Positions 1 through 64,000 of a DNA stretch of 64,000 nt are shown in pieces (within the stretch, counting starts at the first letter, position 1; the number at the start of each line of letters is the position of its first letter). A model generated the notes under the pieces. The model did no database searches and was not told the DNA's origin. It saw nothing but the letters and a program-made list of their open reading frames with translations. This DNA comes from Naegleria gruberi (taxonomy: Eukaryota): the NCBI GenBank assembly GCA_000004985.1, contig GG738926.1. The stretch is one strand, 5' to 3'. The position numbers were made by a program, and so were the translations under genes.

Positions 1-1565
1 AAAACACTTTCTGGACAGTATGATTGTTTGGCAAATGCCAACAAGATATCAAACATTTTCTTGTCCCTGAGCATCTTGATTAGTGCTCCCTTTTCCACAG
101 TAGTTACTCCTTCCTCTTCTTCTACGTCCTTATTCCTCTTTACTGATCCCTTTTGTTTGGAGTAGACAGAGATTAGCTCTGCAATAGCTCTGACAGCTGG
201 AATGAAACCAGTCACAATATTATCAGTCACAACAGCGAAGAACAAGATGAGCCCGTAAGCAAAATATGCATCCGTTAATGAGCCAACCACTGGTATAAGC
301 CCAGCTATAATATAGGCAACAATCCAGAGAACCCATAATATCAAAACTGTAAAGGTCTCAACTCTAATACGCCAAGTGTCATTGTCTTCACGAAGAGTGA
401 AAATCAAAAGGACTAGAATAGCTACCAAGTATGACAAACCTTGAACAGCAACAGTGATCAAAGTACCTGTTCCTGCACCACAACCATGATTGAATACGAA
501 AAAGTCTGCAGTTACAGTGAATTTAGTGGAATCAGGATAAGAAGAGAGATAGAAGGTTTCTACTAAACCACAAATCAACCAAATGAGCAAATGCAAAAAA
601 CTAAAGACAATTGTGACTGCTAAATAGAACCACCACTTTAAAACGTGTTGAATTCTAACAATTCTAGTTTCCAATGCAATGTATTTTGCTAATTCTTCTT
701 GAGTTACAGTTGAAATGGCATTTGCCAATACACTTTTGTGAAGACCACTTGCTTTTGACATTTGTCTTCTGATACCTTGGTTTGGATCGAGAGAGTTTAG
801 TTTTTCATCAGTAGTGACTCCTCCAGATGAAGTGGAAAGTGAATCATCCATTTCCATAGTGACAGAACCAGCATCTGAATCAGTGTCATCTGAATCCTCA
901 TCGTAAGAGTCTGTATCCGTCACTGTTGTAGTATTGAAGAGGACTATTCCAGAACCAGTTCCTGGACTATCCTCAACATCTGAAACGTTTCCAGAAGATG
1001 TAGATGGTTGTACTTGTACGGTTTCTCTCTTTCTTCTCGGTTCTCCTCCCTTCTTAATGAGACTCTCTTCGAGACGAAACAATTCAACACGAGTCTTATT
1101 CAAACGAGACATCCAAATCAATCTCCACAATCTCAAAAGTGTTGGGAAGAAGACAACCGGAGCAGCAAAGAAATAGGTCAACATGTAGATGAAACAAGGG
1201 AATATTTTACGACCAACAGTCAAACGTAAGATGAAAATAAAAGCAAATAGACCTGTCAAAAGCAATGCACCAATCATGACAGCAACTTCTCTATATTTTA
1301 CAAGAGGAACTTTCCTAGTTTTGATAACTGAAGCAATTGTGAAAACCACAAATATTAGATAAGTGCCCAGAAGAATACCACTGACAGCTTGACTGCTAAC
1401 AGTCTCTGGACAGAGGCCATATTCTTCCTTTTCTGTTCCATTCTTCAAGAGACTGGGATCACAGACACTTGTAGTATTTGTAGATGTGGAATTTGTGGTT
1501 GTTTGTAGAACACTGAGAATGGATATTAACCCTGTTGATATCCAAGAAGAGGGACCCTCGTTCAT
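1..1565 (-). CDS. 7TM receptor-like protein with C-terminal RGS domain (N-terminal part; 3' end runs off the window start)
   Basis: A continuous minus-strand ORF starts at the ATG at 1563-1565 (plus-strand CAT). The N-terminal ectodomain is predicted to be N-glycosylated. Seven hydrophobic helices follow, with a long Ser/Asp-rich loop between TM3 and TM4. The last in-window residues (..KKMFDILLAFAKQSYCPESV) align with the start of the RGS domain of the paralog at 11131..13116. This ORF is absent from the six-frame track because it has no in-window stop. Confidence 0.6.
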   Translation of the reverse strand, partial: MNEGPSSWISTGLISILSVLQTTTNSTSTNTTSVCDPSLLKNGTEKEEYGLCPETVSSQAVSGILLGTYLIFVVFTIASVIKTRKVPLVKYREVAVMIGALLLTGLFAFIFILRLTVGRKIFPCFIYMLTYFFAAPVVFFPTLLRLWRLIWMSRLNKTRVELFRLEESLIKKGGEPRRKRETVQVQPSTSSGNVSDVEDSPGTGSGIVLFNTTTVTDTDSYDEDSDDTDSDAGSVTMEMDDSLSTSSGGVTTDEKLNSLDPNQGIRRQMSKASGLHKSVLANAISTVTQEELAKYIALETRIVRIQHVLKWWFYLAVTIVFSFLHLLIWLICGLVETFYLSSYPDSTKFTVTADFFVFNHGCGAGTGTLITVAVQGLSYLVAILVLLIFTLREDNDTWRIRVETFTVLILWVLWIVAYIIAGLIPVVGSLTDAYFAYGLILFFAVVTDNIVTGFIPAVRAIAELISVYSKQKGSVKRNKDVEEEEGVTTVEKGALIKMLRDKKMFDILLAFAKQSYCPESV

Positions 1566-2950
1566 TTTGGAGTGATGGTTGTTATTATGGTTTAATCCCA
1601 ACGACTATGGTTGTTGTCATAATTGGTATTGGTTCACGAATGAACAGTAACACCCGAATAATTTAGTTGTGAAAATAATTGACAGACAGGCAAGGCAAAA
1701 TAGGTTGATTTCGTTAAGACTTATGGTGTGAAAATCTTCTACTTACAAGTTGATGAACTGCAAACAAGTTAGAGGAGGTGAGTAGTTGAGATTGTCAATA
1801 CAATCGAGTTGATGATTTTTCTTTTGGATTTTCTGCTAGAAGATCGTGAAATGCTTCTCATCGTATGTCCCATCACATAGACAGATATTCTCCATTCTCT
1901 TTATTGTGAAGGACCCAGTGACCAATCATGCAATCATTCGAGTTAGCAAATGCATTATCACTTGTCGCACCACAGGGCATCACCAAAGAAGAATCTACAA
2001 ATTGCTTTGGTTATGCTTTACCATCAAGTCAAAGAGAGAAATGCTAACCAATGAAAGCAACCTTTCGAAGTAGAAATAATCGAGTAGGTGAAGTAATGAG
2101 CAAGTATCTGATTCTTCATCATCGGAAAGAAATGCGCACCTTAAATTACAAGCCTTGACTGGAAGAAGCCTATTCAGGTACCTCCATTAATGGCTCTTCT
2201 TTTCTGGATTCATTATTATTGTAAAGTAAATATCAATTCATTTGTTGTTGTTATTGTAGTAGAGTTGATGTAAGGAAGAAAAAAGTAAATATTGATATTT
2301 TGTTGAGTTGGTTGTTTTCATCATCAAGTAACAGATTTTACAAAGATTGCAAGAAAGGAGATGAAGTGCTCTAGTAGATAACGTTATGATTTGTTTTCTC
2401 ATTTGCCTTCCAAACTAGATAGCTAAGATAAGAGGTTGGTGCAATTCCGATTCCACCACAATAAAAATTCACCACCATATTCACTTCATGATTTGACTCT
2501 GCTTTTTTAATATTTTTTAAGTCTTAACAATTTCTATTTTTCTAACAGAAATTTACAGTTGGCGGCAAAATTCAACAAAAAAATTATTCATATTTAATGA
2601 TAAATTAGATATTTAGATCTTCAAAAATTAGATATTACAGGGTTTACGTAACTACAAGTATTTTGATTGAACAAAGATTTAATACAATCCAATGTTCTCA
2701 TCCAATAACTTGTTGTTACTCCCGAATAGACTCTTGTCGATCTGACTTCATGCAGGCTAAACGAACAAGCCTATCCGAAGAAGGATGAAATTGTGAATAA
2801 GGCCAAAATCGAACGTTGCCAATGAATGGCTCGACGAGGAAACTGTGATAATGCTTTTCCTAATAACCTGATTCGTACATTGACAACTTGTTTCTTGGTG
2901 ATTGTTGACGTCCTCTCCTGCCAGAAAAACACACAAAAAAAACGAGCAAA

Positions 2951-5900
2951 ATGAGATCTCACAACATCATTGGCTGTTTTTTATTTACCCTGCTATTTAT
3001 TATGATTTTTGGCAGCTGGGTTTCCAATGCCGCTGTATCAATAGATGTAAATTATAATATCTACCAATTAGTTGCCTCTTTCTACAATATCAGATCTATG
3101 GACTTTGACAAGCAAAATAATATCCTGTACATTGTCGGCGCTAATAACAAGGTTGTAAAATATACTGCTGCAAGTGGTACGACTGAATATGATGCATCAG
3201 CATATACTCCTTATGGCATTGCTGTCAATTCTACAAGTGCCTATTTTTCAGTATTTAATCCAGCTTCATTAAAAAAGTGGGACGGAGCTGTAGGAACCTC
3301 ATCTTATCATCTCATTATGCCAGGTTCAGTTTCTACATCAGGTTCAGATGATATAGTAGCAAATTCTTCATTGACGACGAAGCCGAAATATATGAGAATA
3401 TCATCAACCACAGGTGATTTATACTTTACGGAAGCATGCAGAGTGAGAAAAATATCAAATGGTATGGTTCGTGCTGTTGCAGGTAAAACTACTTGTACTT
3501 CCTCATCAGGAGATGGTGGTTCAGCCACAAATGCAGAATTTAATGGAGCTCCATATTATATTGCCTTAACACCAGAAGATGATTTACTTGTCATGGATAA
3601 TGTAAATAGACTGAGAAAAGTTAGCAATGGCACAATTACTACAATTCTATCACCTACCTCTTGTAGAGGTCTTGCTGTCGGTACTAATGGAGATATTTAC
3701 ATAATAGGTAAGTAATTGGATAAGAGCAAATTTCAATAATTATTATGTAGATGATCAAGTAGTTAGTAAGGTGAGGAATGGAGTTTCAACCACTATTGCT
3801 GGTGGTGGTGGAACTTCAACGAGCTCTTTTTCCTCAAATGATCCTCTATCATATGGTTTTGCTTATGCAGAACTCAGTGATATTGTCGTTGGTGTGAATA
3901 ATAGTCTTTATTTTGTTGCTGATCAGAAGTTATTCAAATTAGAACCTTATTGCAGTTCAGGTTATGTACTTTCACCTGATTATACTATTTGCTATCCTGT
4001 CTGCTTTAATACAGTAGCAACATCTCAATCAGTGTGCTCTAATTCAAATGGTACCTGTATTGCTCCTGATACATGTTCTTGCAAAGCTGGTTATACTGGT
4101 TCCAAATGTGAAATTCCAATCTGTTACGGATTACTCTCCAATGACACAGCCAATGCTTGCAGTGGAAGAGGATCTTGTGTAGCAAAGGACACTTGTGTCT
4201 GTCAACCAAATTATTCTGGACTTGCTTGTAATATCACTACCTGTTCTTCAATTTCTAGTACCAGTGCAAATGTTTGCTCTAGAAGAGGGTCATGCACTGC
4301 CTATAATACTTGTACTTGTTCGCAAAATTATTATTATGGAACAGATTGTCAAAATACTTACTGTTATTCAATTTCCTCTACTGATTCAAGTGTTTGTAGT
4401 GGACATGGTAACTGCTTAGATTATAATCAATGTTCTTGTTCTTCAAAATGGTATGGTTCCTATTGTAACATCACAGAATGCTTTTCTATGTTAAGTAACT
4501 CTTCAAATGTTTGTTCAGGTGCTGGTACTTGTAATTTGCCAAATAATTGTACTTGTAATGCTGGATATAATGGAACTAATTGTGAAAACTTTGATTGTTT
4601 CGGAGTGTCTGTGAATAGTGGCCAAAGTGCATGTCAACACAATGGAACATGCTCAGGACCTGGAGCTTGCTCTTGCTTGCCAACATACTATGGAAAAATT
4701 TGTGAAATATCAACTTGTTATGGTATATTGAGCAATTACTCTAGTGTTTGTTCAAGTCATGGAACCTGCACAATGTTGAATACTTGTGAATGCAGCCAAA
4801 ATTATTATGGAAATAATTGCAGCTTCCCTATTTGTTATGGAATAACATATGATGATACTAGTGTATGTTCTGCTCGCGGAAAATGTATTGGCGGAAATAA
4901 TTGTAAATGTAATAATGGTTATACTGGAGCTAATTGCGAGCTCAATATTTGTTATGGTGTTAACTCTGACCAATCTAATGTTTGCTCTTCACGTGGTTCA
5001 TGTGGTGCACCTGATTCATGTCAATGTACTAATGGATACAGAGGTCCAAATTGTCAATATGTTGAAATGATAATGGACGCCAAAGCGGCAGTTTTATCTA
5101 CAGCAGTCTCCAACGTAATAGCTTCCTATGCTCCTAAAACAGCAACATCTTGCAGTTCTATTTTCTCCTCAAAGGATTTGACATATCTTGGCTCCTCGGA
5201 AACTGTCAGATGTATTTGGAATCAAAACACATTCAAAATTTATTTAGGCTACAGACACTTTGTTTATGATAATATGACCATGGATATCTTTGGTAATGGC
5301 ATGAATTTCACTTTGCAAGTAGTCTTGACAAAGGCCATACAAGATAGTGCCAGTGCTTCTATTTCCATATTACCTCAACTATCTAAGGTACCAAAAACAG
5401 CAATTATTGTTAAATCTTACTCACCATTTGTTTTCCAAGCTTTTAGAAATACTTCAATTGCTTGGTCTAACTCAGGTAATACCGATATCTCTACATTGCT
5501 TTCAGGAATGAGCAACAAACCAGTGGTAGTCATTCCTTCTACAGAAATAACCTCAGCTTCAACCAAATTTTCCTTAAATGTAACAGGTAAAAACTGGATT
5601 GGTGCCACTTCAACTAGTGCAAAAGTTGATATTGATTATACTGCAGCCTATCCATACTTTGAATTAGTATCGGAGACAAGTGGTAGTCAATTTACTTGTT
5701 CTGGTTTTGACTGTATTATTGAAGTTAATCCGTATGTTACACCAACTCCTACAGTCTATTTTGATGTACCATTCAATGCTCTCAATAGTGGTTCTGGAGA
5801 TTATGTAATTAGATTTTTGAATAGAGTTGGCTCTACCATTCTAAACAGTTACTATGAGGGTTCAATGAAACTTCAAACAACCTCTAGTGCCTTAACCTAT

Positions 5901-8900
5901 ACAATGTCCTACACTGGCTTTGAAGAAGTGCCAATCGTGTTGCTCAATACTGAAAAACAATACTATGGAAACAAACTCACAATTACTGCTTCTTTTATTG
6001 ACCCGATGGTTGAATATTTGTTGAGTAGTAATAGTATTAGTGTTTCATGGTTTTGTTTTAGAGGTACTTCAAAGACTGGTCCTTTTTCTGCCTATGACTG
6101 TACTTCTCAAACTAAGGAATTAATCATTGGAGAATCTAACCTTATTGAAGGATACCATCAATTCCAATTCACAGCCACTTTGACAAATTCAAAAATCACA
6201 TCCGTTACCAAAACAGCAATTGTGCAAGTTGTTAAAACAAATATTCCAGATATTCTCTTTGACTCTGTTCCTCCAGTTTATCCATCATCAAGAAACTTGG
6301 TATTGAATGCAGTTATTTCTTCTTCCACGCAAATCGGTAGCGTTGTGTGGCAAGTAACCAAGGGTAATTTACTCAATGAGAATATTCTTAGTCAATCAAG
6401 TACTCTCTCATTGGATGGATACAATATCAAATCAACTTTGGTTATTGACAAGTCTTATTTATTACAAGGTGATTCTTATACATTCACTGTTACTGCTTCC
6501 AATGGTATTGGCTCTTCAACTGCAGCTGTTTCAACTGTTATTGATGTAGCTCCAAGAATTGCTTGTCAAGCCTATGACGCAGCCATAACCAATTCCGTTA
6601 TCTATGCTTACTCTAGTGATGTGGTAATTGATTGTGCTTCACTCTCTGACTACTCAATTGCTTCCTATCATGTCGATATATATGCCAACTCAACCAGGGT
6701 AATGACAGTATCTAAAACAATGAAAAAGACTTTTATTACAAAGGTACCATACGGTCCAAATGGAAATATCAGACTGGATGTACGAGCTGTAAACAAGATT
6801 GGATCTATTTCATCTGCTTCTATTGATCTCAAGGTTTCTCTTAAAAATACTGATAACACCCTCGCTGGAAGAATTGGATTTGCTAGTTCTGAATATGAAA
6901 GCAACAAAGCAAGCTTTACAAGATTAGAAAGTGTTGTTACTATGCATTCTTTATTGTTACTTATTATTCAACAAAATTCTGTTAGTGAATTTGCCAGTAT
7001 AGACTCTACAGCCAAAACTACTCTCACCACCTTGATAACCAATATGTTAACTACTTTGAGTGGTCTGAAGAGTATTAGTTACAACGCAGATGACAAATTA
7101 GCTCCTGTTTTTATTCCATTTGCAAATGATGCTTACAGGTTACTTGCTGTTATTTCTCCAACTACAGTGGCTTCCAATGCTGATCTACTCACTTGGGTTA
7201 AATTCTTCATAACGTCATTCAATGATTACAAGACATATTATAGATCTACAGTTGTACCTACTATTTACGACTCTAAACACTTGACAGAAATTGATTCCTT
7301 GATAGGTATTGGCGCAAAGTATATTAGTGATAGTAGTTTCAGTCCATTATATAAGGAAACAGCTATTATTTCCAAATTGATTACTGACGTTACCAATTCC
7401 ACAACAACGACAACCTCCACCATCGTGGATTCCAGTGGTACGGAGACAAGATTTGATATTGTTGACAGAATTCAACAACTGAATGCCAAGACAATTACAT
7501 TCGCTAATTATCCTTCAATTTCTATTTCCTTCCCATCAGATTTCTACTCACAACTCGGTGTTGAAAATTCAGGATCAGGAGTAACCCTCACTTCTGCTGT
7601 TTCAACCTCTAAATATTCCCAACTAGTAAGCCCTTCTGTTGATATTTCTCTTTCTACCTCTTCAGACGCTGTTATTTCTGTGAGTGGATTGCAAGGAAAT
7701 TTGATTCAAATCAATTTTGGCACCTTATCACAACCTAAAGCTAACTTTACCAGTTACAATTATACTTGCAGATTCTTGAATACTACCTCATCACAATGGA
7801 GTCAGTCAGGAGTGTCAAGCTCTATTTCCATTTTGTCAGATGATGGCCAAACTGTCACCTTTTCTCTTTCATGTTTAACTTCTCACTTGACTTCTTTCGG
7901 AGTTGTTTCTGCTATCATCCCTCCAACATCACAATCTAAAACAGTAACAACAGATAATACTGGTGTTGTTGTTGGTGCTGTTTTGGGTACACTCTTGCCA
8001 TTGATTTTGATAGCTGTTATTGTTGTCGTAGTGGTGATAATTGTAATTATTTTATACAAGAGAAAGAAATCTCTCGACTCATCACAAGTTCAAAATGTTG
8101 AATTGGTCAATAAGAATGTTTCAAGTGTTCATATTAGTGACTTCCCTTCAGAAGAAAGCACTCACTTTAAGCAATTGGTTAGTGTATCTTCTGGATCTAC
8201 TAATTCTGATCCACTTGCAAGATATGCTGATATGGTAAAGATTGGACAAGGCGCATTCGGAAGTGTGTTCAAAGGTGTTGATACAAAGCAAGCAGGAAAG
8301 TTGAAGGCCATCAAGGTTATTAGATTTAATTCTGTTGGTGAATTGAACAATATGCTCAAAGAAGGAACTATGCTCATGAACATTGATCACCCACATATTC
8401 TAAAAGTCAACGAGTTTATTATTGACAAAGATAACATTCTCTGTATTGACACAGATTTCTGCGAAGATGGTGATTTGACCAAGCTTACTCTTTCTGCAGA
8501 GCCAATCCCAGAACCAATCATCAAACAAGTAATTTATCAAATGTGTTCTGCTTTGGCCTTTATTCACAACAAGCTCAAGATTATTCACAGAGATGTTAAA
8601 CCACACAACATTTTCTTGAAAGAATTGACAGATTTTTCAGTTCAAACAGTTTTGGCTGACTTTGGTCTTGCTAAACAAGATCAAAACAACAGCATGAATT
8701 CATATGCTGGTACACCACTTTGTAAGTTTTTATTTTTAATTATTTAATTAACAACCAATTAAATAGACATGAGTCCAGAACTTGCCCTTGGAGGTAAATA
8801 TAACTATAATACTGACACTTGGTCTCTTGGTGTTGTAGCCTATCAATTAATGACTAAAGATATCACAACTGCTCTAAGTCATTTGTGCTTAACAGGAGAT

Positions 8901-9125
8901 TCAGAAGATACTAAGAAGAGAATTAGAGCCAAATTGGATGAGACTGGTCAATACTCTGAAGCATTGAAAGAGATTGTCATTTCCATGTTAGAAAAAGATG
9001 CTGCATCACGTCCATTTCCTCAAGAATTAGTCGATCGTCCTTTCTTCCAAGATTATAGACCAAAGAAGAAGAAGAATAACATTTTCAGATCCAGTTCTGC
9101 AGGAGAAGATGATATGTATATGTAA
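2951..9125 (+). CDS. Receptor Ser/Thr protein kinase with an NHL-repeat + tenascin-type EGF-repeat ectodomain (about 2030 aa)
   Basis: Exons are 2951..3707, 3751..8721 and 8767..9125. The introns are 3708..3750 and 8722..8766, both GTAAGT...TAG. It opens with a signal peptide (MRSHNIIGCFLFTLLFIMIFGSWVSNA). NHL-like repeats are recognisable (YIVGANNKVVKY, LLVMDNVNRLRKVSNG). About 9-10 repeats follow of the form C-x11-13-C-S-G-x-G-x-C-x5-C-x-C-x2-(Y/F)-x-G-x2-C. A roughly 900-aa S/T-rich ectodomain leads to a TM helix (AVLGTLLPLILIAVIVVVVVIIVIILY). The kinase domain carries GQGAFGSV, AIKVI, HRDVKPHN, DFG and GTPL-Y-MSPE. The Tyr codon of that last motif is split by intron 2. Confidence 0.8.
3990..5060. 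repeat. Tandem array of about 9-10 tenascin-type EGF repeat units (period about 93-99 nt) inside the receptor kinase ORF
   Basis: The protein shows a reiterated motif ...C(Y/F)G..S...S.VCS.(R/H)G.C.....C.C...Y.G..C. The alternate and reverse frames of this Cys-codon-rich array produce the spurious His/Val-rich ORFs in the track. Confidence 0.75.
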
Positions 9126-9225
9126 ACTTATTAAACAAATTTTAATGACCTGTTGATTTCAGTAGATGCATAAAAATTATCCAACACTGGATGAAGAGAA
9201 CCCAGTAATTGCCTTCCTTTATGGA

Positions 9226-10650
9226 CTACTCCTCATCAGAGCTAGGCTCATCAGAGAAATACACTTTATCAAATAATTTTAATCCAGCAGGTGTTGAACT
9301 AATCTCTCCAGATATGGAATTCCTTTTAAAATATGTTTCATGATAGGAAGCAATTTTTCTCAATTTAGGAAAAACATCATTAAACAATAAATTCACTTCT
9401 GTTAAATTAGCAACTTCCAAAGTTGTAAAAATCAATTTTTCAATACCGTTAAATTTACCCCTTATATCCCAATCAAAATTATCAATGTTAATAATTTTAA
9501 GTTGATTGGAAAATACAGAATGTGAAATAAGGTTATACGAATCGTCTGAACCACAATTATCAATCATTAAGGTGGTTAGATTAATCATATTTGGACTGTC
9601 AACAATCATTTTTACACCCTCACTCCCAATATCATTGTTACTGATATCCAAATAAGTCAACTTGGTAATATACTTGCTTTCACATAAATATTTACATGCT
9701 TGTTTAGTACACAAGCCATGATAAATGATAAGACTCGATAAATTACTCATATTTGGGCTATTGGCGATGTCAATTATTCCATCTCCAATTCTACACCCTC
9801 CTAAATTCAAATAGGTCAATTGATTTAAATATTTGCTATTAGCAATTTCCTTACATCCTTCTCTCTCAAAACTATTTGAACATAAATTGAGACTAGTGAG
9901 ATTCTTAAAATGTTCATTCCTTGTTATTGGTTCCATATTTTTTATGTAACTTATTTCTAAACATAAGCTTGTCAATTGAGTTAATTGACCAAAATCCAAA
10001 GCTTCATCAACAAAAATATCATTAATTTCCAAATTTGTTAAATTAGTGAAATATTTTCCATAAGCAAGAGCTTTTAAAATTGACTTATTCGCATTGAAAA
10101 GTGATTCCAATTTCAATATCCGTAAATTTTTACAATTTTCACTATTTGCCAAATATTCAATGCCCTCCCTAATTTCTGATTCTCCAAAATCTAAACGTGT
10201 TAAATTTTTCAAATAAGGACTGGTTGCTATTAATTTACAACATTCATCATCAATTTCATTGGCAAACAATATCAGACTCTTCAAATTGCGCATCTCTTCA
10301 CACTGACACAACTCTCTAATACACTCCAATCCAACAAAATCATCGAGACGATAACAATTACTTGCATCCAATTGAGTCAAATTGGAAAGTAATTTGTTTT
10401 TGAACAATAAATTGTTTAATGTACTTCCTCGGGTGAGTTTAATGGAGAGAGGTAGTTTGCAGCACTGATCAAACCATTGTTTGGAAACGAGTGAACAAAT
10501 TGGAATAATTTCCTTCCTATTATGGAGAAATGGTAAAATATTCAGTAGAATATCATCGTATAATGTGGGGGAGGAGTATTCGTGCATTTTCTTACATTTT
10601 GATGGTGGTTGAACACCAGTACCACTTTCAGCACTAAATATTCTTTTCAT
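9226..10650 (-). CDS. F-box-like / leucine-rich-repeat (RNI-type LRR) protein, 474 aa
   Basis: The single-exon ORF starts at a real ATG at 10648-10650. The N-terminus has an F-box-like motif (ILLNILPFLHNRKEIIPICSLVSKQWFDQ). More than 10 RNI-like LRRs follow (L..L.L..C/N.I.D.G...). It lies convergent with the receptor kinase, with about 100 bp between the two stops. Confidence 0.7.
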   Translation of the reverse strand: MKRIFSAESGTGVQPPSKCKKMHEYSSPTLYDDILLNILPFLHNRKEIIPICSLVSKQWFDQCCKLPLSIKLTRGSTLNNLLFKNKLLSNLTQLDASNCYRLDDFVGLECIRELCQCEEMRNLKSLILFANEIDDECCKLIATSPYLKNLTRLDFGESEIREGIEYLANSENCKNLRILKLESLFNANKSILKALAYGKYFTNLTNLEINDIFVDEALDFGQLTQLTSLCLEISYIKNMEPITRNEHFKNLTSLNLCSNSFEREGCKEIANSKYLNQLTYLNLGGCRIGDGIIDIANSPNMSNLSSLIIYHGLCTKQACKYLCESKYITKLTYLDISNNDIGSEGVKMIVDSPNMINLTTLMIDNCGSDDSYNLISHSVFSNQLKIINIDNFDWDIRGKFNGIEKLIFTTLEVANLTEVNLLFNDVFPKLRKIASYHETYFKRNSISGEISSTPAGLKLFDKVYFSDEPSSDEE

Positions 10651-11130
10651 TTTTTTATTTCAGATAATTAATTTTTAATGAAATGGATTTGATGAGTTCC
10701 CAATTTGGGGTTCTGAACTTGTTATTCAAACTGATGATACACAAACTACAGAAGAATGCTCTGAGAACAGTCATACGATTGTATTCTAAACTATCATACT
10801 CATTAAATATAACAATGCGAAACTCTGAAACACTGGATTTGCAGAGTTTCTTGAAGATCATTCCATTATTTAAATTGCTGCAGTGCCTGTTGATCTATTG
10901 TTGGGCTCAAAGAAGAATAAACAGTTTCGTTTTGTAGTGTATTTCGAATAAATCTTGTTTTCACAATTTAAACTAATGTTAAAGGACTAACTCTCTCAAC
11001 AACTCTTTCTTATTTGAATTGTCCTTTCTCAAAGTGGATGGGGATCAAGATTAGCATCAGCAACATGTCAAACTTTCGAATAAAAAACACTTCAAAAAAA
11101 TAGCGCAACCACAAGTTCATCTCTGTAGCC

Positions 11131-13116
11131 ATGTCATCCATGTGGCTTTCAAGTGCATCAACCATTGACATTTCTCATCTGGTGGTTTCAACTTCATATC
11201 AACTAAACGAAACCCTTTCGAATAATTCCACAAATTCAACAATATGCCATCCCATTCTCTTTCAATTGGGCAACTTTTCCCGCGAATCCACTCCACAAGA
11301 ACTCTACGGACTTTGCCCCGACGCTCTCACCACTCCAATCTTTAGTTCAATTTTATTATTTCTAATCATTCTCATGTCCATGGCCAGCATTTTAGGAATC
11401 ATTGCCTACAGACACAGTGGACACATCAAAGCCAGAGGTGCAACCACCATTTCCCTCTCAGTTTGTGTCCATCTGGTGTTCGTGTCCATTTTCTTCCTTC
11501 GTCTAATGATCGATCGAAAGACATTTCCGTGTGCAATTTATACATTGCTCTATTTTTTATTACCGGCAGCTGTTACATTACCCATGATATTGAGGTGCAT
11601 TCGTCTCTATTCAATGTACAAATTGAATTTAATCAAGACGAGGATATTTGATGTGGATGGAGTGGATTCGGTGAATGGTGGAGGTGGACGAAAGAAAACT
11701 AATGAAATGGTGAAGAAGGAAGAAATTGTGAGTTCAGTAGTGGAAATTGTGGAAGAATCGAACCATGTGGAAATGAAGAATTTTGAGAATCGTCAACATT
11801 CGGTTCATTTTGAAAAAGTGTTGAGTGAATCGACAATTAATCAAGAAACACCTTCTTCATTGAATACCACCTCAATAACTCATAACAGTTCATCCAATGT
11901 CGATTCTCTAAATAATTCAGGAATAGACGAAACTCTCAAGCAACAGGAAAATAATTTACAAATCTTGTCAGAGGTGAAGGGAACTCAATCGACTTTTGAC
12001 GTGAATGAAAATATTCACACCAATGATGAATCAACAGTGACTGACGATGAGGACATTACCAACACTTTCACATTGAATACTTCACGGTCAACTTGGAATC
12101 TTTCAGACATTAATTCAAAGGAAGTTCAATCACAAGCCAGAAAGCTCAATATTTTGACATTTATTTCATCGTACAAGTTTATGGTAATTTGCTATGCCTG
12201 TTTGCTGATTTTACAATTTTTGCTATGGCTTGGTTTGGGAGGAATTGAGGAGATTATTTTTACAGTTTCTCCTCCTGCAGATAATTCAAGAATTTTCCTA
12301 TTGGAAGGAGGAATGTTACTCTTCTCTCATGGATGCAGTATCAGTACCAAGTTTGTCATTATATTTGGAGTGATTACTGTCATTTACTTTATTATTGAGA
12401 TTGGTGCATTCATTTTGTGTCTGTTTGCTGATAGAGATACTTGGAATATTAAGAAGGAAACTGTCATTTTGCTAATTTTTCAAGTAATATGTCTACTCTT
12501 GTTTGTCATTACGGGAAATATTGACATTATTGTGATATTGACAGATTATTTTATTCCATACGGATATACCTTAATGATCTATTCCTATATTGAAATTCTG
12601 ATTTATTCCCTTATTCCAATAATGAGATCCATGTATGAAAATTACAAAAAGAAACGTCAGGTAAAATTCATGCAACAGGAGGCCTCAGAATTGAGCAAAT
12701 CAACAAGTTCCTACCATTTGAAACCTGTCCCATTGTCAGATGTCGAACGAGTTCTTATGAATAAGAGAACATTTAACATTGTTTTGGATTTTGGAAGAAG
12801 ATCCTATTGTGTGGAATCAGTTCTTGCATGGAGAGACATCCAGAGGTATCAAAAATCGAGAAGACATAGAAAGAAAATTGCCCAACACATTATTAGTACC
12901 TATTTAACAATTGGATCTCCTTTCGAATTGAATATTTCGAATATTGAAAAGAAACGATTGGAATACTCAACTATTATTGAGGAATCTAAGAAATTGGAAA
13001 GTTCTTTATTTGATTCTTTAGAATCACATTGTCTGTCAGATATGACAGATTTATTCGATCGGTTGAGATCATCAAATGCTGAAATTGATACCCTAGTCAA
13101 GTCATTTAAAAACTAA
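11131..13116 (+). CDS. 7TM receptor-like protein with C-terminal RGS domain, 661 aa
   Basis: Single exon. Seven predicted TM helices include IFSSILLFLIILMSMASILGIIAY and YGYTLMIYSYIEILIYSLIPIM. A long S/T/N-rich loop sits between TM3 and TM4. The C-terminal ~130 aa match RGS-fold signatures (F..VLDFGRRSYCVESVLAWRDIQRY ... LFDSLESHCLSDMTDLFDRLRSS). It is a paralog of the minus-strand gene at 1..1565. Confidence 0.7.
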   Translation: MSSMWLSSASTIDISHLVVSTSYQLNETLSNNSTNSTICHPILFQLGNFSRESTPQELYGLCPDALTTPIFSSILLFLIILMSMASILGIIAYRHSGHIKARGATTISLSVCVHLVFVSIFFLRLMIDRKTFPCAIYTLLYFLLPAAVTLPMILRCIRLYSMYKLNLIKTRIFDVDGVDSVNGGGGRKKTNEMVKKEEIVSSVVEIVEESNHVEMKNFENRQHSVHFEKVLSESTINQETPSSLNTTSITHNSSSNVDSLNNSGIDETLKQQENNLQILSEVKGTQSTFDVNENIHTNDESTVTDDEDITNTFTLNTSRSTWNLSDINSKEVQSQARKLNILTFISSYKFMVICYACLLILQFLLWLGLGGIEEIIFTVSPPADNSRIFLLEGGMLLFSHGCSISTKFVIIFGVITVIYFIIEIGAFILCLFADRDTWNIKKETVILLIFQVICLLLFVITGNIDIIVILTDYFIPYGYTLMIYSYIEILIYSLIPIMRSMYENYKKKRQVKFMQQEASELSKSTSSYHLKPVPLSDVERVLMNKRTFNIVLDFGRRSYCVESVLAWRDIQRYQKSRRHRKKIAQHIISTYLTIGSPFELNISNIEKKRLEYSTIIEESKKLESSLFDSLESHCLSDMTDLFDRLRSSNAEIDTLVKSFKN

Positions 13117-13260
13117 TTTAACCTATTCAATATTTTAAATTGTTTCATTCCCATTTTCTTAAAATTGCCAACTGGAAAGTTTACAATGGCTTAATTCCTA
13201 TAATTAGTCCACAAAGTTTGTGTTGTAAACAGCACTCTAGTCCTTCCATTTCAAAAAAAA

Positions 13261-14196
13261 ATGAAACTACTTGAGCTTCCCATTGAGATGATCCTCCACA
13301 TGATTGATTTTATTATCGAAAAGGATCCGCTCCGATCAAGATTTCCAGAAAATATTAAAAATTTGTGTAAATTGGATTTAATTTCCATGGAACTTTCGAA
13401 TCATCCTCTCTTTCATCAGCATTTGGATAATTACTGGGAAATTATCTTGCTCCATTTCGTCCATATTACCCTCGACAAAAATGGAAAAGTTAATGGTGCT
13501 AAAAGTGGAATTGAATTTTCCACAGTTGGATTTGAAGCTAATTTCAATCCGATAAAGGAAAGGAAAATGTGTAAAATGTGTTTCTTCACGATCAATAGCA
13601 TTGAAAAGCTAAAATTTAAAGCGTTTCGTATTCAACTTTTGCATGATTTATCCGAAAGTTCAAAACCAGTGTTAGAAACCTATAATTTGTTGAGAGTATT
13701 TACAGAAGAAACATCATCCGTTAATTTTGGCAAATCATACATGATGCAGGTTGTTAGAACAGCCCAAAATAATTACGTTACATACGATCGTAAGTTTACA
13801 ACAAATTTTTGTAAAAAGTTAAATTTTAAAATTCAAGAAAAAAAAACAAATTCTTTTGTAATCTTTCCAAAAACATTGAAATCACTTTCTGAATTTGTGG
13901 AATTGGCTGACAGTAGAGATTCCACCACCCCAAAATTAATTTGTTTATGTGAAGAATCTGAATTGAGTTTCGAACAAGTTTCAAATTATGTGGAAACTCA
14001 AAAAGTAACCGATTGTGAAATTATTGGAATAGGAAAAGGAGAAGATTTGGAACTCATCAACAAATCCCTTAAAAATCTTGTAGAAACTTCTTATTTTCAT
14101 GAATCTGGGCTTTTATATTTGGAAAGGAGAAATAATATTCGAAAGTTTGCCAAAAAAATTCCTAATTTTCATGAAACAATTCCTAATTTGGATTGA
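13261..14196 (+). CDS. Hypothetical protein with an F-box-like N-terminus, 311 aa
   Basis: The ORF starts at a real ATG. The N-terminus (MKLLELPIEMILHMIDFII) resembles an F-box. The ORF contains an in-frame candidate 48-nt intron at 13790..13837 (see findings). Confidence 0.5.
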   Translation: MKLLELPIEMILHMIDFIIEKDPLRSRFPENIKNLCKLDLISMELSNHPLFHQHLDNYWEIILLHFVHITLDKNGKVNGAKSGIEFSTVGFEANFNPIKERKMCKMCFFTINSIEKLKFKAFRIQLLHDLSESSKPVLETYNLLRVFTEETSSVNFGKSYMMQVVRTAQNNYVTYDRKFTTNFCKKLNFKIQEKKTNSFVIFPKTLKSLSEFVELADSRDSTTPKLICLCEESELSFEQVSNYVETQKVTDCEIIGIGKGEDLELINKSLKNLVETSYFHESGLLYLERRNNIRKFAKKIPNFHETIPNLD

Positions 14197-14286
14197 TGAG
14201 CTTATTTCATGAAACTTTTTGAGAATTAAAATATTTAACATAAAAAAATATTTAATTTTTATTACAAAATAATTTAATAAAAAAAA

Positions 14287-16938
14287 ATGTCAGAATCAAA
14301 TCTTGATCGTCTGATCACGCTCTCGGATCTACGAAACAACTTTTCCGCAATCAAAAGCCTCACCAACACGACCTTTGCAAAAGAATACAAAAACGACGAA
14401 TTATTTTATCAGAATTTGCTGGAAACACAACAAAAAGAAATTTTACCAATTCTCCAGCAGTATAGCATGTCAAATTTGTATAGTGAGTGCATACATAGAA
14501 CGTTGGAAATTGGTGATAATGATGGTGAGAAGGAAATTTGTATGAAAACAATATTGTTAATATATGTGTACATGTTGGAAATTTCAAAAAGTGGATACAC
14601 TTGGAATATTCCAGAGTTTCGATTGTTTATTTATTATGTGGAAGAGAAGGCATTAAAACAGTTCTTTGATTGTTGTAAAAGAATTTATCAATCAAAACAA
14701 GAAGCTGAGTTAGAAACTGGAGTGGAGAGTTTGGAAAATTGGCAATATTTCATATTGCATATTTACATTCGTATACACAATGATATTATTACAATCGATA
14801 ATGGAATTGAAGGATTCACTGAATGCCCTCCCTTCTGTGTCTTATTGACACTTTCTAAATACTTTTGTGAGAAGAGGGACAAATTCGTCAATGAAAATCC
14901 TGGAAAATTCTGGAAAAAGAGCAAAATTGAAAGCTTTGTATTGCACAACCACTTGTTGTTTTGGAATAGATTGATTGAAGTAATATATGAAATTGATATT
15001 TCCTCCCACTCATCAGATGCTGTTTATAGAGCAAAATTGAAAACTACTGTCTTTGCTAAAGTTGTAATGGACTGCTTTTATAATATTGCAGACCTTAACT
15101 CCACAAAGAAGGAAGGGAATTCATTTCGTGTTGTTTTGTTGATTATAGCCAAATTGTCTCACGTATCTCCTCTCCACTATGATCTATTAATGAAGTTAAT
15201 GGCACATGACTATGAACAGATCAAAAATACCCCTGACTCGACTGTGCTTTCTGCCAATGATATTTCGAAGTCTGGAGAGATTGCCAACTCTAAATACTGT
15301 GGAAAATATGCATGGATAATTAAGCACAAAATATTGAGCATAATAAGTTCACTACTGAATGATGTTGCCGGACTAGGAACAAATATGCAATTTGTTTCAG
15401 ATTATTTTTATTATTTCAATTTCATTACTGAAATGTTGAAAAATGAATCTGAAATTGAATCAGGAAGTTTATTGGGACAGCAGGCAATTATTACTGCAAT
15501 TGAAACTATTTCATTGAATGCCAATTTAAATAGAGAAGAGTGTACAGTGCTTTCAGAACATGAATCGAACGTATTGAATTACTGCAAGAAGTTGATCTTC
15601 TCAAAAAATAGAAGATTAAGAAGACTGACTAATACCTATCTTGGTAAATTCTTTGACAAAACTGAATATTGTTCTGATGATTTACTAAAATCAATTATTC
15701 AGTCTCATGAATTGGTTACTGATGATGTCACTGATTTTTGCGAGATGCTACAGGGAGTAGCTAAATGCTTTGGAAATGATCATTCAATTGTTGGAGAATC
15801 AGTTTTGGAAAGCTTTGGATCATTAATTTACAAAATCTTTGAAATAGTATGTGTGGATGATAAAAAGAAATATTTGCAAGATTCTAAAGATAAAGGTGAA
15901 GAAGGAATGATGAAAATTCATAAGAGAAATGTAGAAAAAGTATTTGAGTTACTTGAAGAAACCTATTCATTAATTCAAAAACATATCCAACTTGAAGTAC
16001 TTCTTACATATATGAAGAAAACAACAGAGGAACTGGTTGACAACGTTGGTGCTTTAGATACATCTATTCTTCCATTATTTTCTCTAGTTCTTAATGAAAT
16101 TTGTGTGTCAACCAAAACAGATGATTTAGTAGAATCGTTTGAAAAGCTTGGATATTATCAATTCCTAATTGAATTCATAGAATTTTTCATTAATGAAGGA
16201 GAACATTTTTCACTTATTGAAGTTGGCCCAATATTCATTCTCATTGCATGTCTGAGTGATATTCAACTATTACACACCAAATTTACAATAGATATGGTTA
16301 GTGAACACAAAATGCATGGAAAACAAAGTATTAGGAATTTTGTTTACGATTACCTCATTCCAATTATTATTAAGAGCTCCAATTTACCAATTGATATTCA
16401 TGAATACATCGGAGGGGAACGCTACTTTTGTTATTTGGATAAAATTAGTGAATCTTACTACGCATGGAACAGAATAATGTTGAATGATATTGCATACACT
16501 GGACGATGTCAGATACTGCCTTCAATTATTGATAGCTCAACAAAACGGATAAGGGAAGATCTCCAAACTCTATTAGGTTTAGAAAAGCCATTGACTGAAG
16601 AAGATGCTTTGGATGAAGCAATATCAAATGCAGTTATTACTTTGATACTACTAAATAGACACCAAATAGAAAAGGTAGCTGAAATTGTTATGCAATTCAT
16701 GCCAGTAATATACAAGGATTCCTTTTATGAAATTATGGTGCACAGATATGGAAGGGTTAATATTTTAATCACATTAATGGAAATAGTTGAATACTCAATG
16801 TATATTGGCATTTTCAAATTTAATTATTTAACAGAGGAGTGGATAATTGGTTTGCTTGAACAACCAATGAACAATATCTATTTAAGAGCATTAATTCAAA
16901 GAGTTTTTGCTCACATTGAAATTTCGAATGCTTATTAG
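14287..16938 (+). CDS. Large hypothetical protein (883 aa, predicted mostly alpha-helical)
   Basis: A long uninterrupted ORF with a real ATG. I recognise no catalytic motif. The composition is consistent with an ARM/HEAT-like helical scaffold. Confidence 0.55.
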   Translation: MSESNLDRLITLSDLRNNFSAIKSLTNTTFAKEYKNDELFYQNLLETQQKEILPILQQYSMSNLYSECIHRTLEIGDNDGEKEICMKTILLIYVYMLEISKSGYTWNIPEFRLFIYYVEEKALKQFFDCCKRIYQSKQEAELETGVESLENWQYFILHIYIRIHNDIITIDNGIEGFTECPPFCVLLTLSKYFCEKRDKFVNENPGKFWKKSKIESFVLHNHLLFWNRLIEVIYEIDISSHSSDAVYRAKLKTTVFAKVVMDCFYNIADLNSTKKEGNSFRVVLLIIAKLSHVSPLHYDLLMKLMAHDYEQIKNTPDSTVLSANDISKSGEIANSKYCGKYAWIIKHKILSIISSLLNDVAGLGTNMQFVSDYFYYFNFITEMLKNESEIESGSLLGQQAIITAIETISLNANLNREECTVLSEHESNVLNYCKKLIFSKNRRLRRLTNTYLGKFFDKTEYCSDDLLKSIIQSHELVTDDVTDFCEMLQGVAKCFGNDHSIVGESVLESFGSLIYKIFEIVCVDDKKKYLQDSKDKGEEGMMKIHKRNVEKVFELLEETYSLIQKHIQLEVLLTYMKKTTEELVDNVGALDTSILPLFSLVLNEICVSTKTDDLVESFEKLGYYQFLIEFIEFFINEGEHFSLIEVGPIFILIACLSDIQLLHTKFTIDMVSEHKMHGKQSIRNFVYDYLIPIIIKSSNLPIDIHEYIGGERYFCYLDKISESYYAWNRIMLNDIAYTGRCQILPSIIDSSTKRIREDLQTLLGLEKPLTEEDALDEAISNAVITLILLNRHQIEKVAEIVMQFMPVIYKDSFYEIMVHRYGRVNILITLMEIVEYSMYIGIFKFNYLTEEWIIGLLEQPMNNIYLRALIQRVFAHIEISNAY

Positions 16939-17180
16939 AAATGCATCAAGGAAGTATTAGATTTTGTAAAAAACCTTTCTTAAGCCACATATTTCCTAGA
17001 TTTTCGATAAATTTTTAAATTAAAAAAAGTTTAAAAAAAAATTCAAAGACTTTTTCTCTTCTTTTGAATTCACCGTAATTCTTTAATTTGCTCTCGTTTC
17101 TTCTTACCTGGCAAAAAGCAAACCATCCAACTACAACACTTCAACCACATCCACCATTTCTTTGTAGCTTTCTATAGAAA

Positions 17181-18176
17181 ATGTACACTAATGAAAATAC
17201 CTTTAGCGACAATACTGATGAAGAATTGTTTGACTTTAATTTTGGTTTTCCGTTAACTCATGATGATGAACAAGTATTGTCAACAACCACTGAATATTTA
17301 GGTAGCTTCCAACAACAAAAAGAACATTTACAAGAAGATTTTTCAACAACTTCAGTTGATTCTGTCTTTGTTGATGATCAAGATTTGGTTGATGGTTTTG
17401 CTGCTTTGGAGCAACAAGAAGCTCAACTTATGAGCAATTTGCATGCTTTTGTCTCCATGTATTCTACAGTAGAGATGGATATTCTTGTTGATCAATATTC
17501 ATTAGCTTCACCAACAACAAGAACTTTCCTCAGTCTTGATCAAAACACTTCTCCTGAAAGTGTTGTCGATCAAGTTGTTATTGGCAAGAAGTCTTCCAAA
17601 GACATCTCCAAAGGAAAGTTTGAACACTCTTCGTTTGTGGAAAAGAGAACCAAGAAGGCAAAGAAATCAGAAGAGCAATCGATCAAGAAACGTGCAAAGA
17701 AGTCTTCTCCTGATTTATGGGAACACACAAAATTCTCTGAGAGTGCACCTTACTTTGAGATTGTCACTGATGTGAAGGAGATGGAGCTGATTCTTGAAGT
17801 AGCTCAAACAAAACGAAGACAAAATGGTCCACTAAATTCAGATAAGAATGATATTGTCCATTACTGTGATTTGTCGTACAAGATTGAACAATTGGATATC
17901 AACAAGGTAAATTATGTTTCCCTTAAAGGTTTACTTGATAAGAAGACCATTTACAATGGTGAAAAGTCATCCAAAAGTTATACATGGATTAGATTGAAGG
18001 GTACGTCAGAGTACTTCTTTTTATATTGCCAAACTGGCAAAACCAATGCTGTTCATAACATCATGTCAATCAACAATACTGAACTGGTCAGTACAAGATC
18101 TGACCATCTCTCTAAATATTCTGCAAAATGTTCTGACACTGTCAGAATCATAGGTCCAAAACAAACCAAGTACTAA
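17181..18176 (+). CDS. Hypothetical protein, acidic N-terminus with a basic KKRAKK (NLS-like) middle, 331 aa
   Basis: Single ORF with a real ATG. I recognise no domain. Confidence 0.5.
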   Translation: MYTNENTFSDNTDEELFDFNFGFPLTHDDEQVLSTTTEYLGSFQQQKEHLQEDFSTTSVDSVFVDDQDLVDGFAALEQQEAQLMSNLHAFVSMYSTVEMDILVDQYSLASPTTRTFLSLDQNTSPESVVDQVVIGKKSSKDISKGKFEHSSFVEKRTKKAKKSEEQSIKKRAKKSSPDLWEHTKFSESAPYFEIVTDVKEMELILEVAQTKRRQNGPLNSDKNDIVHYCDLSYKIEQLDINKVNYVSLKGLLDKKTIYNGEKSSKSYTWIRLKGTSEYFFLYCQTGKTNAVHNIMSINNTELVSTRSDHLSKYSAKCSDTVRIIGPKQTKY

Positions 18177-18903
18177 CCTACCTGGTTTGCTATGAACCTC
18201 GCAAGCGAATACTTAATTTCCCTCAATATTACTCTCAGTATCATACATAAGGATTCACCCATCTTATGTGTGATATTGCTGTGATACGGATTGGAAAATA
18301 AGGTTTCTATTGCGAATTGAATTCAATCATTGTTTTAATAATTAAATAAAATTCTTTGTAAATAACATAATTAAATTTAATACTCGGATCAGCATTGAAA
18401 TTAATCATTTAAAAATTCAATAATTCAATGATGTTAAGGGTGGAACAAGTTTTATTATTACATTCTTTGCACGTTTCTTCAAAAAAGGATGATGAAAATC
18501 CACCTTTGAACAACGTGATTTCCAACCTCACGTTTCATCCATTTCAATCCTGCACCTAAAGTGATGATTTCAAAGCTTTAAAGAAGGTTACGTTCCTTCA
18601 TCAAAGCCTAAAAAAACAACACAAAAACAATTCGAAAAGTTCTTTCAATACAATAATAACGGCCGTTATTAGGAGGCTCCTATTGATTCAGGAAATTCAT
18701 TTTGTTATATAGATAATATATATTAGTGTGAATTGAAAACGGACGTTAATCATTTTACATTCATCATCACATTTGGGAAAATTAAATTATAAAAGTTGAT
18801 AAATCACTTCCGATTATTCATCATCATCATCAGTGTAAATAGTAACACCACCAAATAATTGTAGTATATAATAGTAGTATTTAAAATAGTATATTAATAA
18901 TAA

Positions 18904-20585
18904 TTGAAAATGCTCAATACAACACTTCATAAACAGAAAAAGAAGGTGAGCAAGAAATCTCAACCTAAAATTCACCAAATTACCATCTCTAAATATATCA
19001 ATGATAAATATGCTCTAAAATCTGTTGAATTGGGAACTGGTTCCTTTGGGGATGTTTATTTGGGAGAGGAAACAGATCCGATCACTAGAAAGAAGAGAGA
19101 TGTGGCTATTAAGAGAGTGAGATTGGAAAGATATGGTCCTGAACATTTCAAATATTTGGTGGCAGAAATTGAAATTATGGCTGGTTGTCAAAATGAGTTT
19201 GTCATGTCACTTGTTGATAAAATTGAAATTCCAAGAAAGGAACTCTATTTGGTAATGGACTTGTGTGAGGCAAATTTTAAATATTACATGAATAATGCAC
19301 GAAAGAGGAGGCAAGATAAGAGATTGCCTTTACTTTCAGAGAAGGAAATTCAATATTGGATAAAACAAATTAGTAGTGGATTGGGATATTTACATTTGGA
19401 AAAGAAGATTTGCCATCGTGATATTAAACCACATAATTTGCTACTCAAGAAAAAGGGTCACGAAGTTGCTTTTGATTTCTATGCCAAGATTGGAAATTAT
19501 GATGAATATACCATTCTGATTAGTGACTTTGGTCTTTCCAAAGTGTTGGATAGCAATCCAATTGCAGAGACAATTCTTGGAACTCAATGTTATAGATCTC
19601 CACAGCTGGCACTCTTCCAACCATACTCATTCGATGCAGATATATTTGCTTTGGGTGTGGTGCTGTTTGAAATGATTGCTGGTTACTGCTTGTTTGGTGC
19701 TCAAGTTACTAATCCAAAGCCAAAATATGGTGAAATTATTAGTACTTTAACAGAGAATATTGACTGGAGCTTTTTATCTGATGCACTTGATATTTCTCCA
19801 GAGCTGGTAGATCTTCTCTCTGGCATGTTACAATTTGAAGTGGAGAAACGTTTGAATATTGAACAAATTTTGCAACATCCCTTCCTTAATATGGATTTTT
19901 CAGAAAGTGAAGTTACTACTACCAGGTCATTCCATCTGAAACTATACCAACTGTATCATATATTGAAATTCCTCTTACTACCACTACTACAACTGACAAT
20001 GATTCTCCAAACAACTCAACTCAACAACAGCAACAAGTTCCTGTACAAATTATACTACCAACCAGCGAGGAAGAAAAAGAAAAAGAATTGCCAGTTAACG
20101 AACCAATCCAAGTAATACAGTTGGAACGTGATGAGCCAACTCCTACAACCTTTTCAGAATTTGTCTCCTTCTCCTATGAAAGAGTTGGACTGCCCCAAGA
20201 TTATACACGAGTAAGCATTATCAAGGATGAGATTGGTTGTGAACCTGCCCTTGTTAAAACTGAAAAAATTTCCAAGAGCAAACACTCCAAAGTTCTCATT
20301 CTTCTCAGCAGTGACAGCAACAAGGCAATTAATTATTCAATCAAGGTACTAGAGTCGCCAGTCAAACACACACAAACAGGAACAGTTTCTTCTACTGTGG
20401 AATATGAATTGGAGAATATTGAAATGGAAATGATTACTCTAGAGTTTGAATTTACTCATTCTCTCACCAACAGATGGCTTTCTTATTTCACAACTCCAGA
20501 ACAGATTCCATTCACTATTGAAATTTATGTTCAATCGAGAATTCCAGAACATACCTCAACTCTTTCTATTGAATCAATCAATTAA
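18904..20585 (+). CDS. Cytoplasmic Ser/Thr protein kinase with a T/S/Q-rich C-terminal tail; the reading frame switches near 19911-20066
   Basis: The kinase domain is in the frame of ORF 18904..20115 (GTGSFGDVYLG, AIKRV, HRDIKPHNLL, DFGLSK, SPQLA). After ..SESEVTTT that frame degenerates into low-complexity junk. A second frame stays open from 19911 to 20585 with a plausible tail (..IPSETIPTVSYIEIPLTTTTTT..QQQQQ..EEEKEKELPVNEPIQ..) and has no ATG of its own. I read it as one gene with either an unusual intron or an indel. Confidence 0.55.
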
Positions 20586-20907
20586 AATTATTTGTGACTC
20601 TTTCAGAATTGTGAAATTGAGAAATTTGTATGAGAACAATTAGGATAAATGTAAATTTGCAGTTGTTAACTATCCAACGCCTACTGACCTTTCTTTTTCA
20701 ATAGCAAAGTTTATAAAGTACAAGTTTACAACATGTTCCTTTGCTTACGGTTTCAATTAGAAACCATTCGAAATTAGATGAATTCAACTCATTCATTTTA
20801 GAAGAATGTTCTCTTAACTTCCCAAGGGCGCCATCAATTAAAACAAAAAAACCTTCAAATAACAAAGACATGCTCACCTGTCAACATTCAAAAAACAACA
20901 AAAAAAA

Positions 20908-21720
20908 ATGTCACTACGGGACACTATGCGTGAATATAGAAAGGCCACTTTCACCATCTTTGCAGGAATTGGCCTCATTATCTTTGGATTCATCGTTGGA
21001 TTCGTCAGTATTGCCCTGGGAGTCCTCTTCCTCTACACTCCAAGTGATTATTCGTATTCGTCTTCCAAATCCGATTCTGAACTATTTAAATGGGCTGTGA
21101 GTGCTGGTGCATTTGGATTTTGTTGTATCATTGCTGGATATTCAATGATTGGAGGTGGATGCAGAATGTGTTTCTCAAGTTGTTCCGAATGTTGTTCGAA
21201 TGGATGTGGACGAATGGATTGTAGTGATTTTGAGTGTTGTGATTGTGGGTCATGTTGCTCAGATTATTGTTGGAGTTTGGGAGAAATGATGAAGAGTTGT
21301 TGTGGATGTTGTGTTGGAAAGGTAGCAGAGAATCAAGTTTCGTATAATATGGATTCGTATGAGGCGAGTCGTCAGGAACATACTATTGTGCATTTGGTGT
21401 ATGAAAATAATGAAACGAAGGAGGAAATTCCATTGGAAGTTCTTCAAATGCAACAACAACAATTATCAGTGCAACCAATTCATGCTGCAGATGTGAAAAT
21501 TCAAAATCCAAACGTTCCAGCTGAAGATTCTGATAATAATTATTCGAATGATCATCAATATGGTGGATTTAGTGGAGTTGTTGCACCACCTATTCAAGAA
21601 GAACCAACTGTTTCTTCTGCATTTGTGCAAGTTGGCATAGTTGACCAAGCAATGGTTGAATATCATAGATCTGAATCTAATAATGAAGTGATGGAAATCA
21701 ATGCTCCAACACAAGTTTAA
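20908..21720 (+). CDS. Cys-rich two-TM membrane protein, 270 aa
   Basis: The ORF starts at a real ATG. Two TM helices are predicted (IFAGIGLIIFGFIVGFVSIALGVLFLY; AFGFCCIIAGYSMIGGG). A dense CC/CxxC cluster follows (CRMCFSSCSECCSNGCGRMDCSDFECCDCGSCCSDYCW..SCCGCCVGK). Confidence 0.55.
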   Translation: MSLRDTMREYRKATFTIFAGIGLIIFGFIVGFVSIALGVLFLYTPSDYSYSSSKSDSELFKWAVSAGAFGFCCIIAGYSMIGGGCRMCFSSCSECCSNGCGRMDCSDFECCDCGSCCSDYCWSLGEMMKSCCGCCVGKVAENQVSYNMDSYEASRQEHTIVHLVYENNETKEEIPLEVLQMQQQQLSVQPIHAADVKIQNPNVPAEDSDNNYSNDHQYGGFSGVVAPPIQEEPTVSSAFVQVGIVDQAMVEYHRSESNNEVMEINAPTQV

Positions 21721-21755
21721 ATTTCATAAAATCTTAATATCAGGAAATAATTTTT

Positions 21756-22718
21756 TTATTGATCTAGAATTGTAACTGAATCATTGGCATTAAACACATT
21801 GAGGTGAAGATAATAAGTGTTAGGAGGGAGGTTTTGCCATTCTTCATATTTGCCAGTATTCAAATTTGTAATTTTCAAAGTGTTTTTGCTGCAATCGAGG
21901 TCAACTTGGATAATATGTCCAACAGCCCAATCATTTGATGCAGTGGTTGAGGAGCTTGAACAGTCAGTAAATTTTTGATTTCTACTTGAAATACCAAAAT
22001 TATTTGGTTGCTCGAACGAGTTTTGATAATCAGTTAACGGCTTACTTGCTACACCAACCATAATCCAATGGGAAGTTGATGCAAAATGATTCATTCTGAG
22101 CTTCCAAGTTCGTTTTCCACTGGAAATACCATCACTACCAAGTGCACAAGTATTACCTGTTTGAGAAGCAGTTGCCGTCTTGTTATTATCAGACAAGTCA
22201 GTATAGGGTCCTTTAAGATTCATATCAAATGTATCAGCAATGCCATTTCGTTCCTGATCAGCCGATTCATCAGAAAACATTTCAGAGATCAAATAATAAT
22301 CTGCCTCCTCTCTCAACAAATCTCTTTTAGATTTATCGAGTGCTGATAAATCAACCTTTCCATATCTCATAAAATCCAAAACATAGTGAAATAGTTTAGG
22401 ATTTCTATCAATGAAATAGGATCCGTCCTCATCAGGCAACCATTTTCCACTCGAAATCATTGCATAAAAGAAGGTATCCTTCTTTGATAGCAATGTTTCC
22501 CTGCTCGTTTTAAAAATCTTTCCTCCGACATCCAATTTAATTGTGGATTTTGCCTTGTTGGCATTTTCTTCCATTAATTTTTCCTTCTCCGACCATTCTT
22601 GCTCCAATTTTAAAAGATGGGAAATTCGTTCCTCAATGGAAAGTTGTGCAGCGAGAAGTTGTTTGGCGCCTTGATCGAGTTGGTTTTTGAGAGATTCGTA
22701 TGACGAGTTGTTGGACAT
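21756..22718 (-). CDS. BTB/POZ (K+-channel-tetramerisation-type, KCTD-like) domain protein, 320 aa
   Basis: N-terminal coiled coil. The BTB_2 signature is KLDVGGKIFKTSRETL ... GSYFIDRNPKLFHYVLDFMRYGKVDL. The C-terminal half is unassigned. Confidence 0.75.
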   Translation of the reverse strand: MSNNSSYESLKNQLDQGAKQLLAAQLSIEERISHLLKLEQEWSEKEKLMEENANKAKSTIKLDVGGKIFKTSRETLLSKKDTFFYAMISSGKWLPDEDGSYFIDRNPKLFHYVLDFMRYGKVDLSALDKSKRDLLREEADYYLISEMFSDESADQERNGIADTFDMNLKGPYTDLSDNNKTATASQTGNTCALGSDGISSGKRTWKLRMNHFASTSHWIMVGVASKPLTDYQNSFEQPNNFGISSRNQKFTDCSSSSTTASNDWAVGHIIQVDLDCSKNTLKITNLNTGKYEEWQNLPPNTYYLHLNVFNANDSVTILDQ

Positions 22719-22887
22719 TTTTTTTTTTGAACAGAAAAGAATTCTATAAATAATTCACAAATTACGATGGGAATTGGTAAATTGGACAAGAAGTTGTGAA
22801 AAGAAGAAGATAATTTTATATTTAATGTTTATTATTTGGTATTGAAATTAGTTTTCAATTTTTTATTAGAAAGTTCTGTTAAAAAAA

Positions 22888-25800
22888 ATGAAACTATTAA
22901 ACTTGTTTATTTTTCTAATATTATTTCCCACACTAATTTATTCATCATCCGCAGAGGATACGAGAAATTATTCCAGCTCATCCATTAATAATTCGAATAA
23001 TTTTCCTTCATCCTCTTTGAAAACTAATGTTGTTAACTATTCGAAAGGAATTAATTTACAAATAATTTATTACATTAATTCTGATGATGTCAAATATCAG
23101 AATACAACTTGTCAAGACGAAAGTCATCCATGTTCAGATATGAACCAAGTGATCTTGGCAGCAAATACGAAACTATTCGAAATATTTCATGAAAATGATC
23201 AAACTAAATTAGATTCTTTTACAATGATTGTCATGATTGATTCGAAATTGGAATGTAACAAACTGCTCTTTGATTTTTCAAATTATACGAAACGATTCGA
23301 AATGAGGTGGAAAGGATACGAAAATGGTTTATTCTCTGCTTGTCTAAATAGTTTAGATGAAAATTCCATTTTAGATGCTTTCACTGTTGAGAATGGAAAG
23401 ATTTCAGGCGAATTGAATAATAGATTAGGTATCAAGAATTTGGAAATTCGAAACTGTCACGATGGTGGAATGATTTACTTTTATACTAAAATAGAAAATT
23501 TGCTGATTGCTGACAGTTTCTTTCATGAAGATACTGAAATAACTGAGATTACAAATGTACGAGTGGAAAATACGCAATTGGATGATTTTGAAATTGTTTC
23601 GAATGGAGCAAGTGTTGAAATTTCAAATTCTAAAATTCAAGGAATTGTTGATTTGCAGAATTTTAAATCATTTTCTATTCGAAACTCAATTTGGAAAAAT
23701 AACCGAGTTCATGAGGATTATTCATCAACATTTAATTTAGGACAAGATGTTTCATTTGATAATGTAACAACTAATGCTAAAATTGTGTTTATTTCAATCA
23801 AGTCAATCAAGATGAATGGGCTAATTGTACACAATTATGGAAACGGATATTTCTTGTATCAAATGATACGAGTTTCTCATTTCTATCTAAGCAACAGTTC
23901 GTTTGTGGGAAATTTCGTGCTCAACAACTATTTACTCTCCTTGCAAATAGTTGAATCTATACAAATTGAAAATTGTACAGTTTCTAATAATGTTGGAGGT
24001 TTCATCATGGTAACAGATGCTACTTTGATAATGGGACAGGTGAATATACGAATTAGTAAGAGTGTATTTCAATCCAACGAGATGCTGTCAGATATTGCTC
24101 TAATTGACATTGTGGATCAAACAAGAGAGATGTATTTTATCACAGTTGACCATTGTAAATTTTTGGAAAATACAGGAGAATCCACTTTACACATTGATGG
24201 AGGACTTGCCCAAATTTCCAATTCAGACTTCTACTTTAATATTGCAAACGAACATGGTACTGCATACTTGAATTGCTATGTTACAATTTCAAACTCTAAA
24301 TTCATCGCTAATCAAGCCAAGTTAGGAGGAGCCATTTACATTGGTCCTGCTGGAAATATTGATGCATCTCAAACAATTGATTTTACTTGTGATAATAATT
24401 GGGCAACCTACGCTGGAGGATGCATTTATTCAGAAAATTTGGATTTTTCAAAATTGAAACGCATGAATGGAACTAATATTGCTAAATATTATGGAAATGA
24501 TGTGGCCACACCTATTGTGAGTCTGGATGCTACATTTGATGAGGTAGATTCTAATGGAAATATTGAGGTTTACCCAGGTCAAGCATTCCAAATTAATTTT
24601 TTCCCAAGAGACAAGTTCAATCAGAGCACCTCTTATTTATTGAATCAATATTTGTTTATCAATTCAGAAAAAGGTCATTTTACAATCTCTCAGAATTTTT
24701 TAGATGGAATCCATTCTATTCCAGTAGTTTTGCAAATATTTCCAATTGACGACTACAACCCATCATTGCCACCACTTGTAATATTGATTTCTTCAAAAAT
24801 TGAAATCAAAATTCCTGTAAATATTCTCCCATGTCCAGATAGTTCTTTCCTGAAATTATCTCAAAATGGACATTACTGTGAACAAATTCCATTAGCAGCG
24901 ATTCTGTCATCTGTAATTTTGGGAATTATTTTGATAACCATTATATTGGCAGCATTAATAGTGATAGCTAGGAAATTATTGAAATTGAGAAAACAGGAAC
25001 GTGCTGAAAAGAAAATGGAGCTATTGTTCAAAGATAAGGAATTTATATTCGAAACAGAACAAGCACCTCTATTACTTTCTAATACCATCAACAGTAGTGA
25101 TTCAGGTGAAAGTAGATCAATAATTGGAAACAGGCAACAATACATCATTCCAATTTCTGAAATTAATATTTTGAAAAGAATAGGAGAAGGTGGAATGGGT
25201 GTCGTATATCACGCGAAGTGGAATCGAACTGATGTTGCCATCAAACAATTGAAAACAGATTCCAATGATGAAGAATTCGAAAATGAAGCAATTTTAATGA
25301 GCTCACTTCGACATCCATGTATTGTGAGCTGTTTTGGAGTTTCTCTGACAACCAATGGAAAATATATGATTGTAGAATATTTGGAAAATGGAAGTCTAGA
25401 AAAGGCAATTTATAATTCAAAGATGGGAAGAGCAATTTTGAGATTTGAAACCAAGTTGAAAATATTAACTGATGTTGCCAAAGGATTAGTTTATTTACAT
25501 TCAATCAAACCTCATAGAATTATTCATAGGTATGTTTACTACTTTTATTGGAATAGATATTAATTATGGAATAGAGATTTGAAACCAGGAAATTTATTAC
25601 TCGATAAGAATATGAATGCAAAAGTTGGGGATTTTGGATTGAGCAAAATTGTTTCGAATAATTCTGCAACAATGACAGCAAATGTAGGAACTTTACTTTA
25701 CATGGTAAGTCTAGATAATTTCACAAATTGAATTAAATTGTTATCAATTTAGGCGCCAGTAAGTAATTTCGAAATTTAATTTATTAAAATTTCGAATATT

Positions 25801-26217
25801 TTACAATAGGAATTACTTTCGAATGATCACAAAGGTCAAAGTACAAAAGTGGACGTTTATTCATTTGGAATTATTATGTGGGAAATTTTATTCGAAGAAT
25901 CACCATTTTCAAATGAAATTGATGGTTTCACTAATGTTTTCCAAATATTGAAGAAAGTTACAAAAGGTCATCGACCACCCTTACTATTCGAAACTAGTGC
26001 TTTATTGGAGGCAGATAGAAATCAGAAAGTTGATGAATGGATTGATCATAACTTTACAAAGAAACAAATCGAAACTATTGGAAAGGAAAATATTTCTAAA
26101 TTATATGAATCATATATAGAAATTATGGAACACTGTTGGAATCATGACGCATCTAAAAGACCTGAATTTATTGAAATTACAGATCAATTAGAAACCTTGC
26201 AATCGAACTTTGCTTAA
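22888..26217 (+). CDS. Receptor protein kinase (TKL-like) with a beta-helix-like ectodomain; 4 exons including a 6-nt microexon
   Basis: Exons are 22888..25529, 25575..25704, 25753..25758 and 25810..26217. The introns are 25530..25574 (GTATGT..AG), 25705..25752 and 25759..25809 (both GTAAGT..AG). It has a signal peptide and about 640 aa of NxS/T-rich repeats reminiscent of a parallel beta-helix. The TM helix is [25 protein letters not shown]. The kinase domain reads [21 protein letters not shown]|[21 protein letters not shown]|AP|ELL. Confidence 0.75.
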
Positions 26218-26248
26218 TTTCCTTTTCCAATCTTTTTTCAAAGGTTTA

Positions 26249-26944
26249 TTATTTCTTATTATTATTAATGTCACTAAATTCATAGATTCCATTTCCATAT
26301 TGTGCCATTTCTTGCATGTTAGGTGCAGAACCTGACCCAATTCCAGTAAAATGGAATGCATCTCTAATAGATTTAAAGGCATCAACAGAGCTGATATCCT
26401 GAATATGACCATCACACATAATCAAAATATTTTCAATCTTTGGAAATTTCCTAAAAGTTTGGTTTAGGGCTTGTTTAAGCAAAGTATTACCCAATAATGG
26501 AACTGACCACACATTAAGAAATTGGTTTAGAGCATCCAAATCAGTAGGTTCAATTGTGTCTCCGTGTTTAAACCACTCAGTTGTAGATCCCCATAAGGCA
26601 ATGGAAATTTTTAGATCTCCAGTATTAAACGCCTTGGATTGAACAAAATTATTAAAACAATCAATTAAAGTTTTGAAAGGAGATCCTTTCATTGATACGG
26701 AAGCATCACCCAGAATAACAATCTGGCCCTCTTCAATGATAGATGATCCAGCAAGTTTTGAATTCTTACTGGTTGTCTTGAGAGAGGTATTGATTTTCAA
26801 AGCATCTGCTCTAGTGGTCACTTGAGCTGGTTCAATAATCTTTGAATTCACCTCGATACCAAAAGAAGGTATTTTCCTTTGGAACATTGTGCTTTGAGCG
26901 TTTAATATTGGTTCTGGCATCAGGTTATTATGATTATGATCCAT
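26249..26944 (-). CDS. von Willebrand factor type A (vWA) domain protein, 231 aa
   Basis: Real ATG at 26942-26944. A MIDAS-like motif is present (IVILGDASVSM, i.e. DxSxS) with the downstream hydrophobic beta-strand pattern of a vWA fold. The stop lies 31 bp from the stop of the convergent receptor kinase. Confidence 0.6.
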   Translation of the reverse strand: MDHNHNNLMPEPILNAQSTMFQRKIPSFGIEVNSKIIEPAQVTTRADALKINTSLKTTSKNSKLAGSSIIEEGQIVILGDASVSMKGSPFKTLIDCFNNFVQSKAFNTGDLKISIALWGSTTEWFKHGDTIEPTDLDALNQFLNVWSVPLLGNTLLKQALNQTFRKFPKIENILIMCDGHIQDISSVDAFKSIRDAFHFTGIGSGSAPNMQEMAQYGNGIYEFSDINNNKK

Positions 26945-27011
26945 GGACCTACTACTTACTTTTCAGCATCTTTGTTCTTCTTGTCAATGTCTTCTACGTT
27001 GTTCTTGACAG

Positions 27012-27296
27012 CTACAGTTGCAAAGACATCATCAAGTTGGAGATCTTTGAGCTGTTAGAACCCTCTCCACTTTTAAACTTTTCCTGCATAGCTTTAATGC
27101 TACCTCTTCTTTTTGACAATTCAGTTACTTCCTCTCTTTCCTTGGTAATTGGACTGCTTGAAGTAGAAGCAATCAAAGGAACTTGAAGTAATGATGGCCT
27201 GACTGGAGTCCTCAAATACTTTTGATCAGTTTCATTGCTTGGCTTTTTCTCAAATTGTTGGGAAAGATTTTTAACACTGTTTGTTGTTGGTATCAT
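27012..27296 (-). CDS. Small S/T/K/E-rich ORF (94 aa); could be a separate small gene or an upstream exon of the vWA gene
   Basis: The ORF has a real ATG and a non-random, protein-like composition. I could not find a splice linking it in-frame to 26944. Confidence 0.25.
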   Translation of the reverse strand: MIPTTNSVKNLSQQFEKKPSNETDQKYLRTPVRPSLLQVPLIASTSSSPITKEREEVTELSKRRGSIKAMQEKFKSGEGSNSSKISNLMMSLQL

Positions 27297-28160
27297 GTTA
27301 GAGTTGATTTTTTTTGATCATTATTTTCCATGACAGCAAGTCAAATGAAAGAATTTCAAATAATTATTGTAAACTGATTTTTTAGCAAATTTGCACCAAC
27401 CTACCCTGTTTGATGGAAAAGAGCAACCAATCCCCAAACAGAAATAAATCAAACATGTCTATGCTGACCTTATTTCATAATTTTCTGGAAACTAAAGGCA
27501 AGAAATAGTACTCTAGTACCGATAATAATTCTTTACAATCTTTTACTACAGTTTTCATGTCAAATCACCTGATAAATTTATCAACCATGTTCCATTCCGA
27601 CCAAATTGTAATCCAACATCTCAGTTCTTGAGTGAGTAAAGGAGTTGTTCGCGAAAATTAAATTGATGATGGAAAGCAAGAAAGGATGCTAAATATTCTA
27701 TTATACTATTACGAATATTCTTGTTGTTATTGGCTGATAATTTATTATTAATCTCCATTGAATATTATTCTTGATGATGAATTTAAAATCCAAGGAAGGC
27801 TTCCGAACAACATGTTTTTTCTTGATTGTTGCGCTTTCATTTTCCGTTACAAATTTGCAAATAAAAAATATTTCAAAATTAAAATCACTGATGATGAAGC
27901 CATCAATTATTTCAAATAATACTTGTATCTATTCCGTACAGTAATGATGATGAAACTGGCCAAAACTCTAGAAAGCCAGGAAGATCGGATTTTTTACTGT
28001 TAGCATTCTTCCGAACCTTCCTTTCTCTAAGCCTTCCTTTTTTCAACACCATCACAAAGCCTTGTTATAATAATTTAATAATTTGCAACGTTTATTCATC
28101 ATCAAATTCCTTACTTTCAAAGCCATGAATCTTCATTCAGGCAACAAACCTTCCTCCTTT

Positions 28161-28308
28161 ATCACAACAATTAATCATCAATTCTACAACATATGATCTT
28201 ATATTCAATTGTTCATAGATGAAATAATTGCCCTTCATCACAAAAATTAATCATATCAATTCTACAACTTGTGATCTTATATTAAATTGTTCATAGATGA
28301 AATAATTG
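28161..28308. repeat. Tandem direct repeat, 2 copies of about 70-72 bp (period 76), about 450-600 bp upstream of the pyruvate carboxylase ATG
   Basis: Copy 1 is 28161..28230 (atcacaacaattaatcatcaattctacaacatatgatcttatattcaattgttcatagatgaaataattg). Copy 2 is 28237..28308, about 90% identical, with a 2-nt insertion and a few substitutions. Confidence 0.8.
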
Positions 28309-28769
28309 ATCAGCCTCGGCAAATTAGATTAGTCCCCACCTTCACAATGGCATAAACAATCTCATCATTAGCAACCAACTTTCTATTATGTTGCAAAAGG
28401 GCCTGAAAAAGATCTTGAAAATTCGCGAAAGATTTTCGCTTATTTTTACAATGAACACTCGATTCGGATTTTTGAGGAGAATAACAAGCAAGAAATTGAG
28501 CGAGTACAGAGATAAGCTATTTTGTAAACTCGAGTTGTCTGTATTGGTTGGCGACTTTTAGGATTAATTTGGCCAGTAGGAAGTGTTCACCTACTCTCTC
28601 TCTTTCCACAACTGCAGTTGTTGTTGTGAAAACATTTCACAAACAAAAAAACACAACGAAAACACACTTGTCAATTTGTTGCTGTTGATCAAAGAATTTC
28701 AAATTTTGTAAAATAGGTAAGCTAATTTGAAAAGAGCTTCTTGAGATTTATAATTTGATCAAACTATTT

Positions 28770-31700
28770 ATGAAACCAAACACCAATGTGGATCATTATC
28801 AAAAAAAGGACCACATCAAGTCAATCACAACAAGAATGAAGAAAGTTTGTTTATCCAAGTCAACTTCATCCTCTACCTCTGCCAAACTCAATTTTGCTAT
28901 TCAAAAGCATAAGAAGAATGGTAATTCATCTTCAATCTTTAACAGATCTACTCCAATTTCCTTCTCCAACACTGACTATATTCAACAATTATATCGTCAA
29001 TATGGAACCACAAGAATCTCCTTGAAGGAATTTGAAAAGTTGCTTGTGGCCAACAGAGGTGAAATTGCCACGAGAATTTTACGTTCTGCCCACGAAATTG
29101 GTTGCAGAACTGTTTCGATTTATGCAAAACAAGATGCTTCCTCTGTGCATCGTTACAAAGCAGATGGTAAGTTGTTTTATTTGAATATGTTATTATAATA
29201 ATTGATCGTATTTTGTAATAATATTTGATGAAATAATTGTAAAAATTCCGATCAATAGAAAGTTACTTGATCGGAAAGGACAAGGAATTAGGTCCAGTTG
29301 AAGCTTACTTGAGCATTGATGAGATTATTAAAATTGCCAAGGAGAATGGAGTTGATGCCATTCACCCTGGTTATGGATTTCTTTCAGAGAGAGCTGATTT
29401 TGCACGTGCTTGTTCTGAAAATGGTATTCAATTCATTGGTCCAGTAAGTATTTCATGTGATTGCAATAATATATTTAACAAATTGTTGGTAGACTGCTGA
29501 TGTTGTTGAATCTTTTGGTGACAAGACAAGAGCTAGAAAGGTTGCTACTGATATTGGAATTCCTGTTGTTCCTGGAACTCCAACTGTAAGTATTCTATAC
29601 TTCTTTAATCCTTAATCGATTGTAAATTATTCAAATAACTTATGTTCATTCCTATTTATAATGAACTTGTCCAATTGACCAAAATATTAAGGCAGTAACA
29701 AGTATTGCAGAAGCCAAAACCTTCTGCTCCCAAATTTCCTTCCCAGTCATTTTGAAAGCTGCCATGGGAGGTGGTGGAAGAGGTATGAGAGTTGTTTCCA
29801 AAATGGAAGATTTAGAAGAAGCATTCCAAAGAGCTTCCTCTGAAGCTTTGAATGCTTTTGGTTCTTCAGCAATTTTCATTGAAAAGTTTGTTGAAAAGCC
29901 ACGTCACATTGAGGTTCAAATCTTGGCCGATAAGTTTGGAAATGTTGTTCACTTGTACGAAAGAGATTGTTCAGTGCAAAGAAGACATCAAAAAGTTGTT
30001 GAAATTGCTCCAGCTCCACATTTGAATCCTCAAGTGAGAGAAAAGATTTTGGCTGATGCTGTTCGTCTTGCTCGCCACGTCAAGTATCAAAATGCAGGAA
30101 CATTTGAGTTTTTAGTCGATTCTAATGGAAAGGATTATTACTTTATTGAAGTCAATCCACGTCTTCAAGTCGAACACACTGTTACTGAAGAAATTACAGG
30201 TGTTGACATTGTCCGTTCTCAAATCTTAATTGCCGAAGGAAAGAGTTTGGACGAAATTGGTTTAAAACAAGAAAGCATTTCAGTCAGAGGTTCTGCCATT
30301 CAATGTAGAGTTACCACTGAAGATCCATTGAATGGATTCCAACCAGATACTGGTGTATTGGAAGCTTTCAGAACTGGTGAAGGTATGGGTATTCGTTTGG
30401 ATATTGGTTCTGGTTATGTTGGATCAAAGGTTTGTTTTTTTAACACTTTACAAAATATTTAATTCTTCTCGTTCTTTCACATCAATAGATTACACCATTC
30501 TATGATTCGCTCCTTGTCAAGGTCATTGGTAAAGGTCTCACTCATGAAGAAGCTTCCAACAAATTGAGACGTGCCTTGGCTGAATTCAGAATTCGTGGTG
30601 TCAAACACAATATTCCATTCTTGCAAAAGGTCTTATCTCATGAAAAGTTCTTAAATGGTTATGTTGACACCTCATTCATTGATACTAACCCAGAACTCTT
30701 CCAATTCTCATCCAGTGGTAACAGAGCTCAAAAGCTCTTATCATTCTTGGCTGAAAATGTTGTCAATGGACCAACTACATTACTCGTCACTGATTTGGAA
30801 CCATCCAAGAAGAATCCAACTGTTCCAAAGACACCTACTGGTGCTCCTCCACGTGGCTGGAAACAAGTTCTCGATGAACAAGGTCCTGAAGCATTTGCAA
30901 AGGCCATTCGTGATAGAAGTGAATTGCTCATTACTGACACAACCATGAGAGATGCTCACCAAAGTTTATTGGCAACTCGTGTCAGAACCAGAGATTTAAT
31001 GTCTATTGCTCCATATACTGCTCACGCCATGTCAGATTGTCTTTCATTGGAAATGGGAGGTGGTGCAACCTTTGATGTTTGTTTGAACTTTTTGAGAGAA
31101 TGTCCATTCGAAAGATTGGCTAAGTTGAGAGAAGCCATTCCTAACATTCCATTCCAAATGTTATTCAGAGGTGCAAATGCTGTTGGTTACACTGCTTATC
31201 CAGATAATGTTGTTTACAAATATTGTAAGAAAACAGTTGAACATGGTATGGACATTTTCAGAATCTTTGACTCATTGAACTATGTTCCAAATATGGAGTT
31301 GGGTATTGATGCTGTTGGTAGCGCTGGTGGCGTTATTGAAGCAGCCATTAGTTATACAGGAGATGTCAGTGATCCTAAAAAGTCCAAGTATAATTTGGAA
31401 TATTATTTGAAAGTTGCCAGATCACTTGTTGAAAAGGGAGTTCACATTTTGTGTATCAAAGACATGGCTGGTTTGTTGAGACCTAGTGCAGCAACCTTAT
31501 TGATTGGTGCTTTGAGAAAGGAATTCCCACACATTCCAATTCATCTTCACACTCACGATACTGCAGGAACTGGTGTTGCTACTTTATTGGCAGCTGCTGA
31601 AGCTGGTGCTGATATTGTTGACGCTGCTATTGATAGCATGTCAGGATTGACTAGTCAACCTAGTTTGGGAGCTATTGTTGCTTCATTGAAGAACACTCCA

Positions 31701-32845
31701 TTGGATACTAAATTGGATTTGGGTAAACTCTCCAAAGTTTCTGATTATTGGGAACAAGCCAGAGGATTGTATGCTCCATTCGAATGTACTACTACTTTGC
31801 GTTCTGGTTCTAGTGATGTTTATGTCCATGAAATTCCAGGAGGTCAATATACCAATTTGAATGCTCAAGTTTATTCCATCAATGGTTCACTTGGTAAGTT
31901 TAATTTTTTTACTTTCTAATAGCTAATTATTGTTTTTTTAAATATGAATATAATTTCAGATGGATTCCCTAAGGTTAAGGAATCATATGAAATTGCCAAT
32001 AGATTATTGGGAGATATCATCAAGGTCACACCAAGTAGTAAGGTTGTCGGTGATTTGGCTCAATTCATGGTTCAAAACAACTTGGCTGAAAAGGATGTTA
32101 TTGAAAAGGCCGATCAATTGTCATTCCCTAACTCTGTTCTCGAATATTTTGAAGTAAATTGGGTATTCCATATGGTGGTTTCCCAGAACCTTTGAGAACC
32201 AAGGTTATGAGAGGAAAACCATCCATTGAAGGAAGACCAGGTGCTAGCATGCCAGATTTTGACTTTGTCAAGTTGAAGGACAAGTTGAAGAAGGATTTGG
32301 ATTATGATGCCTCTGAAGAAGATTTGATTTCTTCATCTCTCTTCCCAAAGGTATTTGAGGAATATGTTCAATTCAAACAACAATATGGTGAGGTCACTAA
32401 TTTGGGAACTCGTCAATACTTTAAGGGAATTAAAGTTGGTGAAGAAACTGAAGTTGAATTAGAAAAGGGTAAAGTCTTACATATCAAATTGAAGGCCATT
32501 GGAGAAGTTGGAAGTGATGGTAAGAGAGAAGTTTTCTTTGAAGTAAATGGTCAATCACGTCTTGTTTTGGTTCAAGATAAGAAACTCTCCAAGACTATTC
32601 AAATCAGATCAAAGGCCAATAAGAAGGATCCAAATGAAATTGGAGCACCAATGCCAGGTAAAGTTATTGACATTAAAGTCAAGGAAGGTGATAAGGTCAA
32701 GAAGGGAGATACTTTATTGGTCCAAAGTGCCATGAAGATGGAAACTCAAGTCAAGTGTAACTTTGATGGTATTATCAAATCACTTGGTGTTAAGGTTGGT
32801 GATGAAGTTCAAGGTGGAGATTTGTTATGTATTGTTTCTCAATAA
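28770..32845 (+). CDS. Pyruvate carboxylase (biotin carboxylase + carboxyltransferase + biotinyl domains), 7 coding segments
   Basis: Exons are 28770..29166, 29259..29443, 29493..29585, 29692..30429, 30489..31893 and 31960..about 32153, then a frame-shifted continuation of about 32155..32845. The introns all start GTAAGT, or GTTTGT at 30430. It opens with an N-terminal mitochondrial-type presequence. The motifs are [89 protein letters not shown] and AMKMET (biotin attachment). There is a 1-nt frame discontinuity at 32151..32161 (see findings). Confidence 0.85.
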
Positions 32846-32862
32846 ATTATTATTATCTTTCG

Positions 32863-34275
32863 TTAAAATTGGCTTGACTGGAGCAAATTTGTCTTACATC
32901 GACTTGATATTTCAGAATACATTTCAGAATACCAACTTTCTGGCAGGGCACCTTGGAGAGCCATTTTGTTCATCAGTTCGGTATCATCCAAATATTTCAA
33001 ATTTCCCAATCCAAATAATTGTTCTTTTCGTTGATTGAATTCTTGTTGTGAGAAACGCCACATGAAACCCTTCTCCCTGGCCAAGTTTACAAAGAAATAA
33101 TCGTCAATGAGTGAGGGATGGACATATCTCAGAACTGCAATGTTTTCCTGAACTAATTCTTTGACTAGCTCTAGATTAGTTTGAAGCTCTTCGGAGGCGT
33201 ATTCAATTGAGCGAGGTTGATTTTTGACAGCCTCTGTGAGGATTTCAAAGTTATTGATAATTTTTGGATAGGATTTTAGATATTTCAAAATCAAGCCATT
33301 AATGGAGGCAAATCTTAATATGAGATCAGGAGATCTCTTAACTTTTCTATGAACAAATTCGAATAATCTGATATCCTTTCGAATAACATATTCTATAATA
33401 TCCAAATCCCTTTTAATGAATCCAGGAGCAACTCTGAAAGCTTGAGGATTGACCATTATCAACCTACGCATAAATCTTCCACTATTTCTGAGTTTCTTTG
33501 AAATACTTGGCACTAAACCAGGAGACAACACACAAGCCATGTGTATAATTTCTCTATCTTCTGAAAATTCAGATAAAATAATTTCCAAAAATGTTTTACA
33601 CGACCCAATCAATTGTGTGTAATTTTCCATGATTTTCAGAATGAGATCTCTATTATCCTCAATGAAAAATTCAACAGGTATATATGAAATAGCCTTTGGA
33701 TATTGTCTCAATAGTTCCATTACAATATCTGGATCGAAGGAGAAAGGTTTCGGCAGTGAGAAATAATTAATGGCATCATGGCAGACCAATTGTAAAGCAT
33801 CCAATCTCTTAATGGACTTGTTTTTGAGAGGTTTCACTGTAATGGGACGATCCATAAATATCTTTTCAAGGTTAATTTCATCAGTGATAATTTGAAATTG
33901 TTGAATGGCAGGTGAATTTCTAAACAATTTACTGACAGCTCGCTGGATTTCAGGACTGAGTGCATAATTATATGTAAAATAGTCATGAGTAGTGAAAAAC
34001 TTGGCCAGGAATGTAAAACTCTTCGAATACTCAATTGGAATGTAATCATAATCTCTCGACATGTCCTTCCAAAATTTTCTGGGAAGAGAAAACTTCTCTC
34101 GGAGCCAACTAAATTGTTCCGAATACTTTTCCTGACAAAAATCTATAAGTATAACAACTGTAGAATAATCAGTGTTATTCCCAACCGATGCCGATGAAGA
34201 ATATTTGGTAAATTTGGTCGACGGTTGGAATTCGTTTTTTTCGAGTTGATTTTCTGCTGTTCGCTTTTTGTGCAT
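32863..34275 (-). CDS. Repeat protein with DUF4116-like repeats (about 470 aa)
   Basis: The real ATG is at 34273-34275 (the track ORF starts at an upstream TTG). The recurrent motif ..A(V/I)(K/S)..P..I.Y(A/I)S.EL(Q/R)..(L/R)E(L/I)V..(L/A)V.. (e.g. AVKNQPRSIEYASEELQTNLELVKELVQENIAVLRYVHPSL) resembles DUF4116 repeats. This assignment is from memory of that family. Confidence 0.55.
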   Translation of the reverse strand: MHKKRTAENQLEKNEFQPSTKFTKYSSSASVGNNTDYSTVVILIDFCQEKYSEQFSWLREKFSLPRKFWKDMSRDYDYIPIEYSKSFTFLAKFFTTHDYFTYNYALSPEIQRAVSKLFRNSPAIQQFQIITDEINLEKIFMDRPITVKPLKNKSIKRLDALQLVCHDAINYFSLPKPFSFDPDIVMELLRQYPKAISYIPVEFFIEDNRDLILKIMENYTQLIGSCKTFLEIILSEFSEDREIIHMACVLSPGLVPSISKKLRNSGRFMRRLIMVNPQAFRVAPGFIKRDLDIIEYVIRKDIRLFEFVHRKVKRSPDLILRFASINGLILKYLKSYPKIINNFEILTEAVKNQPRSIEYASEELQTNLELVKELVQENIAVLRYVHPSLIDDYFFVNLAREKGFMWRFSQQEFNQRKEQLFGLGNLKYLDDTELMNKMALQGALPESWYSEMYSEISSRCKTNLLQSSQF

Positions 34276-34444
34276 TTTTTTGGTTTTTTTTGGAATTTTG
34301 TTTTGTTTGAAGGTTTGCAGAAAATTTTGCAAAACTCAAATTGTCAATAATCAAATGAATTAATGAAGAAATAATTGATTTTAAAATCATGGAGTTGTAG
34401 ATATTTGTGTAACTTAAAGATTGAATGCAAAAAATCTTGGTGGT

Positions 34445-34897
34445 TTATTGCTTGGTATTGAGTAATGCAACCATGAATGTCCAAGCAACTTTTGTGGCCA
34501 CAGTCAACCCATTAGTGCCAAAGAAATACCACAAAATCAGCCCAAGAATTGAACAATAGAGAATAATTCTCCAAACAACAAATCCAACCATTTTAAAAAA
34601 CAATCTTCTCATCAAACTAACTATTGGCTCAATAACAATTTTGGCAGATCTCAAAAACTTGAATGTCAACCTAGTGTTGATGTTTTCCATTGCATTCTTT
34701 GCATTTTCTTTTTGAGCTGGTTCTGAGAATCGACGTAAGCTAGAGGAAAATTGATAGTGTTGAGGCAATGAACTGAATTTTGTAAAGGAAATCAACTTTT
34801 TGGATGAAATCAAACCAATCAAAGATGATTTTTGATTGTGGGAAGCAAATCTTGACCGTGTGAATAAAGAACGACTTGGTTTAAAGTGTGAAAGCAT
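34445..34897 (-). CDS. Small protein with a mitochondrial-type presequence and a C-terminal double-TM hairpin (about 150 aa); paralog of 35103..35588
   Basis: The real ATG is at 34895-34897 (MLSHFKPSRSLFTRSRFAS..). The C-terminus reads ..FFKMVGFVVWRIILYCSILGLILWYFFGTNGLTVATKVAWTFMVALL. Confidence 0.5.
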   Translation of the reverse strand: MLSHFKPSRSLFTRSRFASHNQKSSLIGLISSKKLISFTKFSSLPQHYQFSSSLRRFSEPAQKENAKNAMENINTRLTFKFLRSAKIVIEPIVSLMRRLFFKMVGFVVWRIILYCSILGLILWYFFGTNGLTVATKVAWTFMVALLNTKQ

Positions 34898-35102
34898 TTT
34901 TTTGATTCTTGTTTTTCTGGATCTTTTAAATACAGAGCTCAATCAAATAGAAGCAAATTGATTGAATTTTACAAAAAACTTGCTTTCCAGGAGTTTTTAA
35001 AGGAATAGAAATTTATCTTTACAGGAATGATCACAGCTCTCAACATTTTGTCCACATAAGCTGATGAAAGAAGGAAACAACCACAAAAATTGATTGGAAA
35101 CT

Positions 35103-35588
35103 TTATTTACTTTCCTTTTCATTCTTGGCATCACCAGATGCAGTGAAAATGGCCACAATAAACACCCATGCCAATGTCAATGCCGTCGTCACACCAGAAC
35201 TTCCAAAATAAAACCAAACAATGCAAAGAATTGGCACCACAAATATCAACAATCTCCACAATATCATTGAGGCCATTTCCTCCAAGAATTCTCCAATAAA
35301 TTCCATAACATTTCTAATGAATGATTTCTTTTCCTCTCGAGGCACAGCAGCATCCTTATTTTCATCAACATTGGTTGGTTTTTCAGCTGCCTGATTTCTC
35401 CTTATAATTGATGAAGAAAATTGACGATTCGGATTGATTAATGATTGAATATTTGCCAATCTTTTAAAAATTGATTTAAATTGCTGCTGATGATGATTAT
35501 AATGACATAATCTCATGGAAGCCGAAGCAGTAACAGAGGATGAAGATAACAATGATGATGGAAATTTAGTGGTGAGCTTTCGCAACAT
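35103..35588 (-). CDS. Small protein with a mitochondrial-type presequence and a C-terminal double-TM hairpin (161 aa); paralog of 34445..34897
   Basis: Real ATG at 35586-35588 (MLRKLTTKFPSSLLSSSS..). The C-terminus ..EFIGEFLEEMASMILWRLLIFVVPILCIVWFYFGSSGVTTALTLAWVFIVAIF is clearly homologous to the neighbouring gene. Confidence 0.55.
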   Translation of the reverse strand: MLRKLTTKFPSSLLSSSSVTASASMRLCHYNHHQQQFKSIFKRLANIQSLINPNRQFSSSIIRRNQAAEKPTNVDENKDAAVPREEKKSFIRNVMEFIGEFLEEMASMILWRLLIFVVPILCIVWFYFGSSGVTTALTLAWVFIVAIFTASGDAKNEKESK

Positions 35589-36002
35589 TTTTTTTTATTA
35601 ATAATTTTCTCTGATTTTTGATATTTCCAATTGAAATCAAATAAAAGCGAGCTTTGTTATTGGAACTTGTTTTAACGAAGCAATTCAATCAATAAAGTTG
35701 GGAATTGCAAAGTTAAAATGTAACCAATCAATTTCCTTTGAAAAATTGCTCCACTTTTTACTGGAATTGTAGTTCACATTTCACAATGATATGAATATTT
35801 TACAATAAGAGTTACCAGTATGCTGCAGAGAACACAATATTAATTATTGCTACATTTACAATTTTAAATGGTGGGTAAAAGGAAATTTGTTTCGCTGTTT
35901 CATCATTCAATTGTCAAGGAAATATCATTTGTTGTGTAACAATCTCATAATAATATTGCCAATATGACCACAGCCAACAAATAGCATTTCCAATAACAAA
36001 AA

Positions 36003-36569
36003 ATGTCCAAAGTTGCTTTTACCATTGTCCTTGCCGATCAAAAAGCTGGCTACGCCAATGAAAACGTTGCTGGTAACTTGTTCAGTGAGCATGGCTTTAC
36101 CAGTGCAGGCTATTACGACACTTTGCTAATTTCACAAAATAACATTCAACAATTAATGATGAATGCCATTACAAGAAAGATGGAGCAAGTATTCATCTAT
36201 TTTTATGGACCATCCAATGGATTAACCTTGCCATTACTCAATAATCCACCTCTGGATGTTCAATTCTTTGAACAATTATTTACTCAATTCCCAAAAATCA
36301 AATTTACCATCATTTTGGACACTCATGATGGTTCAAAGGAAATTTTAGAGTATTTCACACAAAATAAGGCCAATATTCCAGCTTTATTTACCATTTTGGG
36401 AACCAATACACATGTTAAAAAACCAGGTTTTCTTCAAACATTTGCTGAAGAATTGAACAAACTCAAAACTCCACACGAAAAGAGAAAGGAAGCATTCAAT
36501 ATTTTCAGGCAAGTGACAAAAGGAGAGGTTGTTTCCAATCATGATGGACATTTCCTTGCAGACAAATAA
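36003..36569 (+). CDS. Hypothetical protein, 188 aa
   Basis: A clean ORF with a real ATG. I recognise no domain. Confidence 0.45.
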   Translation: MSKVAFTIVLADQKAGYANENVAGNLFSEHGFTSAGYYDTLLISQNNIQQLMMNAITRKMEQVFIYFYGPSNGLTLPLLNNPPLDVQFFEQLFTQFPKIKFTIILDTHDGSKEILEYFTQNKANIPALFTILGTNTHVKKPGFLQTFAEELNKLKTPHEKRKEAFNIFRQVTKGEVVSNHDGHFLADK

Positions 36570-36631
36570 ACAAGTGAATTTTCTTGTGCAAAACTCTGGT
36601 AATAAAATCTTTGGATGGCTCGCCACGTTTA

Positions 36632-36702
36632 CCGTCTCGGGAGGAATCGAACCTCCGTCAATGGATTCAAAGTCCACTATGCTACCATTACACCACGAGA
36701 CG
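36632..36702 (-). tRNA. tRNA-Gln (anticodon TTG)
   Basis: The reverse complement is CGTCTCG-TG-GTGTAATGGTAGCAT-AGTGGA-CT-TTG-AA-TCCAT-TGAC-GGAGGTTCGATTCCTCC-CGAGACG-G. The 7-bp acceptor stem pairs perfectly, the T-arm GGTTCGATTCC is canonical, and the sequence is close to metazoan tRNA-Gln-TTG. It sits about 60 bp downstream of the preceding gene. Confidence 0.85.
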
Positions 36703-37403
36703 AGCACATTAATTTGAGAACCTTAATGGATATTGAGGAATCAAAACAAAGTTTTCGTTGAATTCAACAACACACACATTGATGAGGGATTGACAGCTTT
36801 ATCGGATATGATGTGGATGGAATGTTGGTTGTACTTTTCCGGTAGAAGGAATTAATTATTCTTGAAGGATATTGTTAATACGGTGGTTGTCGCTTCTTGT
36901 TGAACGTAACTGGAGTGTTTAAATAATGTTGTTTTTCAAAAGATGAATCACACTCATCCACTAATTATTGTTTTGTTACCATCATCATTAAAATTCATCT
37001 CGATGCATTAACGATATTTTTTAAAATATTAAAAAAATCTTCACAATACGTCCACATATTTATTATTAATATCATCTTTGTTGTATCATCATGTAACAGA
37101 TCTACAGAAAAATTAAGGAAGAGGGATTAGAATTTTGAGAGATTCGCTATGGGTCAATCATCATGAACAGAATCTTTTGGCTCATTCGGATTTCCAACAT
37201 CAAGCATCATAGCTTTGCCTCAATAACAATGAAGAAAAGAGAGTACAAAAAAAGAAGTTTAAAGGTCCTTATGCCGCCTAATACCTCCGACTAACTAGGA
37301 AAATTAGAAAATACTAGATTAACTCTTCAAGCAACCTGGAACAATCAATCAAACAACCTAACAAAAAAAAAGATAATCACAGTTGACCTGCTCATCATCT
37401 AGA

Positions 37404-40400
37404 ATGCGAACAATTTTTGTGATATGCATTGCTGTTGTGGCATGGTTTATTCTTCTCTTTCTAACAAGTGAAATCCACTGTCAAACTGTCAAGTATTCAT
37501 TCACTGTTTATCAGAAGGATTTGTCAGGGCCATATTGTGCAGCAAAATCTCCAAATAGTGATGCTGTATACATGTCTGAATATAGTGGACATCGTGTGAA
37601 GAAGAAATCCTATCTAGGTCTTGTTGTTATTGCAGGAACAGGATATGAGGGTTTTAATGGTGACATTTTGGCCAAACAGGCCAAACTGGATAATCCTGGA
37701 GGTGTTCTAGAATATAACAATGAGCTGTATATTATGGACTATGGAAATAATAGAGTGAGAAAGATTAACAGTGAAGGTGTTCTGGTAACAATTGCTGGAA
37801 CTGGTACACGATCTTCAGCAGGTGACAGTAAGTTTTATTTCACACAATTGAATAGACATTCTTTCTTCTTGGCATCATAATCTCACACATTAAAGATGGT
37901 GCAGCTACTTCAGCATCTCTCAATGGACCTTGGGGTATTCATATACCAAGCAATGGAGATATATACATTACAGAATATGTCGGAAATAAGATAAGAAAGA
38001 TTAGTGCATCTGATAATAAGATTTACCTGGGTAAGTGTTTTCAAAGATTATTGTTTATTCATTCCGAAATAATTAGTGGCTGGAACAGGATCATATGATT
38101 TTTCTGGAGATGGTGGCAATGCTGTTAGTGCAAAATTGAAGAGCCCTTGGAGTGTCTTTGTAAATGCAATTGGTGAAATATTTATTGCTGATACGGATAA
38201 TGACAGAATTAGAAAAATTGCAACAAATGGAATTATAACAACTATTGCTGGCTCTGGATCGAGTACTAGTGATGGAGTTCTAGCAACTACAGCTTCTTTG
38301 AAAAAACCAACCTCTGTCTTTATTTCACCAGCAAATGAACTATTCATTGCAGGTATGTGTTTTCACAATTTCATTAATGAATTTTAACATGTCTATTAGA
38401 GGCTGATGGTGGTAGAATCAGAAAGGTCGATCTGTCAACAATGAAAATTTACACAGTTACTAGTTCACTGAATTATCCAACATTTGCATTTGTTGCTGAA
38501 AATAGTGATCTATATATTACAGAGAAAAACAACAACCAAATCAGACTTGGAACAGCTTATTGTGATAGTGGTTATCAAATTAATTCGAATGGAACTATTT
38601 GTAATCCAGTGTGTAATTCACAAATTGGAAGAGCTGGATGCAGTAATCATGGATCATGTACTAGTCCTAATACTTGTACATGTGATACTGGTTATACATT
38701 ATCTGACTGTTCTCAACCTATTTGTTATGGAAAATATGGAAGTACTGCTTGTAGTGGAGCAAATCAAGGAACTTGCTCTGCTCCAGATACTTGTCAATGT
38801 AAGAATGGATTTTCTGGAAGTGATTGTAGTGTTTATTATTGTGGAGGGGTTGTTGCAAGCTCAGCAGGTGTCTGTTCAGGTAAAGGAACATGCTCTGCTC
38901 CAGAAACTTGTTCTTGCCAAACAGATTACGTTGGATCAGTATGTCAATATCCTGTGTGTAACAGCATTCCTTCAAATAACCCAAATGTTTGCAGTGGTGG
39001 TGGTACATGTACTTCTCCAAATTCATGCCAATGCTTTACAAACTATTCAGGAACTCAATGTCAGTACACTACTTGTTCTGGAATAGATAGTACCAATTCG
39101 AATGTGTGCTCTGGTAGAGGAAGTTGTGCAAAATATAATAATTGCACATGCACAGCCAACTTCTTTGGCTCAAATTGTGAGCTCACTCAATGTTATGGAA
39201 TTATTTCAAATTCAGCTTCCACATGCGCTTCACATGGTAGATGTGATGGCTACAATAAGTGTACATGTGATTCTAATTATTTTGGATTGGACTGTAGTGT
39301 AACAAGTTGTTATGGAGTGTGGAGTAATACTTCTAGTGTTTGTACTGCACCAAACAGAGGTACTTGCAATTCCTACAATAATTGTACCTGTACAAACTCG
39401 TATTATGGAACTCAATGTCAAGATTATGATTGCTTTGGAATTAACAAATCTAATAGCTCAGTATGTTCTGGTAAAGGAGCATGTTCTGCACCAAATACTT
39501 GTTTGTGCTCTGATTCTAATTACTCTGGTTCTAATTGTGATGCAGCTGTGTGTTATGGAATTTCAGCAAATGACTCTAGAGTTTGTTCTGGATCAAGAGG
39601 TGCCTGTAACTCTCCAAACACTTGCTCATGTTTTTCAAATTATTTTGGACCTCAATGTCAATATACACAATGTTATGGTATTGACAGTTCCAACACAACT
39701 CATGTTTGTTCTGGTAGAGGTACTTGTTCTGATTTCAATAAGTGTGTTTGTAAAGATGGATACTATGGATCCAATTGTCAACTCAGCAAGTGTTTTGGAG
39801 TTTTATCAAATAGCTCAAATGTTTGCTCAGGTCACGGAACTTGTTCGGATACAGATACTTGTAATTGTGATTCTAATTATTCAGGTAAAAATTGTGATAT
39901 TACATCATGTTATGGAACCTCAAGTACAAATCCACTGGCATGTTCATCTCATGGCTTTTGCTCGTCCTATAATAATTGCACCTGTTCATCAAACTATTAC
40001 AGCCAACAATGTCAAGAGTTCAATTGTTTTGGTGTGAATAAGGCATCTACAAGTGTATGTTCTGGTCATGGTACTTGTTCAGATATTGATACATGCTCCT
40101 GTACAGGAAACTGGATTGGAGGAAATTGTAATCTCACAACCTGTAATGGTGTTTGGAATTATAATTCATCTGTTTGTTCTGGAAACGGTGTTTGCTCATC
40201 TCTGAATAATTGTACATGTAATGTAGGATATTATGGTGCTAATTGTGATTCCTTTGATTGTTTTGGATCTGTATTTACAAACGAAGGTATTTGTGCAAAC
40301 AATGGTTCTTGTACAGGTCCTGGTGTTTGTTCCTGTATTGATGGATATTCTGGATCTCGCTGCCAATATCCTATTTGTTATGGCATTAGTGGTGGTAGCT

Positions 40401-43400
40401 CAAGTGTCTGTTCTGGAAATGGACAATGTATTGATAGGAATATATGTTCGTGCAGTGCTGGATGGACTGAAAACACTTGTAATGTGACAACATGTTCTGG
40501 TAAAAGAAGTGATAATTCATTAGTTTGCAGCTCTCAAGGTTCATGTGTGGGACCAGATAATTGTTATTGTAACAAAGGTTACACTGGACCTAATTGTGAA
40601 TTTAATGTCTGTTATGGAAAGAGTCAGAATGATTCTTCAGTTTGTTTAGGCAGAGGTAAATGTTTGAAACCAGGCGAATGTACTTGTAATACTGGATTTA
40701 GAGGTACAGAATGTCAATATTATCAAATTGATTTTGATGAGAAATTGGCCACTCTCAAGCCAACCCTAACTTCAGTTCTACAATATTCATACCTTTTCAA
40801 TGGAACATGTGAAACCTTATTCGAAAGTAGTGATTTACCAATAATTGGTGAATCTCCAATATGTTTATGGGATAGTAGCAAGATGATTATTTATTTAGGT
40901 TTTGGAACTCATCTTCAAACTGGCAATTTACTAAGAGTGAAGAATAGCAACTTAGCATTCTTTGTTGATACAAGCAACTCTCTTTCCTATACTGGATCTG
41001 GTATTACGCTCAAGAAATTGATGACAAATGTTCCAACAAGTAATCCTTTACCTCTTAGACCTATTGTTGATAGCAATTTCCAATCCTACACCAATTTCTC
41101 AAGTTTAGTTTGGTCATGTATTAGTTGTTCTACAAGTTTGAATGATTACTTGAAATCTCAACAACGTGAATATCTCTACATTCCTCCATCCTACTTGAAA
41201 TCTCTATCAGCATTATATCTGCAATTAGCAGTCTCAAATTTTGCTTCTAATTCCAAAGTTGCAAGTCTTTCATTTACGTTTTCTCAATCAGCTGCTCCTA
41301 ATCTTGATTTAATTACTGACCTGAATAGTGATTCACAAATTTCTTGCACAGGATATGACTGTATTATAGAAACAGAACCAATTGGTTATGGAAACAATGC
41401 AGGATTATTCTTAGGTTCATACCCATCAATCAAATACAATGTCTACCTGTCCAGATTTTTCTACACAGACAGCAGTGGCATTTTGGGAAGTGGATCTACT
41501 ACTGGAAGTGTCTTGCTATTGGCCAAACATACACAATCCACAACTTCAAAAGATTTCTTCATTCAATATTCATTCAATGCCTATGAAAATAAGCTTCCTG
41601 TTGTTATTTCAGCAACAAATCCTGTCTTTTCTCCTTCATCTTTCATTAGATTTAAGGCAACAATCTTCAATCCAATGGTATTCGTGAAAACCGTTCAAGA
41701 TACATATTATCTTTGGAAACTCTTCAAATTTGACGAAACAGGAAAAGCTAAACAAATGAGCACTGAAATTTACATTGATCTGAATTATGATGAAGTAGTT
41801 GTACAGAGAGAATTGGAGGCAGGTACATATTTAGTGAGTCTTAATGCAGTAGCTGCTTATGGATCTACTCTCATGAATACTACCTTTACTGTATTGAACA
41901 CAACAGATAGATTGGCTTCCATCAGTTTTTCTCCTGTGCCAACAATAGTTTCAATTTCAGAAGATTTGACAATTACTGCAACAATTAATGGAACCATAAC
42001 ATCATTTGAATGGATTCAAATTTCTGGAAGGATAAAACCATTGTGCTCTTTGCAAAAAGTAACAACACAACCAAGTGAAAATATTACACAAAGCGAATTG
42101 ACTATAACCAGAGATTGTCTTTTTGAAGGTGAAATTTATATATTCAAGGTTGTTGCTAACAATTCAAATGGCATTTCGTCTTCAGCTGAAATTCAAACTC
42201 AAACAGATATCTCACCAAGTATTCATTGTGATTTTTATTCTACATCTGAAGATGGCTCTTTCGTTGCATTGGACAGCACCTTGCTAATGACATGTAGAAA
42301 TGGAGCTAAGGATACTATCAAATCTTACACAGTTGAAATTCATTATAATGGAGAAAGAAAGTTTATTGTTTCCAATACTCAAAAGAGAAACCTCTATTTT
42401 AGAATGCCTTATCTAATTGAAGGAAGCCAATTGGTTGTCAGAGGTCTCAATTTTTATAATACTGAAGTCATTTACAGAAAGAATTTAACATCAACTCTGA
42501 CTTCTACTGACAAGGTTCAACTCTTTATTGATGGTTATAATAGTATTACAACTAGTGAAACAACAAGTTATTTTGGAGCTATTAATTCTTTAAATTCTCT
42601 CTTGACATTATTTGAATACCAACAATTTGATTCGCTTGAAAATAAGAACTCTCTCCAAACTACTTTGAAATCCATGCTCAGCCTAATCTCTAATCTGAGA
42701 GCTACTGGTGTCAATGTTGATGACAAACTCACTGCTCTCTTACTTCCTCCAGTGTATAGAATTCACAAATACTTGGATAGTATTAATGGAACTAGATCAA
42801 GTGATGATTGGAGAGTTGATGATCTCCTTTCTTGGACATCTTACTTTACTGAGTCTATTCTCAACACCCTTCAATACTATTACTCAACTCAATGGAAATT
42901 CCTTATTGATCAAATTCATTTGAATGAATTGGATGAACTTATCGAACTTGGATCGAGTATGAATTCTGAAAAATTTGTTCTCGTTCAAGTTCAATATGAA
43001 TTATTAACAGATAGCTTGAATGGAGTCGCATCTAAGAAATCACAAACACAGCTCTCTAATGGTATCTTGCTAAGAGAAAAATTGGACTCTGTCGATTCAT
43101 TGAGAAGTCACATTATTAACTTGTACTATTCCAACACTAATGTTTCGATTCAATTCCCATCTGATGTTGCTGATACTTTAGCTTTTGGAGATACAACCAC
43201 AGATAATTCACTCAATTCATTTGTTAAAGTTTCCAAGACTACAAACTCAAAGATTATTGGTGTCATGACAAGTGTCAATATTCAAACTCAAAAATTCAAA
43301 GAATTGGAAATCCAAAACCTTACCACCTCCATCAATATTGCATTCACAGGCTCTCAATATCCTTCCTCCAATGTAACTTGCAAATATTACAATTCCTCAT

Positions 43401-44760
43401 CTCAAGAATGGCTCACTAATGGTGTTCAAACTTTGATTTCTTCTTCCAATAATTTGGTTACCATTTCTTGCTTGACAAATCACCTTACAACATTTGCAGT
43501 TTTCAAGAATGATATTATTTACATTCCACCTACAAATTCTACTACTAATGGCGTACAAACTTCTGATCCAGCTCTTGCAATTGCTCTTGGAATTATTCTT
43601 CCACTTTTGGCAATTGCAATAATTATTGTAATAATTATCATTGTTGTGATTCTGGTATTGAGATATAGAAAGAAGAAACTTTCCTCTGAAGTTTCCAATA
43701 CTTCAGCCATTGAACTGAGAAATGAAAATAAGAGAGGATTATTCGATACTGACATTTCAGACTTCCCTTCAGAAGCAAGTGTCTATTTCAAACATTTGAA
43801 TTCTTCCTCAATGGCTTCAACTGTTTCTTCCACATCTTCTTCTAATGATCCATTCTCTCGTTACAAGGACATGGTTAAAATTGGAGAAGGTGCTTTTGGT
43901 TCAGTCTTTAAAGTTATTGACACTAAAAATAACAATAAGGTGAAAGCCATCAAAGTTATTCGATACAAATCAGTGGAAGAATTAAACTCCATGATGAAAG
44001 AAGGAACTCAATTAATGAACATTAGCCATCCAAACATTCTCAAAGTGAATGATTTCTTTGTGGAAAAGGACAATTTACTATGTATTGACATGGATTTCTA
44101 TCCACAAGGTGATTTGAGTACCTTAATCAACCAACAGGAAGATTGTAAAGAAGTACACATCAAGCAAATTATTTATCAAATGTGTCATGCTTTGCATTTC
44201 ATTCACAATGATTTGAAATTAATTCACAGGTAAGTTTTTTAAGTTTTTTTATGGAATTTCAACAACAAATTCAATTCACAGAGATGTCAAACCTTCAAAT
44301 ATTTTCATCAAGGTATTAAACGGAAATGTCATCCATACAGTATTGGCAGACTTTGGTTTAGCAAAGGATAATAAGAATTCAGCAAGTATGAGCTTTGCTG
44401 GTACTCCACTCTGTAAGTATTTTCATAACTGTCAAAATTCATAAACATCAAATAGACATGAGCCCAGAATTGGCATTAGGAGGTAAATATTATGCCAACA
44501 CAGATGAATACTCTCTCGGAGTGACTGTCTATCAATTAATTACCAAAGACACCATGACTGCCATCAGTCACTTGTACATGTCAAAAGACGCAAAAGAAGT
44601 ACAAACTCTTACACGAAAACGTTTGAAGGAGAGTGGTGATTATTCTGATAGATTAATCGATATCTGTCTACAAATGTTGGAAAAGGATAACTGTGCACGT
44701 CCATACGCTCAAGATATTTTGGAAAATTCATACTTTAATGATATTAGAAAGATTAGATAA
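37404..44760 (+). CDS. Receptor Ser/Thr protein kinase with an NHL-repeat + about 18 tenascin-type EGF-repeat ectodomain (paralog of 2951..9125), 6 exons
   Basis: Exons are 37404..37827, 37896..38030, 38077..38352, 38400..44229, 44282..44412 and 44456..44760. The introns start GTAAGT, GTAAGT, GTATGT, GTAAGT, GTAAGT. It has a signal peptide (MRTIFVICIAVVAWFILLFLTSEIHC) and NHL repeats (YIMDYGNNRVRKINSEGV, YITEYVGNKIRKISAS, FIADTDNDRIRKIATNG). About 18 EGF repeats, a long S/T-rich ectodomain, a TM helix (LAIALGIILPLLAIAIIIVIIIIVVILVL) and a kinase domain (IGEGAFGSV, AIKVI, IHR|DVKPSN, DFGLAK, GTPL-Y-MSPE) follow. Confidence 0.8.
38600..40715. repeat. Tandem array of about 18 tenascin-type EGF repeat units (period about 93-105 nt) within the second receptor kinase
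   Basis: The reiterated motif is C(Y/F)G..S.N.S.VCSG.G.C.....C.C...Y.G..C. The spurious His/Val/Leu-rich ORFs in the track (38484..39086, 39312..40037 and others) are alternate-frame products of this repeat. Confidence 0.75.
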
Positions 44761-45007
44761 CATGTTATTGAATAAACCAACACAATATTAGTAATATTTG
44801 TCATGATATCAAAATTTGCCAGGCTGTGTTGTGTTAAAACATCAACAATATTGTTGATGACATTTTGACGGTTGAAAGATATCATCTCACACACAAAACA
44901 TATCATCACGAAATACAACAATTATCATCATCACAATACAACAACAATCAACAACTAAATTATATTTAAAAAGCTATTTTATTCTTCTGCACAAGTTTGC
45001 ATCAAAA

Positions 45008-45247
45008 TTATTGAGAAGCTTGATAAATCTTGAAACCCCACCAGATGGACCAGAACCAACCGATCAAGAAATAGGCCAAGATGAATTGGAGAATACCAAC
45101 AATAATAGCTGGTGACTTCTTTTCAGCTTCTTGAGTCAAAACACCGGCAATGACGGTACCCCAACCTGGGAAGAAGATGTTCAAGATCAAGACGATCAAA
45201 CCCATGGAGGATTCGACCTTTGGAGTGGAGTTGTTAATCATGTCCAT
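45008..45247 (-). CDS. Small two-TM membrane proteolipid-like protein (79 aa)
   Basis: Real ATG at 45245-45247. Two hydrophobic helices are predicted (LIVLILNIFFPGWGTVIAGVL; AIIVGILQFILAYFLIGWFWSIWWGF). Any resemblance to the Pmp3/UPF0057 family is only tentative. Confidence 0.45.
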   Translation of the reverse strand: MDMINNSTPKVESSMGLIVLILNIFFPGWGTVIAGVLTQEAEKKSPAIIVGILQFILAYFLIGWFWSIWWGFKIYQASQ

Positions 45248-46692
45248 TTTGAATTAGTTTTGTTGTTTTTTTTTGTGAATAGCAAATTGAGTTGAAATTT
45301 TTATTCGAAAGGTTGAAAAGGTTTTTGGGGGCGGTCAGTGAGATGGAGAGACTTCGCTTGGTGTTCATTGTTGGGTAACGGAAGTTCCAGTAAAAAGGTG
45401 TTTGTAATGATTGTAAACGATAATGAGAGATTTTGATTGGACGAAAGGAAGCGAATATTTAGGAAATATTTATCTGATTTGATTACTCTGTGTAATCGGA
45501 AGAAAGTTTTCTACGGAAACGAATGCTACCATTAATAGGAGTTGTTACGGTGACTTGTATTAGGTTTAGATATTGATATTAATAATAATAATAATAAGAA
45601 TAATATTAAGAATGATATTTATTTAATATAATAATAATAATAATATTCGGGTGATGATGAAGGTGAGAAGAAAAAGTTTGATGAGGAGAAAAGGAAAAAT
45701 AAAAAAGGCGGGAGATTGAAAGGTAATTGAATCATGAAGAGGAAATAATTAATTGATAGGAAAGAATCGTTTGATTATACACTGAATCAGAAATTTACAA
45801 CCATCAAGTTCGACTTGAATGAAATGGATGCAGAAAAAATCTAAAGTGACAATTCTTAATTGTGTGGAAAATTTCGTTTACATGCCCTTTCATCCTGATT
45901 CTTAAGCACATGTGGAGATGCAGAAACAATTGAGAATTATGAATTTTGTTGTGGATACAATTCTTGTAAATTACAGATTGAAAATAACTAAATCAAGAAA
46001 CTAACTTTACTATTCTATTTTGAGAATGAAATTGTATTTTTTAAAGAATGAAGTCTGAAAAGAGAGAACTAGAAAACATGATGGTACAAATTTGATAATA
46101 TGACAAGGCCACACCCTTTGACAACATTGAGATAATACCAATCAGAAAAACTAACTTTGAAACATCTCCACCTTAACTCCATCTCTACTACCAATTGAAA
46201 GAAATTACAACTGTAGATGATTTTTTAAGCAATGGACTGATTTGTGCTCGTTCACCATTACCAAAATATCACCTGTCTCAATAACAATAATGCAATATTT
46301 CAAAAGGACAAATAGAGAGATTACAGTCATTGATGGGAACTTAATTCTCAAACACCAACATGTGACATTAATAGAGATTGACAACCATTCTAACCTATCA
46401 AACTAACCTCATACTTGGAGAAATTGCATAGACAGATAACCAAGACTAAAAGGAAAATTTTGGAAGGTTGCTTAATTTCTGTTTTAAAATTCCCAACTTG
46501 GCCTTATCGTTCATTAACCACACTAGTAGTGAGCTCCTATTACGATGTAAACGTCGAATGTCAGCACTAATTGTTAGTAAGGAAACTTTTATTTAGCCTA
46601 TCTATGGATTTAATTACAAAAGTAAATTTACAGAATTGTAAGGATGCTCCAAAATTGTTTTTTTAAATGTTTTATTTACACGCGTATGGTTT

Positions 46693-48283
46693 TTAAGGTA
46701 CAGTTACATTCGATGACTTCTTTCTCTGGTATTCTTCATACCAATTTCTGTTGAGCTTCAAGTTTTCTTCGACAGCTCTCATGTATTGGAAGTGATCGTT
46801 AATCTTGGTTGTATCTATTGATTTGGTTCCATTCTCTGTCTTGAGAGCTAGCAAAGTTTCAAAACCGTTTTGTAATTGTTTGCTTCTCTTCTTCCAAATT
46901 CTATTCAGTACAATATCAGAATCCATGATAACGTGAAGATCTGTATAAACAGTGTGGATGAATCTTGTTGAACGATCACCCATTCTATAGAACATGTAAT
47001 TAAAAAGAATTTCAGCATCAACACGATCCTTTCTTGCAGGTCTGAGTGTTTCTTCAATATCACAAGTATGTCCAATATTCATGTAACAATTAATGGAAGG
47101 ATCGTAAACAGAAGTCATGGTATGAGGCAAATCTCTATTCTTTAAAAGTGGAATGTGCATATCAATACCAAGAGCTCCAATTTGAAGAGCAAGTGGTGGA
47201 TTGTCAACTGTATAATTCTCATCTCTATCTATTACATCTCTCATCGAGGAAGTTGTAATGTTTCTCTTCTCAATTGCTTCTGGAGATGGTGGAATATATC
47301 TGAGTAATTTAAAGTCCTTCATCAAGGTTTCATCAAGTGTAAATCTTGTATCCATATCACAATAGGTAGCCCAAACATCTTCAACTGCGTAAGGCAAATG
47401 CATTACAAGTTTGAACAGTTTCATACCCTTCATTCTATCCTGACCTATCACATAGGATGTCTTGGAGACAAAGGTTTGAAGCATGTTTGGTTTTTCACTA
47501 TAGGTCAATTCTTTCCAATCAGGTGTGTCTTCAGCAAGAGTATAGGCAAAGAAAACGTCCTTCTCAGTCATGAGTTGTGACTTGAAATCGTTTGGTTTAA
47601 ATCTTACATCAACACTGTAACCATTAGAAACGTTCAAAGCAATTGAACGAGTAAATTCTTCTCCCTTCTTCCACAAGAAGCTAATCAACAAGTGAGATCT
47701 AGCATATCTAGGAAATTGATCATACTATTATTATTATTATTGGTTAATATCTCTATAACAATTATTCTAAACTTACCTTCAGATCAAGAACTACATGTGA
47801 GACAATTCTATCAAAAAGTTCGAAAGGATCCAACAATGAAATCAATCCCAGAGGTTTCATATCATTCTGACTTATCAGTGTAGTAAGTCTATCGAAGATA
47901 TCCAATGTTGGTTGATAGGTTGGCTTGCTGAGATTCAATTCCTTTGGTTTTCCTCCACCAATATATGTATCAATAATATTCTTCAAAGCATCAACGACAA
48001 CACTCATCAATTTAATGCACTGTGTATCGAATTCCTTGTTTTGCAACTCTCCAGTCTCTGATCCTGGAGAAATACATGTATTGGTGTATTGAGTAATTTG
48101 CTCCTTTGTCTTTTTATATAAAGTTCTATAGGCATCGACATCATTCAGGAAGAGAATTGGTTCTTCATTGTGTGCTTGTTTTAAAAATTCATGAAAGTTA
48201 TCCCTAGCTTCAGAAACTTTCATCAACTCTTCATAGACAACCATATAATTGTCAGTATTAAACTTGTTAGCCTTCCTAGACAT
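46693..48283 (-). CDS. RGS-domain protein with a large C-terminal domain of unknown function, 2 exons (about 513 aa)
   Basis: Exon 1 is 47777..48283 with its ATG at 48281-48283. The intron is 47725..47776, GTAAGT...TAG on the minus strand. Exon 2 is 46693..47724. The splice joins ..HVVLDLK to YDQFPRYARSHLLISFLWKK.. in frame. Exon 1 has RGS-fold signatures (FHEFLKQAHNEEPILFLNDVDAYR ... IFDRLTTLISQNDMKPLGLISLLDPFELFDRI). Confidence 0.6.
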
Positions 48284-48987
48284 ATTCAACTATTATCTAT
48301 ATTCGATTCTTCAATAAATTAAATGAAATTCTTTAGCAGCAATAACAAAAGAGTATGTTCGTGCCCGTGATAATGTTTGCTGCACAATCTTCCGTAATGT
48401 AAAGAGTCAAATTGCGCTCTTTTTGTTTTTTTTAAAGTGTTGTTTTGCCCATTTTGCGTCGTGTTGAAGTTTTGATGATCTTTGTCAAGCAACCAACAAA
48501 AAAACAACAAAACGGCGGAAAATGATGGCGCTGAAAGCTAGGGAACGAAGCGTGGTGGAGGGAAAATATCGAAAATGACGCCAACACGTTGAATGGATTT
48601 TGGCAGTGAAATTGGATGCTTAACGAATTGTGTTTGTGACGGCTGTGGAAAGTGTTGAAAATCAGTGATGGATGACATTTTTGGGTGAGTCTTTGTTTGG
48701 GAAGACATGGATTAATATGGTTAACTGTTACGCAATGTAAGATTATATCAAAATATCAGTTGATAGAGCTCAAAAGTAGTAGGGAATGGATTAATACAAC
48801 CATGTATCTATGTTTTTAAAACGAAACCTTACAATATTTCACAATTTTTTATATTGAATTTCAAGATTGACCAAATTTTTGTAAACTCTCATTTTCCCAC
48901 CAAATTGTGATAATAATTGTGCTGTTAGGGAAGGTCGCATAAACAATACGAAAGTCTCTTCGTGGGGTGAAGAAACCACCAAAAAAA

Positions 48988-49629
48988 ATGTCTCTAATCA
49001 TTCCAATACTTTGTCAACTGGCTTACATTCCTTTTATTTACTGGTTCGTAGAGTTGGCACAGAATAATTTATACCTCAAACTCACTGGAGCGTAAGTTGT
49101 TAAATTTTCACAATGATATATATTAATATATGCCAAATGTCATCTTTGACACTTCATCATCATGATGATATTTGATTGTGTGGAACCAAACAACGCGCGT
49201 TTTGACAGTTACGGATGGATCTACCCAACCTCAGAATACAATTACTTTGAATTTGCTTCCATCAAATCGTGGGCAATTTTACCAATTTTATTTTGGTCAA
49301 TTTATTACTTTTTCTTACTTCCAAAGAAGATCAATATCTGGTTGGGTTTTTTTATTAATGGAACAGCTGGTTACATTACTGAATTCATTGTTGGATATGT
49401 TTCGTCTGTAATCTTTCACGAAACTATGCAATATTGGCCTAATTCTAGATTTGCTTTTGTTGGAGGTTTGGGTTGTTATTTGTTGTGGCAATTTGATGCC
49501 ATGCTTTACTATTTGTTAGTGTTCAAGATGCCAAACATTTTGATAAAGAGTTTAGAATCGTATAGTGAAAATACGAAATCAGTTTCTAGTGGAGGCTCCA
49601 CTGCTAAGGTTCATCAAGTTAATCATTGA
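48988..49629 (+). CDS. Multi-pass membrane protein, probably 2 exons (about 175 aa)
   Basis: The proposed model is exon 1 at 48988..49091 (MSLIIPILCQLAYIPFIYWFVELAQNNLYLKLTG), a GTAAGT..CAG intron at 49092..49208, and exon 2 at 49209..49629. The alternative is the unspliced ORF 49162..49629 from the track. Four to five hydrophobic helices are predicted. Confidence 0.4.
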
Positions 49630-49916
49630 TGAAAATGAGATGAATAAATAATCTATTGATTATTGTGAAAGTTTGTAACAAACCTTTCGTTTAGTTTTGG
49701 AAATAAATGGCGGAAAGGCTTCGATATCTTTTAGTAAAATCTGCCGAGCGTTTTGTTCATTTCAATCCAGATAATTCAAATACCGGTATCCTCTTCCATC
49801 TTTATCATTTAATTCAGAAAGAAAAGTTTGGTTTGTGTTAAAGAATGCAACTGTCAGTTAGTAAGCTAATAGTTAATATTTATATTTACAAAAAGTTAAT
49901 ATTCATACTGAAATGT

Positions 49917-49990
49917 AGCCCGTCTAGCTCAGTCGGTAGAGCGCAAGGCTCTTAACCTTGTGGTCGTGGGTTCGACCCCCACGGTGGGCG
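49917..49990 (+). tRNA. tRNA-Lys (anticodon CTT); as I read it, 1 nt longer than the two minus-strand copies
   Basis: The body GCTCAGTCGGTAGAGC-G-CAAGG-CTCTTAA-CCTTG-TGGTC-GTGGGTTCGACCCCCAC-GGTGGGC-G is identical to the copies at 57051 and 59869. As printed, the 5' end is GCCCCGTC versus GCCCGTC in the other copies. Downstream T-runs (TTTTTT) look like a Pol III terminator. Confidence 0.8.
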
Positions 49991-50090
49991 ATTCTCTTTT
50001 TTCTCTTTTTTCTCTTTTGAAAAGAATAGTTTAATTTTTGGAGATATGAACTTTGCAAATATTGAGCTATTGATATGTAGCTTTTGAAAA

Positions 50091-50867
50091 TTATTCCGTT
50101 TCTTGACTTTTTTCAATTCTAATAACAGCAAAATCCGTTTTCTCTGGTAATATTTCGGCAATCTTTGTATTTTGAGTAATGTTAGAGAATATGAGTGTTT
50201 GTATTCTTGTATATGATAGCATTTTAGCAATTTCTTTCAATTCTTGCTCAAATCCCATTCCCACCATAAAATCAATATCATCCAATACAAGTGAAATCAA
50301 ATTGGAATGCATAAATCTTGTTGTACCGAATAGGTGGTCCAGTAAGCGACCTGGAGTGGCTATCACAACAGAACAACCCTTTCCAAGAGTTTCAACTTGT
50401 TCTTGTAGCGATTGAGCACCAACTAACAAACAAGAAGTTTGTGGCATAAATGTCATTAATGATTTACAAACAGCATGGGTTTGAATGGCCAATTCTCTAG
50501 TAGGACTCACAACAATAACACCTGTTCCATTTCTTGGTTTGAATTTAGCTCTATGTAATGCTTCCAGACATGGCAAGAGGAAAGCCAATGTTTTACCACT
50601 TCCAGTATTAGCTTGAACAAGTAAATCTTTACCATCCAAAGCAATTGGAATTGAATGGGATTGAACAGGTGTCATATAAGTAAAAGAAAGTTCTGATAGC
50701 GCTCTTGTGAGTGGTTCACACAAATCAAGATTAGTAAATTGGTCATCGGTTAAAAAAGTTGAATTGGATGTGTTTGTAGATATTTCTTCTTTGGCTTCAG
50801 AATTGCTGGTTTCCGATAATGATCCTACAACATCATTCTCTTCCAAAAGGTAGTTGAATGTAGACAT
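50091..50867 (-). CDS. DEAD-box helicase-like protein consisting only of the N-terminal RecA-like domain (about 258 aa)
   Basis: Real ATG at 50865-50867. It has a Q-motif (TPVQ), motif I (ANTGSGKT), motif Ia (PTRELA) and a GG. Motif II reads VLDDID rather than VLDEAD. There is no clear SAT motif and no C-terminal helicase domain: a stop follows ..[10 protein letters not shown], and no donor site or downstream exon is visible before the tRNA at 49990. Confidence 0.55.
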
Positions 50868-50975
50868 TTTTTTTGTTTTCAACTCAACTGGCTTTTAGAA
50901 AATGTTCAATGCTTGTTCTTAATCCAACCATAGCATAAATAAATATATGGTGAATATATTTCTTATGAACAAGAA

Positions 50976-51048
50976 GCTGGCGTAGCTCAGTCGGTAGAGC
51001 GTTGGTCTAATAAGCCATTGGTCGCCGGTTCGATCCCGTCCGTCAGCA
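50976..51048 (+). tRNA. tRNA-Ile (anticodon AAT)
   Basis: The sequence is GCTGGCG-TA-GCTCAGTCGGTAGAGC-G-TTGGT-CTAATAA-GCCAT-TGGTC-GCCGGTTCGATCCCGTC-CGTCAGC-A. The acceptor stem pairs (one G-U), the GCTAATAA anticodon loop is as in eukaryotic tRNA-Ile-AAT, and there is one mismatch each in the anticodon and T stems. A T-run follows. Confidence 0.75.
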
Positions 51049-51062
51049 GTTAATTTTATGTT

Positions 51063-51356
51063 TTATTCCCAATCATATGGAATACTAACCCCATATGTCA
51101 CTTCCGATTCTGGATATTTACAAATTGTATATGGAGTCTTATGAGGATGTTGTTTTAATTTCTCAAAAACATCATCAAAATCATCGTCCGAAAGAGAGAA
51201 GAATCTTACATAGTCCTTATTTTCACAAATATTGTGGAATTGATAATCTTGTCCTTCTTGAAACCAAAACTTTTGCTTTAAACTGTTCCGAATATTGGCC
51301 TTGTTGATAGATCCATTTTTAAAATCAATAAACAGGATGATGTGATACGTTGACAT
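51063..51356 (-). CDS. Small hypothetical protein (about 98 aa)
   Basis: Real ATG at 51354-51356 (MSTYHIILFIDFKNG...). There is no recognisable domain, so it could be a spurious ORF. Confidence 0.3.
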   Translation of the reverse strand: MSTYHIILFIDFKNGSINKANIRNSLKQKFWFQEGQDYQFHNICENKDYVRFFSLSDDDFDDVFEKLKQHPHKTPYTICKYPESEVTYGVSIPYDWE

Positions 51357-51510
51357 TTTTTTGATTGATTTCAAGTCCAATTTCTTTTTACAAGATTTCA
51401 AGAATGTCGGGTTTAACCGCTGTGTTTCATTTTGAAAATTGAAGTCTTTCAACAAGAATATATTAATCCTTGGAATGGATATCAACTTTACAACTTTATT
51501 TTACAATAAT

Positions 51511-53799
51511 TTACAGGTCCAACATTTCCATACACTTTTCCTTGATTGGTACAATTCTATGAGCTCTTCTATCTATGGTTTCAATCTTTTCGACAATTTC
51601 CATACATTTCTTGTATTGTTGATCACTATAACACTCAACTGCATCAGCATACAAATCACAAACATTGATTTCTGCCTCTGGAGCGTTCTCAGTTTCACAA
51701 AGGAGCTCATAAATTACTAATGGCTTGGTCTTACCCTTAACAGTAACTGAATCTAATGGAACACAGAATAATCTATTCGAAACTTGAACATAAGTAGCTT
51801 GACTGATGGCAAGATAAGTTCCATAATTCTTATTAATTCCTTCAATACGAGAAGCAGAGTTGACATTATCACCCAATGCTGTATAATTCATTCTTTCAGG
51901 AGTACCAACATTTCCAATAAAGGCAGATCCTGTGTGAACTCCAATTCTTGTCTTGAATTCTGGAAGACCCTTCTTTTCCCATACTCTATATAGATCTTTC
52001 AATTCTTTTTGAATTCTGAGTGCTGAATTACATGCTTTGTAAGCATGATCTTCAATTGCGAATGGAGCATTCCAGAATGCCATGATAGCATCACCTAATT
52101 TCAATGTCAGTTATCAATGAATAATTGAAACTTACCAATAAATTTATCGACTGTACCTCCAGATTCAATAATGTGATGGGTTGCTCTTTCTAGATATTCA
52201 GAAAGACATTGAACAAGAGTATTAGGATCCATCTTTTCACAAATTGTTGTAAAGTTTTCAATATCTGAGAAGAGCAAGGTCACATTCAATTCTTGCACTC
52301 CAAGACATGCTTCCTTTGAACTTTCTAATAAAGCTTTTACAAGAGAGCTAGGAACATATTTGTTAAATGAACGAAGACCAAATTTCATCTTGTCAACAGC
52401 TAATTGAATTTCTTTGACTTCTGTCAAGAAACTTCTACGTTGTTTTTTTGAAGAAATTTCCAATCTAGCAATCTTGTTAATATCCTTACTAAGGGATGAT
52501 AATGGAAAGGTAATCAACAAGGAGAACACAAAGACAACTGCAGCACCGAATATCATAATTCCCAAACTGATCAACAAACCATTTCTGAATTGAATCCAAA
52601 TGTCTCCCAACACGTCAATTTGTGGAGAGAAGATTACAATAATCCAATCCATTCCATTAATTGAGGATGAGTAACTGTATGGAATGGCATTAACGTCAAC
52701 ATCATAACCGTTCCATTGAATACTAGTAGAAGCAGTTCCATTCAATTTCTTCAAATCATACAAACTTAATAATTTCTGGTAACCTTCTTTTACAAAAGTT
52801 GTGTTGCCTTCGAGTGGAGTTGTCTGAACTGGAATTCCATTCTTAATAATGTATGAAGGATCAGAAGGAGATGAAGAACCAATCAATAATCCGTTTCTGT
52901 CTATTAACATGGTCACTGCATTCTTTGAAACTGGTGTGCTTTGCATGAAACTTGATAATGACCTGCCGAATGTAACAGAAGACCAAGCATAGTGGAATTC
53001 TCCATCAACCCAAAAAGGAGTCACATACGAAATGTAAAAATCTGGATCGACCTGATTGTAACCAACATCCGTCCAACTTTCTTTTGGATTCGAAACATTC
53101 ATCAATTTCCAATAGGGTGATTGAGTGTTATCAACACCAGGAACGTGTACAATCAAATTAACTTCACCACTTGGAGTAACCACAAAGAAATCAGCTCCTT
53201 CCTTTGACACAAAGAGTCCATTAGCAAAACTGTAAATGTTCTGAACTCCCCATGCATAGTAACCTGTCTTGTCTCCTACTGAAGTAAATATAGAATCTGG
53301 ATTCATACCCTTGAAAACATTATACATGTGATTTACAACTAAAGTGGATTGATCTGTTGTGTTGAATAGTTAAAACTTAAAAAACAGTGCTCTACTTACT
53401 ATGCAGATCCCACTTGAATGTCATGAATTGATTCTTATAAATAGTTGACAAATCAACGGCTGGCTTGAATTTAGTATTAAGGTAGTTTGCAAGATTCTTC
53501 GCATAACCTTCCTTTAATTTCGTGTTCATGTCCAACACTGATGTATTACCCGTGTTAAAGCCAATGAACCAGGTAATAATCAAAACGACGAGAACAACCA
53601 ACACGAGAACACACACCAGCAACAATCTAATAGAGAATAAAAAGTTGAGGAAGGAATAGATAGACCGAACAATGAAAGGAGTCTTATCTTCCCCGTAGAA
53701 TAGCGAATCGACAGAATGTGCCTTGTGGAGAGCATATACATCTGCCTTGGAACTGTTTTGTGGTGTTACCACTGGTTGAATACTTGGTGATTTGACCAT
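51511..53799 (-). CDS. Receptor-type class III adenylate/guanylate cyclase (two TM segments flanking an extracellular sensor domain), 3 exons
   Basis: Exons on the minus strand are 53400..53799 (ATG 53797-53799), 52136..53338 and 51511..52094. The introns are 53339..53399 and 52095..52135, both GTAAGT..TAG. TM1 is LLLVCVLVLVVLVVLIITWFIGF. An extracellular domain of about 300 aa and then TM2 (LLISLGIMIFGAAVVFVFSLLITF) follow. The cyclase motifs are VTLLFSDIENFTTICE, KFIG|DAIMAFW (split by intron 2), RIGVHTGSAFIGNVG and YTALGDNVNSASRIE. Confidence 0.75.
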
Positions 53800-54325
53800 G
53801 GAGTGTTGTATTAATGCAAGTAAATTCAATAGGCACAAGGTGTATAGTAGTTCAGGCAACTCAATGGTTGTATTAAGGGTGATTGTTGGTTTGTTTTTTA
53901 TGTGATTCTAACGTGGAGGAATATCTTGATCAAGTACATTCAATCAGCACGTAAACACTCATCATCTACAGTGAATCAGTGATGTGTGGGGTGAATTAAC
54001 TGAAGCAGGCTTCACTACGTTGAAAACCAAACACTTCCAACGTGCTTGGCAGCAACTGAATATTAAGGTACAAGAAAACCAATTTAAGCGAAGAGTCAAA
54101 CTTCCCCCTTAGGATATAAAAGTATATATACGGAGAGTAATCCATGAAGGGCAACATCGATTCTTGTAATATTTCCCCTCTGCTTATTTGGAAGATGCAG
54201 CTATCGGAACTAGATTATAAAAATTAAAGTCTAGATGAACTTGTTGATTCTTAGGAGAAATGAAACACATTTGGTTTATTTCATTCTTATTTAGTAAGAA
54301 TTTATGTTGATCAGGTAAAACGCAA

Positions 54326-55729
54326 CTAGTTTTGAGCAAGCAAATTCATTCCATACTCAGTCATGTAAGCGAAATACTCGGCTCTTTCTTCTTCTGTGAA
54401 AACGGTAACTATTGGACCAGCATAGCCCAATGGCTTCATCAATTGATTGACAACACCTCGAATTGTTTCATTGTTGAAAATCATAGAATGGACTGGAAGT
54501 AACATTAAGGCAATTTCTTCATCAGCTCCAATGACAGTTGAATCTTGCAAATCAGCATTTGACAAGAAGGTGCCATCCTTAACTCTAATGTATGCAATCA
54601 CATCAGGTCCAGTTAATAATGGTGAAGATTGAAGTGAACTGTAGACAAACAAGTTTTCGTTCTGATTGTAAACAACCACCTGATTGTTTGGATTGGTATT
54701 GTCAATGATAGTAACACTTCCCAAATCAAAACCTCCAGAAGTCACAATTTGTTGCTTGAATGAACCAACAACAACCACTTTGCCATATTTGAGCGATTCT
54801 TGCAAAGTAGCAAGTGGATTTTCACTAGTGGATGCTAGTTTGGACATGTAGCCAGCAGCCAATGCAATTGGAATACCTCCAGGAACTGAATAATTCTTAC
54901 ATTGTTGACCTGTCATTTTCCACAATGCCAATCCAGCAACTGAGTTGAATTCACTTGATGAAATGATTGGTCTAGCCAAAGCTTCAACAGCACTTGCACT
55001 GTCCAATAAGATGGCCACTGAATCAGCTGGGGTGTTGGCATTTGACAAGATGGAAGGATTTGTGGATATTCCATTAGCACTGTATGATGTCATTGTGAGT
55101 GTTGGAACAGCTCTTCCCATGGAATCAGACAAAATTACTGGAATTCCAGTTTGAGCAGAAACCAGCATTGGCATGAGAGAATTCAATGCTCCAACTTCAA
55201 CTGGAACAAGATAATCAACATGTTGGCCTTGTGATTGAACAACGTATTGATTGAATGCATTGTAGGCGTTTTGAGCAATGCAAAACTTGGATGAATCAGT
55301 CATGGCAGTTGGAGCTCCCTTAATATAAGAGAAGTTAAACACATATTCATATGTAATGTTGACTTACCATACCAGCAACGACTACTCCCAATTGATCATC
55401 ATTCAAGACAGTTGGATCGATGAGTTGAATTCGTGGGACAAGATTTTCATCTTCCATATATTTAACAAGAACTCTTCCAATTGCAATCTTTAATTAACAA
55501 GCCGATGATCGGAATGATAAGTGTCAAATATATTATTTAAATATTATTAATAAATTGATGAGAATCAACCTACACTGCCACCACCTCCACAGCCCATTAA
55601 GGCTGCTCCGTACATGATTTGTTCCAACTTTTCACTAGTAAGGCCATAAACAGTAGCATAGGCACGATCAATTCTTTGAATACTTTGAGGAAGATAGAAT
55701 AATTGAGGATTAGGTGTTGATGAGGACAT
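54326..55729 (-). CDS. Conserved hypothetical protein, possibly of the DUF917/hydantoinase-like family, 3 exons (about 422 aa)
   Basis: Exons on the minus strand are 55574..55729 (ATG 55727-55729; MSSSTPNPQ...MGCGGGGS), 55368..55487 and 54326..55318. Intron 1 (55488..55573) has a GTAGGT donor and intron 2 (55319..55361) a GTAAGT donor. The family assignment is from memory of the GGGG and GxPV motifs only. Confidence 0.5.
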
Positions 55730-56306
55730 TTTCTTGTGTGAGAAAACATTGTGAAAAAATCAAAAGCAAGACAAACAATGTGATAATTTTTGCATCTTCC
55801 TCAATAGACATAAAAGTGAAACTGCGCCATGTTGGGAAACCGTAGTAATGAAGAGACTTTTTCCGATGCATTAAACAATTAAGGGCAACCTTAGTAGAAA
55901 TGGCTAAGGAAATTTCCGAGTACAAAAACAGTCTACTCCTAACAAACATGTTGTTTTGAAGACCAAAAACATTGCTAATCAAGTACATTAAGGTGACCAC
56001 CTCCAAGAGATGAGAGTGTGTACCTATTATTATGTTGAATGTTTAATCCTATTCAAAAGAGTGAGGGAAATTACGGAAGGATTTCAAGTCGGTATACATT
56101 TTAAAATAACATTCTTTTTGAATATCTTACTTTGATGTGTGTACAATGAAACAGGAATGTTTCCAAAGAAATTGGATAGTCAAGTTGTAATATTTAACTG
56201 TTCCTGATACCATAGGAATGAGGTTCGGAAAGACACTTAACCAGATAATAATCCAAAACTTCTTTTGCATATTTTAAAGAAGGAAATCAATGCTATCAAG
56301 ACATCA

Positions 56307-56504
56307 ATGGAGACTATCTGTTCCAGTCCTCTTTTTCTTTCAGAATTTGATGTTCACGGTGGTGATTGTGGTTGCCAATTCAAGGAGCATCCTTTTTGGC
56401 AAGATTTAAAAAAGAAGAATATTGCCAATAACCTATCTGAGACTTTCATTGCCGTTTATTTTGATTATTATTCATGTGTCTTTACTCGAAATGATAACGA
56501 CTGA
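56307..56504 (+). CDS. Very small Cys-containing ORF (66 aa), doubtful
   Basis: ATG at 56307 (METICSSPLFLSEFDVHGGDCGCQFKEHPFW...). I see no support beyond the open frame. Confidence 0.15.
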   Translation: METICSSPLFLSEFDVHGGDCGCQFKEHPFWQDLKKKNIANNLSETFIAVYFDYYSCVFTRNDND

Positions 56505-57050
56505 CACTGGGAAGACTTCTCTATTGCCTATTATCTCTCAAAATGTAAAGACAAGAATGGGTTGAAAAATTAGCAACGAACTGAACTGAGACGAAGATCA
56601 CTTGAAATACAATCAATTAATATGCAGGGTGTGTTCTCATTCAATTCGTTCAGAATAAGTTCATTCAATTAGAGAAGGTGATACTTCCAAAATCAAACAT
56701 GGACAAGATAAGTTAGTGGATGAGTTATTGAATTCTATTAGTATGGAAAGGTTGAAATTTATCCTTGATTGCTTTTTTACAACACATCCCCAGTTGATTA
56801 ACAAAGCATTTAGTGTTTTGCATGAATCAAAGATTGAGAAGGCAGTGCCAGGTTTCATCCTTCAATAAGAGAGAGACAGCTTTGGCAGAAAGCAATGGTT
56901 GCCAAGAAATATCAAATTCTTTACTCCAGAGCATATTTATTGTGAGACTGTTCATGGAATCAAAAAGAGATTTAATCTTTAAGGGAATAAAAAGTTAACT
57001 TTACAAAAAAGATCTATCCAAATGAATAGTCGAAAAAAGTAAAAGAGAAT

Positions 57051-57123
57051 CGCCCACCGTGGGGGTCGAACCCACGACCACAAGGTTAAGAGCCTTGCGC
57101 TCTACCGACTGAGCTAGACGGGC
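57051..57123 (-). tRNA. tRNA-Lys (anticodon CTT)
   Basis: The reverse complement is GCCCGTC-TA-GCTCAGTCGGTAGAGC-G-CAAGG-CTCTTAA-CCTTG-TGGTC-GTGGGTTCGACCCCCAC-GGTGGGC-G, 73 nt with a canonical cloverleaf. Plus-strand A-runs upstream act as its T-run terminator. Confidence 0.85.
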
Positions 57124-57482
57124 TACATTTCATTAACAATATCAACTTTTTGTAAATAAAAATACTATTTTGGGTGGTGGTAAATCTCCAATATTAAGAC
57201 GTCACCTAACAATGGTTCATCAAATCAAGTTTTGGTGTGTATTGGTGGATCTAATCAATCAATTCTTTCGCACTTAATGTGGAGTTAAATTTTCAGTGAT
57301 GAATTATTCCAACTCGTTGATGGTCTCATTCTTCTCTTGCTTGGAGTCCAATCGGAACAAATGATAGCATTAAATCCGTCATTAGTTCCGTTCGCAATTG
57401 ATGTCGCCAATCCAAGGGAGTTAATTGAAATGTTTCAAGGAACCTTAACAAAAAAAGCAACAACATCAAATTCTGTTGAAAT

Positions 57483-58286
57483 ATGCAAAATAGTCTGATG
57501 AAATATTTAATTGTAATCTTGCTATTAACAATAGCTTTCTCAACAAGAAAAGTTGATGCTCTCAACACAGCTGGCAAAGATGTATCCAAGTGTTCCTATC
57601 AGAATACTGTGAAATTGGGAACAACCATGACTCTGTACTGGAATGTCCTGAAGAATCCAAGTGATTCCACCAACCACATTCTTGAATTTGGTTTAATATG
57701 CGTCAATGCAGGATATTGTGCTATTGGATTTGATCATCCTCTTGACAAGGGAATGAATTCCATTGACACCATGTTTGCCTACACAATTTCTGGAACTGCC
57801 TATTTGAAAGATGCCTATTGTAAGACCAAACATGTGTTTCCAACAATTGATGAATTGAGTGGAGGAACCAATGATTATTTGGAAACCAATGGAGGAGTCA
57901 TTGATGGTCAGTATCATTATAGATGGAGCAGAAAAGTCAATACTGGAGATTCCCAAGATGCCACTTTCAAGAATTCAAATGTCTATGTCAGTTGGGCATA
58001 TCACACCAGTTTAACTTCAATTGGTGCTACTCACTCTGAAGCTGGACAGAACGTTCAGGTTAATTTTCTTGCCAACTCACCAACAGAAACTTACCTTTCT
58101 GGAATGATTTATAATTCTTCGTCTCCCTATCCTACTGATTCTTCTAATGATTCTGTGGTAATTGGTGTTGGACACAGATATCATTTATATGCATTGGCCA
58201 TTGCGGTCGGTTCAATGATCATTCTTGGCTTGATTTGTACCTACTTGGGTTCCATCCAATGTAGTTACTCACTTTTTACTTTATAG
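57483..58286 (+). CDS. Secreted/TM-anchored DOMON-like domain protein, 267 aa
   Basis: Real ATG and a signal peptide (MQNSLMKYLIVILLLTIAFSTRKVDA). The DOMON-like core is ..MTLYWNV....ILEFGLICVNAGYCAIGFDHP...MFAYTISG.. A C-terminal TM helix follows (LYALAIAVGSMIILGLICTYLGSI). It ends only 52 bp before the ferric reductase gene on the same strand. Confidence 0.6.
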   Translation: MQNSLMKYLIVILLLTIAFSTRKVDALNTAGKDVSKCSYQNTVKLGTTMTLYWNVLKNPSDSTNHILEFGLICVNAGYCAIGFDHPLDKGMNSIDTMFAYTISGTAYLKDAYCKTKHVFPTIDELSGGTNDYLETNGGVIDGQYHYRWSRKVNTGDSQDATFKNSNVYVSWAYHTSLTSIGATHSEAGQNVQVNFLANSPTETYLSGMIYNSSSPYPTDSSNDSVVIGVGHRYHLYALAIAVGSMIILGLICTYLGSIQCSYSLFTL

Positions 58287-58338
58287 AAAGGTAACCAAGT
58301 TAATTCCATATGATTTTCTAGGAGTTTCCTACATTAAC

Positions 58339-59757
58339 ATGTTCCTAGATTTGACAGTTGGCGAAATGATTGTCATTTCAGTCTATTGGGCATTGATGGT
58401 GATCTGGTTCAGTTATGGAGTTGTAAATCAAGCAGATCCTTTCATTCCAAGAAAGATTTCTTCTGGATATGTACAAATGATCATTTTGAATTACATTTTC
58501 CTGTTCATTCCTGTAACTAGATATAATGTCTTGCAAGCATTATTCGGTATTTCATTTGAAAGGTCTTTGAAATTCCACAAGTGGCTTGGTTTTATGATTT
58601 TTGGATTTGCTACTGGACATGGTGTGACGGAATTCGTTTCATTCAGAGATAACATACCTTACATGTTCTCTGCAGAGGATCAATTCCCACTATTTGGAAT
58701 AATTGCTTGGTTATCTCTTGGATTATTATTGCTCTTCTCTTTCAATCCTATTAGAAGAAAGCTCTATGAATTATTCTTAGTTTTCCACATTCCTCTAACT
58801 TTGGTCACTGTCACCTTCTCAATCATTCATGGAGAAGGTTGGATTAATTTACTTCCTTATATGGGATTTTCAATTATTTTAATGGTAATTGATTGGGCTT
58901 TGCGTTTAATTATTGGATTTGGAATTCCAACCAAGTTGACTCAGATATCATACGATGAGGATTCTGAAGTAACAACCTGTGTATTTGAAAAAAGATTCTT
59001 GACATTCTTCCATGATCCAAACCATGCTCACTATGTTTTCGTCTACATTCCACAAGTTTCCATCTACCAACTTCACCCAATGACAATCAGTTCCTCTGTA
59101 AAGCTTGAAAATGGAAATCATCAATTCATATGCCATATTAAACGAATGGAAGGAGGTACATGGGCAGCCAAGCTTGCTCAATTGGCTAAATCTAAGAAAA
59201 TGGTTTCTGAATACTACGGAGTCAGAGTGGAAGGAGCATATGGCAACTTGTCAATTCCATTCTTTGCAAAGAAGAATGATCAGAAGAGAACCATTGTATT
59301 CATAGTTGCGGGAATTGGAGCAACTCCTTGTAATGCTATTTTGACAGCACTAGAAGATCCAAAATATAACGATCCAACTCCTTATAAGGTATATGTTAAC
59401 TTTACAATGAGAAATGAGGCAACTTTGGCCCAAATGAGTAAGATTATGCAACAGAAACCAAATGTTGAATGCTCATTCTATGTAACTGGTGTTAAATCTG
59501 TGAAAAAATCAATAGAGTTAATGGAGAAGGGTCAGGATAATAGCGAAGACAAGAGATTTGTCAGAGGATCAAGACCTAACTATGTGGAATATTTGGAAAA
59601 GATCAAATCTCAAATTATTCAATCAAAATCACTTGAATATGTTTCTGTTTTTGCTTGTGGTCCATCTAAAATGATGAATGCAGTGCATAATGCTGTGTGG
59701 ACATGCAGTGATTCATCTTGCCGATTCGAGTTGCACAAAGAAGAATTTGAATTTTAA
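58339..59757 (+). CDS. Ferric reductase / NADPH oxidase (NOX)-like transmembrane oxidoreductase, 472 aa
   Basis: Real ATG. It has six TM helices with paired heme-ligand histidines (HKWLGFMIFGFATGHG ; FLVFHIPLTLVTVTFSIIHG). The FAD-binding motif is HPMTISS and the NAD(P)H-binding motif is IVAGIGATP, with C-terminal CGPxxM (FACGPSKMM). Confidence 0.8.
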   Translation: MFLDLTVGEMIVISVYWALMVIWFSYGVVNQADPFIPRKISSGYVQMIILNYIFLFIPVTRYNVLQALFGISFERSLKFHKWLGFMIFGFATGHGVTEFVSFRDNIPYMFSAEDQFPLFGIIAWLSLGLLLLFSFNPIRRKLYELFLVFHIPLTLVTVTFSIIHGEGWINLLPYMGFSIILMVIDWALRLIIGFGIPTKLTQISYDEDSEVTTCVFEKRFLTFFHDPNHAHYVFVYIPQVSIYQLHPMTISSSVKLENGNHQFICHIKRMEGGTWAAKLAQLAKSKKMVSEYYGVRVEGAYGNLSIPFFAKKNDQKRTIVFIVAGIGATPCNAILTALEDPKYNDPTPYKVYVNFTMRNEATLAQMSKIMQQKPNVECSFYVTGVKSVKKSIELMEKGQDNSEDKRFVRGSRPNYVEYLEKIKSQIIQSKSLEYVSVFACGPSKMMNAVHNAVWTCSDSSCRFELHKEEFEF

Positions 59758-59868
59758 AATTGGTTTTCTTTTTAATAAAATCACCAACATCAACGTTATG
59801 AGTACATTCCTTCAAAACAAAGCAAACAGTGTGTTAGTACAATCATATTCTAAAGCCAAAAGATAAAT

Positions 59869-59941
59869 CGCCCACTGTGGGGGTCGAACCCACGACCACA
59901 AGGTTAAGAGCCTTGCGCTCTACCGACTGAGCTAGACGGGC
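59869..59941 (-). tRNA. tRNA-Lys (anticodon CTT)
   Basis: It is identical to the 57051 copy except for one acceptor-stem substitution (G67->A), which changes a U-G pair to U-A. It is 73 nt. Confidence 0.85.
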
Positions 59942-60025
59942 TACCTTTCACATTGAATATCAACTTTTTATATCCTAAAACTTGAGTTTTTGTAATATTT
60001 TGTTTTTTATTTTATTATCACATCA

Positions 60026-61672
60026 CTAATACAATCGGATAAATGGTTTTGGTTCTTCGTAATAAACAATTCTATAAGGATAATCTCTCTTATAATAAGT
60101 GTTAGAACGGAATTCAATTGGATTAACTTCAACATTTGGAAAATGTGGTTGGAATAATCTTTCAATAATTGCTCTGTTGTCATTTACATTAACATAGTCC
60201 AATTTTGGGAATTTCAGACCGTGTACAGAGCACACATCAGCTGGAAAGTCCCTTTCTAATAAAACAAAATCAAAAGTAACTTTCTTGACGCATTGTGGAA
60301 TTCTATAAATGACATCCATCACAGCCTTTGGTTTAAGCTTGTCATTCTCCAATTCTCTTTCCAAATGAGGAGAAAATAGAACCAATTCTTCAACGTTACT
60401 GCAATTCTTCTCAAAAAACTTGTTTAGTTGAACTTCGTCCTTAAACCAAGTATACAATGGAATGTGCAAGACTTTGACATTTTTCAAAAATCTCTTTTCA
60501 TAACTGATATATTCATGGTAGACATCCTTAATCCAAACTACAGGATTTGGATCAAAATGGAAAGCATATTCAGTAATGGCAACCCTCTTGTCCATAACAT
60601 TTTCAGAATAGAAATCGAATAATGAAGATTTGATGACTTGGTCAAAGATGTGATAAGGTTGTAATGGTTTTTCGGATTTTCCCTTGGTGGAGTTGAATGC
60701 ATTCAAGTGTGAATCGATATTGTTGATAAAGTTTTCATAGGAAATGTCAAGATAATCACGTCTGGATAAACTTTTAGCTGCCAAATGTCTCCACAAACGG
60801 CAGGTGGAGGAAACTTGCATGACTGAATAAATTGGAAGGTAGGAAAAGACTGCATAGATGATTTCATCATTGATCAATTTGTAGAACATCTTGTTGACCT
60901 TGGTTTCATCCTTGAGCAGATCTTGATTCATCTTTAAGATTCTTCCAGTTTCTTCTTGTTTATCCAACTTGTAAGCATTCTCCAAATCGTTAAGGGATTG
61001 CTCACTTGCACTATTCATGAACAAGTAGGAAGATCCTCTCATATAATAACAATAGGCAACAGCTTTAGAATCAGCAGCTAGATAAATGTCATCAATGATT
61101 TTAACACATTCTGCGTATTGGCAGGAATTGTAAAGTGAAACTGCAATGTTGAAATCCAACTCTTCAGCACTGATTAGTGAACCAGTGGATGGTGCCTTGG
61201 AGAAGAAACTAGACCAAACCTTCTCATAGATTAGTTTGTTTTGTTCACAGCATGCATTAACTTTAGTTTCAATTTCGGATTTCAAGTGAGCATGTGTTGA
61301 ATCTTGCAACAAGTCTCTAGTCCTGATCAATAGTTTAGTAGCTTGATCAAAATCACATGCAATAGCATGACAACATGCCTCCAAATATGAGAAAACATAA
61401 ACATTTCCCACACTTTCGTCCATTTCCAAAGCCAATTCCATTGATCTTTTAGCTTCCTTTTCATGAGCAGCTTGTACTTCCAGGAATGCTCTCTGTACAT
61501 ACAAGATTGCTTTCACCTTCTTGTCACTTGCCTTCTTCAAATCTTCTTCGATTGATTGCATCGTTTTGCTCTCTCTATAATTTCTCAACATGCCCAAAAG
61601 TGATGATTTGGCCACGAGTGGACAACCAGTATAATGAAGAAAGAGTGAACTGAATGGAGTGTTTGCAACCAT
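60026..61672 (-). CDS. F-box protein with a TPR-like helical N-terminal region, 548 aa
   Basis: Real ATG at 61670-61672. A central F-box motif is present (IIYAVFSYLPIYSVMQVSSTCRLWRHLAAKSL). The N-terminal ~300 aa are helical-repeat-like. Confidence 0.6.
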   Translation of the reverse strand: MVANTPFSSLFLHYTGCPLVAKSSLLGMLRNYRESKTMQSIEEDLKKASDKKVKAILYVQRAFLEVQAAHEKEAKRSMELALEMDESVGNVYVFSYLEACCHAIACDFDQATKLLIRTRDLLQDSTHAHLKSEIETKVNACCEQNKLIYEKVWSSFFSKAPSTGSLISAEELDFNIAVSLYNSCQYAECVKIIDDIYLAADSKAVAYCYYMRGSSYLFMNSASEQSLNDLENAYKLDKQEETGRILKMNQDLLKDETKVNKMFYKLINDEIIYAVFSYLPIYSVMQVSSTCRLWRHLAAKSLSRRDYLDISYENFINNIDSHLNAFNSTKGKSEKPLQPYHIFDQVIKSSLFDFYSENVMDKRVAITEYAFHFDPNPVVWIKDVYHEYISYEKRFLKNVKVLHIPLYTWFKDEVQLNKFFEKNCSNVEELVLFSPHLERELENDKLKPKAVMDVIYRIPQCVKKVTFDFVLLERDFPADVCSVHGLKFPKLDYVNVNDNRAIIERLFQPHFPNVEVNPIEFRSNTYYKRDYPYRIVYYEEPKPFIRLY

Positions 61673-63109
61673 TGAATCTTATTGTTGTTTAAAGTTTGTT
61701 TTTTTGCTTTGGTTGTGATATTGTTTACGTTGAAGATTTTAAGTTGGTTTTGATTGTTTGTGAACAATATCCTATCATGAGAAAATGAAAATGGCAAAAC
61801 TGTTGTGGGTAATGTTTGTTTGTGATGTATCCCGAGTTGATGATTTCAAATAAATTAAAAGTACCTACAACGTAAATAGAAGGTCTGAAACAAATCATTA
61901 ATTTCTAAACAATGATACGGACGTGATGATTTCTCGCGTGATGAGGAATAATTATACTAGGCCATCTTGCATGTGCCAACGTCAAACCTACACATCTAAT
62001 GATTTTGGTAGTGTTTTATTGTTCTGCAAAACCAATAACAATTTGGTATTAACAATATTTTGATGATTGTTTTAACAGTGGTAAAATTGATAAAAAATTT
62101 TAAAAAGAAAAATTCTTCAACAAATCCAACTCTTTCTCAGTTGGTGATTTTCAACAGCAATACTTGATAACATTTAAAACGATTGGATGCAGAACATGGA
62201 GGTATAATATGGAAGCACCATTATTAGATTTTAGACAATTCTATCATCAATTGCGGATTTTGGAAAGCAATTATTAAATTTATAAAAACTTTTTTGTGGA
62301 TTCATGGCTGGAAACCTTCATCGTTATGAGTAATCATCAAGAATATAACAACAAAGTGGATGCGACCGTTTTATTTCAAGAAGATGACCATCAATTTTAA
62401 TTTTATAATTTTCATCAACATCAACAACATGTAGAACAAAAAGAACAACATTTCCTTGTTCTACATCATCAATTACATCACCCCAGAAAGTTTCAAAACT
62501 TTCCTTCGAGCAAGTGAAGAGCTGTAGAAGATGTAAGTAAAATTAATTTCAGCAAGCGAAAAACACCTTTGAACAAACTTGGTGAGGAGGACGAAGATTT
62601 GTTATCGTACCTCATCAGGATGGGTGATTTGCCAATGCTTTTCGAGCATTTTCCATAATTTGCCAAGTTGAATTTTCACATGCTTCCTAACATTAACCAT
62701 TCATCATCTACTTCTTTAATCTTCATCACCACAACAATAAATACATCCCAGTGATGTTATCTACCAACAGTTTTCTTCTTGTTAATTCATATCAACAGCT
62801 AACAAAGAGAATCATCAAGCCTTCCACCAACAACAAATTAGTCTTGCTTTCCTTGCAACTACATGTATGACAGGATAGACAAGCAACCTTCCTAACCGAT
62901 TTCATACCAATATTTAAAGTCATATCACAACCATTTTGTCAAGAAATATTAAAATAAGTGAAATGATTCTTTGCAGCTTGGATTCAACAACATTAGTAAC
63001 AGAGATGCTGACCAAAATTGGAAAAACTGATGTGAAACTTTGATCAACTTTGCTAAAAAGAGTTGTGACTACATTTCAACAGATTGGAATGTTATTACTC
63101 TTGCACATA

Positions 63110-63970
63110 TTACAATGACAACTTGTAATTTTTCATGTCAGCTTGTTTGGGAACAATCACCATGCATATTGTAGCAGTTATTTCCATCTTATCTTCTGGC
63201 TTACTCAACAATCTACCAGCTCCAAAAGAATGTTCATTGAAAATGTCCCCTTTCTTTTCAACTAATAGCTCTCTACAGAATAGCTTACCAGTTTCTGAAT
63301 GATACAAATCAATAATTTTCGGCAATTCTTCCTCATCATACTCATCCTCTTCCTCTTCCTCATCATAATCCAGGTTCTTACTACTAAATATAATAGTTCC
63401 ATAATACAAATCAAATAATTTAAATCTATTATTGCATCTTGTCAGAAAATCAATAATATTGGCATCATATTTTGTGGTGCATCGTTTAACATATTCCAGA
63501 AACGGCTCATTCTTTCCTCTTCTTGGGTGTTCATTCTCATCATCACTACCCATAATATAAACAGAGAATGGACACTCATGATACCTATTGGATTGTTCAA
63601 TAATAATTCTCAATATATCAGATCTATCTTTTGGATTCTCACTAAAACAAATCTGATTTACTCCACTTCCGATACTTAAAAAGAGAGCATCCAATCTTCT
63701 AGTCAATGCTGTTGGATAATAATCTTCATCTTCATTATTTCCATCAGATTCAGCATCGAAATCAGCAAGTATATCATAAGCTTCCTCTGAAATATCATCC
63801 GTAGTGCCAAATAATTTATCCTTGTATTTATCGTACTCATAATATTCTTCACCATTAATTATTCTTTTCCCTATTCTAGCATAATCATCTTCGGAATCTT
63901 CATCATCTTCCGAAGAAGGGTTTTCGTACTCGGAATTTTCTTCCTCATAATCAATTCTCTTTCTTTTCAT
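63110..63970 (-). CDS. Acidic (D/E-rich) hypothetical protein, 286 aa
   Basis: Real ATG at 63968-63970 with K/R-rich first residues (MKRKRI). It has long acidic tracts and no recognised domain. Confidence 0.5.
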   Translation of the reverse strand: MKRKRIDYEEENSEYENPSSEDDEDSEDDYARIGKRIINGEEYYEYDKYKDKLFGTTDDISEEAYDILADFDAESDGNNEDEDYYPTALTRRLDALFLSIGSGVNQICFSENPKDRSDILRIIIEQSNRYHECPFSVYIMGSDDENEHPRRGKNEPFLEYVKRCTTKYDANIIDFLTRCNNRFKLFDLYYGTIIFSSKNLDYDEEEEEDEYDEEELPKIIDLYHSETGKLFCRELLVEKKGDIFNEHSFGAGRLLSKPEDKMEITATICMVIVPKQADMKNYKLSL

Positions 63971-64000
63971 TTTTTTTAAAATTCTCTTAATTTATTTCAC

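Follow-up and report, generated by a model that had tools for sequence, protein, structure and literature searches.

Plants usually possess a single 7TM-RGS gene, as against dozens in Naegleria. The plant protein AtRGS1 is phosphorylated by receptor-like kinases and WNK-family kinases, which leads to its endocytosis (PMC8584482, PMC3718340), while GEF activity has been demonstrated for no 7TM-RGS protein (PMC3718340). In Naegleria fowleri, 28 7TM-RGS proteins have been described (Bosch, Jeck & Siderovski, J Biol Chem 2022; PMC9283941). Of their RGS domains, three, which were all the interpretable ones, are GAPs on Nf G-alpha 2, 3, 5 and 7; they are selective for the transition-state form and are blocked by a switch-1 G-to-S mutation, and both slow- and fast-exchanging G-alpha subunits engage 7TM-RGS proteins in this organism (PMC9283941). 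In Naegleria gruberi, RGS proteins number 229 (PMC3971589) and G-alpha subunits 44 (PMC8584482). The two N. gruberi genes considered here are already annotated, distantly related members of the large published Naegleria family; the pair represents an ordinary, known gene family.

Two paralogous 7TM-RGS genes at one locus

Both genes are carried by a single N. gruberi scaffold of 174,974 bp, where they lie 9.6 kb apart in opposite orientations, within the window (the whole 64-kb stretch of DNA that was analysed). The gene order, 7TM-RGS gene 1 (-), receptor kinase (+), LRR gene (-), 7TM-RGS gene 2 (+), is the one described in the initial annotation, and the outward orientation it gave to the pair, around the kinase and the LRR gene, matches the ORF map. 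The locus comprises the following features.

1..1565, minus strand: 7TM-RGS gene 1 exon 1, codons 1-521 and 2 nt of codon 522 (translation)
1..134, minus strand: gene 1 linker and first two RGS helices, aa 478-521, last residues ...FAKQSYCPESV
135..701, minus strand: gene 1 TM4-TM7, aa 289-477 (hydropathy, conservation, AF2)
702..1046, minus strand: gene 1 predicted cytoplasmic loop 2 (TM3-TM4), aa 174-288; S/T/D/E-rich, predicted disordered
1047..1400, minus strand: gene 1 TM1-TM3, aa 56-173 (hydropathy, AF2, conservation)
1401..1565, minus strand: gene 1 predicted extracellular N-terminus, aa 1-55; sequons N25, N30, N42 (glycosylation predicted)
1566..2950: intergenic, 1385 bp, separating the divergently transcribed gene 1 and receptor kinase gene (ORF map)
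2951..9125, plus strand: receptor kinase gene, 2028 aa; exons 2951..3707, 3751..8721, 8767..9125
9226..10650, minus strand: LRR protein gene, 474 aa; LRR_6 48.6 bits
10651..11130: intergenic, 480 bp, separating the divergently transcribed LRR gene and gene 2 (ORF map)
11131..13116, plus strand: 7TM-RGS gene 2, single exon, 661 aa ORF (Pfam RGS, AF2 model)
11332..11676, plus strand: gene 2 TM1-TM3, aa 68-182; FPC (Cys134) tops TM3
11677..12114, plus strand: gene 2 predicted cytoplasmic loop 2 (TM3-TM4), aa 183-328; S/N/T/E-rich, predicted disordered
12115..12702, plus strand: gene 2 TM4-TM7, aa 329-524; HGC (Cys402), DRDTW and LTD..YG motifs
12739..13110, plus strand: gene 2 RGS domain, aa 537-660 (Pfam, Foldseek, contact residues)

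Gene 2 is NAEGRDRAFT_75602 (EFC36720.1, UniProt D2W2I8; 100% identical). Gene 1 is NAEGRDRAFT_59935 (EFC36752.1, UniProt D2W2I5), which encodes a full protein of 637 aa. The window contains 521 of its codons, counted from the ATG at 1565, and an in-frame stop is found 15 codons upstream of this ATG. Base 1 of the window is the final base of exon 1 and cuts the gene: a 38-nt GT..AG intron begins just to its left, and exon 2, which bears most of the RGS domain, also lies outside. Completing gene 1 with sequence beyond the window, as had been proposed, was possible with a public contig, L003, which is 99.1% identical and runs on through the intron into the second exon; the spliced 637-aa protein is equal to NCBI EFC36752.1.

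The two proteins had been called clear paralogs, and they are: their BLASTP alignment (152 bits, E=8e-44, 27% identity, 566 columns) runs from the N-terminus up to where the RGS domain begins. Each displays seven Kyte-Doolittle hydrophobic spans, and AF2 gives both seven TM helices at pLDDT 70-95 (79-95 for gene 1 helices 53-82, 94-117 and 124-173) and a helical C-terminal domain. The long S/T/D-rich loop claimed between TM3 and TM4 is borne out by composition (gene 1: S 15%, T 11%, D 10%, E 8.5%; gene 2: S 13.5%, N 12%, T 10.5%, E 10.5%) and is modelled as disordered, with pLDDT mostly below 40 (27-52 in gene 1, 24-35 in gene 2); its length varies widely across relatives. As to the "glycosylated N-terminus", 3-5 NxS/T sequons do precede TM1 in each protein, while glycosylation itself is a prediction. 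In gene 1 the N-terminus has conserved Cys35 and Cys52, in motifs CDP and YGLCPE, and a conserved GRKxFPC motif (Cys124) tops TM3; further conserved motifs are HGC in extracellular loop 2 (Cys362), D-x-DTW past TM5 and LTD..YG ahead of TM7. The TM4-TM7 regions match the family profile at 247 bits (gene 1) and 230.8 bits (gene 2). The two are true paralogs with a 7TM plus C-terminal RGS architecture.

RGS domain, helix bundle and family

HMM searches and structure prediction on the C-termini yield the RGS fold in both proteins, as the initial annotation had it. Pfam PF00615 (threshold 23.9 bits) is barely exceeded by gene 2 (25.3 bits, residues 538-639), whose predicted domain has Foldseek TM-scores of 0.66-0.79 to RGS1/8/16/4 and is directly followed by the end of the protein, without a tail. 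The complete 637-aa gene 1 protein scores 38.2 bits (aa 496-597), and about 35 residues, one Thr among them, follow the RGS box. For this gene the sequence beyond the window is needed: only the first ~26 residues of the domain (aa 496-521) are inside, and this fragment searched alone gave no Pfam match, although positions 1-31 of RGS profile A3 match the in-window end at 40.9 bits. Against PDB, the family RGS profile retrieves RGS2/18/17/10/16 at E of about 1e-5, and with Foldseek the TM-score is 0.72 for RGS4 and 0.79 for RGS8. Y84, E87 and N128 of RGS4 are the same residues in gene 1 and gene 2, D163 and R167 correspond, via the RGS18 alignment, to an invariant D and R, and the equivalents of E87, N128, D163 and R167 are invariant throughout the family. 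RGS4 N88, a G-alpha contact, is Ser in both proteins, and in place of S85 stands Cys, which RGS2 also has. A GAP-type RGS domain is what the HMM scores, the predicted fold and the conserved residues for G-alpha contact all point to.

With the gene 1 model, the only GPCR matches retrieved by Foldseek were class C receptors. Pfam 7tm_3 is matched by 4/25 family members with the loop deleted (best E=3e-6), and the conserved Cys atop TM3 and the Cys in extracellular loop 2 correspond to the usual GPCR disulfide. The modelled bundle resembles class C GPCRs in shape. When 1.84 billion proteins were searched with a receptor-half profile, 119 representatives were retrieved at E<=1e-3, no plant protein among them; Pfam RGS is present in 69 of the 107 representatives scanned, and all 23 organism-named clusters are heterolobosean. 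By these profile matches, both genes are members of a 7TM-RGS family confined to Heterolobosea (Naegleria, Willaertia, Acrasis). Their N. fowleri orthologs are FDP41_011859 (gene 1) and FDP41_004577 (gene 2), labelled "RGS domain-containing protein" in UniProt. A text search of the N. fowleri study (PMC9283941) showed that neither an intracellular loop nor class C receptors are mentioned in it. Elsewhere in N. gruberi, D2VZJ2 and D2VZJ7 have neighbouring accession numbers on one 233-kb scaffold, a pair that hints at above-chance clustering of the family.

Neighbouring genes and rival explanations

The receptor kinase named in the initial annotation is indeed one: NHL/teneurin-like repeats, about ten EGF/teneurin repeats, a large ectodomain, a single TM segment and a Pkinase domain (Pfam, 110.7 bits) were found. 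Its introns are 43 and 45 nt long, with splice sites read from the sequence; the second junction restores the kinase motif GTPLYMSPE, and the gene calls on L003 agree. Of the "F-box/LRR" gene, the LRR part holds, while the F-box-like N-terminus (18.8 bits) falls short of the Pfam threshold (24.3 bits). A paralogous second receptor kinase is found at 38441..44233, with no 7TM-RGS gene beside it; this kinase family is locally duplicated within the window, which contains four kinase genes.

Two origins had been suggested for the arrangement, an inverted segmental duplication and a co-evolving signalling neighbourhood, and the comparisons support neither. That one 7TM-RGS gene was copied in reverse across the kinase/LRR block and then diverged would fit paralogs in opposite orientations at so short a distance, but it is extremely improbable: blastn at word size 7 detected no similarity between the two gene regions (no match above 34 nt, the best-scoring one being 20 nt), the proteins are only 27% identical, gene 1 is less close to gene 2 than at least 25 other family members are, N. 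gruberi D2VZJ7 and D2VZJ2 among them, and the best non-orthologous match of gene 1 is itself D2VZJ2. Gene 1 and gene 2 are never sisters (0/100 bootstraps) but lie on opposite sides of the family tree, the smallest clade holding both having 23 of the 53 tips, and the RGS region is interrupted by an intron only in gene 1. Each of the two forms a clade with separate orthologs from N. fowleri and N. lovaniensis (44-52% identity for each gene; bootstrap support 100/100 for the gene 1 clade, 91/100 for the gene 2 clade), so that the split between them is older than the divergence of these Naegleria species. Tree, DNA comparison and orthologs already contradict the inverted duplication. Lineage-specific families usually expand by tandem duplication, and the pair could be the remnant of a very old tandem array, most copies of which dispersed while these two stayed near each other and unrelated genes were inserted between them. 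The second N. gruberi pair, apparently close on another scaffold, and the local duplication of the kinase family speak for such an array. It is nevertheless quite unlikely, since the positions in the tree require it to predate most of the family radiation, the orthologs are unlinked in both other Naegleria genomes, and chance alone would give about 0.2-0.8 pairs at distances up to 10 kb (n(n-1)/2 x 2d/G, with n roughly 30-60, assumed from the 28 of N. fowleri, and a genome of 41 Mb). Adjacency of eukaryotic genes seldom means a common pathway. In a functional module, the neighbouring kinase would phosphorylate the S/T-rich loop and control GAP activity or endocytosis, with turnover perhaps governed by the LRR/F-box protein. 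In plants, receptor-like kinases and WNK8 exert such control by phosphorylation on AtRGS1 (PMC8584482, PMC3718340), both proteins have long S/T-rich loops, predicted to be cytoplasmic, and each 7TM-RGS gene is transcribed divergently from an inner gene across a common intergenic region. I regard such a module as very improbable: gene 1 and gene 2 orthologs are on different contigs in N. fowleri and in N. lovaniensis, and neither the kinase nor the LRR gene has a homolog within 10 kb of any of the four, or adjoining a gene 1-like gene of a fourth heterolobosean. Moreover, the kinase paralog lacks a 7TM-RGS neighbour, kinases are dense in the window, and the F-box match is sub-threshold. Few independent lineages enter the synteny comparison; as N. 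fowleri and N. lovaniensis are closely related, a single rearrangement in the ancestor they share could have split up a cluster that was originally present. The placement around the kinase and the LRR gene is best read as incidental and specific to N. gruberi, and I infer that the neighbourhood has no functional role.

A further alternative concerns the proteins themselves: they might activate G proteins as conventional class C-like GPCRs, in which the attached RGS domain would terminate the signal from within or would serve only to dock G-alpha, with no GAP activity. The GPCR-like bundle, nearest class C, and the Ser in place of RGS4 N88 favour this idea, as do the top structural match, GPR158, which recruits RGS7-G-beta-5 as a partner (PDB 7shf, 7ewp), and the engagement of slow- as well as fast-exchanging N. 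fowleri G-alpha (PMC9283941). It is unlikely, however: the invariance of the E87, N128, D163 and R167 equivalents favours a working GAP surface over a degenerate RGS-homology domain, the three N. fowleri domains are all GAPs, and no 7TM-RGS protein is a demonstrated GEF.

A proposed receptor GAP reading and its known counterparts

The explanation that I consider probable is that gene 1 and gene 2 encode anciently diverged Heterolobosea 7TM-RGS members acting as receptor GAPs in an incidental neighbourhood. Built on what the analysis demonstrates (paralogy, identity, architecture, fold, contact-residue conservation and absent synteny), it would run as follows. A short, Cys-containing and probably glycosylated N-terminus would be outside the cell, a class C-like seven-helix bundle in the membrane, and the long disordered S/T/acidic loop 2 and the RGS domain inside. 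The RGS domain would bind GTP-loaded G-alpha at the membrane and speed GTP hydrolysis, and an extracellular cue at the bundle, or phosphorylation of the loop, would alter the GAP activity reaching G-alpha. GAP activity, ligand control and membrane topology are here inferred; this receptor GAP logic is that of plant AtRGS1, and it has biochemical support for the N. fowleri 7TM-RGS proteins. At the locus, two large, locally expanding gene families would have been brought together incidentally in N. gruberi, as neither a duplication unit nor a signalling module.

The N. fowleri proteins belong to the same genus and likewise combine seven TM helices with an RGS domain at the C-terminus, and the contact residues of the window proteins fit the canonical G-alpha/RGS interface demonstrated there (PMC9283941). 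In the four studied, Nf 7TM RGS1-4, the ectodomain is large and includes EGF repeats, lectin domains and GPS motifs (PMC9283941), whereas the N-terminus of gene 1 and gene 2 is only 55-67 residues long and the TM3-TM4 loop very long; the lack of EGF/lectin/GPS ectodomains indicates that they are of other subfamilies. Closest to their RGS domains, by sequence and fold, are those of the R4/RZ type (RGS2, RGS4, RGS8, RGS16, RGS17, RGS18), with E87, N128, D163 and R167 kept, a Cys at the S85 position like RGS2, and positions 2-101 of the 117 in the Pfam profile covered by the match; unlike these small soluble proteins, the Naegleria domain is fused to a receptor, and N88 is replaced by Ser or Ala. 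In the complexes of GPR158/GPR179 with RGS7-G-beta-5, RGS7 is a separate subunit of GPR158, while in the Naegleria proteins the RGS domain is on the same chain; GPR158 also has a large ectodomain, unlike the window proteins, and at about 12% sequence identity the likeness is structural, without established homology. With AtRGS1 and its plant counterparts, beside which the window proteins had been set by description as "AtRGS1-like", they share the architecture, an N-terminal 7TM and a C-terminal RGS box in the same order. The likeness does not extend to relatedness of the receptor half, the profile search having retrieved no plant protein, nor to the S/T-rich tail at the C-terminus, through which AtRGS1 endocytosis is controlled: in gene 1 and gene 2 the S/T-rich region is located in predicted cytoplasmic loop 2 rather than after the RGS box. 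The logic proposed for AtRGS1 is likewise that of a membrane GAP that restrains G-alpha until relieved by a signal (PMC3718340).

Identity and architecture of the two 7TM-RGS genes

The two 7TM-RGS genes and the genes between them are arranged as follows:

1..1565, minus strand: gene 1, a 7TM-RGS gene (NAEGRDRAFT_59935), cut at window base 1
2951..9125, plus strand: receptor kinase gene (exons 2951..3707, 3751..8721 and 8767..9125) encoding NHL, about ten EGF/teneurin repeats, one TM and a kinase domain
9226..10650, minus strand: LRR gene
11131..13116, plus strand: gene 2, a single-exon 7TM-RGS gene (NAEGRDRAFT_75602)

The 661-aa open reading frame of gene 2 is 100% identical to EFC36720.1 / XP_002669464.1 / UniProt D2W2I8, encoded on a scaffold of 174,974 bp. 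The counterpart of gene 1 (EFC36752.1 / D2W2I5, 637 aa) lies on the same scaffold, and the numbering gap from D2W2I5 to D2W2I8 leaves room for exactly two genes, matching the two intervening ones. Within the window, gene 1 starts at an ATG at 1565, 15 codons downstream of an in-frame stop, and spans 521 codons. Because exon 1 ends at window base 1, the RGS domain is represented there by only about 26 residues (aa 496-521). As the initial annotation had requested, the gene was completed, in this case from L003, a public contig that continues past the window (ENA ERZ929261, contig k127_192891, 7800 bp) and supplies a 38-nt GT..AG intron followed by a 352-nt exon 2. The spliced product is 637 aa long; a single residue separates it from EFC36752.1, and at that position the window sides with the NCBI entry. 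Over 6.4 kb, L003 is 99.1% identical to window 1..6397, with 22 mismatches and 13 gap openings; its sample, labelled as a metagenome, evidently included a close N. gruberi strain.

The initial annotation described the two genes as paralogs with a glycosylated N-terminus, seven TM helices, a long S/T/acidic loop between TM3 and TM4, and a C-terminal RGS domain. This description holds, with glycosylation as a prediction. An end-to-end alignment of the two proteins scores 152 bits (E=8e-44, 27% identity), and their RGS domains share 37% identity (E=8e-30). The observation of paired 7TM-RGS genes is correct and well above chance. Each protein displays seven Kyte-Doolittle hydrophobic spans N-terminal to the RGS domain, and three to five NxS/T sequons precede TM1 in both. 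The N-terminus ahead of TM1 is 55-67 residues long in both and carries two conserved cysteines (CDP...YGLCPD/E). Two further cysteines, one just ahead of TM3 (GRKxFPC) and one in the TM4-TM5 loop (HGC), are also common to both proteins and occupy the usual position of the GPCR disulfide, which fits an N-out topology. If the topology is N-out, the TM3-TM4 loop is cytoplasmic loop 2. S, T, D/E and N abound in this loop, which AlphaFold2 predicts to be disordered in both proteins; gene 1 has about 115 residues here, gene 2 about 145. In the AlphaFold2 model of gene 2, built on a 9-sequence alignment, pLDDT is 70-86 over the seven TM helices and 70-84 over a helical C-terminal domain; for full-length gene 1, modelled from 17 sequences, it is 80-95 over the bundle and 74-88 over the RGS domain, with a pTM of 0.64.

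The assignment of both C-termini to the RGS fold was borne out by Pfam, AlphaFold2 and Foldseek. Against PF00615 (gathering score 23.9), gene 2 reached 25.3 bits and complete gene 1 reached 38.2 bits, the latter obtained with the full protein, as most of the domain lies beyond the window. A single-sequence phmmer search with the C-terminus of gene 2 gave no match in the PDB; a profile built from eight RGS domains of the family matched RGS2, RGS18, RGS17, RGS10 and RGS16 there, with E=1e-5 to 4e-4. In Foldseek searches of the PDB, nearly all matches of both models were RGS domains, at a probability of 1.00. Both models adopt a fold of about nine helices with TM-scores of 0.66-0.79 to RGS1/4/8/16; among these are, for gene 2, RGS8 (0.79), RGS16 (0.73) and RGS4 (0.73) and, for gene 1, RGS4 in its complex with G-alpha-i1, 1AGR (0.72).

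The residues that contact G-alpha were located by alignment to the rat RGS4 sequence, the numbering of which reproduces the literature positions Y84, S85, E87, N88, N128, L159, D163, S164 and R167. Y84, E87 and N128 are kept in both genes, and the equivalents of D163 and R167, placed through the RGS18 alignment, are an invariant D and R of the family. The S85 position is a Cys in both genes, as in RGS2, and the N88 position is a Ser in both and an Ala in some relatives. With four of the five main G-alpha contacts conserved, a GAP-competent domain is a better fit than a degenerate RGS-homology scaffold. By analogy with relatives, the RGS domains of gene 1 and gene 2 would act as GAPs, and since the contacts are conserved, the members with short ectodomains are reasonable candidates for GAP assays.

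Origin of the pair and its neighbourhood

Two explanations had been offered for an outward-facing pair that brackets a receptor kinase: an inverted segmental duplication, or a co-evolving signalling neighbourhood. The first predicts that the two arms resemble each other and that the two genes are each other's closest kin. Their orientation and protein-level similarity are what suggested it; at the DNA level, a blastn comparison of 1..2950 with 9101..13300 at word size 7 gave chance matches only, the best-scoring being 20 nt and the longest 34 nt. At the protein level, at least 25 relatives are nearer to gene 2 than gene 1 is. The N. gruberi proteins D2VZJ7 and D2VZJ2 score 297 and 270 bits against gene 2, compared with 206 bits for gene 1; gene 1, its orthologs aside, matches D2VZJ2 best (244 bits) rather than gene 2. 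A neighbour-joining tree of 53 members, computed from a concatenated alignment of 304 TM4-7 and RGS columns with 100 bootstraps, put the two genes on opposite sides, and not one of the 100 bootstraps made them sisters. Gene 1 and its orthologs from N. lovaniensis and N. fowleri formed a group in 100 of 100 bootstraps, gene 2 and its own orthologs in 91 of 100. The split between gene 1 and gene 2 therefore predates the divergence of these Naegleria species. The RGS region is interrupted by an intron in gene 1 but not in gene 2. The absence of DNA similarity, the closer relatives and the tree together contradict an inverted segmental duplication.

The neighbourhood explanation starts from the intervening genes. 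The receptor kinase is as initially described (its second exon junction restores the kinase motif GTPLYMSPE), and so is the minus-strand LRR gene; the F-box attributed to the latter stays below threshold (F-box-like, 18.8 bits vs 24.3). The arrangement does not recur around the orthologs. Those of gene 2 (N. lovaniensis PYSW02000035, N. fowleri VFQX01000037) are flanked by a C2-domain gene on one side and by an NAD_binding_1 or DUF4246 gene on the other. Those of gene 1 are on other contigs (PYSW02000011 and VFQX01000012, respectively), where they adjoin a large protein with no recorded Pfam match, a trypsin-like gene being near. On a further heterolobosean contig, a gene 1-like gene has a cathepsin gene upstream. 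The receptor kinase, the LRR gene product and both 7TM-RGS proteins were used as tblastn queries against the 22-kb loci around the orthologs in N. lovaniensis and N. fowleri; none of these loci yielded a homolog of the kinase or of the LRR protein, or a second member of the family. As N. fowleri and N. lovaniensis are close relatives, this amounts to roughly one independent synteny comparison. Two neighbours were considered as kinase orthologs and rejected: the large divergent protein beside the gene 1 orthologs (1923 aa; 1449 + 560 aa) has no tblastn similarity to the kinase, and an NHL/EGF-teneurin gene 9 kb from the N. lovaniensis ortholog of gene 2 has no recorded kinase domain. The part of the latter gene that lies in the locus gave no tblastn match to the kinase.

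The rest of the window bears on the same question. It includes the following genes, bringing the kinase genes within the 64 kb to four:

18904..20115, plus strand: protein kinase, 403 aa
21756..22718, minus strand: BTB_2 + SPRY protein
22888..25563, plus strand: 891-aa protein whose C-terminal kinase domain is interrupted by an intron
38441..44233, plus strand: second EGF/teneurin receptor kinase, a 1930-aa ORF with a kinase N-lobe at its end
60026..61672, minus strand: second F-box protein (F-box-like, 30.5 bits, above threshold)

The ORF at 38441..44233 is probably followed by an intron after the kinase N-lobe. With the receptor kinase at 2951..9125, 35 kb away on the same strand, it shares 35% identity over about 1600 residues, indicating that the receptor kinase family is itself locally duplicated. 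A six-frame hmmsearch of the 64-kb window revealed no further 7TM-RGS or RGS gene; this second receptor kinase thus has no 7TM-RGS neighbour, and kinases of this type are not paired with 7TM-RGS genes as a rule. No G-alpha gene was found in the window. The N. gruberi genome is 41 Mb in size, and if it contains 30-60 family members (a range assumed from the 28 of N. fowleri), chance alone would yield about 0.2-0.8 pairs within 10 kb. A co-evolving signalling neighbourhood finds no support in the ortholog loci or around the paralogous kinase.

Two observations concern linkage on a broader scale. Lying 5.8 kb downstream of gene 2, the 403-aa kinase shares 41% identity with a kinase at 17157..18269 of L005, an N. 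fowleri locus, where the latter is found about 5 kb downstream of the gene 1 ortholog; this likeness could be a trace of old linkage, or mere similarity within a large kinase family. D2VZJ7 (EFC37803.1, P0012) and D2VZJ2 (EFC37800.1, P0016) share a 233,110-bp N. gruberi scaffold under accession numbers close to one another, a hint of another loose pair of 7TM-RGS genes. Given this pair and the small number of independent comparisons, mild clustering left by old local duplications is conceivable.

Range of the family and its published members

The receptor half was traced by an exhaustive HMMER search of 1.84 billion proteins with a TM4-TM7 profile devoid of the RGS part. It matched 119 cluster representatives at E<=1e-3, the proteins behind the alignment itself scoring 230-256 bits. 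Pfam RGS was present in 69 of the 107 representatives scanned; the others are mostly short and are probably fragments. Among 30 matches looked up, an organism was named for 23 clusters, and all 23 belong to Naegleria gruberi, N. fowleri, N. lovaniensis, Willaertia magna or Acrasis kona, with no plant or Trichomonas protein among them. Judged by sequence and by these named clusters, the receptor half is restricted to Heterolobosea.

N. fowleri has 28 7TM-RGS proteins (Bosch, Jeck and Siderovski 2022, PMC9283941). In three of these, the RGS domain was shown to speed GTP hydrolysis by Nf G-alpha 2, 3, 5 and 7, with selective binding to the transition-state form and a dependence on the canonical switch-1 interface (PMC9283941). 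N. gruberi has been credited with 229 RGS proteins, and 7TM-RGS architectures occur in many bikonts (de Mendoza et al. 2014, PMC3971589); 44 G-alpha subunits are attributed to N. gruberi (PMC8584482). Since Naegleria 7TM-RGS proteins have been published together with biochemistry, this kind of protein is already known in the genus, and gene 1 and gene 2 are annotated members of a published family, of low novelty.

The N. fowleri orthologs are FDP41_011859 for gene 1 and FDP41_004577 for gene 2. N. fowleri is a lethal pathogen and G-protein pathways are druggable, so that both proteins could join work in that direction. Each gene model looks faulty. That of FDP41_004577 (P0003, 627 aa) begins within TM2, and tblastn places the N-terminus and TM1 just upstream of the annotated start, at 9815..10294 of the N. 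fowleri locus L002 (VFQX01000037). The model of FDP41_011859 (P0006) lacks 14 TM3 residues (FPCFIY...) that are present in all relatives, probably through a miscalled intron.

A candidate receptor-GAP and its likeness to known systems

The 7TM-RGS reading is right for the architecture and probable for the function. According to the model that I favour, the RGS domain would sit at the inner face of the membrane, some 35-45 residues after TM7, and would speed GTP hydrolysis on one or more of the many N. gruberi G-alpha subunits. As a model of function this is more likely correct than not. More speculatively, the class C-like bundle with its short disulfide-bonded N-terminus may sense a small ligand or a partner, and the S/T/acidic cytoplasmic loop 2 may be a site regulated by phosphorylation. 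As the genes are annotated, the family is published and the arrangement shows no detectable sign of duplication or of conserved linkage, the pair as such matters little. The class C-like fold, with its parallel in GPR158, and the loop-2 placement of the S/T-rich segment are modest new points.

Among known structures, those of class C GPCRs are closest to the predicted fold of the receptor-half bundle, the top match being GPR158, a receptor that docks an RGS protein (RGS7). With gene 1, the GPCR matches obtained by Foldseek were of class C only (mGlu5, mGlu3 and GPR156). Pfam 7tm_3 was matched by neither the gene 1 nor the gene 2 protein; it was matched by four of 25 loop-deleted relatives (best E=3e-6) and was the sole recurring family. 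A profile of the loop-deleted 7TM core found nothing among PDB sequences. At the sequence level the link to class C thus appears weak. Class C GPCRs possess a large extracellular ligand-binding domain (Venus flytrap and/or Cys-rich), whereas gene 1 and gene 2 make do with their 55-67 residues; and GPR158 holds RGS7 in trans, whereas here the RGS domain is in cis, on the same chain. A bolder reading would join these elements: the family would be a class C offshoot with its RGS domain in cis and loop 2 as a phospho-gate, of which the adjacent EGF-type kinase would be one operator. I consider this combination very improbable. Were it true, loop 2, where class C receptors face the G protein, would gate the access of G-alpha to the RGS domain, and the action of the adjacent kinase on that gate would parallel plant RLK-AtRGS1 signalling.

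A comparison for the receptor-GAP model is AtRGS1, in whose published model a 7TM-RGS protein restrains a self-activating G-alpha and is taken away by phosphorylation-dependent endocytosis (PMC3718340). A 7TM region followed by an RGS box in one chain is common to the AtRGS1 type, gene 1 and gene 2, and the description of the pair as AtRGS1-like is upheld for architecture only. It does not extend to the tail: in AtRGS1 an S/T cluster in the post-RGS tail drives endocytosis, whereas gene 2 ends one residue past the last RGS helix and the tail of gene 1, of about 35 residues, contains a single Thr. The S/T-rich disordered segment that AtRGS1 carries in its C-terminal tail is found, in gene 1 and gene 2, in what would be cytoplasmic loop 2.

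Follow-up and report, generated by a model that had tools for sequence, protein, structure and literature searches.

A predicted self-cleaving receptor Ser/Thr kinase with a GAIN domain above a single transmembrane helix in Naegleria gruberi

The 64,000-nucleotide stretch of Naegleria gruberi DNA analysed here (the window) contains a gene whose product we read, with a probability of about 0.6, as an adhesion-type type I receptor Ser/Thr kinase predicted to cleave itself at a GPS motif into two fragments that remain associated. Its overall architecture can be stated with high confidence: an NHL propeller, an EGF array, a stalk of PKD/FnIII-like and REJ-like sandwiches, a GAIN domain, one transmembrane (TM) helix and an RD kinase. 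The original prediction had the order right (signal peptide, NHL, EGF array, a long module, one TM and a Ser/Thr kinase). The features are as follows:

2951-3707, + strand: exon 1, start at 2951 and end at 3707, amino acids 1-252 and the first base of codon 253
2951-3031, + strand: signal peptide, amino acids 1-27, a hydrophobic N-terminus ending SNA/AV
3032-3953, + strand: probable degenerate NHL beta-propeller, amino acids 28-320, about 6 blades, spanning intron 1
3708-3750, + strand: intron 1, 43 nt, GTAAGT...TAG
3751-8721, + strand: exon 2, amino acids 253-1910, a single open frame
4002-5054, + strand: nine tandem six-Cys EGF units of the teneurin/tenascin type, amino acids 337-687
5064-6860, + strand: about 6 PKD/FnIII-like beta-sandwich domains, amino acids 691-1289
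6024-6821, + strand: REJ-like part, the last three sandwiches, amino acids 1011-1276
6861-7913, + strand: GAIN domain, amino acids 1290-1640 (in the AlphaFold2 model, helical subdomain A at 1290-1466 and beta-sandwich subdomain B at 1473-1640)
7767-7904, + strand: GPS motif, amino acids 1592-1637
7887-7892, + strand: predicted scissile bond between L1632 (7887-7889) and T1633 (7890-7892), in the last-strand turn
7965-8057, + strand: single TM helix, amino acids 1658-1688, followed by KRKK on the cytoplasmic side
8223-9047, + strand: Ser/Thr kinase domain, amino acids 1744-2003, spanning intron 2
8722-8766, + strand: intron 2, 45 nt, GTAAGT...TAG
8767-9125, + strand: exon 3, amino acids 1910-2028 and the stop, kinase C-lobe and tail

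The gene occupies 2951-9125 on the + strand (exons 2951-3707, 3751-8721 and 8767-9125), and its 6087-nt coding sequence, free of internal stops and frameshifts, yields an uninterrupted spliced product of 2028 amino acids. Exon 1 starts at the earliest in-frame ATG downstream of a stop and ends at a GTAAGT donor at 3708. Intron 1 is required to join the frames, a stop being met at 3715 if it is left unspliced; its removal restores an NHL blade (GDIYII/DDQVVSKVRNG), and the junction is colinear with a relative from the same species (P0003), a BLAST HSP running across it. Removal of intron 2 restores the kinase motif GTPLY/MSPE, and its position and phase are matched by an intron (44412-44457) in a paralog. 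The frames, the GTAAGT...TAG introns and the restored motifs all bear out the three-exon model that had been proposed, the length being 2028 instead of 2030 amino acids. Exon 2 encodes the last NHL blades, the EGF array, the REJ-like module, GAIN, the TM and the kinase N-lobe. Since the EGF array and the kinase N-lobe thus lie in one continuous open reading frame, a single 4971-nt exon, a gene fusion or misassembly is ruled out.

The outer end of the protein combines a propeller and an EGF array. A full-length Pfam scan recovered the EGF models and Pkinase but no NHL model (PF01436/PF25021) at E<=1, so that the whole-protein check suggested with the original prediction was positive for two of its three domain types. 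The NHL claim itself is nevertheless probably right, in the form of a degenerate propeller: a phmmer search of the region against the PDB matched the NHL of the teneurin-like proteins 9pt5/9ifo over several repeats (E 1e-11) and teneurin-3 (E 0.02), and the region is colinear with P0003 at 34% identity. Relatives in Naegleria match PF01436/PF25021 very strongly, colinear homologues reaching 383 bits on PF01436; the N-terminus of P0003 matches NHL propellers with E values down to 1e-38, and that of one relative matches the propellers of TRIM71, NHLRC2, PknD and teneurin. In the EGF array, EGF_Teneurin (5e-31, 106.8 bits), EGF_2 (7e-30, 103.6 bits) and EGF_TEN (2e-27, 97.1 bits) all score above their Pfam cut-offs. 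The spacing of its 54 cysteines, nine regular groups of six, confirms a tenascin-type array and fixes at exactly nine a number previously given as 9-10. The nine units would likely form the ligand- or surface-binding end.

The GAIN domain carries the main reading, and four independent lines point to it. As defined from solved structures, a GAIN domain consists of a helical subdomain A, with six helices in each of CL1 and BAI3, and a subdomain B of 13 strands and 2 small helices whose final strands are the GPS; the GPS consensus comprises four cysteines forming two disulphides, a tryptophan and H-L/T, S or C at the scissile turn (Arac et al. 2012, PMC3321182). In the AlphaFold2 model, subdomain A consists of helices throughout, some 7 of them long and 3 short (pLDDT mostly >85), and subdomain B is a twisted beta-sandwich that ends in the GPS strands and whose fold matches solved GAIN domains. 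When a family profile was compared with PDB sequences, the top matches were the GAIN domains of adhesion GPCRs, aligned on C..W..C..HLT.F. The GPS signature reads C1592..W1602..C1627..H1631-L1632/T1633..F1635. The cleavage site of GAIN domains is defined by the H-L-T/S triad and the F at +3 (PMC3321182), and the model places the predicted site in the turn that joins the last two strands. C1592, W1602, C1627, H1631, L1632 and F1635 are invariant in 18/18 aligned sequences, the +1 residue always being T or S, in an alignment whose mean column identity is only about 26%. T1633 lies 25 residues ahead of V1658, so that the GPS stands immediately before the TM. The Pfam GPS model matches 16 of the 18 sequences (best 2.3e-7), and one relative exceeds the curated cut-off with 28.1 bits; the score of the N. 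gruberi protein itself is 16.3 bits (E 0.015) against a cut-off of 22.5. The second and fourth GPS cysteines are absent across the kinase family and the C1-C3 pair is kept, a pattern that, judged from the alignment, reads as the coherent loss of one disulphide pair and not as decay. A protein search with the GAIN alignment gave zero matches, the word-index candidates probably having been swamped by low-complexity S/T-rich sequences.

A Kyte-Doolittle scan finds two hydrophobic segments in the whole protein, the signal peptide and the C-terminal TM, which indicates type I topology. The juxtamembrane segment is rich in serine and contains a conserved SDFPSE..FK.L motif. The kinase domain matches Pfam Pkinase over the full model (1-263/263; 169.7 bits, E 1.1e-49), with GQGAFG at 1751, AIK at 1772-1774 (K1774), HRDVKPHN at 1865-1872, DFG at 1889 and SPE at 1912 all intact. 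It had been described as non-RD; this was an error, since the Arg that precedes the catalytic Asp in HRDVKPHN makes it an RD kinase. A lysine in HRDxK denotes Ser/Thr specificity. By its motifs, the domain is a catalytically complete RD Ser/Thr kinase. The original prediction was right that it falls outside the textbook receptor-kinase families: its closest solved kinases are ULK3 (4e-31), MST3/STK24, NEK2 and NEK1, not TKL/IRAK/RLK kinases, TGF-beta receptors or tyrosine kinases, which places it near the ULK, STE20 and NEK kinases. The 60 best solved relatives (ULK3, STK24/25, NEK1/2/7, STK10, SLK, ULK1, CDPK and CDK2 among them) include no TKL or TK receptor kinase.

Two readings would deprive the protein of a folded sensor or of an enzymatic output. 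The stretch from about residue 600 to 1500 had been taken for a glycosylation-rich spacer that might hide new domains, and it could in principle be a largely unstructured Ser/Thr-rich spacer or consist wholly of new domains. Its composition is of this kind (24-31% Ser+Thr over residues 691-1657), the full-length Pfam scan is blank from the end of the EGF array to the TM at E<=1, and a search of 1.84 billion representatives found matches to the region in just 20 proteins. We consider this reading extremely improbable: AlphaFold2, applied as had been suggested, predicts folded domains throughout with high confidence (pLDDT 81.7 and 86.4) in place of a long spacer, N-glycosylation sequons number only 9 in about 970 amino acids, and GAIN is matched both by sequence profile and by fold. 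Although Pfam REJ (PF02010) has no direct match in the protein, a profile restricted to proteins positive for Pfam REJ matches amino acids 1014-1276 (49.6 bits, E 1.4e-15). Comparison of the REJ-like module with the PDB by fold returned generic PKD/FnIII-like matches, among which polycystin-1 was not found by name. A mucin-like spacer is ruled out by the predicted folds, the REJ and GAIN matches and the few sequons. Domains were indeed hidden there, as had been supposed, but they are of known types, REJ-like PKD/FnIII sandwiches and a GAIN domain with GPS, diverged past the Pfam thresholds. The other reading, that the protein serves mainly in adhesion or matrix binding, with an inactive pseudokinase as scaffold, or that the locus is a decaying paralog, draws on the degenerate NHL region, so much weaker than in the relatives, and on the fact that the family has several copies, a paralog in the window among them, such families often holding degenerate members. 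It is very unlikely in view of the intact coding sequence, the complete set of Gly-loop, VAIK Lys, HRD, DFG and SPE motifs and the full-length Pkinase match.

How the receptor would work depends on whether the GAIN domain is cleaved. We propose that about six PKD/FnIII-like sandwiches form a rigid stalk, followed by GAIN above the single TM, and that, as the protein matures, GAIN would cut its own chain between L1632 and T1633. The predicted products are an N-terminal fragment of about 175 kDa plus glycans and a C-terminal fragment of about 44 kDa, the former held non-covalently on a stub made of a beta-strand, the TM helix and the kinase. Autoproteolysis at L1632/T1633 is rated slightly better than an even chance. 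The H-L/T consensus is necessary for cleavage and not sufficient, as BAI3 was found uncleaved in its crystal structure (PMC3321182). Two observations speak against cleavage in the N. gruberi protein: one of the two disulphides that steady the scissile turn is missing, and the GPS score is below the Pfam cut-off. The GAIN domain might accordingly stay uncleaved and act as a rigid membrane-proximal stalk, a ligand bound by NHL/EGF inducing dimerisation and trans-phosphorylation as in a classical single-pass receptor kinase. The missing canonical disulphide and the precedent of BAI3, a genuine GAIN domain, are in keeping with this, and the phosphorylatable activation loop of an RD kinase suits activation by dimerisation. 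We nevertheless hold an uncleaved stalk to be rather unlikely: all 18 sequences, widely diverged elsewhere, keep H, L, T/S at +1 and F at +3, and a purely structural turn would hardly be expected to keep exactly the positions of the catalytic triad. For the self-cleaving receptor, ligand binding or a mechanical pull at the NHL/EGF end might deform or shed the N-terminal fragment; the clustering of the stubs would change and the kinase domains would trans-phosphorylate their activation loops (DFG...SMNSYAGTPLYMSPE). This coupling of force or shedding to kinase activation is put forward tentatively, at odds somewhat against it. As there is a single TM and no 7TM pocket, the tethered-agonist mechanism of adhesion GPCRs does not apply as such.

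The combination of NHL, EGF and kinase is not unique to this gene. Full-length relatives are confined to uncharacterised Naegleria proteins and one paralog about 30 kb downstream, a second copy in the window; together they make up a small family in N. gruberi (XP_002676784.1/D2VGC0, that is P0003 and P0119, as well as P0002, P0005 and P0007), N. fowleri (KAF0980309.1/CAG4715597.1, P0099 and P0116) and N. lovaniensis, whose members are labelled 'predicted protein' or bear an automatic kinase name. They are colinear with the N. gruberi protein over the EGF array, the ~970-aa module, the GPS, the single TM, the juxtamembrane motif and the kinase, and all carry C...W...G...C...HL[ST].F just N-terminal of the TM. 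Identity is low (27-31% over the spacer by HMMER, 31-33% over longer spans by BLASTP), so that the gene may be a deep paralog, and the relatives have more NHL blades, far better conserved. A pyruvate carboxylase fragment was matched with 100% identity by an ENA protein whose metagenome contig (ERZ929261, run ERR1078381, PRJEB11402) shares 97.7% of its DNA sequence with the window; among named matches to the fragment, animal proteins ranked highest, with about 63%. In other relatives this EGF/REJ/GPS ectodomain is followed by a multi-pass membrane region and then by RGS, RhoGAP or PH domains, RGS-bearing homologues being P0011, P0016 and P0051. From the sequences, the ectodomain therefore appears to behave as a reusable sensor cassette. 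The 7TM-RGS proteins published for N. fowleri, which carry EGF repeats as well as GPS motifs (Bosch et al. 2022, PMC9283941), share lineage and ectodomain type with the N. gruberi protein, but they cross the membrane several times and have RGS as their output where the latter has one TM and a kinase, and their GPS, unlike ours, keeps the canonical C.C.HLT double cysteine.

The GAIN domain has been studied almost solely in animal adhesion GPCRs and polycystin-1, both disease-relevant, as an autoproteolytic module that presents an agonist. Here the domain keeps its cleavage residues and is followed by one TM and a kinase that looks active. Such a protein is a natural test case for what GAIN does when no 7TM pocket can take up a tethered agonist, whether it serves in shedding, in sensing force or in clustering. 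That the cleaved domain would be a mechanical or ligand-triggered fuse controlling a single-pass kinase is a tentative prediction that may well fail. If true, it would make this the first receptor kinase gated by a GAIN domain; in this Discoba lineage, which branches deep, GAIN/GPS would act as a general-purpose switch with kinase, RGS or RhoGAP as its outputs, and GAIN signalling would be older than the 7TM tethered-agonist mechanism known from animal adhesion GPCRs and independent of it. No published description of a GAIN/GPS-bearing kinase was found in the literature searched, and a cross-kingdom survey of transmembrane kinases (PMC10463195) makes no mention of Naegleria, NHL, EGF, GPS, REJ or GAIN. 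With our results the range of the REJ-GAIN cassette also takes in heterolobosean amoebae, where it seems to have been combined anew with different outputs (kinase, RGS, RhoGAP), a matter relevant to the assembly of complex surface receptors in early eukaryotes. With members of the family in N. fowleri, the brain-eating amoeba, these large surface kinases become candidates for sensing contact with prey or host. Ser/Thr-rich spacers that lack a Pfam match may, as here, be resolved by family profiles and structure prediction.

Each part of the protein has a counterpart elsewhere. Adhesion GPCRs (latrophilin/ADGRL, CD97/ADGRE5, GPR56/ADGRG1, BAI3) share with it GAIN subdomains A and B, a GPS forming the last strands with HL/T in the final turn, a short linker to the first TM and an adhesion-type N-terminus with EGF repeats. 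They are holozoan and couple to G proteins through 7TM; the N. gruberi protein belongs to a Discoba-type protist, has the C1-C3 cysteine pair only and no HormR domain, and its GAIN is followed by one hydrophobic segment and then the kinase, with no seven-transmembrane region found and hence no tethered-agonist pocket. Polycystin-1 and the sea-urchin REJ proteins likewise have PKD/FnIII-like sandwiches and a REJ-like segment directly before GAIN/GPS and the membrane, and suREJ1 has EGF modules alongside a REJ module and a single TM. The N. gruberi protein differs from them in its kinase output and its single TM, without PLAT (neither PLAT nor PKD_channel matched in Pfam), the 11-TM channel-like region, C-type lectin or LRR. 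Teneurins and bacterial teneurin-like proteins provide the best Pfam and PDB matches of the N-terminal half (EGF, NHL), but teneurins are type II, with the EGF repeats near the membrane and a C-terminus of YD-shell, FN-plug and Tox-GHH, so that the order of NHL and EGF relative to the membrane is reversed in this type I protein; they have neither kinase nor GAIN. The only teneurin models matched in Pfam were EGF_Teneurin and EGF_TEN, with no match to YD/RHS models. The description of the ectodomain as teneurin-like therefore fits the outer half, and the membrane-proximal half resembles polycystin-1/suREJ and adhesion GPCRs instead. PknD of Mycobacterium tuberculosis, finally, shares a Hanks-type Ser/Thr kinase, one TM and an NHL propeller sensor, and the family's NHL region matches the PknD sensor 1rwi (E 1e-17); in the bacterial protein, however, the kinase is N-terminal, the propeller directly follows the TM and there is no EGF, REJ or GAIN, so that the two are analogous and not orthologous.

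The "spacer" that separates the EGF array from the transmembrane (TM) helix (aa 691-1657 of the spliced protein) in the receptor Ser/Thr kinase encoded at 2951-9125 (+) hides a GAIN domain, joined here to a kinase with one membrane pass, and the receptor kinase family that carries this feature is well supported. The original prediction saw here a glycosylation-rich S/T spacer that may hide new domains. Ser and Thr make up 24-31% of its residues and cysteines are few, but N-glycosylation sequons number only 9 and AlphaFold2 predicts a folded region instead. Domains are indeed hidden there, although of known types: a GAIN domain with its GPS (the cleavage-site motif that ends the GAIN domain) and a REJ-like segment.

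The gene consists of three open frames (254, 1658 and 118 codons) between 2951 and 9125 (+), interrupted by two introns:

3708-3750, + strand: intron 1, 43 nt, GTAAGT...TAG
8722-8766, + strand: intron 2, 45 nt, with the same signals, GTAAGT...TAG

Splicing yields a coding sequence of 6087 nt without internal stop and a product of 2028 aa. The motifs restored at the two junctions speak for both of them: an NHL blade at junction 1 (GDIYII/DDQVVSKVRNGVSTTIAGG) and the kinase subdomain VIII motif at junction 2 (GTPLY/MSPE). A colinear BLAST match to a relative from Naegleria gruberi also spans junction 1. The start ATG at 2951 is the earliest in-frame ATG downstream of a stop, and a hydrophobic signal peptide comes next. 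Its AT-rich composition (about 34% GC), short spliceosomal introns and tRNA genes mark the window as eukaryotic nuclear DNA. The five tRNA genes lie at 36631-36703 (-), 49918-49990 (+), 50976-51048 (+), 57051-57123 (-) and 59869-59941 (-), and include three tRNA-Lys(CTT), one tRNA-Gln(TTG) and one tRNA-Ile(AAT). A convergent leucine-rich-repeat (RNI-like) ORF at 9226-10650 (-) faces the kinase gene at its 3' end.

The kinase, EGF units and single TM originally proposed are borne out: Pfam recognises a full-length protein kinase domain (aa 1744-2003, E 1e-49) and teneurin-type EGF repeats (EGF_Teneurin 5e-31, EGF_2 7e-30, EGF_TEN 2e-27), cysteine positions divide the EGF array (aa 337-687) into exactly nine six-Cys units, and one hydrophobic helix exists besides the signal peptide (aa 1658-1688). 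This helix is followed by KRKK, indicating a type I topology with a cytoplasmic kinase. The NHL claim is supported by matches to solved proteins and by relatives, but not by Pfam, which gave no match in that region of the query at E<=1. The region, in which six blades were counted by eye, matches several NHL repeats of the solved bacterial teneurin-like proteins 9pt5 and 9ifo (E 1e-11), as well as teneurin-3 (E 0.02), and aligns colinearly, with 34% identity, to the N-terminal part of the N. gruberi relative P0003 (XP_002676784.1). The P0003 N-terminus in turn matches the NHL propellers of teneurin-like proteins, SOQ1, TRIM71, NHLRC2, PknD and teneurin (E 1e-38 to about 1e-6), and PF01436 scores reach 383 bits in other relatives. 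The "non-RD" label was wrong, HRDVKPHN being by definition that of an RD kinase, and the catalytic motifs are all intact (GQGAFG 1751, K1774, D1867, DFG 1889, SPE 1912). The nearest solved kinases are ULK3 (4e-31), STK24/25, NEK2, NEK1, STK10, ULK1 and CDPKs, with no TKL or tyrosine receptor kinase among the best 60 solved-kinase matches; the kinase lies outside the TKL and TK receptor groups.

When 1.84 billion representative proteins were searched exhaustively by HMMER with aa 691-1656, no more than 20 matched at E<=1e-3; the four with E below 1e-30 are all long kinases. A larger number of proteins matched just the final stretch of about 170 residues, and in several of these Pfam GPS falls exactly on the aligned segment: the database relative P0113 reaches 28.1 bits and passes the 22.5-bit cut-off, and P0104, P0107 and P0109 lie slightly under it, P0109 also carrying a strong REJ domain. 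Because the string SCLTSHLTSFGV, directly before the TM, resembles a GPS motif, we tested this assignment on an alignment of 18 sequences, made up of the query segment, its counterpart in the in-window paralog and related segments from 16 database proteins. C1592, W1602, C1627, H1631, L1632 and F1635 are invariant in all 18 sequences, G1606 is nearly so, and the +1 position is T or S without exception. Searched against all PDB sequences, the profile of this alignment placed adhesion-GPCR GAIN domains on top (ADGRG1, 1.1e-4, ADGRF1, ADGRG3 and ADGRL3), all of them aligning at C..W..C..HLT.F. When the sequences were scanned singly, Pfam GPS matched 16 of the 18, the best at 2.3e-7; it is also the best-scoring Pfam model for the query segment (aa 1591-1637, E 0.015), at 16.3 bits against the cut-off of 22.5. 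In the AlphaFold2 model of aa 1290-1660 made from the alignment (mean pLDDT 86.4, pTM 0.76), aa 1290-1466 form a helical bundle and aa 1473-1640 a beta-sandwich with 12 strands and two short helices; H-L-T sits in the turn joining the last two strands. In the published GAIN domain, subdomain A has six helices, subdomain B has 13 strands and 2 small helices, and the GPS forms the last five strands, cleaved between L and T, S or C (PMC3321182). As modelled, aa 1290-1640 matches this definition.

Upstream, aa 1014-1276 appear REJ-like by profile comparison. A profile built from Pfam-recognised REJ proteins (seed P0004, with REJ at 4e-53), and holding no kinase-family sequence, scored 49.6 bits against this segment (E 1.4e-15 in a 117-sequence set), and one further iteration recovered three Naegleria kinases, P0005, P0003 and P0099 (N. 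fowleri KAF0980309.1). We keep to "REJ-like", short of a proven REJ domain, because no match of Pfam REJ itself reached the query.

What the analysis establishes is the architecture, in which an RD kinase with its full catalytic set faces the cytoplasm beneath a putative cleavage module. Autoproteolysis at the GPS would leave the NHL, EGF and REJ-like parts together with most of GAIN as an N-terminal fragment, held non-covalently to a stub made of the last beta-strand, a 16-residue linker, the TM and the kinase. With its single TM the receptor cannot work by the tethered-agonist mechanism of adhesion GPCRs; it is more plausible that binding or pull on the distal NHL/EGF end would strain or shed the N-terminal fragment, altering the clustering of stubs and hence activation-loop trans-phosphorylation. 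The main rival is that GAIN is an uncleaved rigid stalk and that the receptor signals by the usual ligand-induced dimerisation. Uncleaved GAIN domains do exist, e.g. in BAI3, and the latrophilin GPS has two disulphides, C801-C832 and C820-C834 (PMC3321182), one of which is missing here: by position relative to the His, the kinase family keeps the first and third GPS cysteines (C1592 and C1627, at H-4) and lacks both the second and the fourth, so that one whole disulphide is lost and the other retained. However, the invariance of H-L-T/S and of F at +3, at about 26% mean column identity, argues against a mere stalk and suggests selection for GPS autoproteolysis.

In its logic the protein resembles adhesion GPCRs (adhesion repeats, GAIN and membrane, in this order), polycystin-1 and suREJ (REJ then GPS), teneurins (types of NHL and EGF) and M. 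tuberculosis PknD (a Ser/Thr kinase that has an NHL propeller as its sensor). It belongs to none of the four, because it lacks, respectively, the 7TM region, the PLAT/11-TM organisation, the type II topology and YD-shell, and the bacterial topology. Literature searches turned up no protein kinase described as bearing GAIN/GPS, and a recent review of GAIN evolution, which holds the domain to be older than Holozoa, confines its discussion to 7TM and PKD proteins (PMC12716839).

The full-length relatives are all from Naegleria: N. fowleri KAF0980309.1/CAG4715597.1, N. gruberi XP_002676784.1 (D2VGC0) and three more N. gruberi proteins, the N. lovaniensis proteins being more distant. They are named at source only "predicted protein" or by an automatic kinase label, have one TM after the GPS in all cases, and are 27-31% identical to the query over the spacer (HMMER; 31-33% over longer spans by BLASTP). 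Since the family is limited to Naegleria, the source of the window is probably a heterolobosean. The query itself is absent from a 15-billion-protein collection, where the best match reaches 46% identity and covers 18% of the query. Other relatives combine an EGF/REJ/GPS ectodomain with a multi-pass membrane region and RGS, RhoGAP or PH domains; 7TM-RGS proteins of N. fowleri that carry both EGF repeats and GPS motifs have been published (PMC9283941). About 30 kb downstream lies a paralog, 35% identical (~37404-44750, +):

37377-38384, + strand: signal peptide MRTIFVICIAVVAWFILLFLTSEIHC and NHL exons
38441-44233, + strand: large exon with more EGF units than the gene at 2951-9125, REJ-like module, GPS SCLTNHLTTFAV, TM and kinase N-lobe
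~44274-44411 and ~44458-44748, + strand: small kinase exons

Its intron at GTPLY/MSPE has the position of intron 2, and an additional one follows IHR/D. A juxtamembrane motif, SDFPS(E/D).S..FK.L, and a pre-kinase motif, (N/D)P(L/F)(S/A)RY (aa 1700-1745, window ~8090-8230), are conserved in both proteins and in most Naegleria relatives, and may serve in docking or regulation.

Shorter relatives from Naegleria spp. (P0100, P0102-P0107, P0112 and P0113) have NHL and one to a few EGF units, then the GAIN beta-sandwich only, without the helical subdomain A, followed by a conserved HLTSF(A/S)VID.NYKK, a TM and a short tail. They would offer an interesting contrast to latrophilin, in which subdomain A is reportedly necessary for cleavage.

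The window also encodes a third receptor-like kinase (22888-25563, +) with a signal peptide, an ectodomain of ~640 aa that has no Pfam match and is repeat-rich, possibly a beta-helix by eye, and a TM (aa 666-690); its N-lobe, best matched by PK_Tyr_Ser-Thr, is broken off by an intron after IIHR. A soluble-looking kinase ORF (18904-20115, +; 403 aa, Pkinase 1e-49) is 28% identical to the receptor's kinase domain (tblastn). An F-box-like-domain ORF and a DUF4116-repeat ORF are found among 60026-61672 (-) and 32863-34332 (-). A pyruvate carboxylase gene that short introns interrupt (~26870-32350, +; locus L001) has a fragment with a 100%-identical ENA protein, and the metagenome contig on which this protein lies, ERZ929261 (run ERR1078381, PRJEB11402, k127_29330), is 97.7% identical to the window DNA over 4.1 kb, indicating that a close relative of this organism has already been sampled.

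Follow-up and report, generated by a model that had tools for sequence, protein, structure and literature searches.

A frame-switching kinase gene in Naegleria gruberi is very probably a single exon lacking one base

The window analyzed here is a stretch of 64,000 nucleotides from N. gruberi that is AT-rich (G+C content of 32% to 39%) and densely packed with genes, one of which raises the question of how a protein kinase can be continued in a different reading frame with no recognizable intron between the 2 parts. The kinase ORF was found at 18904..20115 as given in a preliminary description of the locus, with an ATG at 18910. Its product is predicted to be a protein kinase, with a match to the Pfam profile PF00069 (Pkinase) over residues 39 to 326 (E = 7.6e-50; score of 170 bits, cut-off at 31.7 bits) that covers positions 5 to 263 of the 263 in the profile, and with all of the catalytic residues in place. 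These are the Lys of the VAIK motif (K68), the Glu of helix αC (E86), the HRD motif (residues 169 to 171), N176 and the DFG motif (residues 206 to 208), which were invariant across the aligned relatives. The translation degenerates 13 residues past the end of the domain, at ...NMDFSESEVTTT, and the low-complexity junk that had been described downstream of ...SESEVTTT was indeed recovered, as RSFHLKLYQLYHILKFLLLPLLQL...KKKKKNCQLTNQSK followed by the stop codon (the end is also given as ARKKKKKNCQLTNQSK and stop). The coordinates of this and the other features of the locus are listed in Table 1.

Table 1. Features of the kinase locus, with positions counted from the first nucleotide of the window.
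Feature	Position	Strand	Remarks
Kinase coding sequence as far as the missing base	18910..19922	+	Pkinase domain at nt 19024..19887; last in-frame residues ...SESEVTT(T)
86-nt "intron" in the public annotation	19840..19925	+	GTGGAG...ACTACCAG; open in the kinase frame, where it encodes VEKRLNIEQILQHPFLNMDFSESEVTT
Single missing T	19922..19923	+	ACTACTAC followed by CAGG in the window, ACTACTACTCAGG in the intact relative; inside an (ACT)3 run
Probable remainder of the gene, read in the shifted frame	19923..20585	+	Linker at about 19923..20200, C-terminal domain at about 20202..20534, TAA at 20583-20585
Out-of-frame read-through of the kinase frame	19924..20115	+	63 junk codons (RSFHLKLYQLYHILKF...), TAA at 20113-20115
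Candidate intron of the preliminary description, rejected	19926..20065	+	140 nt, GTCATT...CCAACCAG

A second frame, one base behind that of the kinase, is closed by a TGA at 19908-19910 and then stays open for 224 codons, from 19911 to the TAA that ends the gene in Table 1. This agrees with the earlier report of an open frame at 19911..20585 that lacks an ATG of its own, and no ATG was found in it before position 20424. When the local 4 kb were shuffled 500 times, the longest open frame ran to 82 codons on average and to 140 codons at most, so that the tail frame is not open by chance. The peptides encoded in it include VLILLSSDSNK and IPEHTSTLSIESIN, and the nonsense tail of the kinase frame includes SFHLK...

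A search with the kinase ORF identified a 558-amino acid protein, P0001, with 99% identity across the first 85% of the query, as well as orthologs in Naegleria lovaniensis (611 amino acids) and Naegleria fowleri (621 amino acids) with 40% to 41% identity across the kinase. P0001 is encoded by a continuous ORF that comprises both the kinase and the tail and reads ...SESEVTTTQVIPSET..., and P0001 and another protein, P0095, both read ...SESEVTTTQVIPSETIPTVSYIEIPLTTTTTT... uninterrupted across the junction. The kinase, the linker and the C-terminal domain are likewise all in one frame in the orthologs from N. fowleri (FDP41_011855) and N. lovaniensis (C9374_000904), which have the architecture of the window gene, a kinase followed by an unconserved acidic or polar linker and a C-terminal domain, and share with it a C-terminal domain that ends with ...PF.I.(V/I)(Y/F)VQ. 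They differ from the window gene in that their N-termini are longer, their kinase domains contain inserts and their reading frames are uninterrupted, whereas the window gene has a 1-nt gap.

The source contigs of P0001 and P0095 are L001 (3,785 nt, from an ENA assembly) and L002 (from a Logan assembly), both of which were obtained from run ERR1078381 of project PRJEB11402, and the intact ORF thus represents one independent environmental sample, from an organism that is about 2% to 3% diverged in DNA from the N. gruberi strain NEG-M. The DNA is about 97% to 98% identical to that of the window, with a value of 97.3% for L001 over the 3.8 kb that are shared. In the alignment, the window reads GTTACTACTAC-CAGGTC and L001 reads GTTACTACTACTCAGGTC, so that exactly one T is absent between positions 19922 and 19923. 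There are 11 indels relative to L001 over the shared 3.8 kb, of which 10 are intergenic and the missing T is the only one located within the 3 coding regions. With a T inserted at this site, the window encodes a protein of 558 amino acids, with 5 residue differences relative to P0095 and 7 relative to P0001. A 1-nt gap relative to near-identical sequence, the closing of which restores a full-length conserved ORF, has the signature of a putative single-base indel, and the alternative offered in the preliminary description, a 1-nt indel near 19911-19930, is thereby confirmed. Since the relatives carry the kinase and the tail in one frame and a near-identical contig contains the extra T, we conclude with high confidence that the window holds a single-exon gene from which one T is missing, with neither an intron nor recoding involved.

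The 2 contigs from the environmental sample differed from each other at the positions equivalent to 19307, 19309 and 20498 of the window, with KKW against KRR at residues 132 to 134 and one synonymous site. These slight differences between the alleles of the kinase gene suggest that an amoeba resembling N. gruberi was present in the sample as 2 haplotypes or strains, and the extra T was present in both.

According to the preliminary description, the tail was plausibly coding and belonged to the kinase gene, a proposal that is borne out by its homology to the C-termini of the orthologous Naegleria kinases. The linker is rich in T, S, P, Q and E and shows no conservation, and the C-terminal domain is conserved in the orthologs. 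The last 90 amino acids of the tail could be aligned to the very ends of the orthologs from N. lovaniensis and N. fowleri, at their C-termini (pairwise E = 3e-8 and 4e-8), and residues 340 to 558 of P0001 were 99% identical to the tail. In a structure model of the full-length protein the kinase had a mean pLDDT of only 48, and a PDB search with this model returned kinases only. Because the model was poor over the kinase, the tail was modeled separately together with 3 relatives, whereby the segment at 20202..20534 was predicted to form a β-sandwich of 8 to 9 strands, with pLDDT values of 78 to 91 over most of the domain and of 65 in one block of 10 residues. The approximately 95 residues that precede it were predicted to be disordered. 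The predicted sandwich may have its closest counterpart in GOLD domains.

An exhaustive HMMER search with the tail against 1.84 billion representatives matched P0001 only (3.8e-128) and provided no functional lead. As P0001 was the sole match in this search, the C-terminal domain is, as judged by sequence, restricted to Naegleria, and would be a lineage-specific accessory domain of the kinase. A word-index protein search with the tail missed even P0001, despite the 99% identity over residues 340 to 558, and its negative results are uninformative for a low-complexity orphan tail of this type.

These data also bear on the reading that the kinase truly ends at 20115 and that the downstream frame is an unrelated gene or not coding at all. 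In favor of this reading, a product of 401 amino acids would hold a complete kinase domain, but the 224 open codons exceed the shuffle maximum of 140, the tail frame contains no ATG before 20424, the tail is homologous to the C-termini of orthologous kinases in 2 other Naegleria species, and it is confidently predicted to adopt a β-sandwich fold. We therefore regard 2 separate genes, or a non-coding tail, as scarcely credible.

The 90%-identity cluster of P0001 includes a protein of 529 amino acids from N. gruberi, annotated as "predicted protein" (XP_002669467.1, locus tag NAEGRDRAFT_82146). The translation of 18910..19839 joined to 19926..20582 of the window is exactly that of XP_002669467.1, and the public entry (also EFC36723.1 and UniProt D2W2J1) is consequently the same locus as the window gene, residue for residue over the joined exons. 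The window is therefore identical to the reference sequence of N. gruberi NEG-M. The public model lacks 29 residues, VEKRLNIEQILQHPFLNMDFSESEVTTTQ, that are found in the intact 558-amino acid form. We take this stretch to be kinase subdomain XI, including its conserved Arg. The excised residues aligned with DKDKRISIGGIATHPF... in N. lovaniensis and N. fowleri and with DAKKRLSIEQVADHDF... in another relative, P0002, over the motif KR.sI..i..HPF that is conserved in these 3 relatives and reads ...DKRISIG.IA.HPF... in the orthologs.

If the 86-nt intron were real, NEG-M would splice it to produce the 529-amino acid protein. It is an in-phase GT-AG pair with a length typical of the genome, its removal reproduces the public model exactly, and genuine donors in the window do vary beyond GTAAGT, as exemplified by GTTTGT at 30430. 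However, the supposed intron has no stop in the kinase frame and codes for the subdomain XI motif (EKR...HPF), which is also found in the orthologs from N. fowleri and N. lovaniensis, in P0002 and in the near-identical P0001 and P0095, and the Pfam match to the kinase reaches residue 326, within the segment to be removed. Furthermore, its donor, GTGGAG, has an A rather than a G at +5, and no intron is required in the relative that has the extra T, where removal of the equivalent 87 nt would be in frame, from which it follows that the 86-nt intron model exists solely to absorb the frameshift. The intron at 19840..19925 is almost certainly spurious, and we consider it highly unlikely that NEG-M splices it. 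Slighter still is the chance that NEG-M truly lacks the T and yet arrives at a protein of nearly full length through splicing of this segment, which would imply a very recent "intronization" that compensates for the frameshift with a poor GTGGAG donor and at the cost of subdomain XI.

Another intron had initially been considered for the frame change, and the length of 140 nt, the GTCATT start and the CCAACCAG end reported for it were reproduced. It had been put forward as the only in-phase splice that could be built, which was incorrect, as 233 GT..AG pairs give a stop-free frame, one of which is the pair used in the public annotation. A search for GTAAGT or GTATGT donors among these 233 frame-restoring pairs found none. 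The 140-nt candidate was rejected because P0001 and P0095 translate the stretch in frame as VIPSETIPTVSYIEIPLTTTTTTDNDSPNNS.QQQQQVPVQIILPT and because its donor has no G at +5.

For comparison, we considered as credible those introns in the window where an open frame ends no more than a few codons from the donor and is picked up again in a different frame. They are mostly 41 to 92 nt long, with a few longer ones, contain in-frame stops and end with TAG or CAG. Their donors read GTAAGT, for example at 3708, 8722, 29167 and 31894 and, on the minus strand, at 47776, 52135 and 53399, or else GTATGT (38353) or GTTTGT (30430). The GTTTGT donor belongs to a 59-nt intron at 30430..30488 on the plus strand with a CAATAG acceptor, which joins the open frames 29665-30459 and 30489-31916 of a gene that may encode a pyruvate carboxylase, judging from the look of a motif; donors thus vary from GTAAGT yet keep the G at +5 and the T at +6.

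Neither GTGGAG nor GTCATT combines a G at +5 with a T at +6, and neither of the 2 candidate introns looks non-coding, since both are open and are translated in frame in P0001 and P0095, and the 86-nt stretch corresponds to the conserved subdomain XI; as far as can be judged from sequence, both would be coding. A 140-nt intron that links the 2 frames is in phase and its removal leaves a frame free of stops, but the same holds for each of the 233 equally possible GT..AG pairs of which it is one, and it is situated in the linker, which is in frame in P0001 and P0095. There are also 4 substitution events relative to L001 in the 140-nt stretch, of which 2 (20015 and 20066) are silent when read in the tail frame and one is an adjacent pair (20020-20021). 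We give this intron virtually no chance of being real. More generally, a change of frame through an atypical intron was not borne out, as a near-identical sequence reads through with an extra T and the orthologs are co-linear.

Recoding could in principle allow the unaltered sequence to give rise to a full-length protein, either through programmed ribosomal frameshifting, with a shift of -1 or +2, or through transcriptional slippage. The shift needed is -1, the 2 frames overlap by about 200 nt, and there are 2 weak A_AAG single-tRNA slip sites, at 20076 and 20082. Against this, the closest relative and the orthologs are plainly in frame and so share no conserved recoding signal, and the site offers no homopolymer on which a polymerase could slip. 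A search for canonical X_XXY_YYZ slippery heptamers in the zero frame of the overlap (19909-20115) found none. With neither a heptamer nor a requirement for frameshifting that is conserved in relatives, the locus does not resemble a programmed -1 frameshift site, and recoding appears improbable in the extreme.

The locus is thus best read, with high confidence, as a single-exon gene with one base missing. The gene most probably encodes a cytoplasmic Ser/Thr-type kinase of 558 amino acids, with a disordered linker of about 95 amino acids and a small Naegleria-specific C-terminal β-sandwich domain. The absence of a T in the NEG-M reference assembly displaces everything downstream by one base, and the annotation pipeline almost certainly mended the frame by inventing the 86-nt GT-AG intron, which leaves the public protein without the last conserved segment of the kinase domain.

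As for the origin of the gap, we see an even chance that the T was lost through an error in the consensus or in base calling when the Sanger draft was assembled. It is well documented that single-base errors in draft assemblies can throw gene models off, as for rhesus ACTRT1 (PMC3426473). In both cases, the coding region is a single exon with a one-base indel, which was exposed by an intact close relative and which led to a wrong automated product. Unlike in rhesus ACTRT1, the shift in the window gene, a putative error, is masked by an invented intron rather than called as a pseudogene.

The missing T could also, quite plausibly, be a genuine frameshift allele of the NEG-M strain or of one haplotype. 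Naegleria genomes have been described as heterozygous diploids (PMC9928731), and one haplotype could therefore carry the frameshift. Such an allele would encode a product of 401 amino acids with a complete kinase domain, a nonsense tail of 63 residues and no C-terminal domain. Because neither frame shows any further damage, the frameshift event, if real, would be very recent. All other origins of the gap together seem unlikely.

Exact products of 401, 403 and 529 amino acids were looked up in public assemblies and none were on record. Two scans of JGI metagenomes, which targeted the junction in both versions, extra base present or absent, as well as P0001 relatives, gave no match. A literature search on the locus tag and accessions, on project PRJEB11402 and on re-sequenced or re-annotated N. 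gruberi returned nothing specific.

The contig L001 also covers 2 neighboring ORFs. The ORF at 20908..21720 on the plus strand encodes 270 amino acids, among them a hydrophobic segment at the N-terminus and a stretch that is extremely rich in Cys (CCSNGCGRMDCSDFECCDCGSCCSDYCWS...CCGCC); this ORF is conserved beside the kinase gene in L001, and no Pfam match is on record there. The part of the minus-strand ORF at 21756..22718 that is covered by L001 (21756..22286) contained 23 substitutions in about 530 nt, clustered near the 3' end of the ORF, as compared to 11 in 1,676 nt for the kinase gene and 9 in 813 nt for the ORF at 20908..21720. It is thus markedly more divergent from L001 than either of the other 2.

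The frame switch is hereby explained without unusual splicing or recoding, and the explanation carries little biological novelty. Its practical value is that of a correction to a gene model, as XP_002669467.1 (D2W2J1) was built around an intron that is almost certainly invented, so that the kinase domain is cut short at its end. In all likelihood, the gene truly encodes a kinase of 558 amino acids with a Naegleria-restricted C-terminal domain that is predicted to be a β-sandwich. Pending a check of the reads, we suggest that NAEGRDRAFT_82146 be replaced by a single exon at 18910..20585 with the T restored, which encodes these 558 amino acids. Short GT-AG "introns" produced by annotation pipelines can conceal single-base errors or mutant alleles, and in intron-poor protist genomes such invented introns inflate both the intron counts and the statistics on non-canonical donors.

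Follow-up and report, generated by a model that had tools for sequence, protein, structure and literature searches.

Plants and green algae carry constitutive microexons of 1–15 nt, tiny internal coding exons embedded in conserved domains; in Chlamydomonas, the domains that most often bear them are Pkinase and PK_Tyr_Ser-Thr (Yu et al. 2022, PMC8831610). These exons are mostly missing from reference annotations and, in plants, are pervasively misannotated, and there are copies and lineages that lack one or both of the flanking introns. In plants the introns on either side are removed consecutively, the downstream one more often first, and G-rich and T-rich intronic enhancers have been described (PMC8831610). 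The microexons of C. elegans are mostly neuronal and alternatively spliced; being too small for exon definition, they rely on intron definition, and those that lie between introns of ~49–58 nt have no requirement for PRP-40 (Choudhary et al. 2021, PMC8378409). In vertebrates and insects, neuronal microexons (3–27 nt) depend on SRRM4/eMIC and add one to a few residues to folded domains in multiples of three nucleotides; they belong to a tissue-regulated programme with long introns, UGC-type enhancers and animal-specific factors. Recursive splice sites, or zero-length exons (YAG/GTAAGT; a slash within a sequence marks a splice boundary), place a 3′ splice site almost directly before a strong 5′ splice site. 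Our literature search found no report that ties Naegleria to microexons in a relevant way.

Here we analyse a hexamer, GCGCCA, within a stretch of 64,000 nucleotides (64 kb; hereafter the window) from the heterolobosean amoeba Naegleria gruberi, an assignment that follows from a protein search with one close match, 'predicted protein [Naegleria gruberi]', at 100% identity. On the evidence of the sequence, the hexamer is almost certainly a real 6-nt coding exon in a gene for a receptor-like TKL kinase, and probably (we put this at roughly 85%) one that is mainly constitutive.

The closest analogue is the group of ultra-short constitutive microexons of plants and green algae. The N. gruberi exon would likewise be a tiny internal coding exon in a conserved domain, here too that of a kinase; it is absent from the reference annotation, and related gene copies exist that have just one of the flanking introns or neither. 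It differs in its heterolobosean host, in flanking introns that are near-minimal in size (48 and 51 nt) and in that the two intron positions, A and B, are shared only separately among paralogues. The architecture of two ~50-nt introns and, presumably, the logic of intron definition are those of C. elegans, but we saw no sign of regulation in the N. gruberi gene. As in vertebrates and insects, the exon is a multiple of three and adds a few residues to a folded domain, whereas the tissue regulation, long introns, enhancers and animal-specific factors of that programme are neither evident nor expected here. The resemblance to recursive splice sites lies in the close succession of acceptor and donor, but six coding bases separate the two sites. 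We rejected a recursive splice site at this position: the junction left after excision, ATG/GCGCCA, has no GT and the donor is not regenerated, and the hexamer is not removable recursively. Microexons of this kind are already known, and the N. gruberi case adds a member that is not surprising in kind.

Structure of the gene and its product

In our model, the gene runs on the plus strand from an ATG at 22888 to a TAA stop codon at 26215–26217, with four exons and three introns (Table 1), and encodes 1061 aa. In order, the predicted protein comprises a signal-peptide-like N terminus, an ectodomain of ~660 aa, one transmembrane helix (aa ~667–692) and a TKL-type kinase. A eukaryotic protein kinase domain (PF00069 / PF07714) is found in the whole protein by both Pkinase (E = 5e-52) and PK_Tyr_Ser-Thr (E = 7e-50); the match begins at aa 760 and, with the C-lobe exon included, scores above the gathering threshold and extends over Pkinase profile positions 3–258 of 263. 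The kinase motifs GEGGMG, VAIK, HRDLKPGN, DFG, APE, DVYSFG and RP are all present in the model.

Table 1. Exons and introns of the kinase gene, in positions of the window
Feature	Position	Strand	Length (nt)	Description
Exon 1	22888..25529	+	2642	Continuous ORF; ATG through juxtamembrane region to kinase N-lobe; ends ...HRIIH-R, phase 2
Intron	25530..25574	+	45	GTATGT..TAG; phase 2, within the Arg codon of HRDLKPGN
Exon 2	25575..25704	+	130	DLKPGN...DFG...GTLLYM
Intron at position A (YM/AP)	25705..25752	+	48	GTAAGT..TAG; phase 0
Putative microexon GCGCCA	25753..25758	+	6	Ala925-Pro926 of the 1061-aa model, the AP of YMAPE
Intron at position B (AP/E)	25759..25809	+	51	GTAAGT..TAG; phase 0; predicted 10-bp hairpin inside
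Last exon	25810..26217	+	408	ELLSNDH...DVYSFG...CW..RP...SNFA and stop TAA; kinase C-lobe

The ectodomain matches no Pfam family, even with the E value relaxed to 5. It weakly resembles regions upstream of related kinase genes in N. fowleri and N. lovaniensis (24–28% identity, tblastn E values of 1e-9 to 1e-11), and the annotated products of two such regions (L002 and L005; Table 2) show faint Chlam_PMP matches. Searches for an orthologue, both with the whole protein and with the ectodomain alone, returned only the public model of the gene itself and no true orthologue. A scan of metagenomes with patterns from the family alignment that proved too general (HRDLKPGN, DVYSFG) gave 80 loci, all at most 40% identical to the query, and no close relatives. 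In the protein collection searched, no entry derived from a transcript spans the microexon junction.

Splice signals around the hexamer

From exon 2 to the last exon, the region reads ...ACTTTACTTTACATG / GTAAGTCTAGATAATTTCACAAATTGAATTAAATTGTTATCAATTTAG / GCGCCA / GTAAGTAATTTCGAAATTTAATTTATTAAAATTTCGAATATTTTACAATAG / GAATTACTTTCG..., where exon 2 terminates in ...GGAACTTTACTTTACATG and the last exon opens with GAATTACTTTCGAATGATCAC (ELLSNDH). The hexamer is bounded as TAG/GCGCCA/GTAAGT, and its acceptor and its donor belong to separate introns. Both introns fit the U2-type GT-AG class, with GTAAGT donors like the local consensus, and end in ...TTTAG and ...AATAG, respectively. By eye, candidate branch points in them are TTAA[AC]- and TTAT-like motifs, and TTAAC-like motifs also occur in other local introns. 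The G+C content is 83% (5/6) in the hexamer versus 21% and 16% in the first and second intron. The first-pass annotation had proposed exactly this arrangement, a 6-nt exon between canonical introns of 48 and 51 nt, and its coordinates and signals proved exact.

With the hexamer included, the spliced sequence would contain CTTTACATGGCGCCAGAATTACTT, TTACATGGCGCCAGAATTACTT and ATGGCGCCAGAA, and with the hexamer skipped it would contain CTTTACATGGAATTACTT; the junction left by a single 105-nt intron would be ...TTACATG/GAATTACTT.... Retention of the first intron would correspond to ACATGGTAAGTCTAG and of the second to GCGCCAGTAAGTAAT, and intermediates from which one intron has been removed would read ATGGCGCCAGTAAGT or TTTAGGCGCCAGAATT. 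The gene's three introns each have a length divisible by three and an in-frame stop: retention of the first or the second flanking intron would end the protein in VSLDNFTN-stop or VSNFEI-stop, and removal gives a full kinase domain.

We enumerated every GT..AG intron or intron pair (each intron at least 25 nt) within 25690–25830 and kept those that were in frame and stop-free to the natural stop. Only two patterns survived: two introns with the 6-nt exon between them (...GTLLYMAPELLSNDH..., containing YMAPELL) and a single 105-nt intron (...GTLLYMELLSNDH..., containing YMELL). The first scores 380.0 bits against a family HMM of 6 full-length relatives, 182.0 bits against Pkinase and 176.0 bits against PK_Tyr_Ser-Thr; the second scores 365.7, 164.8 and 165.4 bits, leaving the microexon form ahead by 14.3, 17.2 and 10.6 bits, respectively. 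The microexon pattern alone yields an entire kinase domain whose activation segment keeps its usual spacing (GTLLYM-AP-ELL), which supports the hexamer as an exon. Two further proposals of the first-pass annotation are supported: that the hexamer restores the AP of YMAPE, by these scores and by the use of positions A and B in relatives (see below), and that skipping it would give YMELL, by a 105-nt intron that is in frame and stop-free.

The pattern G-x3-[YWFRQ]-x-XX-E fits 112 of the 120 best homologues, with AP as XX in 96, SP in 6 and other pairs rare; a gap of two residues at XX is present in none of the 120. Ala-Pro occupies the two alignment columns just before the invariant Glu. The motif had been called universally conserved, which is right for the two-residue spacing and for the Glu but overstated for AP itself in the Naegleria subfamily: the nearest relatives have AR, AN, SN or PN, a variation that counts somewhat against the main reading.

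The arrangement is well beyond chance. The pattern AG-GCNCCN-GTAAGT (AGGCNCCNGTAAGT) has a single occurrence on both strands of the 64-kb window and none in 100 dinucleotide-preserving shuffles. In a simulation of 200,000 random introns, each 105 nt long and of matched base composition, ~2% contain any AG-N6-GT that leaves 35 nt or more on each side, 18 (9e-5) encode a dipeptide known from the kinase family and 0 of the 200,000 encode Ala-Pro.

For a local reference, we scanned the window for GT[AT][AT]GT...AG introns whose removal links two open frames, each of 50 codons or more, and whose retention breaks the frame. Of the 21 candidates obtained, 13 are 41–68 nt in length, and examples of 92–104 nt are also present. 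GTAAGT begins 10 of the 13 short candidates, whose ends are mostly TAG or CAG, and the two target introns cannot be told apart from this local short-intron class. Published figures for intron length or consensus in N. gruberi were not found in the literature searched. Elsewhere in the window, a YAG-N6-GTAAGT match at 37819–37833 was rejected as a microexon, its CAG sitting within a continuous NHL-repeat exon. An ORF-continuity scan for exons of at most 30 nt matched only within one very long open frame (39.3–40.5 kb), and we regard these matches as artefacts because any in-frame deletion passes there; the scan needed 50-codon flanks and, as exon 2 is shorter, missed the target microexon.

Intron positions in related kinases

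We compared the DNA of eight related kinase genes, in which the YMAPE columns align without gaps (Table 2). Positions A and B are used separately in these relatives, and both are therefore genuine intron sites in the kinase family. The N. gruberi gene is the sole sampled member with introns at both.

Table 2. Occupancy of intron positions A and B in eight related kinase genes
Introns	Gene	Junction	Intron length (nt)
A only (YM/AP)	L005, N. lovaniensis C9374_013523	TATATG/GTAGGT...AAAAG/GCACCTGAA	61
B only (XX/E)	L002, N. fowleri FDP41_009158	YMAR/E	123
B only	L006, N. lovaniensis C9374_002741	YMSN/E	68
B only	L003, metagenome gene	YIAP/E	46
B only	L087, metagenome gene	YMPN/E	43
Neither A nor B	L001, L004, L088	Intronless at both positions	

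In a rough neighbour-joining tree (124 columns), A-bearing and B-bearing genes fall in both subclades, with weak support (51%) for the subclade of the N. gruberi gene. This topology would fit an ancient state with both introns and later differential loss, but parallel gain may also account for it. A shared origin of the two introns, for example by tandem duplication, was rejected for want of evidence: whether aligned globally or locally, the two introns matched each other, the third intron of the gene and the A and B introns of the relatives no better than shuffled sequences did (p = 0.13–0.92).

Proposed removal of the flanking introns

As the lengths of the two introns lie close to the local mode, we would expect each to be recognised across the intron, as in other organisms, in which case the exon need not itself be defined. 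The claim of the first-pass annotation that so small an exon needs precise exon definition is unlikely to be correct, as introns of 48 and 51 nt favour intron definition and microexons are too small for the alternative (PMC8378409, PMC8831610). A mere 6 nt separates the 3′ splice site of the first intron from the 5′ splice site of the second, which makes their simultaneous occupancy sterically unlikely; by analogy with other organisms, the two introns would be removed stepwise and probably not at the same time. The first excision would make the hexamer part of a long exon and leave an ordinary intron to be removed, and the downstream intron might be expected to go first more often, as it does in plants. 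The spliced mRNA would encode the P+1 loop/APE segment, which anchors the activation segment. The Glu of APE forms a salt bridge with the Arg of subdomain XI. Introns that are multiples of three and each carry an in-frame stop would, if retained, presumably trigger surveillance instead of being translated through, in line with the logic reported by Jaillon et al. 2008.

Folding of the RNA from 25695 to 25820 (z = -2.76) predicts a stem (arms 25703–25716 and 25744–25758 in the dot-bracket of the predicted fold) between a 5′ arm made up of the exon 2 terminus plus the first donor and a 3′ arm that includes the first acceptor, the hexamer and part of the second donor, together with a 10-bp hairpin within the second intron. 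The core of the stem, formed by the first donor region and the first acceptor plus hexamer, persists along with the hairpin in a 206-nt context (z = -1.92). Predicted as it is from a single sequence, we treat this structure as a lead only.

It could be that the microexon is real but alternatively used, with a substantial or regulated fraction of transcripts joining the donor at 25705 to the acceptor at 25809. The YMELL product would probably be catalytically impaired, and the choice could act as an on/off or dominant-negative switch. The skipped form is the chief counterpoint to constitutive use: it preserves the frame, meets no stop and removes an intron of acceptable length, within the local range of candidate sizes (92–104-nt examples). 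Both introns begin with the identical donor GTAAGT and end in TAG, and the identity of the donors would permit a degree of skipping, perhaps as a minor or regulated product; the predicted stem could modulate the choice of site, and exon skipping has been detected generally in N. gruberi transcriptomes (PMC6142364). However, the two-residue gap that skipping would create is seen in no homologue (120 examined), organisms with short introns mostly retain introns rather than skip exons (PMC6142364, PMC8831610), and the structural z-scores are modest and come from one sequence. We consider such use unlikely. The fuller proposal, that the hexamer is a splicing-controlled switch in a unicellular excavate, with inclusion yielding an active receptor kinase, skipping yielding an inactive or dominant-negative form through deletion in the P+1 loop and the stem perhaps tuning the choice, seems to us slightly less probable still.

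We give very little credence to the suggestion that there is no microexon at all and that 25705–25809 is one 105-nt intron, its internal TAG-GCGCCA-GTAAGT fortuitous or a relic. The resulting YMELL protein is in frame, stop-free and above the Pfam thresholds at 164.8 bits, yet it is 10–17 bits worse than the microexon form and has the gap that no homologue shares. A GC-rich hexamer that encodes the expected dipeptide and is flanked by perfect splice signals would arise less than once in 200,000 random introns, and both sub-intron positions are occupied in relatives.

The public gene model

P0001, the deposited protein of 820 aa, begins at Met113 of the ORF of the gene, 112 residues in, and starts after the signal peptide region despite an open ORF that opens with signal-peptide-like sequence. 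Like our model, it splices out the 45-nt intron, a step that restores HRDLKPGN where retention interrupts the motif. It then continues into the 48-nt intron and terminates in VSLDNFTN-stop, without the hexamer and without the whole C-lobe, the last third of the kinase; its Pkinase match is only 123.5 bits and reaches no further than profile position 164 of 263. The first-pass annotation had expected gene finders to miss the microexon easily, and the public N. gruberi model, which stops inside the first intron, confirms this. That this deposited annotation is nonetheless right, with no splicing here, a truncated or pseudo-kinase as the product and the C-lobe ORF a decaying remnant, is scarcely credible, as the downstream 135-codon ORF (25810–26214) is intact and keeps the invariant residues of the family (DVYSFG, CW..RP) in alignment with relatives, and as the internal Met start within an open ORF suggests automatic mis-modelling.

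Two further N. gruberi kinases among the matches are deposited as partial models, one of which terminates exactly at ...YMAPE. In N. fowleri and N. lovaniensis, some members of the kinase family are seemingly split into two adjacent gene models.

Implications for Naegleria kinases and intron evolution

With GCGCCA read as a coding exon, the gene model would be corrected: the product is most likely a 1061-aa receptor-like kinase rather than an 820-aa protein. The gain is chiefly one of annotation, with a modest bearing on the evolution of introns. Counts of the Naegleria kinome and the domain architectures assigned to it may be systematically affected by mis-modelling of this type. A 6-nt exon between introns of ~50 nt in a deep-branching protist would also be a natural substrate for studying the limit of intron packing under intron definition. 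The two-intron state may be ancestral, and paralogues with introns 6 nt apart may have arisen from it by differential loss and not by sliding or parallel gain. Relatives carry an intron at A or at B, 6 nt apart, and the presence of both in one gene implies that the two are distinct introns; this bears on the scoring of near-coincident intron positions when the gain, loss and sliding of introns are studied.

Introns of the kinase gene and its relatives

The three introns of the window kinase gene listed in the table all have lengths that are multiples of three, and retention of any one of them introduces an in-frame stop. The RNA structure predicted for 25695–25820, which spans the 6-nt exon, is more stable than shuffled sequences, with z = −2.76, or −1.92 when the region is folded as part of a 206-nt segment. 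In the predicted stem, the donor region of the 48-nt intron pairs with the acceptor of that intron and with the GCGCCA exon. The 51-nt intron forms a separate predicted 10-bp hairpin, AAUUUCGAAA(U)/(A)UUUCGAAU, which is based on the repeated AATTTCGAA.

The most upstream of these introns interrupts the Arg codon in phase 2 (HR|DLKPGN), and the N. lovaniensis relative L005 (C9374_013523) has a phase 0 intron 7 nt beyond this site (HRDL|KPGN); this is a second pair of near-coincident introns. The HRDLKPGN motif is unbroken in the five other loci compared at this site (L001–L004 and L006).

Three family members (L003, L087 and L088) come from one metagenome (JGI sample 3300002220) and have a G+C content of about 40%. 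L003 and L088 have a near-identical juxtamembrane segment (LVDRRFIF.DDSLNAPLLSPKSNEHVKFTIPIEDIEIVKRIGEGANG), beyond which the sequences diverge, and an RGS gene lies downstream on the opposite strand in both L088 and the N. fowleri locus L002. L087 has an ectodomain of the EGF-repeat type; within its kinase-encoding region, the intron at position B (PN|E; 43 nt) is followed by a 62-nt exon and then by a second short intron inside DVFS|FG.

Positions of introns and gene features
Feature	Position	Strand	Details
Window kinase intron, HR|DLKPGN	25530–25574	+	45 nt
Window kinase intron, position A (YM|AP)	25705–25752	+	48 nt
Window kinase intron, position B (AP|E)	25759–25809	+	51 nt
L005 intron, HRDL|KPGN	~3634–3702
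L087 region with position-B intron and second short intron	~1775–1925
Apparent ectodomain/kinase split	L001 ~2830–3060; L005 ~2850–3060; L002 ~2900–3060
Very large gene, NHL-type repeats at start	37400–44900	+	several short introns
Short introns of NHL-repeat gene (examples)	37828–37895, 38031–38076, 38353–38399	+
Short intron, kinase paralogue 1	8722–8766	+	45 nt, GTAAGT..AATAG, phase 1
Short intron, kinase paralogue 2	44413–44455	+	43 nt, GTAAGT..AATAG, phase 1

Gene models

In N. lovaniensis and N. fowleri, annotated relatives are apparently broken up into separate gene models for the ectodomain and the kinase, which lie 44–120 nt apart. The two share one continuous frame in L001, and the kinase model of L005 begins midway through the transmembrane helix; the split models in L001, L005 and L002 are probably single receptor-kinase genes. 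The public N. gruberi model of the window gene (P0001) leaves out the first 112 residues of the open frame, counted from its first ATG (22888–23223), and therefore lacks the signal-peptide-like N terminus.

Other kinase genes in the window

In the large NHL-repeat gene, one frame stays open over about 1,940 codons, and the 3′ end of the gene appears to be a kinase domain at about 44.3–44.9 kb.

Besides the gene with the 6-nt exon, the window has two kinase genes that are paralogues of each other (...GTPLYMSPELALGGKY...) and belong to a different family. In both paralogues the short intron falls within LYMSPE, where it splits the Tyr codon; the equivalent of position A lies 5 nt further downstream. 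In N. gruberi kinases, intron positions seem to be concentrated near the APE motif.

Follow-up and report, generated by a model that had tools for sequence, protein, structure and literature searches.

A spacer upstream of the pyruvate carboxylase (PC) gene of Naegleria gruberi contains a genuine head-to-tail duplication at positions 28156-28308 of the window, by which we mean the whole 64-kb stretch of DNA that was analysed; the similarity of the two copies is far beyond chance. This array is probably a locus-specific minisatellite of two copies. It belongs to a thoroughly known kind of feature, an ordinary minisatellite that varies between strains, and there is no indication of function. Its significance is slight; because its presence or absence varies between strains of the N. 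gruberi complex, it can serve as a convenient strain marker.

Structure and setting of the array

Tandem Repeats Finder (TRF) describes the array as 2.0 copies of period 78, with 90% matches, 2% indels and a score of 255. This is the top score among the 62 TRF rows for the window, and no other array in the window has a period greater than 42. Pairwise alignment of the two copies revealed 5 substitutions and a single 2-nt indel (ATC--ATC versus ATCATATC), and comparison of one copy with the other by blastn gave 90.9% identity over 77 columns (E = 1e-21). Three 23-29 nt sub-patterns of the unit had 0 matches in 100 dinucleotide-preserving shuffles. Thus, the tandem duplication described in a previous sequence-only reading of this DNA is real, and its estimates of ca. 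90% identity and of a few substitutions with a 2-nt indel were accurate. Two of its measurements needed correction: the unit, given as about 72 bp, is 76-78 nt long, and the array, said to begin at 28161, begins at 28156 according to both TRF and the alignment. TRF also reported an internal 40-nt sub-period (57% matches, score 80), which we set aside as too weak in AT-rich DNA. The array and its surroundings comprise the following features.

26249-26944, minus strand: VWA_3-domain gene, the upstream neighbour (PF13768, E = 6e-41)
28068-28084, no strand assigned: (TAATAATT) microsatellite, 2.1 copies (3.1 copies at 3701-3725 of contig L001, described below)
28150-28155, no strand assigned: six extra pyrimidine-rich bases 5' of copy 1, within the stretch absent from L001 (~28150-28231)
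28156-28231, no strand assigned: copy 1, 76 nt (TRF, pairwise alignment, repeat finder and blastn)
28232-28308, no strand assigned: copy 2, 77 nt (TRF and pairwise alignment)
28770-32845, plus strand: PC gene with several short introns (protein similarity, and Pfam on the orthologous contig)
28770-29159, 29267 onward, 29752-30462, 30564-31919 and 32159-32845, plus strand: PC exon open reading frames (ORFs)

Because the VWA-domain gene is on the minus strand and PC is on the plus strand, the repeat lies in a divergent intergenic spacer. The first in-frame ATG of PC is at 28770, so that the array starts 614 nt and ends 462 nt upstream of the coding start, in agreement with the 450-600 bp given by the earlier reading. 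The same reading placed the array in a gene-free interval of 1.5 kb. That figure stands (1473 nt) if the 94-amino acid ORF at 27012-27296 on the minus strand is real; otherwise, the interval extends to ca. 1.8 kb (26945-28769). The ORF has no Pfam match and is missing from the close relative L001.

The PC exons share 63-67% identity with proteins named pyruvate carboxylase, and the corresponding exon ORFs of the orthologous contig contain the Pfam domains Biotin_carb_N, CPSase_L_D2, Biotin_carb_C and HMGL-like, which together establish the downstream gene as the genuine pyruvate carboxylase it had been called. Among named PCs, those of metazoans (62-63%) and myxobacteria (62%) are the nearest. 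The best matches include no annotated N. gruberi protein from NCBI or UniProt, and the sole 100% match is a metagenome ORF; the PC gene model may be absent from, or fragmented in, the public annotation. A DUF4116-repeat gene (32863-34332, minus strand) converges on PC, its ORF ending 18 nt past the PC stop codon.

A coding repeat was ruled out, as no ORF of at least 50 amino acids covers the repeat across 27945-28387. A structured non-coding RNA gene was also rejected: at the gathering threshold, Rfam identified five tRNAs alone in the window, all of them away from the repeat, and the predicted folds of both copies on both strands were no better than those of shuffled sequences (z from -1.49 to +0.96). 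We also considered a C/D-box snoRNA, given the TGATGATGA motifs upstream; by eye, no D box (CTGA) follows them, and Rfam is silent here as well.

The window as a whole is AT-rich (ca. 34% GC) and densely packed with genes; long single-exon ORFs are numerous, and there are some short introns. Its genes encode EGF-repeat receptor kinases, a Cache-cyclase fragment, and DUF4116 and BTB proteins, a gene content that is typical of Naegleria and agrees with the assignment of this DNA to N. gruberi. At 58339-59757, a ferric-reductase ORF matches an NCBI 'predicted protein [Naegleria gruberi]' with 100% identity; its N. gruberi paralogues are 72-76% identical, and the next named match, from Willaertia magna, is 43% identical. 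The five tRNA genes lie within 23 kb (36631-36703, 49918-49990, 50976-51048, 57051-57123 and 59869-59941) and comprise three tRNA-Lys(CTT), a tRNA-Ile(AAT) and a tRNA-Gln(TTG). Three large single-exon ORFs are receptor-kinase-like (3771-8747, 38441-44233 and 22888-25563), two of which have teneurin-type EGF repeats upstream of the kinase domain. Since these ORFs end inside the kinase profile, introns seem to interrupt their kinase domains.

Copy number in related strains and the age of the duplication

A search with PC identified L001, an ENA metagenome contig of 7886 nt (ERZ929261) that is collinear with window positions 24216-32346. Substitutions between the two, counted outside gaps, amount to 1.3% in the kinase and VWA ORFs, 1.6% in PC and ca. 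2.8% in the aligned spacer; thus, the strain behind L001 is N. gruberi-like and very close. Substitutions are locally concentrated at 29500-29699 (17 in 200 nt, versus 1-4 elsewhere in PC), an interval that falls between the exon ORFs ending at 29500 and starting at 29752 and so presumably corresponds to an intron.

At the orthologous position, L001 carries a single copy of the unit, and TRF detected no tandem array of the unit in this contig. Copy number at the locus therefore differs between close relatives, with two copies in the window and one in L001. The stretch absent from L001 is 82 nt long (~28150-28231), which equals one unit plus a few junction bases, and no remnant of copy 1 was seen there. 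The extra bases at 28150-28155 either are filler or were added when a small slippage event later occurred at the left junction. The single copy in L001 has the copy-2 state at all 5 substitution sites and at the 2-nt indel; because it carries this state throughout, all of the differences between the two copies can be assigned to changes in copy 1. Further changes are private to the L001 copy and lie at sites where both window copies agree: a deletion of 10 nt, an insertion of 2 nt and two substitutions side by side. Thus, the unit changes no more slowly than the flanking spacer, and neither its sequence nor its copy number is conserved above the neutral background.

The spacer is structurally unstable between the two strains. 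In addition to the missing copy, comparison with L001 revealed at least five other large indels. Segments found only in the window span 26955-27497 (543 nt, including the 94-amino acid ORF mentioned above), 27520-27602 (83 nt) and 27641-27712 (72 nt), and a 31-nt spacer segment is found only in L001. None of the strain-specific segments in the region compared (window 26868-27712 versus L001 2711-3318) has a second copy in the window. L001 also has a 399-nt in-frame insertion in the VWA gene, which is flanked by a 5-nt direct repeat (GGTAT) and adds 133 amino acids. The difference in the (TAATAATT) microsatellite, at 2.1 versus 3.1 copies, demonstrates copy-number change of the slippage type within the same spacer.

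The search for further alleles using PC exon 1 recovered only L001 and a more distant Naegleria species, represented by contigs L004 and L005, whose PC exons share 78-82% nucleotide identity with the window. The genes upstream of PC differ in this species (CAP and RCC1-like). L004 and L005 have no similarity to either the unit or the spacer, and no tandem repeat occurs at the place corresponding to the array. A tandem repeat of 3.8 copies of a 42-nt unit (75% matches) is present ca. 2 kb upstream of PC at L004 4443-4600; it lies in or beside small called ORFs and is unrelated in sequence to the 76-78-nt unit. The array is conserved neither in the close relative nor in the more distant species, which suggests that it evolves neutrally, with no sign of constraint and nothing that points to a need for two copies.

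To place the duplication in time, we compared the divergence of the copies with that of the strains. Of 75 aligned positions, 5 (6.7%) differ between the copies, versus 1.3-2.8% between strains. The binomial probability of this count is 0.056 given the non-coding rate of 0.028 and 0.007 given the overall rate of 0.016, and the probability that all of the changes fall in copy 1 is ca. 0.06. These timing statistics are marginal. Judged by divergence and polarity, the duplication probably predates the split between the two strains, with copy 1 being deleted later in the L001 lineage, and the description of the duplication as 'not very recent' in the sequence-only reading is reasonable and probably right. 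A recent duplication in the lineage of the sequenced strain, after its split from L001 and followed by unusually fast change in copy 1, strikes us as unlikely. It would make the single copy in L001 the ancestral state, and the lack of a visible copy 1 remnant in that contig would fit. However, the time available allows non-coding DNA to change by at most ca. 1.4% per lineage, against which stand 5 substitutions and 2 indels, and a gain after the split needs all of these changes to fall in copy 1 and none in copy 2. An origin before the split is thus the more economical account.

Taken together, these observations suggest how the two-copy minisatellite would have arisen. A 76-78-nt non-coding stretch between the VWA gene and PC would have been duplicated head to tail, likely by replication slippage or unequal exchange. 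The copies would then have diverged to ca. 90% identity, the duplication itself probably preceding the strain split and copy 1 probably being deleted on the L001 side. If the array affects PC transcription at all, it would do so as a by-product of having doubled any weak binding sites that the unit may hold.

Searches for further copies

If the unit belonged to a dispersed repeat family, or were a miniature inverted-repeat element (MITE) that by chance lies twice side by side here, copies at other loci would be the natural expectation. No other copy was found in the 64-kb window: the three 23-29 nt sub-patterns, allowing up to 3 mismatches, match the two copies alone, and blastn-short against the window returned the two copies and chance matches of 10-13 nt. 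Within 31 kb of related contigs (L001, L004 and L005), there is nothing beyond the single copy in L001, and the unit has 0 matches in viral and prokaryote collections. A scan of JGI metagenomes with a 22-mer of the unit retrieved two contigs, L006 and L007, which share 28 of 29 nt with the unit (758-786 and 2505-2533, respectively) within dissimilar flanks. These contigs are unrelated AT-rich sequence (28-29% GC) and are identical to each other over the stretch read. Since their flanks have no similarity to the locus and the database is very large, we regard this match as due to chance.

One feature does recall a MITE, namely an imperfect inverted pair, CAATTAATCATC ... GATGAAATAATTG, that appears in the predicted fold of copy 1. 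Nevertheless, the hairpin is not significant when compared with shuffled sequences (z = -1.5 for copy 1 and +0.7 for copy 2). Terminal inverted repeats are unconvincing, the best pair being 20 nt at 70% identity and spanning both copies, and no target-site duplication or flanking direct repeat is visible in the sequence around the array. The exactly one copy at the same position in L001 is also what gain or loss of a tandem unit predicts. The transposable element content of N. gruberi is reported to be 0.28% (bioRxiv 10.64898/2026.06.24.734286), which makes a dispersed-repeat origin unlikely a priori. The dispersed copies that would have contradicted the sequence-only reading did not appear in any of the DNA searched. 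In view of these results, which cover the 64-kb window, 31 kb of related contigs and the sequence collections, we consider origin from a dispersed family very unlikely.

An assembly artefact, in which the array would stem from two haplotypes of a heterozygous strain placed end to end, deserves mention solely because the sequenced strain is reported to be heterozygous. Such artefacts are usually kilobase-sized and located at contig ends, whereas the array is 153 nt long, shorter than a single sequencing read, and has unique flanks on both sides. The 10% divergence of the copies also far exceeds that seen at the strain level. We therefore view an artefact as extremely improbable.

Regulatory reading and comparison with known systems

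The sequence-only reading had likened the array to a multimerised enhancer or upstream activating sequence (UAS). Stated fully, the unit would be a cis-regulatory module of PC or of the VWA gene, and doubling its transcription factor sites would raise or alter expression. Its position in a divergent spacer, a few hundred nucleotides before the PC coding sequence begins, is compatible with such a role, as is the distribution of an 11-mer, TGAAATAATTG, that ends each unit and occurs at the following sites.

28220-28230 and 28298-28308: 3' ends of the units, one per repeat copy
27904-27914, minus strand: extra copy, in inverted orientation
29229-29239, plus strand: extra copy in PC intron 1, within the 13-mer GATGAAATAATTG (29227-29239)

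The 11-mer occurs 4 times in the 64-kb window versus 0.36 expected, and all of the occurrences fall within 27904-29239, a 1.3-kb region around the 5' end of PC. The 13-mer that ends the unit recurs exactly in PC intron 1. Allowing up to 2 mismatches, the 11-mer has 21 matches in the window versus 8.7 expected, with 5 in the 1.3 kb around the PC 5' end. Moreover, two CANNTG palindromes, CATATG at 28190-28195 and CAATTG at 28206-28211, arise from 3 of the 5 derived substitutions in copy 1; they are 16 nt apart start to start and are both missing from copy 2 and from L001.

The two further occurrences of the unit-end motif within this 1.3 kb are a counterpoint to a purely neutral minisatellite, and the recurring motif could mark a real binding site. 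Because it was picked post hoc from an AT-rich repeat unit, however, the motif is at most a hint of one. The motif sites are shared by L001, an uninformative result at such low divergence, and the motif is absent from the locus of the more distant species. Several observations speak against regulatory multimerisation. Copy number differs between strains that are 1.3-2.8% diverged, and the unit in L001 has acquired indels of its own; the surrounding spacer is full of large strain indels; and the other Naegleria species lacks similarity upstream of PC altogether. In the literature searched, no cis-regulatory element, enhancer or UAS has been described for Naegleria. On balance, regulatory multimerisation seems rather improbable to us. 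More doubtful still is its specific form, in which the unit would act as a cis-regulatory module through a Naegleria transcription factor that binds its terminal GATGAAATAATTG site, of which there are four around the 5' end of PC.

To our knowledge, Naegleria promoters are essentially uncharacterised. If the regulatory reading were true, strains with one and two copies would differ naturally in how expression of an anaplerotic enzyme is regulated, and the array would offer a first handle on promoter architecture in Heterolobosea. Likewise, if the recurrent motif were a real binding site, it would be among the first cis-elements proposed for Naegleria, a claim for which the present evidence is insufficient.

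We compared the array with three known systems. In common with MITEs and other dispersed short repeats, it is short, AT-rich and non-coding, with a weak inverted repeat inside one copy, but it is tandem, known from a single locus in the DNA searched, and devoid of clear terminal inverted repeats or a target-site duplication. The 72-bp repeats of SV40 and the multimerised UAS of yeast provide a closer formal parallel, in that two direct repeats of ca. 70-80 nt lie a few hundred bases upstream of a gene; unlike them, the Naegleria array shows no sign of conservation, and a close relative of the strain that bears it manages with one copy. Minisatellites, or variable number tandem repeats, differ from the array in that it has two copies only, already 10% diverged, and for this reason it is now a poor substrate for further slippage. 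In other respects it is like them: it is head to tail, non-coding and of a period of tens of bases, it has no copies elsewhere in the DNA searched (the 64-kb window, 31 kb from relatives and the sequence collections), and its copy number varies among close relatives, with a varying microsatellite nearby.

Follow-up and report, generated by a model that had tools for sequence, protein, structure and literature searches.

The pyruvate carboxylase (PC) gene of Naegleria gruberi NEG-M, as it stands in the reference genome, carries a confirmed break in its reading frame within the last of six exons, and a single added G restores the enzyme, this being the sole disabling lesion in the gene. We consider it probable, from comparison of the sequence with its relatives, that one G of a GG pair was dropped from the NEG-M draft consensus at 32153/32154, i.e. 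that the break is an assembly artefact. Base calling or consensus building, rather than the organism, would then have lost one G of the Gly983 codon GGT, and this loss would split the last PC exon between two reading frames. The sequence analysed (hereafter the window) is a stretch of 64,000 nucleotides (GenBank assembly GCA_000004985.1, contig GG738926.1), to which all coordinates refer; features lie on the given (+) strand unless marked (-).

The PC gene and its repaired product

Frame-by-frame translation and splice-site placement give a PC gene at 28836..32845 (+), with exons at 28836-29166, 29259-29443, 29493-29585, 29692-30429, 30489-31893 and 31960-32845. The introns between them measure 92, 49, 106, 59 and 66 nt; four start with GTAAGT, one starts with GTTTGT, and all end in AG. 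Exon 6 and the true stop of the gene end at 32845. Assembled to 32848, the six-exon model gives a spliced coding sequence of 3641 nt (3n+2), which one more base brings to 3n.

With one G added after 32154, the gene encodes a PC of 1212 aa with no other defect. This protein is 76% identical to Willaertia magna PC and 81% identical to Naegleria fowleri PC (P0128) over the full 1212 aa, and shares with the latter the domain order and the peptide at the break site. The N. fowleri protein is uninterrupted, whereas the N. gruberi reference DNA is without one G of a Gly codon. Pfam profiles matched the repaired protein above their cut-offs for Biotin_carb_N (PF00289, residues 66-176, 140 bits), the ATP-grasp domain CPSase_L_D2 (PF02786, residues 182-391, 262 bits), Biotin_carb_C (PF02785, residues 407-514, 113 bits), the carboxyltransferase TIM barrel HMGL-like (PF00682, 64 bits) and Biotin_lipoyl (PF00364, residues 1144-1209). 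It takes the repair to cover the PYC_OADA domain in full (PF02436, residues 893-1094, profile positions 1-201 of 201, 239 bits), because the break (residue 982/983) falls inside it. The AMKMET biotinylation motif pointed out in an earlier reading of the sequence alone (the sequence-only reading) was located at 32729-32746 (+) and contains the biotinyl-Lys1177; it lies in the +2 frame and can be reached only in the repaired frame.

All the modules of a single-chain PC (EC 6.4.1.1), namely biotin carboxylase, carboxyltransferase/PYC_OADA and biotin carrier, are found in the repaired protein, and the sequence-only reading was right in calling the gene otherwise intact. Judged by its domain content, the locus is an ordinary, otherwise intact gene for a single-chain PC of the mitochondrial type, an uninterrupted frame being the one PC feature that it lacks. 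A separate peculiarity is seen in exon 5 (~31020-31060, residues ~640-650), where both N. gruberi and N. fowleri have Gly in place of Trp in a conserved carboxyltransferase motif. At this site Willaertia, animal and other aligned PCs read SLExWGGATFDV.

The frame break in exon 6

Read directly, the window at 32140-32170 is tcgaatattttgaagtaaattgggtattcca, and the codons ctc gaa tat ttt gaa gta aat tgg gta ttc span the break. Exon 6 is in frame 0 at 31960..32153 (+), a part that ends in SVLEYFE with Glu982, as placed by translation and homologue alignment. Beyond it, translation and Pfam show an out-of-frame tail (32154..32195, +) that closes with a premature TGA at 32193-32195. The conserved C-terminus of PC (32159..32845, +; 228 codons) is in the +2 frame, in which sit both SAMKMETQV and the terminal VSQ, followed by the TAA at 32843-45. 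Translation therefore bears out what the sequence-only reading had described, that is, a break at 32140-32170 with frame 0 soon stopping and a conserved continuation from 32159 in the +2 frame. Its count was also correct: only 5 nt (GTAAA) lie between GAA (32151-53) and TTG (32159-61), where 6 are expected. Since the +2-frame codon at 32150-52 is TGA, the switch between frames is confined to 32153-32159.

The downstream 228-aa ORF matches PC in protein searches with E-values of 1e-147 to 1e-100. We also aligned the repaired exon-6 product to solved alpha4 single-chain PCs (Listeria 4QSL/4QSH, human 3BG3/7WTA, S. aureus 3BG5 and R. etli 2QF7). The alignments, with E = 1e-91 to 1e-58, are gap-free over ~290 residues of the C-terminal part (CT/PT and BCCP) and show ordinary divergence only; the window as written stops in the middle of PYC_OADA. 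These matches, gap-free on the structures, mean that the break is not a chance arrangement of frames. The break in the window's PC gene is real: after splicing, the window gives no single uninterrupted PC frame, while a sister strain (described below) has an intact frame at the same site. As written, the gene encodes 995 aa without half of PYC_OADA and without the whole biotin-carrier domain, and since Lys1177 is lost with that domain the product would be inactive.

Homologues and a sister strain

A search with the exon-5 protein returned a 99% identical protein from ENA (P0254), and through it the contig L003 (ENA ERZ929261, run ERR1078381, project PRJEB11402). This metagenome contig of 7886 bp comes from an N. 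gruberi-type strain that was sequenced and assembled independently; its DNA identity is 97.7% with window 28253-32346 and 98.6% with 24216-26235. As it differs from NEG-M by ~2%, it shows the normal state of the species and not NEG-M's own. A literature search found no paper citing PRJEB11402. The submission ERZ929261 is labelled 'metagenome', and many of its contigs (L003, L004 and L005 among them) follow the N. gruberi scaffold collinearly with an identity of 97-99%; it thus has substantial genome coverage of the N. gruberi-type strain.

At the break, L003 has GAAGGTAAATTG (E-G-K-L) where the window has GAA-GTAAATTG, and in the pairwise alignment the two do not otherwise differ between 32120 and 32200. 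An L003 ORF of 134 aa crosses the site in one frame and runs up to the contig end. The sequence-only reading had proposed that a GG has lost one G, the return of which would give E-G-K-L; L003 holds precisely that sequence. The missing-base site can thus be set at 32153..32154 (+), where the L003 alignment and an alignment of 10 PCs place A-G-T in the window against A-G-G-T in the sister strain. The lost G belongs to the codon GGT of an invariant Gly (Gly983 in the repaired PC).

The comparison with PCs of related species that the sequence-only reading had proposed agrees with L003, as all relatives are in frame with two residues at the site. In N. fowleri the peptide is identical to that of L003, a more distant Logan/ENA relative (L001) has GAAGGAAAGATC, which reads EGKIG, and Willaertia has SGDIG. 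The human peptide quoted in the sequence-only reading, EFLQGYIGVPHGGFPEP, was found as such in the homologue alignment. Altogether, every one of the nine homologues aligned with the N. gruberi protein has two residues at the break site, the first always Gly.

Of the codon differences between the window and L003 over the PC exons, 28 are synonymous and 4 non-synonymous. Three lie on the 3' side of the break (32204, 32276 and 32330), and all of these are synonymous third-position changes in the repaired frame. Going by these substitutions, strong purifying selection acts on PC in the N. gruberi lineage, also on the part lying out of frame in the window.

L003 has a lesion of its own. Within PC exon 5 it drops 1 nt (L003 7240-7265, corresponding to window 31706-31724, with the loss at window 31715). 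Three differences cluster here, the window having TTGGATTTGGGTAAA and L003 having TTG-ATTTGAGCAAA, which leads to TKLI* in L003. A MEGAHIT or low-coverage error probably accounts for the loss. Neither assembly is therefore free of errors.

Splicing, pseudogene and split-enzyme readings

The sequence GTAAAT at 32154 looks like the local donor consensus GTAAGT, and could hint at an unrecognised intron or alternative splice across the break. This reading, like that of an old pseudogene, seems to us very improbable. The conserved LGIPYGG begins 5 nt after that GT, so that conserved residues would be lost with any such intron, and the frame could be restored only by removing 3k+2 nt; the homologue alignment has no extra residues upstream. 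Moreover, L003 runs through this stretch unbroken and in frame, and hence no intron is possible, as the sequence-only reading had argued in stating that none fits. A bridging spliceosomal intron was also rejected on geometry: the conserved E982 and L985 are only 5 nt apart, the alignment is gap-free on both sides, and local introns have 49-106 nt.

As to the old pseudogene, a lone lesion and the strong synonymous bias stand against it, and purifying selection on PC, extending to the out-of-frame part, excludes it. A test for a unitary pseudogene likewise failed (a single lesion and no relaxed constraint), a result with which a very recent inactivation is compatible.

A PC split into two subunits was rejected by inference from three features. 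The break lies inside PYC_OADA instead of between domains, the conserved region has already run for 16 codons at the first downstream in-frame ATG, and reinitiation after an ORF of 995 codons is implausible in a eukaryote.

Recoding

The 5-nt spacing could also be genuine, with the ribosome making a programmed -1 frameshift at GUA-AAU-U (giving EYFEVNLGIPYGG) or with a G being inserted in the transcript. A -1 shift after AAT would keep the length of the protein, and a short stretch is open to it, bounded by one TGA in the target frame (32150-52) and another in frame 0 (32193-95). As in known programmed -1 frameshifting, the frames overlap and require a -1 (or +2) shift. What is absent is the rest of the signature, i.e. 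heptamer, structure and conservation in relatives. No X XXY YYZ slippery heptamer is found in GAAGTAAATTGG, the permissive stretch being 32153-32159 (A GTA AAT). The 120 nt downstream have a minimum free energy of -29 kcal/mol, where shuffles average -25.2 (z = -1.16), and 26 of 200 shuffles are as stable. The shift is not seen in L003, N. fowleri, Willaertia or the Logan/ENA relative, and its product would have the invariant Gly replaced. For slippage during transcription, the longest run (AAA) is too short.

We rejected programmed -1 frameshifting on these three failures (slippery heptamer, stimulatory structure and conservation) and regard recoding of either kind as extremely doubtful. It would be most surprising, then, if NEG-M made a functional PC by -1 recoding at GUA-AAU-U or by co-transcriptional insertion of a G. 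The frame break is best classed as no real biological feature, and it belongs to no class of recoding.

A second frame break and other genes in the window

A protein-kinase gene (about 18904-20585, +) has a second 1-nt frame break at ~19914-19925 (~19922), revealed by comparison with L005. (L004 and L005, which were also compared with the window, come from the same sister strain as L003.) Here the window reads ACTACTACCAGG and L005 reads ACTACTACTCAGG. In L005 the kinase is a single ORF of 558 aa with a Pkinase domain; in the window it is split into an ORF of 403 aa and a frame-shifted ORF of 224 aa that is ~98% identical to the C-terminus of the L005 protein.

Other differences between NEG-M and the sister strain were seen in long ORFs at 26252-26962 (-) and 11104-13113 (+), which have in-frame indels of 3, 6, 6 and 15 nt. 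The first of these, a stop-to-stop ORF, contains two more 1-nt differences (26790 and 26955), and the L003 region matching it is called as two ORFs, one of them with a VWA_3 domain. On the strand opposite to PC, and 18 nt beyond its stop, lies an intronless ORF of 489 codons (32863-34332, -), whose product had no exact match in the protein collection with either a TTG or an ATG start.

Eight of the window's intronless ORFs match N. gruberi proteins exactly (EFC36720-22, EFC36724, EFC36727, EFC36753, EFC36754 and EFC36762), all on one scaffold of 174,974 bp, and this identifies the window as the NEG-M reference. Two of these proteins have close counterparts on small scaffolds: EFC35585 (7,530-bp scaffold) is at least 90% identical to EFC36722, and EFC35226 (1,127-bp scaffold) is at least 90% identical to EFC36724, the window regions concerned being 17181-18176 and 20908-21720. 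These small extra NEG-M scaffolds are probably haplotigs or recent duplicates.

Draft error or deletion in NEG-M

The sequence-only reading had left the cause between an assembly or sequencing deletion and a genuine frameshift. We keep both, with the evidence leaning to the artefact. The NEG-M genome is a Sanger whole-genome shotgun draft of roughly 8x, which also weighs towards the artefact. The PC break resembles consensus indels of draft shotgun assemblies in that a conserved gene, intact in all else, has lost a single base, as inferred here from the comparison with the sister strain. The kinase break (~19922), found against the same sister strain, makes two frame-breaking 1-nt losses in the ~18 kb compared. 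A second loss specific to the window favours errors of the draft consensus, and the observed rate of loss matches a draft consensus accuracy of ~1e-4. Against an artefact count the window sequence close to the break, which has no Ns, gaps or other marks of low quality, and the site itself, which is only a 2-base GG run and no classic site of homopolymer error. The 1-nt loss that L003 itself has in exon 5 likewise tells against certainty. A search of JGI metagenomes for the exact DNA pattern, with G or GG allowed at the break, gave 0 matches.

The deletion may instead be real in NEG-M, either as a null allele that the assembler chanced to choose from a heterozygous diploid (or polyploid) genome, or as a mutation fixed in the long-cultured axenic line. 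The allele would then encode the 995-aa protein, which has no biotin carrier domain, and hence give no PC activity. We think this unlikely, though it has several points in its favour. The given sequence does carry the break, between clean flanks with no Ns, and a very recent mutation predicts the exact pattern observed, with everything else intact. Naegleria is reported to be, for the most part, a heterozygous diploid with changes of ploidy in culture (PMC9928731), which, together with the age of the axenic line, makes a real null allele plausible, and the NEG-M assembly has haplotig-like small duplicate scaffolds (those of EFC35585 and EFC35226). A rich axenic medium could, in addition, relax the need for anaplerosis. 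On the other hand, two frame-breaking losses per ~18 kb would, if real, amount to thousands of null alleles genome-wide. Extrapolated in this way, the rate is better explained by errors of the draft consensus than by real null mutations. The strong purifying selection on PC between strains also argues against a real deletion, as does the finding that N. fowleri PC (UniProt A0A6A5C7J0) has been detected as protein (PMC9312180), by which the enzyme is in use in the genus.

Consequences for the reference proteome and for NEG-M

Protein searches and exact look-ups in NCBI, UniProt and EukProt returned no N. gruberi PC protein, a result that an N-terminal-only model of up to 450 aa would escape. 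The look-ups used 30 sequences derived from the window, comprising neighbouring ORFs and candidate PC products. None of the latter had an exact match, i.e. the 228-aa and 212-aa C-terminal products, the 83-aa frameshifted product, the repaired 300-aa last-exon product, the exon-wise ORFs and the 995-aa and 1212-aa proteins. A literature search on N. gruberi PC and the UniProt entries D2W2J4-8 found nothing useful. Neighbouring N. gruberi proteins are present in the same protein collection, so the reference proteome seems to miss or truncate PC. We conclude that it probably lacks, or has in badly truncated form, this central anaplerotic enzyme, and that one base is probably the cause of the gap.

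The importance of the finding is mainly practical. Metabolic reconstructions and proteomics searches based on the NEG-M proteome would miss PC, for which the present analysis provides a corrected 1212-aa sequence and a gene model. The two breaks suggest that single-base indels are not rare in the NEG-M assembly, and with a second broken gene in the same window, apparent gene losses and truncations in N. gruberi need checking before they are interpreted. Were recoding true, it would represent an unknown nuclear recoding mechanism in Heterolobosea. If the deletion is real, the standard laboratory strain would be PC-deficient or heterozygous for a null allele, which would bear on studies of the lipid-based energy metabolism of NEG-M.
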